A stretch of 63,448 nucleotides of DNA, the filler included, from Collodictyon triciliatum (Eukaryota), in the NCBI GenBank assembly GCA_043381765.1. It is 9 parts of 9 records of this genome, joined end to end, with 100 filler letters (N's around TTAATTAATTAA, not from the genome) between each part and the next. Parts side by side here need not be neighbours in the genome. Positions count along the whole stretch, not along the records: positions 15,531 to 23,193 come from JBHJMP010003798.1; 8 more parts are not named here. One strand, written 5' to 3'. The notes beneath the pieces are model-generated. The model did not search any database. It saw only the letters and a list, made by a program, of their open reading frames with translations, and was not told the origin of the DNA. How positions within the stretch are numbered: position 1 is the first letter of the stretch; every line of letters begins with the position of its first letter. This document shows positions 1-63,448 of this stretch, one piece after another. The position numbers and the translations under genes are program-made.

Positions 1-3000
1 ATTACAAAAGACTCCAAATCATGCTATGCTTGTCCAAAAGGCACGTTCAACTCAATATCCGGCTCATATGGAAACATACCATGCATTGAATGTCCACAAG
101 GCACCTGGAATGATAGAGATGGTCAAGCATCATGCACATCATGCCCAGCTGGCACATTCAACAGCAAAACTGGCTCATACAATCAATCATCATGCATTTC
201 ATGTCTAAACGGAAGCTACAGCTCAGAAAGAAGTGTATCATGCAGTTCATGCTCATCTGGATTCTACCAAAAAGAAAGTGTCACAAAAGATTCGAAATCA
301 TGTCATGCATGTCCAAAAGGCACGTTCAACTCAAACTCCGGCTCATATGGAAACAAGTCGTGTATTGAATGTCCACAAGGTACTTGGAATGATAAGGATG
401 GTCAAGCATCATGCACATCCTGTCCAGCTGGTACATTCAACAATAAAACTGGCTCATTTAACCAAGCATCATGTATTCCATGCCTAAATGGAAGCTACAG
501 CTCAGAAAGAAGCTCGTCATGCAGCCTATGCTTATCAGGATTCTATCAAAAAGAAGGAATTACAAAAGACTCCAAATCATGCTATGCTTGTCCAAAAGGC
601 ACGTTCAACTCAATATCCGGCTCATATGGAAACATACCATGCATTGAATGTCCACAAGGCACTTGGAATGATAAAGAGGGTCAAGCATCATGCACATCAT
701 GTCCAGCCGGTACATTCAATAATAAAACTGGCTCATTTAATCAATCATCTTGCATTTCATGTCCAGATGGAAGCTACAGCTCAGAAAGAAGCTCATCATG
801 CAGCTTATGCTTATCAGGATTCTATCAAAAAGAAGAAATGATGAAAGATTCGAAATCATGCTATGCTTGCCCAAGAGGCACGTTCAACTCAAACTCCGGC
901 TCATATGGAAACAAGTCGTGTACCCAATGTCCACAAGGTACTTGGAATGATAGAGATGGTCAAGCATCATGCACATCGTGTCTAGCAGGTACATTCAACA
1001 ACAAAACTGGTTCATTCAATCAATCATCGTGCATTCTATGTCCAAATGGAAGCTACAGCTCAGAGAGAAGCGCATCATGCAGCTTATGCTCACCTGGATT
1101 CTATCAAAAAGAAGGTGTGACAAAATACTCAAGCTCATGCTACGCTTGCCCAAAAGGCACATTCAACTCAAACTCTGGTTCACATGGCAATAAATCATGC
1201 ATAGAATGTCCACAAGGTACTTGGAATAATAATGATGGCCAAGCATCATGCACATCGTGTCCAGCTGGGACATTCAACAATAAAACGGGTTCGTTCAATC
1301 AATCATCATGTATCTCATGTCCGAATGGAAGCTACAGCTCAGAAAGAAGCTCATCATGCAGTCTATGTTCATCAGGATACTATCAAAAAGAAGAAATGAT
1401 GAAAGACTCGAAATCATGCTATGCTTGTCCAAAAGGCACATTCAAATCAAACTCCGGTTTATATGGAAACTCATCATGTGTTGAATGTCCACAGGGTACT
1501 TGGAATGATAGAGAGGGTCAAGCGTCATGCACATCATGTCCAGCTGGTACATATAACGATAAAATTGGCTCATTCAATCAATCATCATGCATTGAATGTC
1601 CAAATGGAAGCTACAGCTCAGAAAGAAGCGTATCATGCAGCTTATGCTTATCAGGATTCTATCAGAAAGAAGGAATCACAAAAGACTCAAGCTCATGCTA
1701 CGCTTGTCCAAAAGGCACATTCAACTCAAACTCCGGCTCATATGGCAACAAAACATGTATTGAATGTCCACAAGGTACTTGGAATGGCAGAGATGGTCAG
1801 GCATCATGTACATCCTGTCCAGCTGGTACATTGAACAATAAAACTGGCTCATTCAACAAATCATCATGCATTGAATGTCCAAATGGAAGCTACAGCTCAG
1901 AAAGAAGTGCATCATGCAGTCTATGCTCATCAGGATTCTATCAAAAAGAAGGAATTAAAAAAGACTCGAACTCATGCTATGCTTGTCCAAAAGGCACATT
2001 CAACACGAAATCTGGCTTATATGGTAACAAATCATGTACTGAATGTCCAAAAGGTACTTGGAATGATAAAAATGGTCAAGCATCATGCACATCGTGTCCA
2101 GCTGGCTCATTCAACGACAAAACTGGCTCATACAATCAATCATCATGTATCCCATGTCCGAATGGAAGCTACAGCTCAGAAAGAACCACATCATGCAGCT
2201 TGTGCTCATCAGGATTCTATCAAAAAGAAGGAATCACAAAAGACTCAAGCTCATGCTACGCTTGTCCAAAAGGTACATTCAACTCAAACTCTGGCTCATA
2301 TGGAAACAAATCATGTATTGAGTGTCCACAAGGCACTTGGAATGATAGAGATGGTCAAGCATCATGCACATCGTGTCCAGCTGGTACATTCAACAATAAG
2401 GCTGGCTCATTCAATCAATCGTCATGTATTACATGTCCAGATGGAAGCTACAGCTCAGAGAGAAGCGCATCATGCAGCTTATGTTTATCAGGATTCTATC
2501 AAAAAGAAGGAATCATAAAAGACTCACAATCATGTCAAGCTTGTCCAAAAGGCACATTCAACTCAAACTCTGGCTCATATGGAAACAAATCATGCATCGA
2601 ATGTCCACAAGGCACTTGGAATGATAGAGATGGTCAAGCATCATGCATATCGTGTCCAGCTGGCACACATAATAACAAAACTGGTTCATTCAATCAATCA
2701 TCATGTATCTATTGTGCAAACGGAAGCTACAGCTTAAGTGGAAGTACATCATGCATTTTGTGCTCATCAGGATTCTATCAAAAAGAAGGAATCATAAAAG
2801 ACTCTCAATCATGCTACGCTTGTCCAAAAGGCACATTCAACTCAAACTCTGGCTCATATGGAAACAAATCATGCATCGAATGTCCACAAGGCACTTGGAA
2901 TGATAAGGATGGTCAGGCATCATGCGCATCATGTCCAGCTGGTACATTCAACAATAAGGCTGGCTCATTCAATCAATCGTCATGTATTACATGTCCAGAT

Positions 3001-4160
3001 GGAAGCTACAGCTCAGAGAGAAGTGCTTCATGCAGTCTATGCTCATCAGGATTCTATCAAAAAGAAGGAATCACAAAAGACTCTCAATCATGCTACGCTT
3101 GTCCAAAAGGCACATTCAACTCAAACTCCGGCTCATATGGAAACATATCATGCATCGAATGTCCGCAAGGTACTTGGAGCGATATAGATGGTCAGGCATC
3201 ATGCGCATCCTGTCCAGCTGGTACATTCAACAAAAAAACTGGCTCGTTTAATCAATCATCATGTATCCCATGTCCAAACGGAAGCTACAGCTCAGAGAGA
3301 AGTGCTTCATGCAGTCTATGCTTATCAGGACTCTATCAAAAAGAAGGAATTACAAAAGACTCCAAATCATGCTATGCTTGTCCAAAAGGCACATTCAACT
3401 CAATATCCGGAACATATGGTGAATCATCATGCATCGAATGTCCACAAGGTACATGGAATGGCAGGGAGGGTCAAGCATCGTGCACATCATGTCCCGCTGG
3501 TACATTCAACAACAAAACTGGCTCACTCAATCAATCATCATGCATTTCGTGTCTGAATGGCACTTACAGCTCAGAAAGAAGCGCATCATGCAGCTTATGT
3601 TTATCAGGATTCTATCAAAAAGATGAAATTACAAAAGACTCAAAATCATGTTATGCTTGTCCAAAAGGCACATTCAACTCAAACTCCGGCTCATATGGAA
3701 ACTCATCATGCATTGAATGTCCACAAGGTACTTGGAATGATAAGGATGGTCAAGCATCATGCACATCTTGTACAGCTGGTACATTCAACAACAGAACTGG
3801 CACATACAATCAATTATCATGCATTCTATGTCCAAATGGAAGCTACAGCTCAGAAAGAAGCTCATCATGCAACTCATGCTCTTCAGGACTCTATCAAAAA
3901 GAAGGAATCACAAAAGACTCCAAATCATGCTATGCTTGTCCAAAAGGCACATTCAACTCAAACTTCGGCTCTTATGGAAACGCATCATGCATCGAATGTC
4001 CACAGGGTGCTTGGAGTGATAGAGATGGTCAAGCATCATGCACATCGTGTCCAGCTGGTACATTCAACAACAGAACTGGCACATACAATCAATCATCTTG
4101 CATTTTATGTCCTAATGGAAGCTACAGCTCAGAAAGAGGCGCATCATGCAGCTTATGTCC
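1..4160 (+). repeat. Coding tandem repeat, 279-bp (93-aa) unit, about 15 copies
   Basis: attacaaaagactccaaatcatgctatgc occurs at 1 and 559 (2 x 279). The unit YACPKGTFNS..CIECPQGTW..CTSCPAGTF..CPNGSYS..CSSGFYQKEG recurs throughout. Confidence 0.95.
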
Positions 4161-5977
4161 GACACGCTCAACCACAATTAAAGAAGGCTCCAAATCGATC
4201 GATGATTGCAAATGCTTAGATTCGTATGTGTCACATGATGGCATTTGCACATGTCCTTCAGGAAAATTTGAGGATGGCAATAAATGTGTTCCATGCAGAC
4301 TTGGCTCATACAAATCAACAAACGGCACGAATTTCTGCCTTTCATGTGGTGATAAATTTACGACAAAAAACAATGGCTCTATGAGTTCAACCGATTGCGA
4401 ATGTAAATCTGGTTTTGAGCTGAGAAACTCCACCTGCGAATGCAAACCTGGATGGTATGAAAAGCAAGGAAACTGTTACGAATGTCCTTCAGATACATAC
4501 AGCGATGATTATGGATTAAAATTTTGTAAACCCTGTCCTGAGGGATTTGAATGTGAAGGAACCAGTCAACCAACAGTTGCCCCTGGATATTGGCAGACTC
4601 AAACTAAAAATGGAGAATATGTCGCTTACAAATGTTTGAATGAAAACGCATGTAACGGAGGAAACAAGACATGCACCGATGGCTATACTGGGCCATTATG
4701 CAGTATATGTGAAAGTGGATACGGAAAAACAGGTTATTATTGCACTAAATGCCCAATGAAAGGAGTGAACATATTCTTGATTTTCCTGAGCTTTTTTATT
4801 CCACTTGCATTTGTTTTCTTCATGATAGAACAATCAAGACAGACAAGAACAGGAAATATTCAAATACTGAAATCTCTCTCCACCCATTTCCAAGTTTTGT
4901 CATACTTGGCGAACTTTGATGTAAAATGGAGCTCAATCATAATTTCAGCTATGAAAATCCCAGCCCTGTTCTCATTTTCTCTTTCCATAGACAGCTACCC
5001 AATCGAATGCCAAATAGAACTGTCAGTATATGAAAAATTATTGCTGACGATGTTAAGTCCAATAATTTTGACAATTATCATGTTAGTTTTCGTTTTGATG
5101 AAAGAATTAAGGAGACTCTACAAAAATGAGATTTCAAGAAGCTATTTTACAATAGTTCATTTTCGAGAAGAAATCATGTACTCGATGTTGGTCATGCTGT
5201 TTTTTGTCCATCCCTCAATCACATCAAGCATCGCACAAATATTTCCATGTGAAAAACTCGGGGATATAAGATATTTGAAAGCTAATATGTCGATTTTATG
5301 TGGTGATGAAACTTACCAATTCTGGAGAAACATTTCTTTTGTTTTCCTTTTTGCCTATTGTATCGGCGGACCTCTCTTTTTTTTTGGTCAGAATCATTCG
5401 CAAAAGAACAGCGTTGAGCAATCCTACTTCGAAGACATACGCGCTATTCCGATTTTTGGTCGATGGATATACTGAAAAGTGCCAATACTGGGAGGTCGTC
5501 CTGATGATGCAAAAGCTGGTCATTGTAATGATAAGCACGTTCTTTCCTTCTTCGCTACAAATATACTTTGGTTTGTGGCTGCTGTTTCTGATGATTGCTT
5601 CGACCATTTATTTCAGGCCATTTATATCCAATGTGCTGAAAAAGTCACAGTTGCAATCCCTCATGATTCTCTATTTCACTTTGATGCTGAGTCTACTTTT
5701 CAAATACAGCAGTATTAATCAAAATACCGAAGTTGTGTTGGTGCTTTTGGTTGTTATTCTGAATGGCGGAATATGTATTGTTTTCCTTTCAAAGGCTGGC
5801 CCAGTTGTTTTGAGACTGTTGCTCACACAATTTCTGTCCATGCTCAACTTTATTTGGGACTTGATTGTCTGCAATTGGGTCTCAAATTTTTTTGTCAGAA
5901 AAATTATGGGCATGAGAATTCGCAAGGATGTGGAAATGCATGATATCACTAATCCAAAAGTAGTAGAAGAGTTTTGA
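1..5977 (+). CDS. Large Cys-rich tandem-repeat (GCC2/GCC3, ephrin-receptor-like CxxCPxGT) surface protein with C-terminal multi-pass TM region; 5'-partial, one apparent frameshift
   Basis: Frame 1 is open from base 1 to 5475 with repeated C-x2-C-P-x-G-T-F/W/Y units. Hydrophobic helices follow from about 4770. Removing one T from the T9 run at 5377-5385 joins it to ORF 5300..5977 (GPLFF-LVRIIRK...YWEVVLMMQKL...RPF), the typical tail of this protist family. Confidence 0.85.
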
Positions 5978-6068
5978 TAAATTCGTTGCACTGAGTTACT
6001 TGCTCTAATTTTTTTCTTTACAATATTATCTTTGCTCGCTTAAAAAATATTAAAATTTATCAAAATGT

Positions 6069-6111
6069 TGTGGAATTTGTAACTATATATTATGGAGTTA
6101 CAAATTCCACA
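6069..6111. repeat. Perfect 16-bp inverted repeat (hairpin) with 11-nt loop
   Basis: tgtggaatttgtaact (6069-6084) and agttacaaattccaca (6096-6111) are exact reverse complements. Confidence 0.95.
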
Positions 6112-6318
6112 GCGAACCTTGTGAACCTCAAAAGTTCAGGGGTTTATATACTGTCTCGTCCCTTGACCACAAAACATTACACCCTCAATTAACGCTTACC
6201 TTCCATATATATCCATCTTCTGAGTATATAAGCACGAGCAACTTTTGTAAATTGAAACTTGCTGTCGAATCACACCGTCAAGCACAACAGCAACACAGCA
6301 CTAACCATTTTGTATAGA

Positions 6319-6699
6319 ATGTTGTACGAGGCTTATACATTGACAGAGACCGGAGGGCATACTATTACGTATGACAATAGTCGTTATACCAGGCAAGGAC
6401 GTGATGAAGTACCAACTTTGGATATTAGTATTTGGCGCACACCTAAAATCCATATTGAAGATATCTACGCAAACATTACATTAAAAAGAATCAAAGGCGC
6501 ATTCCCAACAATGGACAATAATGAAGTCTGGGAGGAGCTAGCAAAATTGTCGAGACACCAAACTGAATGTGACAAGAACAGTCGAGAGTATCAAAGTCGC
6601 GACAACGCGATTCAGTTCATTGCGTTTGTGATACTGTACCGCAAGTACGGGGCGATGTTCACAGTGTCCTTTGACGACGACGACGACGACGACTCATAA
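6319..6699 (+). CDS. Hypothetical intronless protein with poly-Asp tail (virus-like cluster)
   Basis: ATG at 6319 within ORF 6259..6699, ending DDDDDDDS*. AAATTGAAAC lies upstream at 6249-6258. Confidence 0.6.
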   Translation: MLYEAYTLTETGGHTITYDNSRYTRQGRDEVPTLDISIWRTPKIHIEDIYANITLKRIKGAFPTMDNNEVWEELAKLSRHQTECDKNSREYQSRDNAIQFIAFVILYRKYGAMFTVSFDDDDDDDS

Positions 6700-6767
6700 A
6701 TAAAACCACCCCGCCCACCTAAAATTGAAACGCGTTTGTTTTATAAAATCATTATCACTCATTCAAT

Positions 6768-7346
6768 ATGCCGCGCAAATACACCCGCAAAACCCCCAGC
6801 GAAGATGACGCCAAAAAACCCAAAACCAAGACTGCCTTGCCTACCGACGACAAAGATTACACAAAGGTTCAATATAGTGACCTCAAAAAAGGTGACTACA
6901 TTATGTACGAAGTGAAAGCTCGAACGTACAAAGACAAGGAATACCCAGCCAAGGTCAACCAAGGGTTTGTGTCTCTAATTCAGAATGAAGTTGGAGATGC
7001 TCTCTGGAAAGACCAAGAGGGCAAGGTCCTCGGCATGACAAACTATGGCAAGTCATGGACTAACAACACGAAGGACATCGGCGACATTTATCGACAGTCC
7101 GATGAAGCTAACCAGGCTAAGCGAGATAAAGGATTGAAAAAACATATAGAGAATGCCCCGGCCCGTGCAGAGAAACGCAAGGTTGTAGCCAAGGTTGAAA
7201 AAATGCTTCAAGAAGAGGACAAGGACGAAGCGCAGAAGAGAGAGAAGAAGCCAGACGAGCTTGTAGCCCTGGCCAAGGAGATCAGTGCTGAGATAAAGAA
7301 ATCTAAGAGGCCTGCGAAGAAACCACGGTCATCTTCCGACGCTTGA
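6768..7346 (+). CDS. Hypothetical Lys-rich 192-aa intronless protein (virus-like cluster)
   Basis: Clean ATG-to-stop ORF with a globular core (DYTKVQYSDLKKGDYIMY...GKSW...IY) and charged ends. AAAATTGA at 6721-6728. Confidence 0.7.
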   Translation: MPRKYTRKTPSEDDAKKPKTKTALPTDDKDYTKVQYSDLKKGDYIMYEVKARTYKDKEYPAKVNQGFVSLIQNEVGDALWKDQEGKVLGMTNYGKSWTNNTKDIGDIYRQSDEANQAKRDKGLKKHIENAPARAEKRKVVAKVEKMLQEEDKDEAQKREKKPDELVALAKEISAEIKKSKRPAKKPRSSSDA

Positions 7347-7665
7347 TCGCTTTGATCGGCTCCACAATTATTGCTTTGCTTACAGCTACTTCTTCCGATG
7401 GCTGAACTCGCAATAAAGAGCCTATAATCCTTTTTAGCTTATTAAAGTTTTTAGTTTGTAGCGTTGTCATTTTAGGATTGTCTCCGTGTTTAGTAACAAA
7501 CGCTTCATATGCTTCCTTGACTTTCGGTTCTAGCCTATCAAGCTCAGCTTGTCGCCCTGGCTTGCTCGGAGCATTCTTGCCAGTGCGGTTTGTGAAATTC
7601 TTTGTGTCTGGTGTCCACACGTTCTTATCAAAGTCAGCTCGAGCGCTCTGTACGTTCGAAGCCAG
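7303..7665 (-). CDS. Hypothetical protein, 5'-partial, convergent with and overlapping the previous ORF
   Basis: Frame is open from the contig edge to the stop at 7303 and overlaps ORF 6768..7346 by 44 nt. Confidence 0.5.
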   Translation of the reverse strand: MASNVQSARADFDKNVWTPDTKNFTNRTGKNAPSKPGRQAELDRLEPKVKEAYEAFVTKHGDNPKMTTLQTKNFNKLKRIIGSLLRVQPSEEVAVSKAIIVEPIKAIKRRKMTVVSSQAS

Positions 7666-7765
7666 NNNNNNNNNNNNNNNNNNNNNNNNNNNNNNNNNNN
7701 NNNNNNNNNTTAATTAATTAANNNNNNNNNNNNNNNNNNNNNNNNNNNNNNNNNNNNNNNNNNNN
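7666..7765. other. Artificial contig linker N44-TTAATTAATTAA-N44; also at 15431-15530, 23194-23293, 31004-31103, 38759-38858, 46510-46609, 54254-54353, 61998-62097
   Basis: Identical 100-nt spacer carrying stops in all six frames, recurring about every 7.75 kb. Confidence 0.98.
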
Positions 7766-9839
7766 TTAATGTAGGTGATATTTGAGGGCATATATAGCAA
7801 ATATAATAGAATGAAATATTGAAGAACTATCATCGTGATGTATACAAATCCATGAAGGATATACTATATATATATATCAACATCAAAGATGACTGAACTT
7901 TGGCAGATATAATCTGACCATGTCTGTTGGGCGCGTCGTTTTACATATGAGAAGAACCCACCTTATCTCACTCGAAACGTTGTCACAGCCACTTTTCTTC
8001 CAGGAATCAGTCAACGGTTTGTCTTTATATAAAAATATGAATCCATATTTACTTAGAGTCTGGACAGTTTTATATGGGTGTGCGCTTGTTTTCTCAATAA
8101 TTAATTCCCGTTAAAGAGTTTTTGCTTCTTCCATGTATTTGATTCAAATATATACGAGAAAAAAAAAGGGAGAAATATAGAAAGCAAAAAGGTTTATGTC
8201 TGAAGCGGAGCTATGTTGCAGTTATGCTGCCCGCGCAGACAGTGATTTTTGCTTCATGTTGTATTATTGTAAACGTTATGAATATGTTTCTCCCTGAAAG
8301 AATATTAAAAAAAAAAAAGTATAACCATAACCTTCAAGATAGTATGAAAAGTCTTATATTCTCTCTCGCGCTATTTGCATCTATCTTTCCATTTCGACGA
8401 TGGGGAAAAGATCCGTTTCGCAACAGAGCGAACGCAATAAGGGAAAAGGAGGGAAAAGAATATTTTCCTTTTTTTTTAGGAGGGAAAATAATATAAAGAG
8501 GGCGAAACTAGTATGAGCCCTATATATTTCACTTCAGAAAAATGATGAATAAATATGCAGTAAATGATAATAAATAAATTAAAAAAATATGAAAAAGAAA
8601 CGCGAATGATATATAAACAAGAAGCCAAGCTGTATCGACATCAACAACAAACCAGAGTGGGGCAAAATGGCAATGCGTCACACAGCGCCAACTGCACAAC
8701 GCTCGACACGAACAAAACCCACCAACAAAATCCAGACCGCAACCACCTCCTTTCAAAGACAGTCCCACTCTCAAACAATGCGCTGTCCAGCGTTCTGGCG
8801 ATTGAAGGCACCATTACGAAAGCAAGAGTGGAAGAGGAGACCAATTCTGGAAGGTAACGACGGCTGTACATAACTGGAATTCACAAATTTAAGGTACGCG
8901 GAGGATCGGCTTGACTTTTCCTAATGTGGAAACGATACAGGCCAGCTGTTGTGAGACAGAGTTCACTTTTTCCTTCAGTTAGTTCAAAGCGCAGCAAGCA
9001 TTCGGACTTATTACTGGTGGCGTTAAGCTCAGGTAGTTTGCCTGACACAGGCGGACGCTATCATGTAAAGCAAAGGCCGCAGTTATTTGCTTGTGCGCAA
9101 CAGACAACTTGCTTAGAGTTCAACTTCACGTTGTCATAGATTGGTGGCTGAGTTGAGGTCATTAGTATATTTTGTTTATTGAGCACGTTTGCAGCTTGGT
9201 CGTAGCGAGCAGCTCCGCGGCCGGGACGTGTTTGGGAAGAGGGCGGCATATCTGAGGAGGTCACAGTCAGTGAGTCAACAGGAGATATATTAGGAGAGTA
9301 GTGGCTTGTGGTGTAGTTGGATCTTGTACGAGTCTGAATCAGAAAACAGTATCCACATCGGCCGGGGGGAGTTGCCTTGTGTTAGGCAGGGGTGGCGCCC
9401 CTGTGCTCCTTCCCGGCTCGGTCGCAAATTATGACATCATGGTAGGTGACTCGCAAGGGTGTGATTTTGAAGGTGATTCGGCTGATGTGTGGCGGGTGTG
9501 TTTTCTACCTTCTGCGGCGTGGCAAGTCTGTGTGTGTGCAGTCGTGTCCAGGTTCTTCAGCTTGGTGTTGGTCAGATTTTCTTCCTGTTCTGTTTGTGAA
9601 TTTCATGAGCAGTAACCGCTAGGGCACAATGCTCAGTATATATAGTGGAGTTTTTTGTTGTCGTGGATGCAGATGGTTGGCTAGACCACAAACTCTCTAC
9701 ATTATGGTCTCTTTATGTCATATAGACTTAATAGTTTAATATTTTTGGAATTTATATATAATTACATTATAAACATATATAGTTCATAAATTATCTTAAT
9801 AACTATAATATAGACACTAAATATATATATAATCCGTAA

Positions 9840-10220
9840 CGGCTGAAATCAGACATGGGTTACGTGGCCATCACTCTTCTATTACCAGCATCAAAACAAG
9901 CAGTTGGATTGTAACGATCACTAGTTACAGTCGAGAGGCGGAGTGCATGCCATAATTCCCGTTGAATACCATTCCTCGCACTACTTGCGGCTGCCCGCTG
10001 ATTCAACAGAGTCCCAATATTCTTTTTTTCTTAGTTCTTGGGAGATATGGGACAACCGTGTGCGGATGTTGTGTGTCCCGCAGGCCAAACACAGAAGATT
10101 GCCTTCAATTCATCGGTTTTGCCATTCATTAGGTATTTCTTTCCGGTGGTTGGGAGTTTGCCTTTTACTAAGGATCGGCAATTTTGTCTGTGGACAGAGA
10201 AGGAAGCAGGAATATTGAGA
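9840..10220 (+). mobile_element. Probable decayed 3' fragment of an L1/Tx1-like non-LTR retrotransposon
   Basis: Translation contains SWEIWDNR, resembling the W-x-I-W-x-x-R-N motif after the zf-RVT domain of L1/Tx1 ORF2. Nothing else supports the call. Confidence 0.3.
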
Positions 10221-10494
10221 ACGATAGCAGTTACTAATTAAAAATATATATAAATTAATTCAAGAAAACAAGTTTATTTATGATAGCCTGAGAGTTGTTT
10301 CTAGCATTTTTATTTTTTTTGGGGGCGGTAGCAAGCCATACCATATTGCCAAACCGACATTGTTTTTTATTTTTTTATTTGGCCGGTAGGAAGTGAGCCA
10401 CTCATTTTTCTATTCTTTTTATCTTTCACACTATGAGTTTCTGAAAGGGATTCGTTCTGTTTAAATAGCTTTCGCCACCGGTTAAAAATCAAAG

Positions 10495-12897
10495 ATGTTT
10501 GGCCTGATGCGAAACTTTTACCACTGGGTCAAGAAAAAGAATGAAAAGAATATTACACTCTGTATTATCGGCCTGGATAACGCTGGGAAAACTACAACCT
10601 TACATAGAATAAAAGGAGGTCTGTTTACTAACTTTGCATTGAAGAAAAATAAGCGGAGGAAGCATGTGAAAATGATATACTCTTATTATCTCACAAACAG
10701 TTCTTTACATAGAATAAAATAGATTCCTGAATATCCTTTTTTTTTCTCACGTAACTTGGCACCTTATATTTCCTTGCAGTTGCAGCCATTCAACAGTCCC
10801 ACAAGAATATACATATACTCGTCCAACTACAAGCATTATATTTATTATGCATTTTGCTGCGTCCTTTAAATAGTTTCAACCTTCATATACAGATATCCCA
10901 GATACTGTAACCCCGACTTGGGGATTTTCAAGTGAGGAATTCCAGCAGGGTCGGTATAAACTCACGGTCTTCGATCTTGGAGGTGGCAAGAACATCAGAG
11001 GAATCTGGCAGAATTACTATGCCGAGGTTTTATCTTTGACGTTCTCTAGAAGCAATAAGAATGATATTCGTGAATCTATGTAGCCAAACAGTACTATGAT
11101 ATGGTTATATGAATTTCGATATATAGAGGGGTATTAAGGAAAGATAATTCATTATATCAGTATTACATCGTTTGAGTAGTTTCATTTCTACTACTTCTCC
11201 CTGTTGTCTCCATCTCTTTCTCGATTTCATTGCACTTTTCTGTATGCATCGAATATTCATTGTTATATACATTAGGTACATGGGTTTATATTTGTCGTAG
11301 ATTCGGCTGCATTCGATAGGATGGAAGATGCACACGAGGCTTTGAGTAAAGCCATTACAGACCCTCGAGTTTCTGGCAAACCGCTACTTGTGTATTATTT
11401 TTATTTAAATATTTTTTTTTATTAATATCTTCTGCCATCACAAAATAGAAACGAAAACAAGTATTAAGTTTGGTAGAGTTATCTTACTGTGATGAATTCA
11501 TGTACACCTATTTGAGATATGCTTTCTCTCGCTTTTGCCTCTACTCTCCATTCTGATTTATCTATCATCAGATTGGCAAACAAACAGGATTTGCCTGAAG
11601 CGTTGAGACCTGAGGAGATAGCAATCAGATTAAAACTGGATGAGATTAAGCTAAGTTCGTATAAAATAGTTGGTTGCTCAGCACTGAAGCCGGTAGATAA
11701 TCTTCATCTAGGAGTTCAGCAAGGTACCGTCCATTTCTCTTTCAGCGTTATTCTAAAAATAAGAAATCACCCAGATGCACACAAAACCTCCCACTCACTA
11801 TACTAACATGCTACATAGTCATTTTTTTAACCAAGTGTAAATAATTGGTATAATTTGGTTGCCTCAATTGATTCGCAGGCCTTCAATGGGTCACGTCCAT
11901 GATATCATCAAAGTATACACAACTCGCAGAGCGTGTAATCCGCGAAACAGAGGAGCACAAAGAAAAAGAAGAGCGGGAGCAGGAAGAAAAGAGGAAGCGG
12001 GTGGAAGCGATTCGAGAGGAAAGAAGGAGGAAGCGAGAAGAGGAGGAGGCGGCTGCAGCAAAGGAAGTAGCAAAGGAAGCAAATGCAACTACATCAGATA
12101 CACACGCAGGAGTCTCCAAACCTGATCTTAACGAGGAGGCGAAAATATTACATACTCATGCTTCAGGACCGAATACTGCACCGAAGGTTTTCTCGTTTAT
12201 TCAAGAATTTACAGTTTCAATCAATCATATATACTTCATGGTTTGTAATACGGTTGTAACCTACTTGAAGGATTTCATCTGTTTGCTTTTTTTTTTGTCC
12301 AGTTTGTCTTTGCTTTTGCTTTTTCTTTTCTTCACTTGATATTAGGCAAAGCAATATTAGAATGAAAATATCTGGTTTTATAGGCTGACCACGTGTCCAT
12401 CAATGTTGATAGCCTTGAAAAACAAGGTATATTAATTGCATGAATACATTTGTTTGAAACCACGTAACTTATGAAATCATTTCATCGTTGAAAAATAACC
12501 GTGATTTGCTATGTTTATTTACCTTTGTTTAGCCATCCTCTTACTCATCCATTAAAATATATCGATTTGTGATTCCCATCAATTTACCAATTTTTACTCA
12601 CCATTGCTTCTCATGGGATACTTTCGACCAAGTAGCACAAATGCAGGATGCTGCTCCAGGCCAGAAACCGAAGTAGGCATCTCTCACAGGATTATTTCTT
12701 TGTTTTCTTCTTACTGAACATAAGTGAATTAGACATGTCATTTATAAACTTATAACCTCATCATCCCATCAAACAATCACAGCAGACTGCCGCCAATCAA
12801 ACCCCATCACAGCGATGTTGGGCCGGACTTCAATCTCCCAAATACTGTATCGCCTAATCACCCACCTGCGCTTAGGTCCGAGGCGGCTCTGTCGTAG
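10495..12897 (+). CDS. ARL13B: ADP-ribosylation factor-like 13B, ciliary GTPase (8 exons)
   Basis: GT-AG exons at about 10495-10618, 10893-11026, 11276-11391, 11572-11723, 11879-12186, 12384-12426, 12633-12672, 12783-12897. Motifs GLDNAGKTT, PTWGF, FDLGGGKNIRGIW (Gly replacing the catalytic Gln, diagnostic of ARL13), LANKQD, a coiled coil and a Pro-rich tail. Confidence 0.92.
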
Positions 12898-14873
12898 AGT
12901 TAGTCATGTTTGTTAGATGCAGTGTCGCATATTTTCTTGTATATCATTTTTCTTTCAACTCGGAACAACTAGAATTAAGATTCAATCAAATTGCAGACGA
13001 ATATACTCCCACATCTTCAAAAGAACCCTTTGAAAATATAAGAGGGCAGGACAGTTTGAATGGACTCGAGGGAAGGAAAATATATAATTAAGATGATTTC
13101 CCTTCCCCTCTTTTTCTTCCTCTTCAAACATCCAGGGAGCGAGCTAAATGTATCAGTGAATCCCAGAATTTTATATCATCGCAAAAGTGTAAATGATACA
13201 AACACTGACAAAGTATAATAAATGTTTTAAATGAGAAAGTGATTCAGTTGGCTGCAGTTATTACTATTGTACATGATAGTAGTTGATAAAACATAGTAGT
13301 CTTATAGGTTTTTTTTTCCCGTTGGCGTAGCATTATCTGGTCACTCGCTCCAGTTGCCTCATTCGTGTCCAACATAGAGTTTTCATGGAATAGTTTTTTT
13401 TAGGCCAAAACATCAATAGATTGAGCCATAAGATAGACTGGTAGAAGTGCGTTGGATAAACAGCAGACGGGTTGAGTTTAAGTCTGACTCGTAAGCAAAC
13501 GACGTCAGCAGAAATAAGTTGGTGGAAGCGACCATATCTGAATGAGCCCACGAGGTTGGATTGCTGCATGTTATGTTAAAATTGTCAGACTCTGTTTTAA
13601 ATATAATGCGAGACTTACAAAGTATCATTCATCACAACATCACATATTCAAGCTGATGAAATCCGGTTGATGTGAAAAGAAGGCTTCAACATCTTGAGTG
13701 ATTGCAAGGCTATCCTGATATCTTCGAAAAAGGAGGTTCGGTACCGATTCCGTCTCTTTGTACCGGTTGTTGTGAACGAAGCGACATGTTTGATGATAAT
13801 ACTTGATTATTCGCCCATGTCATCCGCAACACTTTATTGGTTTTAAAGTCGGTGGCGGGTTTGCCGGAACTGAATGTCATGCAAGAATCTTACAAATGCG
13901 ATGTATTTTTTACGTGAATGGTGTCTTTTTTCCCTTTTTCTTCTCTCTATTGGTGCGAATAGGTTTCTTGTTTGATGGAACTCGTTTTGTATTGGAAGGA
14001 AAAGTCTGGATGTCAGCATCCTTGGGATATCTGCAAGAAGGATTATTTTGCCAATCCCAAATAGAAAAGAGTCTTTTTCCTCCTTAAAAAAAAAAGAGGA
14101 CTTTGTTACTCATGTTTCTGCAGGAAGGTTTCATTCGCTTGCATTTAATTAGAAAGAATACGCCTTTAACAGGGATACAATACGTCTTGAAGCTCTGTCC
14201 AAACTCAGCCGTTCAAGAAATATGCAGCTTTCTGATGCCATGTCTAACAAATGAATATAATTATAGGTCGCGAGATAGGAGGGCGCAGTCTTTGTAAAAG
14301 TAGCTTCATTTCTTCCCCTTTTCTTCTGTGGATACAAAAGTCCGAGGTTGGAATCAGGATTCACCAATAAACGAGTCACATCCTTTCGACAGTAGCTTTG
14401 GACTTCCATCTCACTCCGCGGTGGGCTGCCTTTTTTTTCTTCCTCAGAGATTAGCGAAGCATAGAACTGGTTATGACTTTTCTCGAAGGTGTACACCACA
14501 GTCTTCGTTTTTCAAGAGGTGTTTTGTGGGCCGCATCAATTTATCGCAGTTTATCATGTTTGAATGATTGATGGAGCATCAGTTTCTCGAAACGAGATTG
14601 ACTATGAAGGAGGATGAATAATGCCGAGTTGTTGCGCGTAATCACCCTGGGATTTATTGCAAAATGATATTATCAAATAATCAAACTGGAAAAAAATAAT
14701 AATCAAATAATCAAACTAAATATTCACATCCATTTTTACTATTCGGTATTTTCATAAATACACACAAATAACTGCGATTAATTTGTTTTGCATTTATTCA
14801 ATCAGACTATTCTCATTCTGCCTTTTTATCCTCCTTTGAGGATTTTTCTCCGTCATTCTCTCCAGTAATATTC

Positions 14874-15430
14874 TTATTCACTTTTGCCAAACATTTGGAT
14901 GCGGTGATTTGCATAGTCGCAAACATAGAGTTTCTGATTCGGTCCAAAGCAGACTCCCATCGGATTGTAAAACTGTCCATCATTTGATGAATACTGAGAC
15001 GATGTGCCGAAAGTGTGAACAACGACATTGTCTTTTGTCGTGTCATAAACGCGGATGTGACGATATCCGTGTTCACTCACCACAATTGTGTTGTTCGAAC
15101 CTTCTGCAATCGAAACACGACCCGGCACTTTATCGATTCTGACAGCGCGCAGAAATCTCCCCATCGTATCATAAATGTTGATTTTGTCACCGCCGTATCC
15201 AACCACACAGACTTCGTTCTTTTCAGTCACGCAAATGCCCTCCGGAGATGCGATTCCTTCATCACCAGAGGATGCTCTCGCAAACGAGCGTTCGTACTCA
15301 AACACACGGTTGAACTTGTCCACTTGATTCATGCTATTGTTTGTAACATAAAGATTGCCTTCGCTGTCAAAGCATGCATTATACGGACTGGAGAAACCGC
15401 CAAAGTCACTGGATTCTGTGCTTTGTGCGC
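14874..15430 (-). CDS. NHL-repeat beta-propeller protein, 5'-partial
   Basis: FSSPYNACFDSEGNLYVT, ASPEGICV and GQFYNPMGVCFGPNQKLYVCDYANHRIQMF are NHL consensus repeats. Frame is open to the contig edge. Confidence 0.88.
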
Positions 15431-15590
15431 NNNNNNNNNNNNNNNNNNNNNNNNNNNNNNNNNNNNNNNNNNNNTTAATTAATTAANNNNNNNNNNNNNN
15501 NNNNNNNNNNNNNNNNNNNNNNNNNNNNNNGAAGTCTCGAAGAAAAAAACACGCACGCGTACATACATGCACAAACAGAGGAAGAAACAA

Positions 15591-15957
15591 TCACAGCCGC
15601 AATAGAAAAAGTTTTAATATTGATGTCTCGGAAATGAAGTGCAACCGCCCCATGAATCCAAGAAAGAATCTGAATAATACAATAGTATGATTGGTATATA
15701 TAATAAGGTTAAAATACTTAATAGTTTCATTCTATTCATATAATCAATTTATATTTTATTTTCCATAATGTAATATTAAATGCAAAAATTAGAAAATTAA
15801 AAACAATCCCTTACCTTAGGCCAGACAGAACCCACCCTATAAACCTCCCACCAAACATGCATTTCAAAAAAGTATACAATCCACACTTGCGGCGGTAATC
15901 ATGTTGGTTGAGGCCGACATATTGGCTTTCACTTGCAATTGCCATACGGCCGCCCAT
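15591..15957 (-). CDS. Putative 73-aa two-exon ORF divergent from Fanzor (copy 2 at 21540-21906)
   Basis: Exons 15957-15815 and 15669-15591, donor AG|GTAAGG, acceptor TATTCAG|. Intact in both copies. Confidence 0.35.
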
Positions 15958-16182
15958 TTGAACTCGCCGAATCGGCTCTCAGCATTTTGTCTCAAATCAC
16001 TTGTAAAAAAAGCTTTGTGTGTTTCTTGGCCACAAAGCGCACATATTTTGAAAGTCTCGATAAATGCTTAATTTTACATAAATTTATTTATTTATTTATT
16101 AAATCGACTGATTGATTTAAGTTTAATTGAAATTGAAAACTCGGTAGTTCTCTAAAGGAAAAAGTAAAACAAAGACTTTCAG

Positions 16183-17669
16183 ATAAAGAAAAGAAAACGT
16201 CTTGAGTCTGAGAGTCTAAAGTCTGTAAAACCAGACTATCGAAACATGAAAAACATCTCTAAAGTCGATTGTAAAGAATCCGGATGACTACGACAAAATC
16301 AACGATACGGTTTTATTGTGTCATAATTTGGTTACCGAGACTTATCTGTTTGCAAGATGTTAAATACTGAAATCACAACAACTCCCAACAATCGATGAAA
16401 TGTTTTTTTTTTGTACGCTTTAAAGACAGTCGGGGTAGTTTCACAAGACAGAACCACAAGTTTAAAAAAACCAGAAATGAGTTAAGACTTGAAGTCTTTT
16501 TATCTCAATGATTTTCGATTCCTTCTGTCCCAAGAAGAGCGCTTTCCGTAGGTTGGACTGTCTCATGTATTACCGTACTTGGCGGAGCAAATGTTAACAG
16601 CTTATCATAACAATATTAAGGAACATTTTGTTAAGATTTTACTGCGCTTGATAAATCAAACAGTACCTAAATATGAGAATATTACGGAAGCTATTAAGAG
16701 GGCAGAGTCACAAAAGTTAAAAAAAAGCGTCATTTTCAAGAATCTCGAAATACCGAAACAATAAAAAGGATGGGCTAAAATACATTTGCATCATATTATT
16801 CTCAGCGATATTGTAAAAGGTATCAAATATGACGCCAAAATCAATCCAAATAAGTACATTCCATGTCTGATTTACATTAATCACATTTTTGAAGACATTT
16901 GAATCAAATCTGTTTCAACCAATCTCTATAAGAACTGACATTATACCATGTTATATTACTCTAGATACTGCATGTCTGATAGATCTATTAGTATTATTTG
17001 GAAAATCATTATTAATGAAGAATATATCAGGATGCGAAGAGACCTTATGGAATAAGTTCTTTGAAATGAAGGAGAGGGGCATTCGTCAATGAGCCTACAA
17101 TTTTAGATACATGATACAAACAGACGGTTTGGCGGTGTCATTATTCTTTCAAAAGAAAGGTATTTCAAATTCAAAATCCAAATAAATCAAAAAAAAACCT
17201 AAGAATATGTTTATATAGGTGAACATTCCGAAGAGCAGTTATCTTTATTAGCGACAAAAAAAACAGTTGGAGTGGACGCAGGCAAGTTTAATTTGATTTA
17301 GATGGCGGATGAGACAGGTAAGAAATTATGTCACACGGCTCACCAAACAAGACACGGTAGCAAATCTCTTGAAAATCACAAATTACTCTCGCGAGAGAAA
17401 AAAGTACAATGCCTTCAGGTATATACATGGCACCAGATTTACAAAGTGCTGTTTCTTTTGGTCTCAGGACTTTTGAAGAGAATCAGCAGTTTGAGACATC
17501 AAGAGTATCTTTAATCGATTTAGAGACGAGAATGCAATCGCTCAGAAAGCAAACAAACTGTATTCTTGACAAGGGACTTTAACAGCGCAATAAATATACT
17601 CAAGAAAGTTCGTTTAATCCTTCAAAAATATGCATACACCTTTCTTTTAAAAACGAAACAGGCTGTTGA
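16183..17669 (+). pseudogene. Fanzor1 (TnpB-related RuvC nuclease) pseudogene
   Basis: Frame-hopping translation gives KTSLKSIVKN..KINDTVLLCHNLVTETYLFAR, QMLTAYHNNIKEHF, LFQPISIRTDIIPCYITLDTACLIDL, YMIQTDGLAVSL, RuvC-I VGVDAGKFNLI (Asp at 17275-17277) and RuvC-III ESKQTVFLTRDFNSAINI (Asp at 17575-17577), with TGA at 17667-17669. Multiple stops and frameshifts; no RuvC-II or Zn-finger segment recognisable. Confidence 0.88.
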
Positions 17670-17810
17670 GTCTTTCCTGGCAACCTACACCAGTACACAA
17701 TCTTTGTGAAATAAGCGATGAGACCTTGGATACTGGCGCACGAAGTTTGCCAATCTTTCGGCTGGCTTACCCCCTTCTAGCAGAAAGGATAAATCTGGAA
17801 TATAAGTCAC
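17670..17810 (+). ncRNA. Candidate Fanzor omega-RNA scaffold / element right end
   Basis: Lies immediately 3' of the Fanzor stop. Nested stems tggcaa/ttgcca, ccagta/tactgg, cacaa/ttgtg, then ggctta/taagtc around ttct-agc-agaa. Boundaries inferred. Confidence 0.4.
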
Positions 17811-18138
17811 CTTGCTGCACCCATAATATAAAATCCACCATTATACTTTGAGCGAAAACAAATCAAAACAAGACGAAACTGGACATGACAACACGCGCTG
17901 CCCAAACGCACATGGAAGCAGATGAACTGTAGTGCGGCGCGGGGCGGGTCTGTGATCGTGTAGCAGACTATTGTCCAGCTTCTGGGCCCGAGTTGGAGGG
18001 CAGACAAAAGCTAACACAGCTTAAAGAGCTCCAGTTCTTTGGTCTCTCAGATCCACCGTGTCATGATGCACTGGCTCCTCTTTTATTCCCTTGCCTCTCC
18101 CTTTCTGATTTTATTTTATCCTTTCTCATTTTCGTTTT

Positions 18139-18303
18139 TTGTTTATTTTCTTTTATTTTCCTTTTATTTTTATTTTATTATTATTTTATTATTATTTTAT
18201 TATTATTTTATTATTATTTTATTATTATTTTATTATTATTTTATTATTATTTTATTTTTATTTTATTTTATTTTTATTTTATTTTTATTTTATTTTTATT
18301 TTA

Positions 18304-18334
<31 letters not shown>

Positions 18335-18345
18335 TCAACTTTTCT
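18139..18345. repeat. Low-complexity (TTA)n/(TTTTTA)n tract
   Basis: Directly visible simple repeat. Confidence 0.9.
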
Positions 18346-18445
18346 TACTTTTTACGTCTGTCTTGCAACAACTGATGAACTAAAAAAAAATAAAAGATCT
18401 TGAGGATAGTGTACTAAAATCTAAGTAAAAGGTCTAGAGGATCAG

Positions 18446-19315
18446 ATGTCTTCCACGCCAGCATACGACATTGTTATCAAGTTCTTGCTACTCGGCAACT
18501 CAGGTATTGGTTTGGTACAGATTCCCTCCCTCTAGACTTTCTGTTGTGTTCTGGTGTTCTATTCCAAAACTTGGTTGTCGACAATTACTATGGCTAGTGA
18601 TCGGCACCTCATCGTATCCTTCTCTTTCTGTCTCTCTTTTTTTTTTTTACATATAAAGGTGTTGGCAAGAGCGCACTTCTAGTTCGATTCTCTGATGGAG
18701 AGTTTTTGTCAGCCCACACAACAACTCTCGGGTTTGCACGTCATCTCTCTCCTTTTATTCAGCACCTTGCCCCGCCATTGAATACTCTTCAGCTGGGTTT
18801 AATCTAATCGGGCCTTTCATGTTTCTTTGCGTCTTGTTCAGAATCGACTTCAAAGTCAAGACTATTGAGATTGACCAGAAACGCGTCAAGATACAAATAT
18901 GGGATACTGCTGGGCAGGAGCGCTTTCGTGCAATTGCCACATGTAAACCTTCGATTATATCTCTTTACTTTTCTTTTCTTTTCTTTTTTTTGTATAATTG
19001 TACATGCTAGTCTTTAGACTTATCTACGGTTTCTCCTGATGCAGCTTACTTTCGTGGAGTCAAAGGATTTCTTCTCGTCTACGATGTGACAGATCGAAGC
19101 TCCTTCGAAGGTAAGGGCCATGCGCCGCCAAAAATATACCTACCACTGGCGGTATGCACACTCGCTCATAATCACTTGCTCCCTCTTATTAATCCTTTCT
19201 GCAATATCACTAACGCGTGGTCTTGAATTGATGCAGGTGTGGAAAGATGGCTCAGGGATATCCATGAGAATGCGACAGACTCTCACAAGATCATACTGAT
19301 TGCCAACAAAGTCGA
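18446..19315 (+). CDS. Rab GTPase, Rab8/Sec4-like (3' end lost in N gap)
   Basis: Exons at about 18446-18503, 18659-18731, 18842-18942, 19045-19110 and from about 19237. Motifs [44 protein letters not shown]. Confidence 0.92.
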
Positions 19316-20139
19316 NNNNNNNNNNNNNNNNNNNNNNNNNNNNNNNNNNNNNNNNNNNNNNNNNNNNNNNNNNNNNNNNNNNNNNNNNNNNNNNNNNNNN
19401 NNNNNNNNNNNNNNNNNNNNNNNNNNNNNNNNNNNNNNNNNNNNNNNNNNNNNNNNNNNNNNNNNNNNNNNNNNNNNNNNNNNNNNNNNNNNNNNNNNNN
19501 NNNNNNNNNNNNNNNNNNNNNNNNNNNNNNNNNNNNNNNNNNNNNNNNNNNNNNNNNNNNNNNNNNNNNNNNNNNNNNNNNNNNNNNNNNNNNNNNNNNN
19601 NNNNNNNNNNNNNNNNNNNNNNNNNNNNNNNNNNNNNNNNNNNNNNNNNNNNNNNNNNNNNNNNNNNNNNNNNNNNNNNNNNNNNNNNNNNNNNNNNNNN
19701 NNNNNNNNNNNNNNNNNNNNNNNNNNNNNNNNNNNNNNNNNNNNNNNNNNNNNNNNNNNNNNNNNNNNNNNNNNNNNNNNNNNNNNNNNNNNNNNNNNNN
19801 NNNNNNNNNNNNNNNNNNNNNNNNNNNNNNNNNNNNNNNNNNNNNNNNNNNNNNNNNNNNNNNNNNNNNNNNNNNNNNNNNNNNNNNNNNNNNNNNNNNN
19901 NNNNNNNNNNNNNNNNNNNNNNNNNNNNNNNNNNNNNNNNNNNNNNNNNNNNNNNNNNNNNNNNNNNNNNNNNNNNNNNNNNNNNNNNNNNNNNNNNNNN
20001 NNNNNNNNNNNNNNNNNNNNNNNNNNNNNNNNNNNNNNNNNNNNNNNNNNNNNNNNNNNNNNNNNNNNNNNNNNNNNNNNNNNNNNNNNNGCTTATTTAT
20101 TTGATCCTATATGGCAATGTCCTTGGTAAACCCACAAAC

Positions 20140-20324
20140 CGCGTGCCTGTCTTGTCTGATTCGATGCGAAACCAATCGTTGTCTTGGGCTTTGTTGTTCT
20201 GAACATACTTGATAAGGGCGGTATATTCTTCCTTGAGCCGTTCGCCCCACTTCTCGTCTCGTGGCCCGGCCCGCTCGGTCAACAGAGGGATCTTTTGCAC
20301 AGTTTGCTTTGTTCGTTCATCCAT
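20140..20324 (-). CDS. UFC1: UFM1-conjugating enzyme 1, first exon (rest in N gap)
   Basis: [62 protein letters not shown] followed by a GT donor matches the UFC1 N-terminus. Confidence 0.95.
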
Positions 20325-21479
20325 GGCACACCTTCTACAAAAGCCTCTCCTGGTCTGCAACTACTATCGGTACTATGACAGGATCAACATAAAGTCGAAG
20401 CGATCAGCATCTGGTAACTTGCGTTTGTCGGCCTTCAGCCGGCTTTGGGTTGCCGACCAAAGCTTCACGAAAGAAAGGGACGCAAGTTGTCCGATAAAAA
20501 GTTGGAAAAAAAAAAACAAGAAATAAAAACTGTAGGGGCGCATGTTTCAGTTGAGGAATGATCAAATCGTGATTGGTTTAATGGCAAGGCCGTGGGCTGG
20601 GTATAGGTAATGGAATATAGCCGGTATCTGTCGCGCGCTGATATCATCATCTTTACTATAGCTCAAGTTAATCATCTGCGTGTAGGGTGGCGAGTGAAGG
20701 AATGCATGAGAGAACATCTTAAGATATGCTCTATCGCACGCTCATGCCTTGTGATCCACAAACTCATTCGACCAGTTGGTTTCCCCGCCTGAACAACTGG
20801 GTGTCGCCAACTTCTTTGCATCGGTGTCACCTTTCCGCCGAACGAGTATACTCCGTTCGCAGCCCGCCATGCACACTTTATCGGCTTTTATAGAGCCACA
20901 CTTTAAAGCTTCAAATCAATCAAATGATGAAGAAAAATGTAAATAGCCTATAAAAAAAAATATATTTAAAAAACCAATGAACCTCCCCTTAGTTGATAAC
21001 TAAATATGATAAAGATTTAGTAATTTTAGATGCGATTCAACGATATCAACATAGCGCAAGTGTTTTCGAAATGCTTCGGTTTTGTGTCTGCGAGGAAGTA
21101 GATTGCAAAACGCAGGGTTTACAAGGACTCAAGTAAAAGAAAGCTTTTTGGAAAACTTTCCGCGTGTGATTGTCTACAAGGCCATATTTATCCGAGGAGG
21201 CGGGTAGAAAAAGAAACACCATCGGGATAAAAAGCCACAGATGAAGATATTAAGTGAAGCACTTTGCCCTCGAAGTTAAATGCTAACTTAAAAAAAAAGC
21301 TAGCATCGGAGGCATTAGGACATCAAAGTTCAATGATGAGTCCCAAAAAGGTACCAGATGGACAAACATTGAAGGCAACATCTAGTGATGCTAAAGGATG
21401 TCGGGCTGTTTGAGTATCTCTGGGCATCTTGTGACGCATAAGCCTCACCCCTCGGCAGGAAAAAGGAGAGGAAGGGGAG

Positions 21480-23193
21480 GAAGTCTCGAAGAAAAAAACA
21501 CGCACGCGTACATACATGCACAAACAGAGGAAGAAACAATCACAGCCGCAATAGAAAAAGTTTTAATATTGATGTCTCTGAAATGAAGTGCAACCGCCCC
21601 ATGAATCCAAGAAAGAATCTGAATAATACGATAGTATGATTGGTATATATAATAAGGTTAAAATGCTTAATAATCATTCTATTCCTGTAATCAGCTTATA
21701 TATTATTTTGCATTTATGTAATATTAAATGCAAAAATTAAAAAAATTAAAAACAATCCCTTACCTTAGGCCAGACAGAACCCACTCTATAAACCTCCCAC
21801 CAAACATGCATTTCAAAAAAGTACACAATCCACACTTGCGGCGGTAATCATGTTGGTTGAGGCCGACATATTGACTTTCAGTCGCAATGGCTATACGGCC
21901 GCCCATTTGAACTCGCCGAATCGGCTCTCAGCGTTTTGTCTCAAATCACTTGTATAAAAAAGCTTTGTGTGTTTCTTTACCACAAAGCGCACATATTTTG
22001 AAAGTCTCGATAAATGCTTAATTTTACATAAATTTATTTATTTATTAAATCGACTGATTGATTTAAGTTTAATTGAAATTGAAAACTCGGTAGTTCTCTA
22101 AAAGAAAAAGTAAAACAAAGACTTTCACGTGAAGAAAAGAAAAGGTCTTGAGTCTGGGAATATAAAGTCTGTAAACCCACACTATCGAAATGTGAAAACA
22201 TCTCCAAAGTCGATTGTAAAGAATGCGGATGACTATGACAAAATCAACGACACGGTTTTATTGTGTCATAATTTGGTTACTGACACTTATCTGTTTGCAA
22301 GATGTTACATATTGAAATCACAACAACCCCCAACAATCGATGAAATGTTGTTTTTTGTACGCTTTAAAGACAGCCGGAGTAGTTTCACAAGATAGACCCG
22401 CAATTTTAAAAGATCCAGATATGAGAGATGACATGATGACTTTTTATCTCAATGAATTTCGATTTTTTTTGTTCTGAGAAGAACGCTTTCCGTTGGTTGA
22501 CTGCCTAATGTATTACCATACTTGACGAAGCAAATGTTAACAGCTTATTATAACAACATTAAGGAGCATTTTGTAAATAGGTTACTGAGTTTTATAAACC
22601 AAAGTTCCATAAGATGAGAATATGACGAAGCTGTTAAAAAGGCAGAGTCACGAAAGCTAAAAAAAGCCACCTTCAAGAAACTCGAAATACCGTAGCAATT
22701 TAAAAGATGGACTATAACGCATTTGAATCATATCATTCACAGCGACATTGTAGTTGATATCGAATATGACGTCAAATTCAATCCAAAAAAGCACATGGTA
22801 TGTCTGATTTACATGAATCGCATTTTTGAGGATGTTGGAACCAAACTGCTTCAACCAATCTCTATAAGAACTGACAATATACCATGTCATATTAGTCTAG
22901 ATACCGCATGTTTGATAGATCTATTAGTATCAACAGGAAAAAGATTATTAATGAAGAATATATCAGGATGTAAAGAGACCCTATGGGATAACTTCTATGC
23001 AATAAAGAGAGGGTCTTTCATCAAACAGACTACAATTTTAAGCACATGATACAAACAGACAGCTTGGCAGTGTTATTGTTTGAAAAGAAAGGTATTTCAA
23101 ATTCAAAATTCAAATATAATCAAAAACCAAGAATATGTCTATATAGATGAACTTTCCGAAGAGCAGTTATCTTTATTGGAGACGAAAAAAATG
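21480..23193 (+). mobile_element. Fanzor1-bearing element, copy 2 (right part cut by contig edge; left end may extend upstream of 21480)
   Basis: Direct repeat of 15531 to about 17263, starting gaagtctcgaagaaaaaaacacgcacgcgtacatac. Confidence 0.85.
22129..23193 (+). pseudogene. Fanzor1 pseudogene, copy 2, truncated just before RuvC-I
   Basis: KTSPKSIVKN..KINDTVLLCHNLVTDTYLFARCYIL, LLQPISIRTDNIPCHISLDTACLIDL, HMIQTDSLAV, EYVYIDELSEEQL. Its stops and frameshifts differ from copy 1. Confidence 0.85.
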
Positions 23194-23293
23194 NNNNNNN
23201 NNNNNNNNNNNNNNNNNNNNNNNNNNNNNNNNNNNNNTTAATTAATTAANNNNNNNNNNNNNNNNNNNNNNNNNNNNNNNNNNNNNNNNNNNN

Positions 23294-25120
23294 AGTCAGT
23301 AGATAGGGTCTCAGGGCTCTGCCACGTCTCTTGAAGACAGATGATATCCGCGTGGGTGAAAAGAGCTGTCTTGTAAACCTCTTTCCGCCTGTGGAGGTCG
23401 TTAATCCCCCTAGCGTTCCATGACAGAACGCCGAAACGCATGGTCTGCTATTAATGGATTGAGTGAGGTCCCTCCGTGAGAGCAGCATTGCTCTCGTTGT
23501 ATTCAGTCGTGTTTGCGGATATCTGTGTTGAATCAGTCGTGGTAGTTGGGGGTGTTTCTGTGGCTATGGTTGTTGTATTTGTTTCGGAAGTTATTATTGG
23601 TGTCCCAGCATGCATCTGTCGCAATTTTGGCGCTGATAGTTTCCTTGTGAGTTGTGCGGGTGACGCTACGGCCTCTGCGGTGGGAAGTTGTGTGTTTTCC
23701 GGCGAGGCTGTCAGCTCATTGTTTGTTCTTTTTCGGGATTGGCTTGTGCGAGCTATACGCATGGGTGTTACAGCATGCTGGTGGTTTGTTTTGTTAGGGG
23801 CGCCCTCGAATCTTGGAAATTGCGATGTGAAGCCGATGCTGCTTTAGAGTGTTCCTGATTCAGTCACTGTCTCTTGGGACGCAGGTGAGAGATAGAGCGA
23901 GTCGTTGCTGGAGTTTGCTTCTTTAGGGCTATTCGATTTTTGCACGTGCTTTGCTAGAGTCACGTCAGGGCTCCTATGGAGCATGAAGCTGGCTATGTTT
24001 GGTTGTCTTGTCGACTTGGATTGAGGCGCTGGTGAAGGTCTTTCTACTCTCGGTGGTTTAGATTGGGGTTTGGAGCTCAGGTTTGCTGTTGGTGTATTTG
24101 GTGTAGTCGTCTTATTCTCAGGGGTTCTTCCAGACGAAGAAGCCGTGCCTTGGTCTGTTTGTTCGGTTGATTTCAGGATGACGCGCGTTTCCAAAGTCTC
24201 ATTTACTTCCTGTGGTAGTTCCTTGCGAGGAGCTTCTTGGTTGGGTGGCGGTAATGGGCTGAGGCGGTTCATCATCCTCGTCTTCCATGGCTTCGGGTGA
24301 TGGTGCCCGGAGGGTTGGGCCGTCTTTCACCCCTGGACTGCGTGGGTTGCGAGGGTTTGCGGTTGGGTTTACCGTGGTATTTGCCCTGGTGCTTGTTATG
24401 TTTGGTATCGTGTTGGGGCTTCTCCTTCCGTTCGGGGAGGAGTATAAAGGGGACGAGGAATCCTTGCAGGTTTATTTTCTTTTTTGGCACTTTGGGTAGT
24501 TCTGATGCCGGGAACTTGTCCAGCGCGTCATTGGTCCAGATACCGTCCACAGCTTCGTAGTAAACTACGGTAGGCGAGAATGATGCTTTGCAGGCCTCTT
24601 CAATGTCTGCATTGGTGAAGCCTGGGGTATGTCGCCGATGATATCAGAGTGGAGAGGTGGCCTCTCTTGGTACGGGCGGAAAGAGCGGTTGATTAGTTTA
24701 AACTGTCCTGCTTTGGCAAACTCTGGGGCGTTTTGTTGTTGCGGGTTAGCTGCTGTGTATCCTTGGGGTTGAATGTACAGTTGCATGATGACGTTCTCCT
24801 CGTAGCACTTGAATTGTTGAAGGACTTCGGCGAGCTCTTTCTTCGCTTGGTTGCGGGCTTCGTGGTTCCGGGGCAGTTTGTGCTTACCTCGAAGGCGGAC
24901 GTAGCAGCCGGCTCCGTTCAGGTTCTGCTCCTGGGCTCTCTTTGGTCGGCGGATCGGTGTGGCCGAGGGGTCTCGGTTGAGCGGATTACACGATTCTTGT
25001 GCGTTCGAGTTTGTTTGTCTCAAGCTTGCGCTTTCGACCTCCACACTCGAGTCGGGCTCCATGAGTTGCTCCAGACGAGATCGAGGATATCCTCTTTGAT
25101 TAGGGAGCGTTAGCTACTTG
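23294..25120 (-). mobile_element. L1/Tx1-clade non-LTR retrotransposon 5' part: frameshifted ORF1 (about 25062-23451) and ORF2 APE endonuclease start (23441 to contig edge)
   Basis: MRFGVLSWNARGIN..RRKEV..HADIICLQETW is the APE N-terminal motif. It is preceded by a 9-nt spacer and a long Ser/Thr/Pro-rich ORF1. Confidence 0.88.
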
Positions 25121-25149
25121 ATCGGGTTAAACAATTTTTGACCCAAGTG

Positions 25150-25942
25150 TAGCCGCTGGAAATACAGGGACCCAATCCAAACTCCTCGTCCAATTTTGTG
25201 ATTCACTTGGCTGCGATAATTGGTTTCAGAACACTGGATGAAAGAATGTAAAAGTATTCCAATTTGTGATTGGCATGGGATTTGGCGTCATCAGAGTTGT
25301 TTGGATAAATATATCAAGGTGATTTGAGAAAGTGATAATTAACTCTCTTGATTTTATTCTAAACGCCTTTTTCTTTATGTTTTTATAGCGTTGCATGACC
25401 CATACCTGATATCTGCTTGGCAAGAAATAATCTTAACGGTGGCATTGAAGCTGCCTCTACAATATTTGAGAAGCTCCAATTATTGAATTTTTTGGATTTA
25501 AGCTATAACACCATTAGTGGAAATCTTCCAAACTTTAATCTTCCAAGTTCTTCGTATTTGAGCCTATATAGAAATCGAATTACCGGAACAATTCCAGACT
25601 TTCAAGGAATGCTGAATCTCGACCATCTTAAGTTTGATAGGAATGAATTACAAGGAACAATACCAGATTTTTCTGAATTTCGGTCGCTGAAGACATTATA
25701 TGTTGGTGTGACTGAAAAAATCATGGGTATCAAGTAATTTTAATAAAAAAAATTAAGATTCTAATGATATTTTTAATTGAAGGAACTGTACCAAATTTCT
25801 CGTCGTTGCCAAATGTTCACAACCTTCAGATTTGTAACAGCAATCTTCATGGTTTGGTTCTATTTATTTATCTAATCGAAAGTGACAGTGTTATTTTAGC
25901 CTAAATTACATTTATTTCAGGAACGTTTCCCGCGCCTGATTT
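25150..25942 (+). pseudogene. Plant-type extracellular LRR (LRR-RLK/RLP-like) gene remnant
   Basis: LRRNT-like cap GCDNWFQNTG*..CDWHGI with an in-frame stop, then LDLSYNTISGNLP, LYRNRITGTIPDF, DRNELQGTIPDF and short exons at about 25782-25851 and from 25921. Confidence 0.7.
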
Positions 25943-25944
25943 TT

Positions 25945-27140
25945 AATCAAGCTTCCCAGGCCTGATTGAAAACACAAGCAGTGACCCGTCGAACGCTTCG
26001 CAAGTTGCAGCCTGTTCTTCTGGTTCCAACGCTGGTGCAGAAAATCCCGAGTTGCACGTAAGTCTAGGAAGACCCTTGCAAGGAAGCCACCTGCAAGTCT
26101 GTCTGAGTGGACAGTATTTTTGCACGGGGTCGAGCAAGTCGTCTACAACAAGAATAAGGCCCGCAGACTCACATATGCACTCGCCTCTTTCTTGAAAGCG
26201 AACAAACTTTGGGAAGAGTCCATCCAATTGTGCTTACCGGACAGCGAAGGCCTCTGCCTGATTGCCTTCCACACTGCAGAAAACGTCCGAAAGCTTCTGG
26301 AACTGAAGCAGGTAAGTTTGAGCGATATTATGGGCAGCTTCAGCAGAAGTAGACCAACAGAGACCTCGGCGATGCTCTACCAACTACCGCTGGACGTGTG
26401 GATGCAACTCCTTCGTGAGGAGCTGAAGCCATTCAGACCGACCCACGTGGACATAAAAAAGGGCAAAGGCTTCTTCACAGACACGGCCATGGTGAAGCTT
26501 CTTTGTCACAAGAACCAGCTCCCTGCAAAGTTTACAGTCATGGGAAAAAAGTGTCCAAAGCGCATCCTCAAAGAGCGTCTGCCAGTTGCAAATAACAAAC
26601 GACAAGTAAAAGCCCCGCAAAAGAATACATCTGCCAAACAGACAAGCAGCAACGGGTCAAGGAAGCCAAGGCCAGGCAACATCAGAGTCCGCAAGACTCA
26701 CTGCAGATACGCGCATACAGCGACAGCGACGATGACATGAAAGGAAAACTCGGTTCCTCTTCAGAATCCTCACACTCAAGCCCACAACCGCCAACACCGG
26801 ACAAGCCCGCACATCGCAAGACCCAAGAGCAGCGCATCTCCAAACCCCTTAAGAAATCCCCCCTTAAACTACCCATTCAGACGGACGTGAATATGGTTAA
26901 CATAGGAGGCCTCAAGGTAGTCTTCGTTACTTATCCGAAAGGATACTCCAAAGCGAAGGCAACACAAGAACCAGCGCCCACCAAAGATAGTCCGTTTACC
27001 CTGCCCCAGCCCGTCGCACCGAGAACCAAGGAGCAAGAGCAAACAGCACAAGTCGAATCCAAGCTTGGAACTTCACACACCAAAGACAGTCCGAGCAAGC
27101 AGGAGCGTATGTTTCTAAAACCACAAACGTGTATCAATAC
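25945..27140 (+). mobile_element. Probable ORF1 remnant of a second L1/Tx1-like retrotransposon
   Basis: RRM-like segment (LIAFHTAENVRKLL, AMLYQLPLDV..LREELKPF, LPAKFTVMGKKC) followed by a basic Ser/Pro-rich tail; GC-richer than flanks; frameshifted. Confidence 0.55.
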
Positions 27141-27144
27141 TCCG

Positions 27145-27619
27145 GTTAAGCAAAGTCCACTGCCGGCTACGCACGACTCCCGAAACCAGGGGACGGTCAA
27201 GCGCCACTTCCGATATTACCAGACAAATAACGATGTATCGCTTTTTGTCAGAGTCGCCCAGAAAGAAACACAAGGAAAGTGACCCGTTGTCCCCTCAAAA
27301 GACTCATCCAGTGGAATGAAATAGATGTAAAATTTATCTGATAGATGGTTGAAAGGACTCGTCGGAATCGATTTTAGAAGTAACTGTCATGTGCGTACTT
27401 TCATCGACCCGACAACTTTACCCGCTCTTCTGTCAGTCTCGAACACAACCAGAAATCGCGTTGGAGCTGATTCACCTCGGGTAGGATAGTCTGCGTGTGA
27501 GAAAAAACACTTTCCTTTCTACGTTTTTTTCTTTTTTTCTTCCTGTTTTTTCTTCCACCCAAAACACAAAAACTCCAACCACATAATCCGGGTTTTCCAC
27601 TGTGTTGTCCACAGCTCAT
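27145..27619 (-). repeat. About 470-bp dispersed repeat with zf-RVT-like coding remnant; second copy at 54758-55215 (+)
   Basis: Reverse-complement match to 54758-55215, which encodes KVRAWQLLRKSIPT...EETTGHFPC. Confidence 0.85.
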
Positions 27620-30129
27620 TTTTGTCCCATAAGCGAAGGCAGTTTCCTCAGCTTTGTTTTTCTCTCGATTGATTTTTTGAAATAAAATGGAAAAATAGGC
27701 TTTTTTTGTTTGTAAATCAAGGAACGAAATTCTCTCCATTTTTTTTTGTCTTCATTTTTATTTGTGTTTCGGTAGTGCATGATAGAATGAAAGTAGAAGG
27801 AGGGGAATGGCTCTCGGGAAAAAAGCTTGTGCTTAAAAAAACCCGGCCGTGAAAATGTGAGAAGAGGCGGGAGCAAGAGAAGAGAAGAGAGTCAAGTCAG
27901 CACCGTCGCATTTCTTTAAAAAAAAAATTGATTAACAAAATTATAAATTTAATTCAAGAGAACGTCAACAAATTTTGAAATCGATACTTACAACTCGAGA
28001 GTTGCACTAATCCAAGCGACCATAAAAGAATGAATAATCTGCCTGCATCTTCGAATCAGTAATAGGGTCGACACAAAATAACATCCCTTAATTTATATTT
28101 TGAGATAATAAAGAGAGTTAACATAGATGTGCTATAAATTAAAACCTTATCCCTGCTGTTCCCAAAATGATATATTGTTTTTCGTTGGCTTTAGTTTAAA
28201 CTTCATTTTGCAACAAAAGCATATTCACATGGTTTACAAGATTAAGCGCTTATCGTTTATGGTATTGAAATCGAATACAAATCATACGCGAATATTCTGA
28301 AACAAAATAAATATTAAAAAAAAAGGTTTTAAAAACAAATGAAAAGGTTGGATACCAACTACACGCTAATTAAAATGAGTAATATGGCGTTCATGTTTAC
28401 CGAGTCTCCCTGATAAAAAGTGAGCATCTCATCAGTGTAAATAAAATATCTCTTTTGAATATACTTTGAATTGAATACAAGAAAAAGGTCTGATTTCAAA
28501 AAATTATAAAACAAACAGCCTAATAATAAGAATGCAGAAGTGTGTGATACTAGGAAAATTATGAGGTTCTGGAAATGGAAGAAGCTTAATTGACAGCATT
28601 TGATAGATAAGACGATACCAGTTGCTTCTGTTTTGTGCGTTAGTCAATAAATGGTGTTTAAATGAGCGATGAAAAATAAATACCATTTCTCGCTGATTAA
28701 AATTTGCAGAAGAATAACACGGTTAGTATCTACAAATATATTCTGATATTTGAGTGAATATTAAAGCTTACAGCCTTTCATAACATTCGGTTAAACTTTT
28801 GATTGCCTCAAAATAACAAAATATCAGCTTACAATCTTAACCTGATGAAAAATATATATTTAGAATGTCAAGTGTAGCTGTACTGAAATTTTTGATTTTA
28901 TTATTATCCATTTTACCAGCTGAAGCTAGAGAAAGAAGTGCTTAATATTATGGATTTTTATTTGTGTTTGATTTCAATTCATCATTCTTACAGCCAGCTT
29001 ATAATAATGAGTAAGTAGAAAGAATTTCTATCAATTTTATATCTATTGACATATTACTTTCTGTTGGTGAATTATTTAATGTTAATATAAACAGTTCTAC
29101 AAAATAAAGATTCTTTTCGATTCTGTAATCTTACATCCTGATTTTAAGATAAATAAAATGCATATAATATTATTTTTCATTTATTGAATAATATTCAAAA
29201 TATCAAAAGAATTACTCCCTTTTCACAAATGGTTGATTAAGCAAACTGTTATCATCAATTTTGAATCAAATTATTGAACAATCATACTCCCTTTATAATT
29301 TAGTGATTAAAATTAGAATTAAGAATATGTTTACTAATGTTTTGAAATATGATTCCAATGAAACTGAAATTTTACAGCCTGATTAAAAAAATCATAATCA
29401 TAAATGAAATTTGTAAATAAACAATCAAAACTTGTTTTTTAGAGATAATATTAATACAATCAGTGTAAAAAACTCACGAAATTCTAAAATTTTATCGAAG
29501 ATTGAAAATGAAAATTAATTAAAAATATGATTTGTTCTTTTGGGGTTAACAAACGATATATAATCTGACTTACCATATCCTATAATTAATTTAACATATT
29601 TCAGCTAATATAGTTTGAAAATTATGAACGATAAAAATCATTTGTCTTTTAGTTACCAGCTAAGTATGAATATGTGTTTAGTAAGGTGAATAATATAATA
29701 TCAATATACGTCTTCCAAATTTATATTGCCAAATTACATGCGCTGGTTTCTGCGTAAATGATGTTTGAATTTTTAATTTTCTTAAATGGTTGAAAATTAA
29801 ACATACTTCAAACTATTGTGTTTATGAAATCTATATTGACTTCTAACTCACACTCTGAAATAGCCATCCAGGATGAGATTAAACAGAAATTAATATCAGC
29901 TCTTGAACGAAATTAAAATGCATGAAATTGTGTGATTGTGACATTTGCAGAAAAAACATACAAACTTGGATTGAGATTGGAATAAGAATAAAGTCTCAAA
30001 TTAAATGTCATATAAATCAACCAGATATTCACGGTTTCAATACATAACTGGTGAGCGCCAATTCCTTGAAAAACTATAAACCACACCATGTAACCTTCAA
30101 ACATAGTAAGAACTTACAGGCTATCATTT

Positions 30130-31003
30130 TTACAAACAAGTCACAGAAATCATATAAATATTGTATTATTGCGAATTTGTGTGTGTCTGTTGAACACGAG
30201 CTTCTTTTAATCATAGTCTATTCATATTTGCATTTACAAAAGCATGCTTAATTATTGTCATTTTCATATTATATTATCATTCAAGAACAATAAAGACTTA
30301 CATGCTATGATGATACACAAATGAGCAACAAAATCATATAAATATTGTATTATTGCGAATAAGTGTATGTCTGTTGGACACACATTTCCTTTAATCATAG
30401 TTATCCCATCTCTACATAAACAAATGTATGCTTCTTTCTTGTAATTTTCAGAATACGATATCATTCAAGAATAATAAGGACATACTCCCTATGATGATAC
30501 ACAAATAAGTCGCAGAAATCATATAAATATTGTATTATTGCGAATAAGTGTATGTCTGTTGAACAAACATTTCCTTTTATCATATCCATCACATATTTAC
30601 ATAAACAGATGTATGCTTCTTTTTTGTCATTCTCATAATAGATTATCATTCATGAACAATAAAAACTTACATACTATGATGATACACAAATAAGTAACAG
30701 AAATCATATAAATATTGTATTATTGCGAATAAGTGTATGTCTGTTGGACACACATTTCCTTTTATCATATCCATCACATATTAATAAAAACAAATATATG
30801 CTTCTTTTTTGTAATTTTCAGAATACGATATCATTCAAGAATAATAAAAACTTACTTCCTATGATTTTACACAAATAAGGAACAGAAATCATATAAATAT
30901 TGTATTATTGCGAATAAGTGTATGTCTGTTGGACACACATTTCCTTTAATCATAGTTATCCCATCTCTACATAAACAAATGTATGCTTCTTTCTTGTCAT
31001 TTT
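30130..31003. repeat. Tandem satellite, about 185-bp unit, about 5 copies to contig edge
   Basis: aaatcatataaatattgtattattgcgaat occurs at 30147, 30331, 30516, 30701 and 30886. Confidence 0.95.
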
Positions 31004-31103
31004 NNNNNNNNNNNNNNNNNNNNNNNNNNNNNNNNNNNNNNNNNNNNTTAATTAATTAANNNNNNNNNNNNNNNNNNNNNNNNNNNNNNNNNNNNNNNNN
31101 NNN

Positions 31104-31295
31104 AGAAAGAAGAAAGAAGAAAGAAGAAAGAAGAAAGAAGAAAGAAGAAAGAAGAAAGAAGAAAGAAGAAAGAAGAAAGAAGAAAGAAGAAAGAAGAAAA
31201 AAGAAAGAAGAAAAAAGAAAGAAGAAAGAAGAAAGAAGAAAGAAGAAAGAAGAAAGAAGAAAAAAGAGAGAAAAAGAAAAAGAAAAAGAAAAAGA
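31104..31295. repeat. (GAAAGAA)n purine microsatellite
   Basis: Directly visible. Confidence 0.95.
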
Positions 31296-31850
31296 GTGTA
31301 CGTCCAACTCCGCGCCGGGACACCCGGCAGGCGCGCACGCAACCCGACCCTCCCTCCGCGGACACTCTGCGACACTGAACCTGCCTCTGCAAATCACCGC
31401 AACACGCTATTGGCCTTGCAATTCGTCCACAACACACAGGCTGCACTTGCTTAATGTCAACTATCCACAAAAGGCGCGTTAAGGACAAAATTTGGGCAAG
31501 CCTTTCACCCACAACACAAACAACGGCCCTCTGCCAACGCCGCGCCCGAAACTCAAAAGAATGTCCCCCTTTGAGCCCATTCCGAAGCGTAGTGGCAGGC
31601 GCTATGTCCATGCTACATTAGCTCTTAAAGGCCAGGTAGGAAGTGGTTCCTTCCATAAAGCGCCATCCCGAATCCGCTTTTGGTGCGCGCGTGTTGGGCA
31701 CGGATTGCAACTTGCTGGCAAACGGATTTCGGCTATTAATATCTTATATGGAATTCCTAAAGAGGTATAATTGCTCGGGTACGGTATGACGGTTGTAAGG
31801 GATTCTCGCTGTGCTTCCTCGAATGTAGAGAAAAAAAGAAAGAAAAAAGG
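31296..31850 (+). mobile_element. Possible decayed 3' end of a non-LTR retrotransposon
   Basis: GC-rich island with KDKIW...KECP...YLIWN fragments ending in an A-rich tail. Weak. Confidence 0.3.
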
Positions 31851-32236
31851 GGAAAATAGATACCCAAGATATAATACATATACTTTTGTTAGTATTTCTA
31901 AATTTTGTGGACTGTTTAATGTTTTTTTTGGGAAGAGTTTTCATGAGGGTTTTGATTTATTATACTCTTTTATATTATAATTTTGTGTTCAGTTGTTTTT
32001 TTTTGAAAAAAAAAATATATAATATGGATGATTTTTCTTTAGTGAGGGATTCAACTACGTTTACAAGGCAAATGACACACAGCTACATCCTTTTAGTGTG
32101 GAGATCAGTTTTGTGATTTTGTTTCCTAAGTAGCCTCATTTGCTCGTTTTCTTCCATGCTCTTCACCTATATTTTCTCTTCATTTTCCAAAAAAAAAATA
32201 AAATAATCATGGCATTCTACCTCCACAGTTTGATTC

Positions 32237-35200
32237 TCATTCAGGAGGTTGTGCAAATGAGTTTTCCGTGGGTGGCAAAATTGTATCGTCAGAGGCAGAT
32301 TTGAATGTCCTGTTTAGGGCAATTAATAGAATAAACATCATAATTTTGAATCGAATAATGGAAGAAAAAGAATAAATGTCATCACGTAAGGCTGGATGTA
32401 AACATACTTCAAGTACTAGCTCAAATAACATTCGATGAATTGCAAATCATAAATATATCTTAAAAAAAAAAAAGAATATTTCACTTCCGGATTGCTTGGG
32501 TCAATACCTCTGAGATGGCGATTGTGAACGATTTTGACGACTATTATAATTATCATATCCTCGATTTCCCCTCGACTTGCGCCATTGGCTACCACTATGA
32601 TATTGTGACTCTTTTGCACCAAAGTGTCCTGATGAAGACGTTGTCATTTGTGAAGATGAAGGAGCAGATGACAGCGATTTAGGAACCCAGTTTCCCCCAA
32701 TATCACCGGGATGTTGCTGATACGGATATTTCTGGTGATGGTACTGGTGCGACTGACGGCGTGCGCTGTGATGTGTTCTATCCGTAAAGTAATCATGTCC
32801 TTTGAACTTCTCATCAGACGTTTTTGACAATGTGTTTGGGGCGCTCCAACCACTGCCTCTGGCTTGTACAGAGTTCCTTGTTGCGGAGTCTGGGCGGTCA
32901 TACAGATGTCCCCCATGATTGACAGACTGTAGCTGCGATTGCTGATTGGTGAAAGTGTTTCCTTGCGGAGTGACACGGGGATTAATCCCTCGACTGTTGT
33001 GAGGCCCTCCATTTTGTTGGCCGGAGTTTGGGCGAATAAAGTCTGGGGCCATATGATGGCTGCTATACTGAGCCTGCATTTGCATGGACGCGGATGCGTT
33101 GGCAGAAGATGGATTGGGTGTAGATGAGACCCACCCCATTGAATGGCGGGATGGGTTCGGCTCAGCAAGTATGGTTTGGCCATTGAATGGGGGCTGCATT
33201 CGGCCTTGGTTCGCTGGATACATGGTCGCATGTTGCATTTGCATGAGAGAATAGCGAGGTGGTTGTTGCGGTGGGAAGTTAGGTATCAACGAATATCCTG
33301 CATTTGGGTAGTCGAGTTTCCCATGGCGATGGAACATGTGCTCGTTCACACTGGGCTCCATTATTGATGCATGTGCGCGGTGGACTCCTGTCCGAGACAT
33401 AGGATGGATTCCACCGTTCAAATACGACTGGTTGGAAAGCCCATGGTGGTTATTGTAGAGAATTTGGTATGCATTGTGTAGCTGTTTTTCGAGCAATTCG
33501 ATATTCACAGCCATGCAATCGACTTCAGTTGCACTGGTTGAGCGTGACCGTGAAGGCGAGGAAAGGTTAGACTGAGCCACTGATGGCGCCAAACTTGCAT
33601 AATCAGAACCCTTTTGGGCTAAAAAGTTGATGTTTTCTGTCCCAGCGATGATACCAACATCGTCGTTGAGCTTCAGGCTACCAATTGGGGATATTGTGAA
33701 GCCGAAGTCAGATATGCGTCTATTGGAGGGTTCTTCATCCCCAAGCGAGTCTTCCATATCGTTTCCAGACAACGCAGCACCTGAGTCAGCAGTATGAGAT
33801 GTGCTTTGGTCGTCAAGTTCAATAGTGGAATCTGATTTGCTCATGGTTTCGAGTTGTATGGGTGTTTGTGTTGGAGATGTTAAAGGACGCAGGTTGTAGA
33901 TTTCACGGACCTGCATTTTTTTTAGTATATATAATAATAAGTTTAATATTTACTGAGTCATAAGTTAGCACTAATGTAGGTTTGGTATCAATAGAATATG
34001 CATATAAAAATATTGAATAGTGCGCCAGTATTTGAATCAAAGATGTAAAGATAGATCAACTTGAATTTGGCAAACGCCATAAAAATATGTATTCAATATT
34101 CCACCATTCTAGATATATTGAAAGGAAGAATAAAAAAAAAATCCTGATATTAAATATCATTCTACCTGAAAGCCCTCCATTCCTTTTTTGGCTTCTGGTG
34201 TATCTGGGCGGAGCTTTTCGCTGGTTCCGTGCCTTAGGAAAACTTGTCGAAAGAACTTATCAATCACATTGTTGCCATCGGCCGGTGACTGCTTTGTAAT
34301 CTCTAGAATTGTTTCAAATCCTCTACGAAATGCACTGCAAATTCTGAAGTAATTAGCCTAATTATTTATTCAAGAGACAAAAAAAGAAAAAAGNNNNNNN
34401 NNNNNNNNNNNNNNNNNNNNNNNNNNNNNNNNNNNNNNNNNNNNNNNNNNNNNNNNNNNNNNNNNNNNNNNNNNNNNNNNNNNNNNNNNNNNNNNNNNNN
34501 NNNNNNNNNNNNNNNNNNNNNNNNNNNNNNNNNNNNNNNNNNNNNNNNNNNNNNNNNNNNNNNNNNNNNNNNNNNNNNNNNNNNNNNNNNNNNNNNNNNN
34601 NNNNNNNNNNNNNNNNNNNNNNNNNNNNNNNNNNNNNNNNNNNNNNNNNNNNNNNNNNNNNNNNNNNNNNNNNNNNNNNNNNNNNNNNNNNNNNNNNNNN
34701 NNNNNNNNNNNNNNNNNNNNNNNNNNNNNNNNNNNNNNNNNNNNNNNNNNNNNNNNNNNNNNNNNNNNNNNNNNNNNNNNNNNNNNNNNNNNNNNNNNNN
34801 NNNNNNNNNNNNNNNNNNNNNNNNNNNNNNNNNNNNNNNNNNNNNNNNNNNNNNNNNNNNNNNNNNNNNNNNNNNNNNNNNNNNNNNNNNNNNNNNNNNN
34901 NNNNNNNNNNNNNNNNNNNNTTTGAATGTGAATGCACTGTTGAGGAAATTCATGATATCCAGTTCAATATTACCTGGTATATCCGCAAATGATTTTGTCG
35001 CTACTGGACCATATATTGAAAGACAATATTCTTCCCAGTTAAATTGAGAATATACGGCAAGGAATTCAGCAAGCACCTTTCAATAGAATGCAAAAAGTAA
35101 TTGGCATTTGATACATTTTTTTTTGGAAAAGATAAAAGAATAACACGTATGCGATTACGTCCCCGAAACAAATGAGCTACATACTTGAAAGGGAGTGGTC

Positions 35201-37151
35201 AGTGAGGTCCATTTTGAGTTAAAAATATAAAGTATCATGGTACATAATGCGTATGTGCTAATTAGTCCGTGATGTGAGCCCAAAATTCTGGATTCATAGT
35301 AACACCATGTTTTTATCAATACGATGCTTTTTTTGAATAGGTGAGGTACACCAGTTTCTCGACTAACACAGTTATCCACCTGAATCAAGATGTTATTAAA
35401 AACCCATCCAATGAGCCCATAAGTACTGAAAGGATAGTATAATCTCACGCAAGAATTGAAAAAAAGAGAGAGGGATGTATAGAGCGATGTAATAATTGAC
35501 TCCTTTTAGGGGGATTTATGGATTCAATAACCTCTTCAAAAAACCGAAGGGTTCTCAACCCCCCAATTGTATTCGCCGAGAAATCGAAGGTGATGTTATC
35601 CACCGTGCATTTGATAATTTTGAACTTTTTTTTTTTAAAAAAAAAAGAAGAAGGTAAATTAGATAACAATTAAGTCCAATTGGTATCATACGATGAATTT
35701 GTATGTTATTAAATGAACCTTGATATGAATTTATCATACCTCTGCTGGAACGGTCATAATATTTCGAACAGAGAAAGCTGATTCACGGGATATGCTGTTC
35801 TTTTCCTCTTCTTCCAACGCACGTCTTAGATTATCTGCCCAAGAATCTGTCATGTGAGAGGGAACAAAGATTTCCACATCAACATCACCGTCAGGAAGAT
35901 ATGAACGGAGAGGAAATGACCCGTATGAAAAGACCTATCACAAAAAATAAATAAATCTGAAATGAATGTAACCTTTCAAGAAACATAATTATATGTCGCT
36001 ATTTGTAATTCAGAAACATTATATTAATGACTCATACTTCAGCCTCTGGCATTGATTGTTTTATCAGTTTCTTCATAAACTTGAAGGCATCAGTTCTTAA
36101 ATTATTTGCAGGTGCTTGAGGCTAGTGAGAGAGCAAGATACAATTTCAATATACGCCAGCTTGTTTGATCAAATGAGAGAAGAAGAAAATATCATACCAA
36201 TCACTTTTGATATGAAAATCAATTATTCACCATAACACATCTTAATATTTCATCTATCCTGTCATTGACCCGAGCACATCTTAGATAGTCGATCTTCAGA
36301 GAAAGTGAACCGTCAGAGCGTGGACGAGTTGGGCCTTTCCAAGAAAGAGGATATGGAATGGGATTCATAACAGGAGTTATCATCGCATCGGCATGAACTG
36401 TAGGCAAGATTACAGTATTTGAGGAACTGTGTGTTCCGATTGATTGATAAGTTGGATTGAGGGCAGGTGTCATGGGAATGTATTTTGGGTGGATAGAATC
36501 AAGGGAATTCATCGGATTCACGGGTGAGGGCGATTCAAGGATGCTAACAACGCCGAGCCCAGCAAGTGCATCAACCGTCTTTGTCCCCTCTGTCTGCAAA
36601 GTTGGTTCAAACGTGTCAAACGAATGGATAGGATGTAGCCCGCTGGAGATAATGGGCGAGCCATGGGAAAGTGGGAGTCGAATAGGGACCATCGAGTCAG
36701 TACTATCCCGCTTAGGTTTCTGGTTGGTAATGGGGATATCGAAAGGTATTGAGTAGTTACTCCCAGAGTTTCTATTGGATGAGGATGAGGCTGAAAATTC
36801 GGGTGTTTCCATAATATCTTTTTTCTTTGGAGAGAACATCCCAACGGGCGGAGTAATGGGTGGTGTCGAGGATAATAATATCTGATGATTGGGTAATGTA
36901 GAGGGTGATATAGCAGAGCCTATTCCCAATGATTCATCCACACCAAAGGCAGGAATTCCTGGGCTACTGCGGCGATTTATTTGAAGATGAAGTGGTGTTG
37001 CTGGGATATGTGCCATTGGTTTGTGTGAAACAATAATATTTGGTTCGGTTTCCATCATGAGAATATCTTGCTTCTTTTGCTTTAGACACTGTATCTCGTC
37101 CTTTATAGCAGCTGGATGATTGGTGCTACTGGCCAGACCTAAGTAATGCAT
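32237..37151 (-). CDS. Pol-beta superfamily nucleotidyltransferase with PAP/OAS1 substrate-binding domain and long disordered termini (internal N gap)
   Basis: Exons at about 37151-36231, 36121-36038, 35935-35740 (VFSYGSFPLRSYLPDGDVDV), 35624-35532 (KIIKCTVDNITFDFSANTIGGL), 35379-35185 (HLFKKSIVLIKTWCYYESRILGSHHGLISTYAL), 35076-34974 (FNWEEYCLSIYGPV), a large exon at about 33910-32508 and a last exon ending at 32237. Confidence 0.9.
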
Positions 37152-38684
37152 GTTTATTGGAGACTCCGAATAATTGTGTAAAGATAAAAGGTTTTATTTT
37201 ATTGCGCCCAGGGAGAATATAAAGAGTTGTACTGTCCTAATTAAGCAGTTCATGTTTTGTGATCGCCAAACTAATATGTCGCATCTGACTTTGAAAGGTG
37301 TGGGTAAAGAACAGAAAAACAAAGATGTCAAGACACAAATCGAAAGCCAACCATTCCTGTTTTCAGTGTAGGGATTTAACAAAGAAATAAAAGAAAGTGG
37401 TATGTCAAGTAGGGGCCTTGAAAGAGAAGAAAAAGAGGAAGAGAGGAAAATAGGAGTCTCAAGTCCTGATTTACTTTATTTTAACTTTAATTCTATTTTA
37501 CTTTGCTTTAATTTATTTTTTGCAGCTTTGCAACCAAGCACATTCGGTTTTTTTGATCCGGAGCCCATTTTGGGTTTGGGGACAGTCTTACTTTGTGTTT
37601 CAAGGCAAAGACTTACAGTTTATCAATAAAATACCAACACCAGGATCAGAAAAAAAATGCTTCTGAAATGTGATGGTTGACTGGCAGTGCGTGTATATAT
37701 GTGAATATGTAAAGATAATCCATAAGGCAGAGCTGCTTTGCCCAGTCCAGAGTCACGCAGCACTGAAAGCTGAAGCCCGCAAACCGCGATGACGAAGCGG
37801 ATGGGAATGTGATTTGATCGAAAAAAACGTATTCCACTTATGGATATAAAATCAAATAATACAATCGTTATCAATATGTGGAAACTATACATATTCATGT
37901 CAAATTCTACCCACAGACAAAAATTCTGGCTGTTGGTCGCTAGATCGATAGTTTTCTTTCTCTTTAGTTCGATACAAAACGCAAAGTCGGCAAACTTAAG
38001 TTATCATTCCCCAAGTGACAAGTTGAATCAGAGCAGTGATACCTTACCTCTATCCGCATTGTGTGCGTGAGACCTTATGTGTGATGCAGCGACGGATGAA
38101 TTAGGTTTATTGCGTATGCCGTCCTTATGCGTGCGCTTTGTTGGTTTGTGTGTTACGGTATTTCAATATCAAATCGGTTTTTTTTTCTCTATGTGATATT
38201 CTGGCTACGAATTTCAATTCTTTATACATCCTCGCAGGAATATGGATGTCTCGGCTATCATCGTGAGATTTTTATTCATTTGGAAACAGCACAATTATTC
38301 TGACAATTGTATATCACAATCGCAGACTCGTCCTGTGTTTCGTGAGGTGTCAAAGGCATTATTCTTTTCCCTCCTTTATTCGATTCAAAGTGCAGCAAGG
38401 CTATGCCATACAATGGGCAAGATAGGCACGCACGGTAGAGAGCAAACGCAAGAAGAAAACGCTATTGTGGAGAATGTCAAAGGGATTTATATTTCCTTGT
38501 AGCCAAACTACTATCTTAAAATATTAATGAAATGATAGGTATTTTGAAAGCTTTGTAAAGTGTTTTCCTTTTTTCTTAAAAAAAAAAAACATGCATATGC
38601 CGTCTCTTCCATATTTTGGTTTAATAAAGAGCCACAGTAAAAATGCGAGAGAAAACTCTTTAGTTTCTGTTCTTACAATATCTC

Positions 38685-38970
<286 letters not shown>

Positions 38971-41187
38971 GAGTTGAGTTATTTCTGTACAAAAGTGTTT
39001 TCGGGTCTGATTTTCCCGTTTGACTAACAAATGCAACCGCGTGTGGCCAGTCTCAAATGTTCGAGGTGGTGTGGGTTGTTGACTGCGATGGCATGACTCA
39101 ATGAACTGAGTGAGAGAATCATGGGGTCTATATATCAATGGCCGCCTATTGAACTTTGTCACAAATCACGCATATGTATTTTAAACATGAAAAGTATATG
39201 GAAAAATGTCTATTAAGAAGAGTTGACATAGATTTTACATCTTCACCCACAAGCGTCGGCCGTGAGGAGAATTGTGACATGTCCAGATTAGTGCTAGGGA
39301 ATAGTAGGGTGGGTGTAGAGAGCCCTGAACAAGGTTGTGTGCGCACGCTATGTTGCTTTGCTTTCTCCCTCTTGATGTTGATTGGGCTCATGATATCTGC
39401 AGTTTTTTTTTTGATTTTGTTCGATGCTGACTACTGTCAATGTGATTGATTCTAAAGGATGAAATCTCACACACCTATTTCAATCAAAGACGCCGCGTCA
39501 ATTTAAATTATTGACATATGGCCAGGATACATATTAATATCAGCAGATGTTTACTGCCATACATGAAAGTATAAATCGTGTGGCCCACCAGGTATCTTAT
39601 TGATATCGAATATATATATATTAATATTAATATATATATTCGATATCACTCACCACCTCCAATCGCTCTCACCCTTACTTCAAAACACATTCCCATTAGG
39701 GTAATATCCATTCCACCACCAAACACTCCTCAATTATCTCATGTCTGTTGAGGAATTCGGTATGAAAAGGATGAAATATGAGTGCCTGATAAAATATGAG
39801 CCTCGACCATTTGATTTTTGTAGGATATAGTAAAGGGCTCCTGTATCACCAAGCCGAGATAAGGAAACAGATTCTTCATTCTTGAACAAATCACGTTCAA
39901 AAAATTGAAGATTTTTGCGCCATCGACATATGGGCATCGTTTTTTTTTTTTGTTTCATTTCTAGAATGCACAACGCAACACAGCGAAGATGACTATATCG
40001 AACACACATGTATTATAAGCTCTCTCGTTCAAAAAGGGGCCCAGTCTATTCACAAGACGCTCTCCAAGATTAATTGTGCTCCCAACCGATTCAGCACGCC
40101 TCCAGCAACCCATTTGTACCAAAATGCCAAATTTCCCGCGAGTCTAGAATACTCAATATTTATAAGGAGCATATGCTGTGGTACTGAAGGACTGTGGATG
40201 CCCTCTCTCGCTGTAATAAATCGAATGAACAAAGAATAAATACAACCAGGCTGGAAAGCCTCACACAATACAGTTCCTGGGATAGGTTGTCGAATCAAAT
40301 CCACATTACTCGCTGTTTTTACTGAAGCAAAGAGTGACGTGAAAGTTTCTGAATGCGTCTACCACCACATAACCAACCAATTATACGAAGGCAGCCAATA
40401 AACCAGTTGGGCCGCCCACCTGACCAAATCGCTATAAATTATTTCTTTCAAGCGGTCCCACTTGTCCCATATGTCCCATTATCGGCTTTGAATCGCCTTT
40501 TCTGTGTGCAGTATGGCAACTTATTCTTTCGATTCTACGCAATAATGTATCAAAGTTTAATCATCAAAAGAAGAAACCAACATTTTGTGTCTTAGCCACG
40601 AAAAGCTTTACCTGTTATGCCAATCACCGCTCGATGTCTATGCTATACTTCAAATCCTTTCGATGCTAAATCTCAACACCGGTACCACACAATAAATCAA
40701 AACATCAACGGCGAGGAGAAACACTAGGCACCACAAGCCCCACCCGCTTGCCGAAAGCCAGAGACAAGCGCGAATCTCACAAGTCCTCCCAAATCACTGC
40801 TTCCCAATGTTCATTACCGCCAATAGGGAGTCATGGAAACCAACACCCTACTACAAAAACAATGGAAAACGAAGCGACGCATAAACGACTGAAACAAAGA
40901 TAAAGCTATAAAAGACGTATGCATACTAAATTTAAATTAATCTACGGAATCCTCCAACAACAACACGGGTGCTCCCTTCATATATATTTGCACTCAACAA
41001 ACACGCAGCCTAAAATCCTGGCCGCAATGAGTCACATTAGCTTACAGGTGACTCTCAACAGGAAGACAGCAGGTGGATGGCTTCGGAAACAGAGTCGAGT
41101 CGGACCAAAGCCTGGCCGTATAGGACTTGAACACACTTATCATGGGATGGTTGTCCTTCATTCCGCTCACCTCAACCCCATGCAGTG

Positions 41188-44100
41188 ATGAAGCTCCCGC
41201 TTGCGGTTGTTGTTCTTCTTGCCATCCTGTCACTCGCTTCAGCACGGCCGGCGGTATGTCATTCCAAACAGTGTCATTCGCCTTAGAGAAACTTCTCGTG
41301 TTTCACAAAGGAGCCACTACTTGCGAATATCTTCCGCTGTTGCCTCTATGTGGCTTTTGTCTTTTTCTTTCTCTCTTTCTCTCTTTCTCTCGTTTCTGTT
41401 ATTCTACTTCGTAAAACTCCTCGATTTTCCCCTTCAGTTCCTTCCTTCGATCCTTACCATGGATTCTACTTTTGCTTGTAGATTGATCCGCTCACGGCCA
41501 AGATCGCGCATGTCTTTGTCCATAGTCTGTCGAAGACGGCTGAGCTGGAAAGCTTTGATCCTTTGGCCGACGCTGCGTTGGTGTACATGAACGCTTTGTT
41601 GGACAAACAACCGCGCGCGTGTCTGCCTTGCAAGCAAACGGTCAAGTCGGCCCAGCAGCGCTTTCTTTCACCCGAGGCTCAACAGCAGCTGAACGAACTG
41701 GCCAAGCAGGCATTTACCCCTCTTTTCCTTTCAAAAGGCCTCTGTGCATAATTCTTATTCATCACACTCGGCATTCACAAAATCATTCTCGTTTTCCTTC
41801 TCTATTTTTTTATTTGTCCTTTTTCTACTAACATCAGTGAATGTATTTGGCTCTCTATCTTCCCTTTCCCTTTCCCTTTTCCCTTTCCTCTAATCTCGCT
41901 ATGTATGCCCATCATGATATCATATGAAGAATGTATCATAAACAACTTTTTTTTCTCCCAAAAAACTGAGAGAAAAGCTTTTCTTATCGGAAACAAGACC
42001 TAAAAACATAGTGGCCTTTTTTAATTTGTCTTTTGAATCTGAACTTGCTTCGTATTTCCTTCCATGTAGATTTGCCTCACACTTGAATTATTTACCCCGC
42101 ATGTTTGCAACGGAACTGTGGACCTATTTGATGGGCCAGTAATCACCATCATCGGTATTTTCCAATCATGAAATATATACTAGAACTCATCATTATATCC
42201 GATAGTCATAATCTACATCAAGTATTCTTCATTTAAAACTGATATACAAAGCTTTATCATTATTCCAAAGTTCCTTTTCTTCTTTCTTCTTCTTTCTTCT
42301 TCTTTCTTCTTCTTTCTTCTTCTTTCTTCTTCTTTCTTCTTTCTTCTTCTTTCTTCTTCTTTCTTCTTCTTTCTTCTTCTTTCTTCTTCTTTCTTCTTCT
42401 TTCTTCTTCTTTCTTCTTCTTTCTTCTTTCTTCTTTCTTCTTTCTTCTTTCTTCTTTCTTCTTTCTTCTTTCTTCTTTCTTCTTTCTTCTTTCTTCTTTC
42501 TTCTTTCTTCTTCTTTGAAGGATATGTTGTATTGAACGAACAAGAACCGTATGAAAGCAAGCACATCCGTTTATTTCGTTATAATGACATAGGTCATTCT
42601 GTCTTGGAGCCTGCTGAAGTGTGCGGACTGCGAGGGGAATGTCCCTATACGCCGGTTCCTACATGGGATGCCACATTTGCGAAGCCGAAACCGCCTGTTC
42701 AGCCGCGTCCGGTCCCATCACCCACCGGGCAACGTCAATATCTGCTCCACATCACTGACACTCACTTTGTAGGGTTTGATTTCGATATAGACATATTGCT
42801 CGATTTTGTTCTTTTTTCTCCCTCAAAAACTGTTATTACTTGACCTATACATCTAATTCTACCCTGTTACAGTTTTAACAAAGACATACTGCTCCCACAA
42901 AAAATTTTCTTTGCAATCCAATACAATATTGTGTACCGCTAGACAAAAGACAATTAAAATACCTTTCAAAATACTAATACTATGTGCGTATCATAGGACC
43001 CAAAATATGTCATTGGCTCAGAAGCCAAATGCGCAGACCCACTTTGCTGTCGCCCTCCCTGGGTCGGAGGAACTGTCACACAACCTGCTGGTGTCTTTGG
43101 CGACTATCTCTGCGACGCTCCATTAAGATTGATCGATGAAATCCTAAACCATGCAAGCCAATCCCGTTTTCCGTAAGCACTGATTCTAAGCATAAATAGG
43201 AGTGTACACGATTTAATACGAATCTACCGCTTTTTATCGACACATTTTTTTTTATATCTGTATGTATTACCGAAGAAATAATCGTAGCCATCTTCTACAC
43301 CCAACAAACCACATTTCATATTATTTCATAACTAGTCCGTCTATTCACTTAAATACTTTTTACCTTTTTTTTAAAAAAAAAAAATTAATGTGATTGGGTG
43401 TCTTGATTATTAGAATCAGCGCTATCTTATGGACAGGCGATATTCCACCTCATGACGTTTGGGAAAGTTCCCGAGAAAGCTACACATCCCTGATGGAGCT
43501 TTCTGCCTCTCGTGTGCAATCATACTTTCCTCGCATCCCAACATTTGCTGCCATAGGCAACCATGAATCTGTTCCGGTAATTAATTTTTTTTTTTTTTAT
43601 TCACATGATCGCCAACATCTCTTAATTAATTTACGATATTGTCTTCGTTTCCATTTCTAAAAAGAAAAAAAGTTCTGCTTTCGATCCGTTGTATATTGAT
43701 TGAATGTATCATCACTTGCTGATGTTGTAAATAATCGTTTGCGCTGATTCATGATGTACAGGTGGATTTGTTTGCACCCAACTCAGTTCCAGAAGATGAG
43801 TTTTCCAGTCGCTGGCTATACCAGACACTTGCTGCCCAATGGTCGAGATGGCTTCCTGAGTCTGCTGTATCAGAACTTCGAACGCGGGGAAGCTACACCA
43901 CTTTAATTAATCGCGGTCTTCGTGTGATCAGCGTTAATGACGAGGTAATTGAAGTTCCGTTAAACATTTGAATATCACGCATTACAAGGGTATTTCACAA
44001 AATATTTTCATCAGTTTATTTGACAACTGCGATATTTTCCTCATTTTTTATGTATAATAATGGTAATAATAATAGCAATAATAATCATGTGAATTTCTGA

Positions 44101-46116
44101 AATAGGGATGCAGTAATAGCAATTGGTGGTTAAGAATGAGACGAGAATCTGATTGCTGCAAGTTTGAAGTTCCCGACCCAGACCTCACGTTAAAGTGGTT
44201 AATTGATGTAATCTTTATGACTCGATAAAATTTGCCACTGATCTAATAAAAGTAGAACATGTTTCGTGTCTCCTATGCAACACCCACGACACGATTCATA
44301 TGAAATTATCTTATTTTGTACTCTATTTCCCCCCTTTTTTCAAGAGAATTATATGCACTGGCTATTTATTTATTTACTTTTATTAATATTTTCTTGGTAA
44401 TATCATATAATGAACATACTTAATACAGACCCTCCAAGCTGCTGAAGATTCCGGAGAAAAAGTTCTTCTTATCAGACATATTCCTAACTCCAGTCGTTGC
44501 AACAAGGTACTTACCACTCTTTTACTTTTTTTTCTCTCCCTCTGGCTTAGCTCTATTATTCTCGATACTTCAAAATATTTCATAGATGTAGTCAGATGTT
44601 CTTTTTAGAAATTCTGGTGCCCTTGAATTTGATGATGATGATTTTTTTTCTTTTTCATTCTGCATGTTATAAATAACCAAAATTTAGGCTTGGAGCTTAA
44701 ACTTCCACAAAATCATGGACCGATTTGAAAGTACGATAATTGCTATCTTTACTGGACACAGTCATGATGATGAATTTGAGATTCACTACAGAGGCGAGGG
44801 TATCTCATCTTATACCAGAGAAAACCTAGTCGAAATATAGTAAAAAATAAGGATAAAACATATTCCATTATTCGATGAAATGTTTTTTTTTTTCCTTTAT
44901 TCGATTCAAAGTATTATTCGATGACATGTTATACAAAACATGAAATGGATGAAGTTTTACCCGTATCTACAAAGTAGAATGATTTCACGGATTATGCATA
45001 TCATCCATATTGTTGATATCGAATTTACACCCTACCGTCTTTCAATAATCGTTTTTTCTATCTCTATGGTATTTTGTTTTGTTTGTTTGGTATAAATGGG
45101 TATCGAAGACTTGCTCTCAATTTTTAATTTGATTCGCATAATTATGTCATTTTAGGCCGCACAGAACCTTTCCTGGTAAACTATATCGGTCCTGGAATGA
45201 CTCCATACACAAATGGAAATCCTGCCTATCGCATATACGAACTGGATGTAGAGACCAAGCAAATTGTCAACCACTACACATACATTATGAATCTCGAAGA
45301 GTCAAACAGAGTATGTAAAATTATTATTATTTATTTATTTATTTTCGTGAGAGGTTTTTACCTTTCATTGGTTAAAATCAAAATACATAGAACAAGCAGG
45401 AATTTTCCCCTGCCTTTGCATATTGATATATTTACTATAACCTTCGGGTCTTTCTCCCCTTGAAATTATATATATATATATATTTTATTTGCCGCGTTGG
45501 TTGAGTTTGTGATGCTTTGTTTCGAAAGCAATTCAGTAATCCACTCTTTACGCGTCTTTCTTTGGTTATTACGCAATAGTCTGGCCGGGCCACGTTCTAC
45601 GAAGAATATAATGCGGTTGATGCTTACGGGATGCGAGGTCTGCACGCGGAGGACTGGGACGGCCTTACCAAACGATTTGAGGCCGACGATGTCCTGTTTC
45701 AAAAGTGGTATGTGCGCGTTTTTACGCAATATTGCCAATGAATATCCCTGCGTTCCAAGCCGCCGTTTGCTTATATGTTTGTTCGACCATCTACACTACC
45801 ATCATTGCGTGGATTTGTTTGTAGCATGTTATTTTAAATCTACCGAATCAACAGGATATCAATTGCTTTGGAGTTGCTTGATTGTTATTATTCAGTGTTA
45901 ATCCTTTTAGTGCGTAAAGCTGATGCATTTTGATTATTTGGGTTGCTCTTCTTCTCCATCTTTTCATCGAACCCCAATCCACCTTCCTTTTTCTGACGCT
46001 GTTGTATTAGGTTCCTGTACTATGGCCGCTCGATGAACAATCGCACATGCGACGCAGCTTGCAAAGAGCGCTCCATTTGTGAAATGCGGTCTGCTCGCAC
46101 CGAATTCCCGTGTTAA
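41188..46116 (+). CDS. SMPD1: Acid sphingomyelinase (signal peptide, saposin B, metallophosphoesterase), multi-exon
   Basis: MKLPLAVVVLLAILSLASA signal; saposin CLPCK..ICLTL..VCNG..EVCG; HITDTHFDPKY..CADPLCCR, FGDYLCDAP, WTGDIPPHDVW, AIGNHESVP, FTGHSHDDEF, TPYTNGNPAYRIY; ends CDAACKERSICEMRSARTEFPC* at 46116. Confidence 0.92.
42275..42516. repeat. (TTCTTCTTTC)n/(TTCTTTC)n intronic microsatellite
   Basis: Directly visible; explains the spurious KKKEERRR ORFs. Confidence 0.95.
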
Positions 46117-46609
46117 TCATGGAGTGTGCCTCATAACACTGAAAAGCAAATCCGTTATAGTCCTTGTGGATTTGTGAAATAAAAAGATGTTCTGTGGCGA
46201 AGCGTATCACATAATAATCTCTTTGTGGGTGGGTGATGCAAATCATTTGCGAGGGTTATCTGGCTTTGTTCATATAAATAGGACTTTGGCTCATCTCTCA
46301 ATTGTGGCGGTCTGCCGTGTTCATCAGACTTGTGTTGCACGCAACTGCATATGAAGATATAAAGAACGATAGAAGGACGCATAAATGTATATGTGGCATA
46401 TAATCTTTTTTATTTTATTTTATTTTATTTTATTTTATTTTATTTTATTTTATTTTATTTTATTTTATTTTATTTTATTTTATTTTATTTTATTTTATTT
46501 TATTTTATTNNNNNNNNNNNNNNNNNNNNNNNNNNNNNNNNNNNNNNNNNNNNTTAATTAATTAANNNNNNNNNNNNNNNNNNNNNNNNNNNNNNNNNNN
46601 NNNNNNNNN

Positions 46610-46705
<96 letters not shown>

Positions 46706-47471
46706 GTTAATAATAGGATAGAAACAGAAAGAAGCAGAAAGAAAAAGAAAAGAAAAGAAAAGTACAGATGATGAAGCGAAGAACGAAATGCACAACCACA
46801 GAGATCAAACACAAAGGATGAAAATAAAACAACTGCGTTTTCTGTGGGGATACAATCAACAAGAATTGGAAAAAGACGGATGCCCACGTCAGATAGTAGG
46901 TCAGGCCCTCGCCGATCATGTCGCGGTATCTGTGGTAGTGCGATTCTGGATGTTTAGTGCCTGAGTCGTTGCTGTTGTCTGATTCTCTCGGACAAGCACC
47001 GGGTTTACTGGGCGGCCAAAGAGCGATTGTGGTAAACGCAGAACACGTCCAACAAGCACAGAAAAGAAACGGAAAGTGACCAGAGAACTGCGGAATGGGA
47101 ATACATTTGCGGAATTTATAGTAATTATATACATCGCATATTAATAGTCCGACGATGTTATCTATTTAATGAAATTTTGTTTGAAAAAGTATACACACAT
47201 ATCTATTGATTAGACAATTGATAAAACCGTTTTAGTCCAGATGTGGAATTAAACTGCGCAGTCCTCGAATAACGTCCAAGGCTTCTACCTAACGCGCTTT
47301 TGTTCAACGCAGCCAAGCAGAATAGAATAACCTGCTGCAGCTCGATTATTTCTACGAGTCGATCTCGCAAAGAACCAATATGCGATGACAAAACACGCCA
47401 TCTGACTTTGTTCTGTGTGCTAGAAGAGACTCGACAAAAAACCATTCTGTCTCAACTGACGCGCAACCGGA

Positions 47472-50400
47472 ATGGAGGAAAAGAACCCGTTGGTAAGTTC
47501 TTCAGTGCTTCTCCACGCCTTATGATTTCACCAGGTGCCTTGTAGTGGGAAGTAATTCTATTGATGCCAATATTGCACGGACTAGAACCTGTCATGGGTC
47601 TTTGGCTTCAACAAGGACATTCCTGGTGGTGTTCATTCCCTCAACGATCGAAAGAGAAAAGTACACAATCCCTTTCATTTCCACGCGCCAAGGCGGCCAA
47701 AGCATATATATGTTTCATAGCTTTCTTTGGGAGGAACTTTGAAAGGCTTATTTACGGACGCAATCATAGAAATCTTAGTTTTATAGAAAGTTATTATGAG
47801 AAAAAATAGAAACAAAATAGAAAAGCAAGCAAAAAAAAAAAAACATTAAAAATTAAACGAATATAAAAAGAAGCATAAAAATATCTTTCTTTTATTTTAG
47901 AGGAAATCCGTTGACACGTTTTTCTTAATGCTATTTTCTCTTTTTGAAGTCCATAGTGTACTCCAGCGGACATACTTGCATTATTTTTGATCATGAGCAC
48001 CGAACCCAACGCCTTCTTCAAGGACATGTACTCATATTTTTATAATCTGAAAAGCCCTTTCCAAAAATGCACCAATTGCAAAATCTCTATAGAATCAATA
48101 TTCATATACGCGTTAATACGCTTCAATACATGCTTCTTCAATTAAGAGACATAAATCATTGTTTAATTATGGGATGTTATCTCAATACATCTGCAACGCA
48201 GTCTAGTAATAAGCTCTTTTTTTCTGTTTCCTTTCCTTTTCCTTTCCTTTTCCTTTTCCTTTTCCTTTTCCTTTTCCTTTTCCTTTTCCTTTTCCTTTTC
48301 TTTTCCTTTCCTTTTCCCTTTCTTTTCCTTTTCCCTTTCTTTTCCTTTTCCCTTTCTTTTCCTTTTCCCTTTCTTTTCCTTTTCCCTTTCTTTTCCTTTT
48401 CTTTTCCTTTCCTTTTCCTTTTTCCTATTCCTTTTCTACCGCACCAACCTGGATAGTGCAATACCATCAGCTGCCTAGCAGTAAGCCCAGATAAGAAATG
48501 GATCGTTACTGCTGACCAAGGAGAAGACTCTATGCTCATCATATGGGATTCTTTTACTGCTGCTGTATGTCCTTCTTTTAAAAGATATATCATTGTCAAT
48601 TGTTTTCTTTATTATCTGATTTGCTTCTAATCCATTTTTATACACAAGCCAATCAAAACGATTTATCGCCCTTACACAGAGGGAGTCATTGCACTAGACA
48701 TAAGTTCTGATTCCATGTATATTGTAACACTAAGCCATGAAACACAAGGTAGGTCTTCACCTTTTCATACCATTGCATGACTGGGTGTAATTACGTGTCA
48801 TTGAAGTGATGTTTTCGTTTTTGACCTTTCGGCAATCTACCAAGGTAATCCGCAACGCATCAGTATTTGGGAGTGGACAGTTTCTGTAGATGCTCCGATC
48901 TTCTCGGCTGAAATCACGACAAACGACAAGCAGGTATAAATTATTCTTGCACAATGGCCTAACATATACATATATATCTCGTTTTCCTATATTTCCTTTA
49001 TTTTCATCACGCAAAATACACGATAAAAGCGAAAGCGTTGAAAAAAGAACCAAAAAACACTATTTTTTAACCAAAGCCCCAATGTCACAAATGAAAGCTT
49101 AAACAAATGTAAATCAATCCTCCAGACTTGCGTTCGCTTCTGCCCATATAATACGAAACAAATTGTGACCAACGGTGTGGAACGTGTCATCTTTTGGTCT
49201 TGGGAGACCGGCTTCTTGAAATTCTTTTCGCCAGCAATATCTGCACAGTAATCAAAATATTGTGTTTTTTTTTTCCATTATAACACATTTTTGCGCTGAC
49301 CATTTTTATTTTAAAAGGGAGTTTAAGCAAACACTGGGACAATTTACATGCTCGGCATTCATCCCTCATGAGAATTTCCGTGCGATTACTGGTAAATCTA
49401 CTATTTATAATCTAGTTGTACGTATGAATGTTTCATGTGAAGAAGATAGACTAATCACATTTTTTTTCGCATAAATCAGTATTACCATAGTATATCATAT
49501 ATTTGCTACCCTTTTTTTTTATTTTTATTATTATTATTATTAAAAGTTATCTCACCAATGAATATATCCAAGGGACAACGGATGGAGATATTGTGCTGTG
49601 GGAGGAAGTTCGGCGTGAGGGAAGGAGTGGGGTTAAAGCATCTGATAAAAGAGCTGTAAAAATCGTTAGGTTTGCCTCATGTACCTCCCAAAAACTAATT
49701 TCATCAAAATGCAATTCATTTTCCATTCATTATTAAAACAACAAGAAAAATGTGTTGGATAATTCCTTGGGGTATAGGCTGATGAATCCAATATATGTGC
49801 TTTAGACTACATAATTGTTCCGTGAACTGTATAGCTGTAACAAAAAGATACATAATAACTGGAGGCACTGATGGACACATCCGTTTCTTTGATTTTCAGG
49901 CACACCTAAATACCAATATATCACCCATAAAATTTTGATACTTAGAAATGATACCTTATTGGAAACAAATATGTATAATCTTATCATTATTATATTCAAT
50001 AGTAATAAACTAGATGCTTTATATGTAGTTTCGAATCGTCTCTTGGTTCGAAGACTTGGACGGTGGTTCAATTACATCGATTTCTTGTGCAGTACCAAGT
50101 CCACTGCTCGACAGTGAGACACGTAAGGAAAAACAAAACCTCATCTTACACACTTACCTCAAGGATTAATTCTATCCGATTTTAACAATTCATGTGTTTT
50201 TACTCAATCACACCCTTTGCTTTGAAATATCAGTAAGTGGAGACCATGCCTCCACAGTTACCGGTCAATTTTTGACGGAAGATTTTATTGTATCGACATC
50301 AAAAGCTGCTATCCTAGGGCTCGACAGTTTCATTTTCGCAAAAAGCGACCCAAAGGTGGTGCATTATTATGTACTTTTAAGATGGAGATATATCCTTGTA

Positions 50401-53400
50401 AATATTTTTAGCTTTGTAAAGCATAGATGCATGTCATTTCGTTTTTAAAAGTATACTTCGAATACTAGGAAAGGAAAGGTCATTTATTACTCCAAGGTCA
50501 TTCGGGGCCTGTGTATGGAATCGCAGCTCACCCAACAAAGCCTATTATCGCTGCTACAACTCATTCTGGTAAATATTCAAATCCTACAAAACAAAATGCA
50601 AAGGACTTATTACTGTATATATCGTGGACATGAACATCATAAGATATAATTTTTTTCTTCAAGGTGATATTCTGCTTTGGGATTACTCAATCAAAGCTGT
50701 GGTTGTGAAAAGGCACTTTGAAAAGCTTCTTGGCCATTGCCTTACTTATAATCATAATGGCACATTATTGGGTACTTTATCATTTGTATAATTTTAAAGC
50801 AGAAATTGTGTCAAAGCTTCCTGCCGAATTAATGTCGTAGTTTGTATCTTGATTTACATATTTCCAAATGTTGCAGCTGTCGGGTTCACACAAGGAAACG
50901 TCCGCATACTTAATTCCTCTACACTTGAAGTTAGTACCGTGGCTTTTATATTTGTATATACACATATTTATTATTTATCATCGCATTATTTTGAATTGTT
51001 TATTCACAAAATGGTCCTTATAATTTTTCTCATGAAATGAAATAACTGGAAATAGGATGTCAAAACATTTCGGTCTTCCAAAGACTGTATTCTGAATATC
51101 ATATTCAGCCATGATGGGACTTTTTTAGCCACTGCTGACTATGATAAATGCGTTGCTATATTCAAGAAAGATGAAACTGACCAATGGGTTTATATCGGAA
51201 AGTATCGCTCCCACTACAAACCAATCACAGGTATTTGTGTTACATTTTTTTTTTACCCTTATAATCGAGAAAAGAAAAGAAAACCATGCGCTCGGTAGAG
51301 TGTAATTTGCATGAGAATTATTTATCATCACTGCAACAGGACTTGTTTTTGGAGTGGAAACTGGAGACCCTCCAGAGCCACGTCTTCTTTCAGTTGGCGA
51401 GGACCGAAGCTTGGTTGAATATGACTTAATGAATAGCAGCATTACAGGAGGCCTCGTTTTGAAGGTTTTTACTCTATAAAAGAACTGTGTGGAGCATATT
51501 TACACACTCACGCTCTTGTGTCCATTTATCTGGAGCGTTTCTCATGCTATCCCCTTTGAAGAATATTGACAGAATCGAACAAACTGCTATCCCGACTGCA
51601 TTTATGTGGCACCCATTGCATGGAAAAGAAGACTTTCTAGTCACTGGTAAAACACATGACTTTTATCGTGATTTTCCCCGATTGATGGAGAATACTTGAC
51701 TTTAACCTGCCAGCTGAAATGCCCTTTTGAATCAATCATAGCTAATGACCAATACAAGATGAAACTGCATAATTCTCACACAAAAATGTGTCGTAAAACA
51801 CTCTTGGGACCTACATTTGGTGGCCCTGTGAACAAGTATGCGGCGATTAGCCACTCTTCATTAAATTTGATTGGTTCAGTTAATGTGCATCGGCTAAAAA
51901 ACTACTAAAAAACTACCAAAAATTACTAAAATATGCAAAATACCGATGTATGTATGATGATTTGCAGCAACTTTCCTTTTGTTTTGGGTTTAACTAATGT
52001 ACTCTTGTTCAGAATGAAAATGCTACCTACTCTTCCAGATGGGAGATTATATGCAGCATATGGAACTCACGAAAAAGTGGGCAATCACATCATACATATA
52101 ATTAATTCTGGCATATCCATGACTCATTATAACATATTTAATTTCAAATGCAACTTTTTCATCAGGTCATTGGAATGGTGAAGCTCCCATTTGACGGAAA
52201 TCCAGCAAAAAGTATGGGACTTATTGCTCACCCAAGAGAAGTGGCAGACTTGACTACCACATATGATGGCATGATTGTCTCATGTGGTGGCGCCGACTAT
52301 TCCATAAATCTGTGGACACCTGACCATAAAGTTATGGATTACCTCGCCAGTTTGGGTGGAGAAGGTAAGTATCAAGTGTATATCATCCTATTCGAACTTG
52401 CTTGTACGATCTACGAGTTAAGCACGATTCATATCAAATAGAATTCATTACCAGAATCATTGCGTGAAAGAATCAAATTTTTTTCCCACCCATAATGTCC
52501 CTTAACAAATGCTCTACACACATGTAGGTATTGATCCATATGTCAACTTGATTGAAGGAGGAAAAGACGGCGATTTCTATGAAGAAATGATTCAGTATTT
52601 CTACTATGCACAAATTCACAGGTTTATTTTTTTTTTGAAAAAAAAAGTAGTGGTAATATCATTATTATGATTCCTTTCGAAGAAGCGCAATCAATGTTCT
52701 CTCTACGTTCAAGACGAACTTTTGTATTCCACTGCGACGAATTCCCATCTTTTTTACATACTTGCAACATGTGTATTCTAGCCAGGGAGAGTATAGCACC
52801 AAAGCTAGAAACATCACTGGCAAAATACCTCTCGATGAAATCCCCAACCTGGTTCGCGCTCTCGGCTATTATCCAACGGTGCAAGAGGTATCATGGACAT
52901 ATGATATATACGTTTTCCTGATTGTAAAATTGCGTCTTTTTCACTGCTCTTCCTTCTTATTTTTTTTCCGAAGCATTAAACATTGCTCATGACGAAAACC
53001 AACCATCTCATCCTATATGTAGGTCGAGGATATGACTAACGAAGTGAAGTTCAGCTCATATGTCGATACTGGAGAGTACATCGATAGCATCAACTTTGAT
53101 GATTTTCTTCGAGGTATGCAAACCTGCGGTATTTACCCCCATCACCCACTAACATACTCATTCTATTTGAGCACAGCCCACAAAAACATACGAACCCATA
53201 CCATCACGATAAACTCTCAGTGTAGAAATCTCACTTAACCCGAATCACAATGCAGTTTATGTCAATCACCGCCCTGTCTTTGGAATCGGCAGGGAGGATA
53301 TTGAGAGGGCCTTCAAAATTCTTGGGGCAGAGCCCATCACTGGACTGTTAGACAGAGACACGCTCGTGACTTTCCTTCAAACTAAAGGTAGACATATTCA

Positions 53401-53904
53401 TCCTGTCAGGCCAGGCTATTCAATCCCTGCGAATATAGCGAATTTAAGTGGCGTTTGAACAAAAGAGACTCCAACATCCACCCTACAATTTCAACATATT
53501 CTGCAAGGAGATGGAGCGCAACAATAACAAAAAAAAAAAAAAAAATGAATAAATCTCCTGTTGTGCTTGATGAAGGTAGTCGTCTCTCTTGCTAAGTATA
53601 CAACATTCCACCTCACCATCAAGGTGAAACCATGACTGAGGAGGAGCTACAGAACAGTCTCTCGAATCTGCTGGGTTCTCTGTCCGGCCCAAACGGACCA
53701 CGCCTCGAGTCACAGCTCACCGCAAAGTCCTTTGCCGAACGTGTTCTTGGATTCGAGGCCTCGGATGTTCAGGACTCTGGCCTCGCAGGATACGACCCGT
53801 CACAGCTGGCTTCGCAATCACACAACCACAGCCGCGTGGCTGGAGTGAGCCAAGACCAGACCGCCGCAGAGCACGATGAATACGAGGAAGGAGGAGAGTA
53901 TTAA
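47472..53904 (+). CDS. CFAP251: Cilia- and flagella-associated protein 251 (WDR66), WD40 repeats plus EF-hand-like C-terminus, more than 20 exons
   Basis: [115 protein letters not shown]; stop at 53904. Confidence 0.93.
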
Positions 53905-54353
53905 ATGCAACAGATAAATAGAGAAAAGCCCACGCATTCACATGCAGATAATTGGATGTCAGTGCAGTTGCTTGTTTTGTTTGTTTGTTTGTTTGTTTGT
54001 TTGTTTGTTTGTTTGTTTGTTTGTTTGTTTGTTTGTTTGTTTGTTTGTTTGTTTGTTTGTTTGTTTTTGCTCTCCTTTTTTCTTTTTTGTTTCTTGCTCA
54101 CATGATATCTTCACATGCGAGTCGCTTTGCGCGGTCGTTGCTGCCGAGCCGGTGATGAATCGAATGTTCTCTCCTTGGGTGATTCGACCGACTCGTATAT
54201 GTGTATGTTTTGATGGAATGAAGAGTTCTGAGCCGGAAAATCTTATCACTGAANNNNNNNNNNNNNNNNNNNNNNNNNNNNNNNNNNNNNNNNNNNNTTA
54301 ATTAATTAANNNNNNNNNNNNNNNNNNNNNNNNNNNNNNNNNNNNNNNNNNNN

Positions 54354-55215
54354 GCTTATTACCACAAACTGCTCTAAGGCTTCACCCTCGCAAGCAGCCA
54401 GCATGATAGCACCAATAGATGCAGGCGAATTGTGGAAAGCGGTCAAGTCGCTGCACAACGGAAAGGCGCCAGGTCCAGATAGGCTGCCCAACGGAATATA
54501 CTCCGCTTTCTTTACTGAGTTCAAGGAATTATTGGTGACTTTTCTGAATGGAATCATGTCTGGTGGCGACCTGCCGCAAGGATTTACAGAGGCCACAGTG
54601 CGGCTGATACCAAAGAAAGGAAACTCGAGCAACCTTGCAGACTGGCGGCCAATATCACTGTTGAATAATGACTACAAGATATTTACGACGCTACTCAGAA
54701 ATCGCATATCACCCATCGCTGACAAGATTTCTACTTTTTACCATATAAATGTATAATATGAGCTGTGGACAAGACAGCGGAAACCCCGGATTGTGTGGTT
54801 GGAGTTTTTGTGTTTTGGGTGAAAGAAGAAGAAAAGAAAATAGAAAGGAGAAAATATGATCTCACACGCAGACTATTCTACCCGAGGTGATTGAGCTCCA
54901 ACATGATTTCTGGTTGTATTCGACACTAGTAAAAGAGCGGATAAAGTTGTCAGGTTAATGAAAGTACGCGCATGGCAGTTACTTCGAAAATCTATTCCGA
55001 CGAGTCCTTTCAGGTGTCTATCTCGGGCAAGACTTACACCCTATTTCATTCCACAGGATGAGTCTTTTGAGGAGACAACGGGTCACTTTCCTTGCGTGTC
55101 TTTTCGGGTGACTCAGACAAAAAGCGATACATCGTTGTTCGGTTTTAACGGAAGTGGCGCTTGACCGTCAATTGGTTTCGGAACCATGCGTAGCCGGCAG
55201 TGGACTTCGCTTAAC
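54354..55215 (+). mobile_element. L1/Tx1-like ORF2 remnant: RT N-terminal domains, then zf-RVT-like fragment
   Basis: ELWKAVKSLHNGKAPGPDRLP..FY-like, LIPKKG..LADWRPISLLNNDYKIFT (RT domains 0-2), truncated at about 54730. Confidence 0.9.
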
Positions 55216-57668
55216 TGTATTATGTAATTTTGTATGATATTATTGGATGAATTGTTCAGTATCTTAAAATTCATTTCAGTTGATGTGGTTTGCGGTGATT
55301 TTGTATTTTTTAGGAAAAAATTTATATGACACAATTGACGATGGTGTGATGGAATGAATTATTTTTGCAATATGTGATAAATAATGTGTTTTATTAAATT
55401 AGAATTGATAGGATTGATTTCTTTGTTGCTTTGGAATCTATCTCCGTATAATTGCAACATGTCTTTATATTTTCGTATTTTAACTTCGGTGTCATGAAAA
55501 AGGGAGTGTGATGTCTTAGAGACCAGCACACTTATCATTTTGTTAAAAGAACAAATATAGGCTATACGAGTATTGGAGTGAGAGATTTGGTATCCAAATG
55601 AAGTCGTCCTCTAATAGTGCCAGTATCTACACGGAGCGAAGGATACTCGTGAGTTGTGGAATGGATATTCCATAATAATGGAAATTGTGTGAAATAGCCT
55701 TTATATGTGTTGCACTTTACACATATTTTGTATGTTTAACAGAAATAATCGAATTGAGCTTAAGATACTTGGACATCAAGGCAGCGAATCAAAGAGTTAA
55801 TCAATTAAAATTGTGGTCACTTCGCTGGACTATCCATCTCATATATTGTCCTCGTATATTCTTATTGATTAACAAGTTGTTTTTTTTACGATTTAATTCA
55901 TTGTGACGTAGCGCCAATTTTGCATACTATGTCAGGTTTTAAACTTCTGTCATTATAAAGTCACCTCATATAGAAGATACTGAAAGGGAACTTAAAAAAA
56001 CATTCTATCAGAACGACTCATACAGACGCAACCGTACTAGACGATGGATATTATTTAATTAAAAAGTATCAGTGGGTAAGATAAATCAATATATATATAT
56101 TTCAATGAAAAATGTCGAGTACTTAAAGAAGTAAAAAAAGTAAAAAAAAAACACAATAAAAAGGATTATGAGATGAATTTATTCATTTATCAATGCTGAA
56201 GGGAATGTGATACCTAAATCATGATGATTAAAAAAGTATTATCTGTGTGTGTCTGTCGCTATGCTTTCATCCTTTCCCCTATCACGACAAAATTTCTTTG
56301 TGCTTGTGGAACTGATGGAATCTCACTGTTATCACTTTGCAAATTCAAAGTTGATGAATTTTAAACGGCTGACAAGGGACATGTGTCTGTTGCGAAGGAT
56401 GCCGCAGCCCAAGATTCAAGCATATATGAGATTCTGTCATCATCAATTTTCAACTGATTGTTACGTGTGTGCTTGTCGAGGTATTTGATTATTATCACAA
56501 TCACTCCAAACCTGCCAACACGACCGATGAATGAACTACAATATAATGCGCATGCAACCTGCGGACGGGGCACAAACCCTCTGCAAGTCGTAGAATACAA
56601 ATGTTTAACATCTGAATGGATTGACCCAAATTCTTGTGCTTCACAAATCCCCCCAAAGAAGCCAACTTGTCAGATAGAACATCCTCTTATCATCAATTCA
56701 TTCATGCGGGCTATCCTTGTCGGGATAAGAAGGGTAGGCAGGCTTTTAGCGCGGCATTGTGGAGTTTATTGGACGACTTTGGCGCTCCTCGCAGCTAATA
56801 TCTTTCTCATTTTGGGATGGCTGGGGTTTGTAGCGCTCCACAGTTGGAATCCGTCCTCGCTGAGAACTGAACCACTAAAAGGAGTCACTACGCAAACTGA
56901 TGGGGTATTTTCCAACAGTTATATGTGATGCCGTATCCCAACTCGATGGGAAGCAGCCCCGTGGCTTCATCGAGGCTCCTGGCAGTAGTGTCTGCTGCGG
57001 GAACCAACACACCCAACAGGTATGCGCCATAAATTTACCGAATTATTTTTATTCTCATAATATTAGCTGCTGAGCCCGTCTCATCAACTCTTCATTCAAG
57101 CATCAGGCAAGTAGTTCCAAAAAAGATGAGGATATGTAAGAGATAGAAAAAAAACAGGGATAATAATAAATGAAAAAGGGAAAAGAGAGGTCCTCGAGGC
57201 TGGATAAGAGACGCATGGAAAATTACCGAGTTTTTGCAGCAGGAATACACGTCGTGCATCATTGGAAGATACCACACCTGGAGCAGTCGAGATTGTTCTG
57301 TCTTCATAATCACCACACGAGCCATACATCGCACACAAGCGATACACAGCCCAATTCACCCACTATAGGGGGAACGACGACATCTTAATTTGGACGGAAG
57401 ATTCGCTGGCCTTTGTAGGATATTTAACTTTTATGCAGTCGAAATCACTTCTGCCATGCGCTCTCTCTTTCACCCTACCTTGCCACGTCGCTCATTTGCA
57501 ATGCGCGTTCTATTCTCTGTGCGAACAACTGCACCGCTCTCACCCGAGCAACTCTCATCCATTGTAATTTGTCAAGTAAAGTCATAAAAAAACAACAACA
57601 TTATTCAACACACTAACACGCAATCCCAGTTCACTTGCCCAAACCGACCCCAACTCACTTCTGTCAGC

Positions 57669-60280
57669 ATGGCCAACAAGGTTGCGCTTTTGGATGATCT
57701 CCGAAGAATCACTGGAGAACCCGGCATTGCCTCTTTAAAAAAGCTCCGAAAGTTAAGATTTTTCCGGGAAAGGCCTAACATCCGTTCCGCCTGGCGTTTT
57801 TTTGTTGGCTGGCCTGAAAGAATGGCATCTTTACCATAATCAGCTGTCATCACTGCCTCCACAAATATCGTTTCTGACAGGCCTCACTCTTATTAACGTT
57901 CGAAACATCCCAGTTTGTTTTTTTTTTCATTCATTACAACAATTCAATATTTTTTTAAAATGATAAAAGAAAAAAATTCTGACAATAACACATACAGATG
58001 GAGGAGTTTTTTTTACCACAAATCACATCGCTTACAAATTTGAAGGAGCTTTGGACAAGATGTTTAGGGATGGACACCAAGCGAGGCATATATCCAACTC
58101 CACTCGCTAAATTCGACCGGAAAAAACATATCCGTGCTTCCAGCCAACATATCCCTCCTGGTGAATCAGAAGTCCATCAACGTCAGCCAGAACATAGTAA
58201 GTAAAACAAAATCGGCATAAAAAGTATAAATATCAATATTTGATAACTAACAAAGTGCACATGACTTGACACTAATCACCTTTCCGCATGGCGACCAAAT
58301 GGCGACCAAAAGGAGATAATTTACGCTTCCAACAATAACGTTTATTCTCCTTCACTCTTATTTGTTGATCCATTTTACTAGAATTTTTTCTCGTAGTTAA
58401 GCCCTCTTTAATTAATCACAATAAATAGATAGATATCGACCCTGCCAGCTAATATCGAACTTGACGAATCTCACAAATCTCACAAATCTCAGCGTCAGCA
58501 GCAACAAGGTACGCATATAAATGTACACAGACATAAATATAAATATTGGAATATATGTTAACATAAGATTCACATAGCCTAGTATACCTTATGCATTAAC
58601 TGACAAATGTACACGGAGATTTTTAGTTCGATGCATTCCCCGCAGCCATTTGTACAATAACAATTATCGAGACCCTCAATATTTCTGGAAATCAGGTCAT
58701 AGAACTACACGATATGCACACAAAAAAACGACTGGTGAAGAGTGATTATGCAAACTTAGTAATCATTCCCCATTTAAACTCACCTACTGTACGAATCCAG
58801 ATTGCACATCCCAGATGCCATAGCAAATCTCGCAAATCTTCAAAAACTGGACTTATCTAATAAAGTCATTTCATTTTTATTCTCTTCCATTGTACTATTT
58901 ATTTATTTATTTATTTATTTTCATATAAGTTATATGGCCTTATTACACAAAGGAATAAAATTGTAAAAAAAACATTAATTTCACATACAGATCGCCATCA
59001 TACCCCCATTCATCACTAAGCTTGAAGACCTTCGAAATGGACTGAATATCAAAGGAAACCCCCATCAAAAACGCACCAGAGAATGTCACCAGAAATAGGT
59101 CTGAGGCAGCCGTTGATTTCCTGGCAAACTCCATGAAGGGTACAATAAAATGGACCCAAGGAAGACTCCTGCTATTGGGTGAGGGAGGGGCAGGTAAGAA
59201 AACCCTCACTAAATCAATCACACAAAATCACTGGTTTTTCATGAATATGCCAGACCAGCTAAGGATTGAAATTGATGGTATTGCTCACATTGATATGGAT
59301 GAGTCGATGATGGGTGAACTTTTCAAGACAAAGATATCCATGCGAATCTGGGAATTTGGAGGACAAGACGAGTTCCAAGTGACACATCCATTCTTTTTAT
59401 CATCAGGCGCTCCCTTTTTAATCCTTTACAGACTTGACCAAGGCAAGGAGAAGAATAACCTCAGCCGCTGGGTCAAAATGCTTGATGACTTCGCACCTGG
59501 CTCAAAAATCATAATCGCTAGGACTCACAAAGATTGTCAAAGCCGGGTCTATAAGCAAGAAATGATGGAAAGTAATCAAGCGAATCAAAAATGATAAAGA
59601 ACTGAGGCTGAATGAAAAGGCTCACCACACATTCAAAGACAGAGTTGAAAGTAAGCAGCAAGAATGGGTCAAAAATATCGAGTTTGAAGAAGAGCGAACC
59701 AAAGCCAACATCTTCACCATCCTGCACAAAATTGAAAGGAAGAATAAAAAAAAATCGAGTTTGAAGAAGAAGTATATAAAGGAATGATGAGGTTTGACGA
59801 TATGAACAAGGACATTCGAAAAACATACATCAGGCTGAAAGATTACCTGGATTCAAAAGGCCAAATATCAAACTACGAAAGAATCCAAGACACATACAGC
59901 TTTGCAGATAAACAGTTGGATATGCACAAAAATGGGCGCAAAATTGCCCTCTAATTCCTTCACAACCTTGGCTCTGTCATCTGTTATTCATCACTTGAAA
60001 ATATCAAAGATATAATATTATAGACCCACTCTTTCTAACTAACATTTTCCGCTGTGCCTTCATCTTCAAATGCATTTGGAATGACACAAGTCGCATCATT
60101 TTGTTGGGCAAGCTAAAAGACCAAATCAAACAAGTACTGAATGCAGAACTAAATTAGATAAACAAGTTTTAAATACAATTCTTCCAATGTTTGACCATTT
60201 TTGGATTGGTATTCAATTCAACAGAGAATGCACCACTTTCCCCTCACTTTTGGAAGATTGCCAAAACCTCAAAGTGTTAT
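57669..60280 (+). pseudogene. Roco-family (LRR-Roc-COR) gene, decayed
   Basis: LRR exon remnants at 57998-59070; Roc motifs RLLLLGEGGAGK, IWEFGGQDEFQVTHPFFLS, IIIARTHKD; COR-like LHNLGSVI..IDP. Stops, frameshifts and a retro-insertion are present. Confidence 0.8.
59694..59753 (+). mobile_element. Very short 5'-truncated retroposon insertion with poly(A) and 17-bp target-site duplication
   Basis: atcgagtttgaagaaga at 59677-59693 and 59754-59770 flanks gcgaaccaaagcc...gaataaaaaaaa. Confidence 0.85.
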
Positions 60281-60287
60281 GGAATTA

Positions 60288-60560
60288 TTTTTTTATTCTT
60301 CCTTTCAATTTTGTGCAGGATGGTGGAGATGTTGGCTTTGGTTCGCTAGCCATCGTTCGCACTGACGCTACTTAGTGGCCGGGTGGCGGAGAAGTAGTCG
60401 GTACTCAGGGATTGCATCCTGCGGTTTGGCCTGTAGCCTGGGTCTTGTGCTTGCATGAGAGATACAAGGCGAGGTTTAATATCCTTCTCAGCCTCTTTCC
60501 ACATGTCTCTTCTCATAGGGTCTAAAAAATGAAAAACGTGCAGGTGGCGAAGGGAGCTGT
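60288..60560 (-). mobile_element. Longer inverted copy of the same retroposon 3' end (distal boundary approximate)
   Basis: 60288-60346 is the reverse complement of 59694-59753; GC-richer sequence continues to about 60560. Confidence 0.65.
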
Positions 60561-61894
60561 TGAGGAAAGAAATTAGTATGATGTCATTCAGCCTATTATC
60601 AGGAATACGATTATGTCGTCATATGTAATTCGATATTTTCAACATAAGGTCTACTAAATACTATTTAGAGGCAGCATCATTCTTCATTTATCATTCCGAT
60701 GTCTTTTTTTTTTTGTATTTTTATTCATATAGGAATGATTGCATTCATGCCTCTTGATGGGCTGCTGAAGTAAACGAAAGTGAAAGAGGTTTTTTATAAT
60801 GAATCTGTATTTTTTTAACTTCACACACGGAAATCGATTGATACAGGGACTGTATGAATTCTGTCGACTTTGATTGTCCCTTCAGTCTATTCTTATCCAA
60901 TTCTAATAACCTTTAACACCTGTAGCCACAGCGCAACCGAATTGCTTTCACTCAGAATAACATAATGTTGATGTATAAAATGATTCTATTCATGATTATG
61001 CCCACATTGATGAGAAAGATAATCATTCGTTTATACCATGCAGGAACCAAATGAAGGCCTTTGAATACCCAATTTGGCCGAAAGTAGACGAATTTGCTTG
61101 CTTATTATGTTTCGCGGCTCACGGTTTATTACTTTGCCTGAAATGAAAGATTATATTAAACAAATGCTTTTATTTTACATAATTTTTTTACGTGATTAAA
61201 ATAAAAGATTTATAAATTTATGTCCGTTTCATGCTCCATCGCTAATGTGGATAATATCAGAATAGCTCAGCACATCATATTTTTAATTGTTTTTTTTTAA
61301 AATTTAATTCAATCGAAAAATATTTAAGCAAAAAGAGGTGTTTATATATCAGTATCATAATAATCTCGAAATATATGTTTCATTTTATCTTGGTTTCCGA
61401 TGAGTTTGTTTAATGATGAATCAGAAGTAACTTATTAATGAATAATGATAGTCATACTTGGGTTTATAAGAACATACCAGCTGATGAGAGAAAACCGAAG
61501 ATTTAATATCAAAATATTAGTTACTAAGCAGCGATGATATATGATTATTTTTTTGAGGAGTTTTGATTCTAATAGCCTTTGTTTAGTCATATTTTGAATA
61601 ATTTCATTTCAAACAAATATATAGAAATCATCTTTTGTACCTGATTTTCACTAAATTTATCTCACGCTCTGAATCTTGCAAACGTCATGGTAAACGGACA
61701 TGAGACAAAAAAACCAAGGGAAAGGGAGCTGTTCGATCTGCTGCTACTGCCGATGGGGCGGAGGGGTAGTTGGATGGACGGCTCCTAGTTTTTCCGATGA
61801 TATGAAGAGATGGTCTAAGGAACGATTTGTGGGGTGTGGGGATGAGTTGTTGTTTGAGAAACGGTAAGTCTCTTTGTTGTCCAAAATTTCATAA

Positions 61895-61997
<103 letters not shown>

Positions 61998-62591
61998 NNN
62001 NNNNNNNNNNNNNNNNNNNNNNNNNNNNNNNNNNNNNNNNNTTAATTAATTAANNNNNNNNNNNNNNNNNNNNNNNNNNNNNNNNNNNNNNNNNNNNAAA
62101 AAAAAACAAAAAAAAAAAAAAAAAAAAAAATAATTTTTTTTTTCCAAAAAAAAAAAAAAAAAAAACTCAACATTTCGATAAATTTGTCGGATTTATTTGT
62201 CCATTTATTTTCGATTGTGCGCAGTTAAAAAAAAGAAAAACTGTTTTTTTTTTCTCACGCAAAAATCACTGCAGAGCGGTCAAACTGGGCGGCAATTTTG
62301 ATGATTTTCTTTTTAAGCAGAGAATCTATCTGAATGGGCTTGTAGTTCGTTTCCTGTCAAAGTATTTTTTTTATCACATTTGGATATTGTAAAATGATTT
62401 ATTCACTATGCAATAGCTTTGACACCTTTAGGCACAAAAATTGTACAATCACATGCAAATTAAAACGCATGATGCTTATTATGAAATAATCAACTAGTGA
62501 TTGGTAGAACCTTCATAACATTCAATAGGCAATCCTCATCACAGAATAGCTCATTATATAAGCTTCAAGAAAATAATCAAGCAATACTCAC

Positions 62592-62989
62592 AAAATTCCC
62601 ATGGCCGAGCTGACCTGAACTATTTTCACCCCAGCTGTAGATAAAACCATCCTCTAATTATTTTTTTTATTTGTTTTCAAGAGTTATTCGTGACAATTGA
62701 AAAAATAAATAAATAAATTCAAAGGTTATCACATTCTTGTGATATTTATATTTATAATTTTCTTCCAAGTATTACGAGCGATGTATTAATGCGTTCTTAG
62801 GACTGAATACACTACCTGTCAATGCTATCGAGTGAGTTGAACCACAAGCAATTTGCTGAATCTCTCTATGGGTCAAGCTTCGAATTTCTTCGGGTTGAGT
62901 GATGACAGGGACAAGTTTTGTTGACCCCCTTTTGGCCACGGCCGTACCAGCATATGTGGATAATCCCCACCCAAACACGCGACCATCAC
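62592..62989 (-). CDS. RCC1-repeat protein (internal exons 62989-62816 and 62653-62592)
   Basis: DGRVFGWG...IQQIACGSTHSIALT|EDGFIYSWGENSSGQLGHG matches the RCC1 repeat consensus. Confidence 0.88.
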
Positions 62990-62999
62990 CTTAAAGTGA

Positions 63000-63448
<449 letters not shown>

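Follow-up and report, generated by a model that had tools for sequence, protein, structure and literature searches.

Fanzors are, to our knowledge, the only RNA-guided DNA nucleases of eukaryotes, and they are under development as compact genome editors. A first-pass annotation of DNA from the protist Collodictyon triciliatum proposed that a frame-disrupted coding region hides such a nuclease of the Fanzor1 family. This raises the question of whether the locus holds a gene or the remains of one, and, since it occurs twice, how the two copies are related. The window, i.e., the whole stretch of DNA that was analysed (63,448 nt), consists of contigs strung together with N spacers. The relevant contig (15531-23193, 7,663 nt) has an internal gap at 19316-20090 and carries two Fanzor1-derived copies on the same (+) strand (Table 1). 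These are very probably two decayed pseudogene copies of a Fanzor1 element that had one ORF and no introns; the host genome is eukaryotic, and in it they belong to a many-copy family.

Table 1. Features of the two Fanzor1-derived copies, in window coordinates.
Feature	Position	Strand	Basis or remark
Upstream flank common to both copies	15531..15651	+	Matches 21480-21600; begins at contig start
Copy 1, 5' non-coding leader, within repeated family	15652..16182	+	Diverged family contigs cover it
Copy 1, Fanzor1 coding remnant (pseudogene)	16183..17709	+	Frameshift-aware alignment to P0156; profile matches
IQTDG, Fanzor1 WED-domain TDG motif	17114-17128	+	Copy 1 translation
VGVDAGK, RuvC-I with catalytic Asp; family DPG reads DAG here	17266-17286	+	Translation; P0156 alignment
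Deletion junction, copy 1	17527..17530	.	P0156 residues 449-588 (140 codons, about 420 nt) missing
TRDFNSAINI, RuvC-III with catalytic Asp (Arg-Asp kept)	17569-17598	+	Translation; tblastn
Copy 1, short 3' tail	17710..17816	+	Family contigs extend into bin 17690-17816
Copy 2, upstream flank and 5' leader	21480..22128	+	3.7% substitutions against 15531-16182
Copy 2, Fanzor1 coding remnant, P0156 residues 1-360	22129..23193	+	Cut by contig end

Fanzor1 ancestry of the two copies

Copies 1 and 2 are 88.4% identical over 1737 aligned columns. Copy 1 extends from 15531, its left edge being the contig start, to about 17710; copy 2 occupies 21480-23191, where the contig end cuts it and leaves its 3' half off the contig. 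Both were compared with P0156, an uninterrupted 648-aa relative from public data that represents a sister subfamily to the copies. The codon aligned to Met1 of P0156 is at 16183, which is precisely the annotated start, and the stop codon of copy 1 is at 17707-17709, about 40 nt beyond the annotated end (17669). A profile built from 82 full-length homologues, run over all six reading frames of the contig, matched copy 2 with a domain E of 1.1e-64 and copy 1 in pieces (E = 6.2e-46, 1.1e-35, 2.6e-16 for the piece at 17179-17409, and 1.5e-4). The similarity to Fanzor proteins on which the proposal hangs is present in P0001 (copy 2 read through), which matched Parasitella PpFz1 (5.3e-7), Guillardia GtFz1 (3.1e-5) and SpuFz1 (0.068) among 177,635 PDB sequences, with no Fanzor2, TnpB or Cas12 at E <= 10. 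Among 1.84 billion representatives, the same query retrieves 482 proteins at E <= 1e-3, for the most part 600-760 aa in length. P0003, the 3' part of copy 1, matched nothing relevant in the PDB, and a Pfam search with three read-through pieces returned no family.

Two published Fanzor catalogues, both compared over the first 400 residues of long sequences, agree with this placement. In the Saito et al. table (3003 entries, 500 of them FZ1 and 186 FZ2), all 13 matches of P0001 and all 46 of P0156 are FZ1; a motif search of the Saito et al. supplements gave 0 occurrences. In Data S1 of Jiang et al., P0156 has 385 matches (144 family4, 7 family3 and 234 unclassified, with none in family 1, 2 or 5) and P0001 has 49 (35 family4, 14 unclassified). 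We infer that family4 of Jiang et al. is one of the Fanzor1a-d families. On the profile matches, the PDB matches of P0001 and the FZ1 labels, descent of the locus from a Fanzor1 gene, i.e., homology, is firm, as the first-pass annotation had it.

P0156 itself matches SpuFz1, PpFz1 and GtFz1 at 2e-28 to 4e-23 and nothing else in the PDB at E <= 0.01, and P0006, another full-length relative, matches the same three at 9e-37 to 7e-16. The top seven PDB fold matches of the predicted P0156 model (pLDDT 87.7) are seven Fanzor1 chains (E 3e-27 to 3e-23, TMq 0.64-0.75); the next is a Cas12 (E = 1e-6, TM 0.32), and TM against Fanzor2 and TnpB is about 0.2. P0156 is thus predicted to have the Fanzor1 fold (bilobed, with a large REC and a RuvC plus zinc-finger domain), as seen on an intact relative, the copies themselves being broken. 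Pfam family PF26935 (DUF8286) is precomputed on 120/120 listed relatives. P0156 is at most 46% identical to any other protein of 356-1134 aa in 5.8 billion clusters, and no entry of the two catalogues searched exceeds about 37%. Scans of metagenome contigs gave 184 pattern matches with P0156 and 353 with a P0156/P0004 alignment, and a scan of viral contigs with P0156 gave 36, with no relative among them. A literature search for DUF8286 or PF26935 found no papers, and one for Fanzor with pseudogene found nothing relevant, as judged by title and abstract start.

The three motifs that the first-pass annotation had named are present in copy 1 (Table 1), IQTDG being in a different reading frame from VGVDAGK and TRDFNSAINI. 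They correspond to the conserved WED TDG, RuvC-I and RuvC-III columns of 65 family proteins, with T312 invariant and conservation of 90% or more at G314, D364 and P365; the same level is reached by R603, D604 and N606 in family proteins. The TDG motif is described as a hallmark of Fanzor1 in PMC10711439, and the reading of the three motifs as a Fanzor1 set stands. Copy 1 retains the RuvC-I Asp with Pro replaced by Ala (the copy 2 counterpart is off the contig), and in copy 2 the TDG motif reads TDS (IQTDS). P0156 residues 588-632 match 17527-17667 at a tblastn E of 6.4e-10. The signature of Bao and Jurka, given in PMC3627910 as D-X(125,275)-[TS][TS]-X-X-C4 zinc finger-X(5,50)-RD, is found in P0156 (D364, T558-S559, CCNC and CLIC, R603-D604). 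It is lost from copy 1, where about 100 codons separate the Asp from RD and the TS and zinc finger are gone.

Judged from P0156, the ancestral gene would have encoded a nuclease of about 648 aa, with a basic KKRKR cluster at the N-terminus, a REC lobe, a TDG-bearing WED domain, a RuvC domain and a C4 zinc finger. The catalytic residues of its RuvC domain would have been the 'rearranged' set, with one Asp in DPG, another in RD and an alternative Glu in NEF-R-T-S. If it behaved like the Fanzor1 proteins that have been tested, it may have bound a guide RNA transcribed from the element's own 3' end and cut matching double-stranded DNA beside a short motif, and such cutting may have helped the mobile element persist.

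Decay of both copies

Neither copy could produce this protein; both are dead and non-functional. The start codon of copy 1 is changed from ATG to ATA at 16183 and that of copy 2 from ATG to GTG at 22129. The frame of copy 1 is broken by at least 7 stops (16361, 16483, 16549, 16762, 17090, 17200, 17299) and 6 frameshifts (16249, 16400, 16900, 17165, 17410, 17529), and copy 2 has 3 stops (22475, 22615, 22693) and 4 frameshifts (22351, 22499, 22999, 23127), counts that depend on the penalties chosen for the alignment and on the use of P0156, whose identity to the remnants is only 54-58% (287/499 aligned codons in copy 1, 191/351 in copy 2). The frame disruption reported earlier is thus borne out. 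Since TAA, TAG and TGA are all found in frame, copy 1 is not restored by any alternative genetic code, and this candidate was rejected. Unbroken ORFs of 1824 and 482 aa elsewhere in the same window indicate that assembly quality is not the cause of the lesions.

Copy 1 also lacks 140 codons of P0156 at a single junction (Table 1), and profile positions 454-606 have no counterpart in it. The deletion takes out the alternative RuvC-II glutamate (E555 of P0156) together with the C4 zinc finger. The claim of a hidden nuclease finds no support here: both copies are dead, and copy 1 is without catalytic glutamate and zinc finger. Right-hand family contigs stop at 17529 (five in sequencing run X1, six in X2), and their loose ends there translate as K-K-L-Y-R-C-L-I-C, the second CxxC of the zinc finger. 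Among the 20 family contigs listed, none bridges 17529, the pieces ending at 17494-17526.

No stop is common to the two copies and their start-codon mutations differ, in line with the earlier description of two independently mutated copies in one contig. Each start codon was lost by its own mutation, private stops and frameshifts accrued in each copy, copy 1 additionally lost the segment with Glu and zinc finger, and the copies probably drifted neutrally after their separation. Differences between them fall on codon positions 1/2/3 as 53/42/57 (chi-square p = 0.31), and this lack of codon-position bias suggests that they diverged as dead sequence. The divergence is uneven, being 3.7% in 15531-16182 and 14.4% in the ORF (Fisher p = 9e-14), with identity dropping from 99% to about 80% in the 5' to 3' direction. 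Simple neutral decay after a single duplication does not explain it.

The repeated family and the relation of the two copies

Contigs from sequencing runs show that these copies have many relatives. Runs X1, X2 and X3 all represent small shares (0.06-0.09) and none is listed as RNA. On 15531-19315, 329 contigs from X1 and 327 from X2 align, of which 260 and 267, respectively, are less than 95% alike to it, with at most 25 family contigs overlapping one position in X1 and X2. The multi-copy family suggested by the first-pass annotation is thus found, most of its contigs being less than 95% alike. Membership of a many-copy family is an ordinary state for such mobile genes, and partial and multiple Fanzor1 copies are already known, e.g., in Spizellomyces punctatus (PMC10432273). 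The listed family contigs over the leader are 14-16% different from it, and the leader contains no Pfam family, no Rfam family and no tRNA. No contig from X1, X2 or X3 covers 17817-18324. Host genes with spliceosomal introns, Rab and UFC1, lie within 2 kb of the copies, and X1 and X2 join neighbouring Rab exons over three GT..AG introns, as RNA assemblies do. The UFC1 gene is most similar to transcriptome proteins (89% and 76%) and then, at 57-71%, to proteins of animals, oomycetes, algae and amoebae, a spread that gives no clear host lineage. We guess that X1 and X2 are RNA assemblies, in which case some diverged family copies look as if they occur in RNA.

The two copies may have arisen as a pair, rather than by two insertions, if a segment of about 5.9 kb, comprising the element and its flank, was duplicated locally once, then decayed neutrally and had its 5' part altered later by gene conversion. 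We hold this plausible reading only tentatively. The copies lie in the same orientation at an offset of 5,949 nt, and they appear to have diverged as dead sequence. In X1 and X2, family contigs have loose ends at 15652 and 15711, so that 15531..15651 may fall outside the repeated element, and yet the similarity of the copies continues for at least 120 nt past 15652 to the contig start, at 99% (2/170 sites differ from copy 2 in 15531-15700). The fall in identity toward the 3' side would fit a conversion tract. Against this, both contig ends lie inside the copies, placing the upstream flank of copy 1 and the downstream flank of copy 2 beyond comparison; the pattern would look no different if the copies came from a longer subfamily whose left end lies farther away; and the hundreds of diverged family contigs indicate that dispersal occurs too.

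Whatever the relation of the pair, the locus itself yields no working enzyme. It is valuable for pointing to a many-copy Fanzor1 family, akin to giant-virus genes, in this genome. New lineages enlarge the diversity of Fanzor sequences, and decayed copies are of use in dating and tracing how these elements spread. It is possible, though rather unlikely, that the family is a large, still-transcribed Fanzor1 lineage of a poorly sampled eukaryote, with its nearest named kin in giant viruses and with active copies and guide RNAs remaining. Such a lineage would point to virus-host exchange of an RNA-guided nuclease and would be a source of a new compact editor.

Element ends, guide RNA and known Fanzor systems

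The presumed ends show no terminal inverted repeats above shuffled controls (best inverted match 16, shuffles 17.8 +/- 2.3), the flanking ORFs of the copies have no transposase domain, an Rfam search at E <= 1 gave no match and a tRNA scan found none. We infer the position of the family's right end, which, with any omega RNA scaffold, should fall in the 3' tail of copy 1. Folded as a single sequence, 17560-17830 shows nothing unusual (z = -0.26, from one 3' end only). Among relatives on viral contigs, the similarity of L001 to L002-L004 ends about 55 nt past the stop codon; this 3' segment has a hairpin with 0/25 compensatory pairs. Because no ends, transposase, structured RNA or known RNA were found, the transposon and guide-RNA parts of our account rest on analogy. 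Some characterised Fanzor loci are likewise described in PMC10432273 as having no inverted repeats, target-site duplication or transposase.

Dead genes of this kind could retain a function at the RNA level, their 3' ends supplying guide RNAs to an intact Fanzor1 elsewhere in the genome. Protein-less 'ghost' loci with only a guide-RNA region are described in Spizellomyces (PMC10432273), copy 1 retains the 3' end of its ORF and the tail (17527-17816), and family contigs occur in apparent RNA assemblies. We nevertheless consider this improbable, given the unremarkable 3' fold, the lack of an Rfam family and a single 3' end, along with contigs that show no strand, ends or level of RNA.

One of the known systems closest to the preferred reading of a decayed, intron-less Fanzor1 element is SpuFz1 of Spizellomyces punctatus with its Spu-1 elements, which likewise have one ORF without introns, measure about 2-2.5 kb and occur at many loci, a large share of them partial (42 Fanzor1 loci, 19 of them full length, according to PMC10432273). 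The P0156 model matches 9ceu/8gkh with TMq 0.73-0.75 and E of about 1e-27, and P0006 aligns with SpuFz1 end to end (E = 9e-37). However, sequence identity is only about 20%, the clear 30-nt inverted repeats and 75-nt guide-RNA scaffold of Spu-1 were not found here, and the window copies are dead, copy 1 being without the Glu and zinc-finger segment. Of the solved structures, GtFz1 of Guillardia theta matches P0156 best in sequence (E = 2.1e-28), and its entry XP_005840014.1 is the closest cellular one in the Saito et al. table (30% over 261 aa). GtFz1 loci are also without recognisable inverted repeats or transposase in the account cited (PMC10432273). GtFz1 differs in its low identity and in being an intact, demonstrated DNA cutter. 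Fanzor2 and prokaryotic TnpB (IS607, IS200/IS605) share a RuvC core, zinc finger and guide-RNA logic, and the alternative-glutamate arrangement is described as common to them (PMC10530073 and PMC10711439). Their fold likeness to P0156 is weaker (ApmFz2 at rank 19 and TnpB at ranks 35-37, with TM about 0.2), they have no sequence match to P0156 at E <= 0.01 and no FZ2 or family5 catalogue match, and neither the large REC lobe nor the TDG motif is present in them.

The top-scoring named relatives of P0156 and P0001 are giant-virus Fanzor1 proteins with DUF8286/PF26935 (Dasosvirus, Homavirus, Hyperionvirus, Bodo saltans virus and others), which have the same length (620-680 aa). The copies could be the remains of integrated giant-virus DNA and not of a cellular transposon family: giant-virus proteins make up 16/46 of the P0156 matches, including the best-scoring named ones, the nearest ESM Atlas clusters are 92-100% viral, and four viral contigs in IMG/VR (57-254 kb) carry genes with 80-88% identity to P0006. 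We regard this as very improbable, as identity to the named viral proteins is only about 26-36%, the copies lie between intron-bearing cellular genes (Rab and UFC1), the contig shows no other virus-like ORF, and the family is dispersed and decayed over hundreds of diverged contigs. One of the four IMG/VR contigs with a P0006-like gene bears the name of a giant-virus MAG.

It is scarcely credible that the gene is live and that its breaks come from introns, an unusual genetic code or sequencing errors: although Fanzor genes can contain introns (as reported in PMC10530073) and the assembly is gapped and fragmented, both copies align collinearly with P0156 without introns, all three stop codons break the frame and the breaks differ between copies, both start codons are lost, 140 codons have no DNA at all, and the two long ORFs of the window are intact. 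Gene callers render remnants such as these as short 'hypothetical proteins'; P0004 (291 aa) is an example, and as read from the alignment it ends in a frameshifted reading.

Decay of the two copies

The contigs of the window are about 7.7 kb long and are separated by N spacers. One of them holds two same-strand remnants of a Fanzor1 gene, copy 1 and copy 2. Copy 1 extends from the contig start to ~17710, and copy 2 is cut where the contig ends. The stretches 15531-17263 and 21480-23191 have the same orientation and are 88.4% identical across 1737 aligned columns. The three motifs named by the first-pass annotation are all present on the plus strand (see table), but the hidden nuclease that it proposed is not: both loci are wrecks, with start codons lost, stops, frameshifts and, in copy 1, a deletion. 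Lesions were mapped by frameshift-aware dynamic programming, in which P0156, an intact 648-aa relative from a sister subfamily, was aligned to each copy.

Coordinates of features in the window and of the tails compared among viral-contig relatives
Feature	Position	Strand	Remarks
Contig holding both copies	15531-23193		internal gap 19316-20090
IQTDG	17114-17128	+	
VGVDAGK	17266-17286	+	RuvC-I
TRDFNSAINI	17569-17598	+	RuvC-III
Copy 1 coding remnant	16183-17709	+	codon 1 ATA; 287/499 aligned codons identical to P0156
Copy 1 in-frame stops	16361, 16483, 16549, 16762, 17090, 17200, 17299		
Copy 1 frameshifts	16249, 16400, 16900, 17165, 17410, 17529		
Copy 2 coding remnant	22129-23193	+	P0156 residues 1-360; codon 1 GTG; 191/351 codons identical
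Copy 2 stops	22475, 22615, 22693		
Copy 2 frameshifts	22351, 22499, 22999, 23127		
Ras/Rab-family GTPase exons	18696-19315	+	PF00071, E = 2e-10; runs into assembly gap
Rab introns (GT..AG)	~18731-18840, 18943-19044, 19109-19234		spliced out in X1/X2 contigs
UFC1 (Ufm1-conjugating enzyme), first part of gene	20100-20360	-	PF08694, E = 1.4e-23
5'-open ORF, 1824 aa	1-5475	+	15 tandem 279-nt (93-aa) cysteine-rich repeats
Endonuclease/exonuclease/phosphatase (APE-type) domain start	23295-23447	-	PF03372, 25.2 bits; very start of next contig
Inverted repeat between two contigs	27226-27536 and 54826-55139		83-91% complementary
NHL-repeat protein fragment	14874-15428	-	PF01436, E = 1e-14; other contig
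Roc/Ras GTPase domain	59046-59594	+	PF08477, E = 1.6e-14; other contig
Long AT-rich, (CTT)n/(AAG)n/(CCTTTT)n simple repeats	18130-18342; 31104-31296; 42293-42512; 48202-48445		
Viral-contig tails compared	L001:4860-4960; L002:4860-4955		IMG/VR

Residues 449-588 of P0156 have no counterpart DNA in copy 1 (profile positions 454-606 are missing). This loss takes away position G521, E555, the TS pair and the two zinc-finger CxxC pairs. Contigs assembled from two sequencing runs, X1 and X2, break at 17529 (five and six contigs, respectively), and by our own translation their loose ends read K-K-L-Y-R-C-L-I-C. The two copies have no stop in common. A single T-run (residues 74 and 76) contains one frameshift of each copy, and these two may have a common origin. 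Other ORFs of the window run to 1824 and 482 aa, which argues against poor sequence quality as the cause of the breaks. Introns are ruled out because P0156 is collinear with both copies. TAA, TAG and TGA each break the frame, thus no variant code rescues the copies. A nuclease can be encoded by neither copy.

Fanzor1 identity

No Pfam family was found in the read-through pieces. Beyond Pfam, there is strong evidence for Fanzor1. A single-frame reading of copy 2 with its stops written as X (P0001, 311 aa) matched the solved Fanzor1 proteins of Parasitella (5.3e-7) and Guillardia (3.1e-5). Against 1.84 billion representative proteins it gave 482 matches at E <= 1e-3, including 109 at E <= 1e-10, mostly 600-760 aa long. 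A profile of 82 matches of 580-800 aa, run on the contig's six frames, recovered copy 2 at 1.1e-64 and copy 1 at 6.2e-46, as well as the RuvC-I (2.6e-16) and RuvC-III (1.5e-4) pieces of copy 1. P0156 came from a word-based search for longer proteins; it shares 47% identity with P0001, 95% of which is covered, and its only PDB matches at E <= 0.01 are the three solved Fanzor1 proteins (2e-28 to 4e-23). P0006, a full-length match of 634 aa, aligns with SpuFz1 end to end (E = 9.2e-37). Using the first 400 residues per sequence, all 46 P0156 matches and all 13 P0001 matches in the Saito et al. node table carry the label FZ1. Classified matches in Jiang et al. Data S1, likewise over the first 400 residues, are family4 with a few family3, and none is in family 1, 2 or 5.

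Columns conserved in at least 90% of 65 family proteins include T312 and G314 (TDG), D364 and P365 (DPG), G521, E555, T558, S559, R603, D604 and N606. They match three features reported for Fanzor1, namely TDG, DPG and the alternative glutamate (PMC10711439, PMC10530073), and likewise correspond to the signature of Bao and Jurka (PMC3627910). The fold matches of an AlphaFold model of P0156 (65-sequence alignment, pLDDT 87.7, pTM 0.86) are headed by the seven Fanzor1 chains (E 3e-27 to 3e-23, TMq 0.64-0.75). Below a gap come Cas12 proteins (E 1e-6, TM <= 0.32), with Fanzor2 and TnpB far lower (TM ~0.2). The first-pass assignment to Fanzor1 thus holds on the profile, the PDB matches, the FZ1 labels and the fold.

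Origin of the copies and the wider family

Differences between the copies fall at codon positions 1, 2 and 3 in the numbers 53/42/57 (p = 0.31), an even spread showing that the two diverged as dead sequence. The divergence is 1.2% in 15531-15700, 4.6% in 15701-16182, 8.5% in 16183-16430 and 16.2% in 16431-17263. Substitutions amount to 3.7% in the leader vs 14.4% in the ORF (Fisher p = 9e-14). Contigs from other family copies differ by 11-16% in leader and ORF alike, so the leader is not conserved across the family. The likeness of copies 1 and 2 extends at least 120 nt past the family-contig break points 15652 and 15711. We tentatively suggest, with somewhat less than even confidence, a local duplication after which gene conversion acted on the 5' part, a reading limited by both contig ends falling inside the copies. 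A staged duplication is the suspected alternative to gene conversion for the uneven identity. Identity, 99% at the 5' end, declines steadily and is down to ~80% in the ORF's 3' part.

X1 and X2, both from one study, yielded 329 and 327 contigs on 15531-19315. Those less than 95% alike number 260 (X1) and 267 (X2), span 15658-17816 and reach a maximum of 25 at a single position, bearing out the earlier suggestion of a multi-copy family. The runs are typed 'RNA?' by guess. They join the neighboring Rab exons across three GT..AG introns, as RNA assemblies do, and we therefore take the family, with moderate confidence, to be transcribed in the organisms of X1 and X2. In a third run, X3, a metagenome typed 'DNA?', the Fanzor repeat is represented by three diverged pieces, and one 247-nt contig piece is identical to the single-copy stretch 18367-18612 except for one gap.

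Since Fanzor1 families with multiple copies, many of them partial, have been described before, the locus pair falls within a known kind. The modest added interest is the lineage: it stands far from catalogued Fanzors and is akin to giant-virus genes, it seems to be large and transcribed, and public data contain one intact relative. The closest catalogue entries to P0156 are 36-37% identical, and among 5.8 billion clusters we found no other protein of 356-1134 aa above 46% identity to it. Two family proteins are shorter: P0005, at 137 aa, shares 75% identity with copy 1, and P0004, a 'hypothetical protein' of 291 aa, shares 78-80% with P0156. By our reading, the end of P0004 looks as if the A-run also present in copy 1 had been translated in a shifted frame. 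Among named relatives, giant-virus proteins come nearest, and in the ESM Atlas the clusters nearest by are 92-100% viral. Four IMG/VR viral contigs of 57-254 kb, including one named as a giant-virus MAG, carry genes with 80-88% identity to P0006.

Element ends and neighboring genes

We did not find terminal inverted repeats at the copies, a transposase near them or an Rfam match, and the 3' end fold is nothing unusual. The ancestral element would have made a guide RNA from its 3' end and cut double-stranded DNA in a motif-dependent manner, and its nuclease would have served to keep the element in the genome. This mode of action comes from published work on SpuFz1 and relatives, as described in PMC10432273 and PMC10530073, and not from the window sequence. 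Among the viral-contig relatives, likeness between independent loci stops ~55 nt past the stop codon. This tail can form a hairpin, CCTTGAA...TTCAAGG, with compensatory change in 0/25 predicted pairs (two distinct sequences). This agrees with the short 3' tail of copy 1 and is no proof of it.

Elsewhere in the window, the repeats of the 1824-aa ORF match Ephrin_rec_like (PF07699, E = 2e-55) and are TNFR-like, with a hydrophobic tail after them; the ORF resembles a giant repetitive surface protein. The APE-type piece is probably a non-LTR retrotransposon fragment, and the inverted repeat between two contigs indicates another repeat family. The closest proteins to UFC1 are transcriptome entries (89% and 76% identity), and all named proteins lie at 57-71% and are scattered across eukaryotes.
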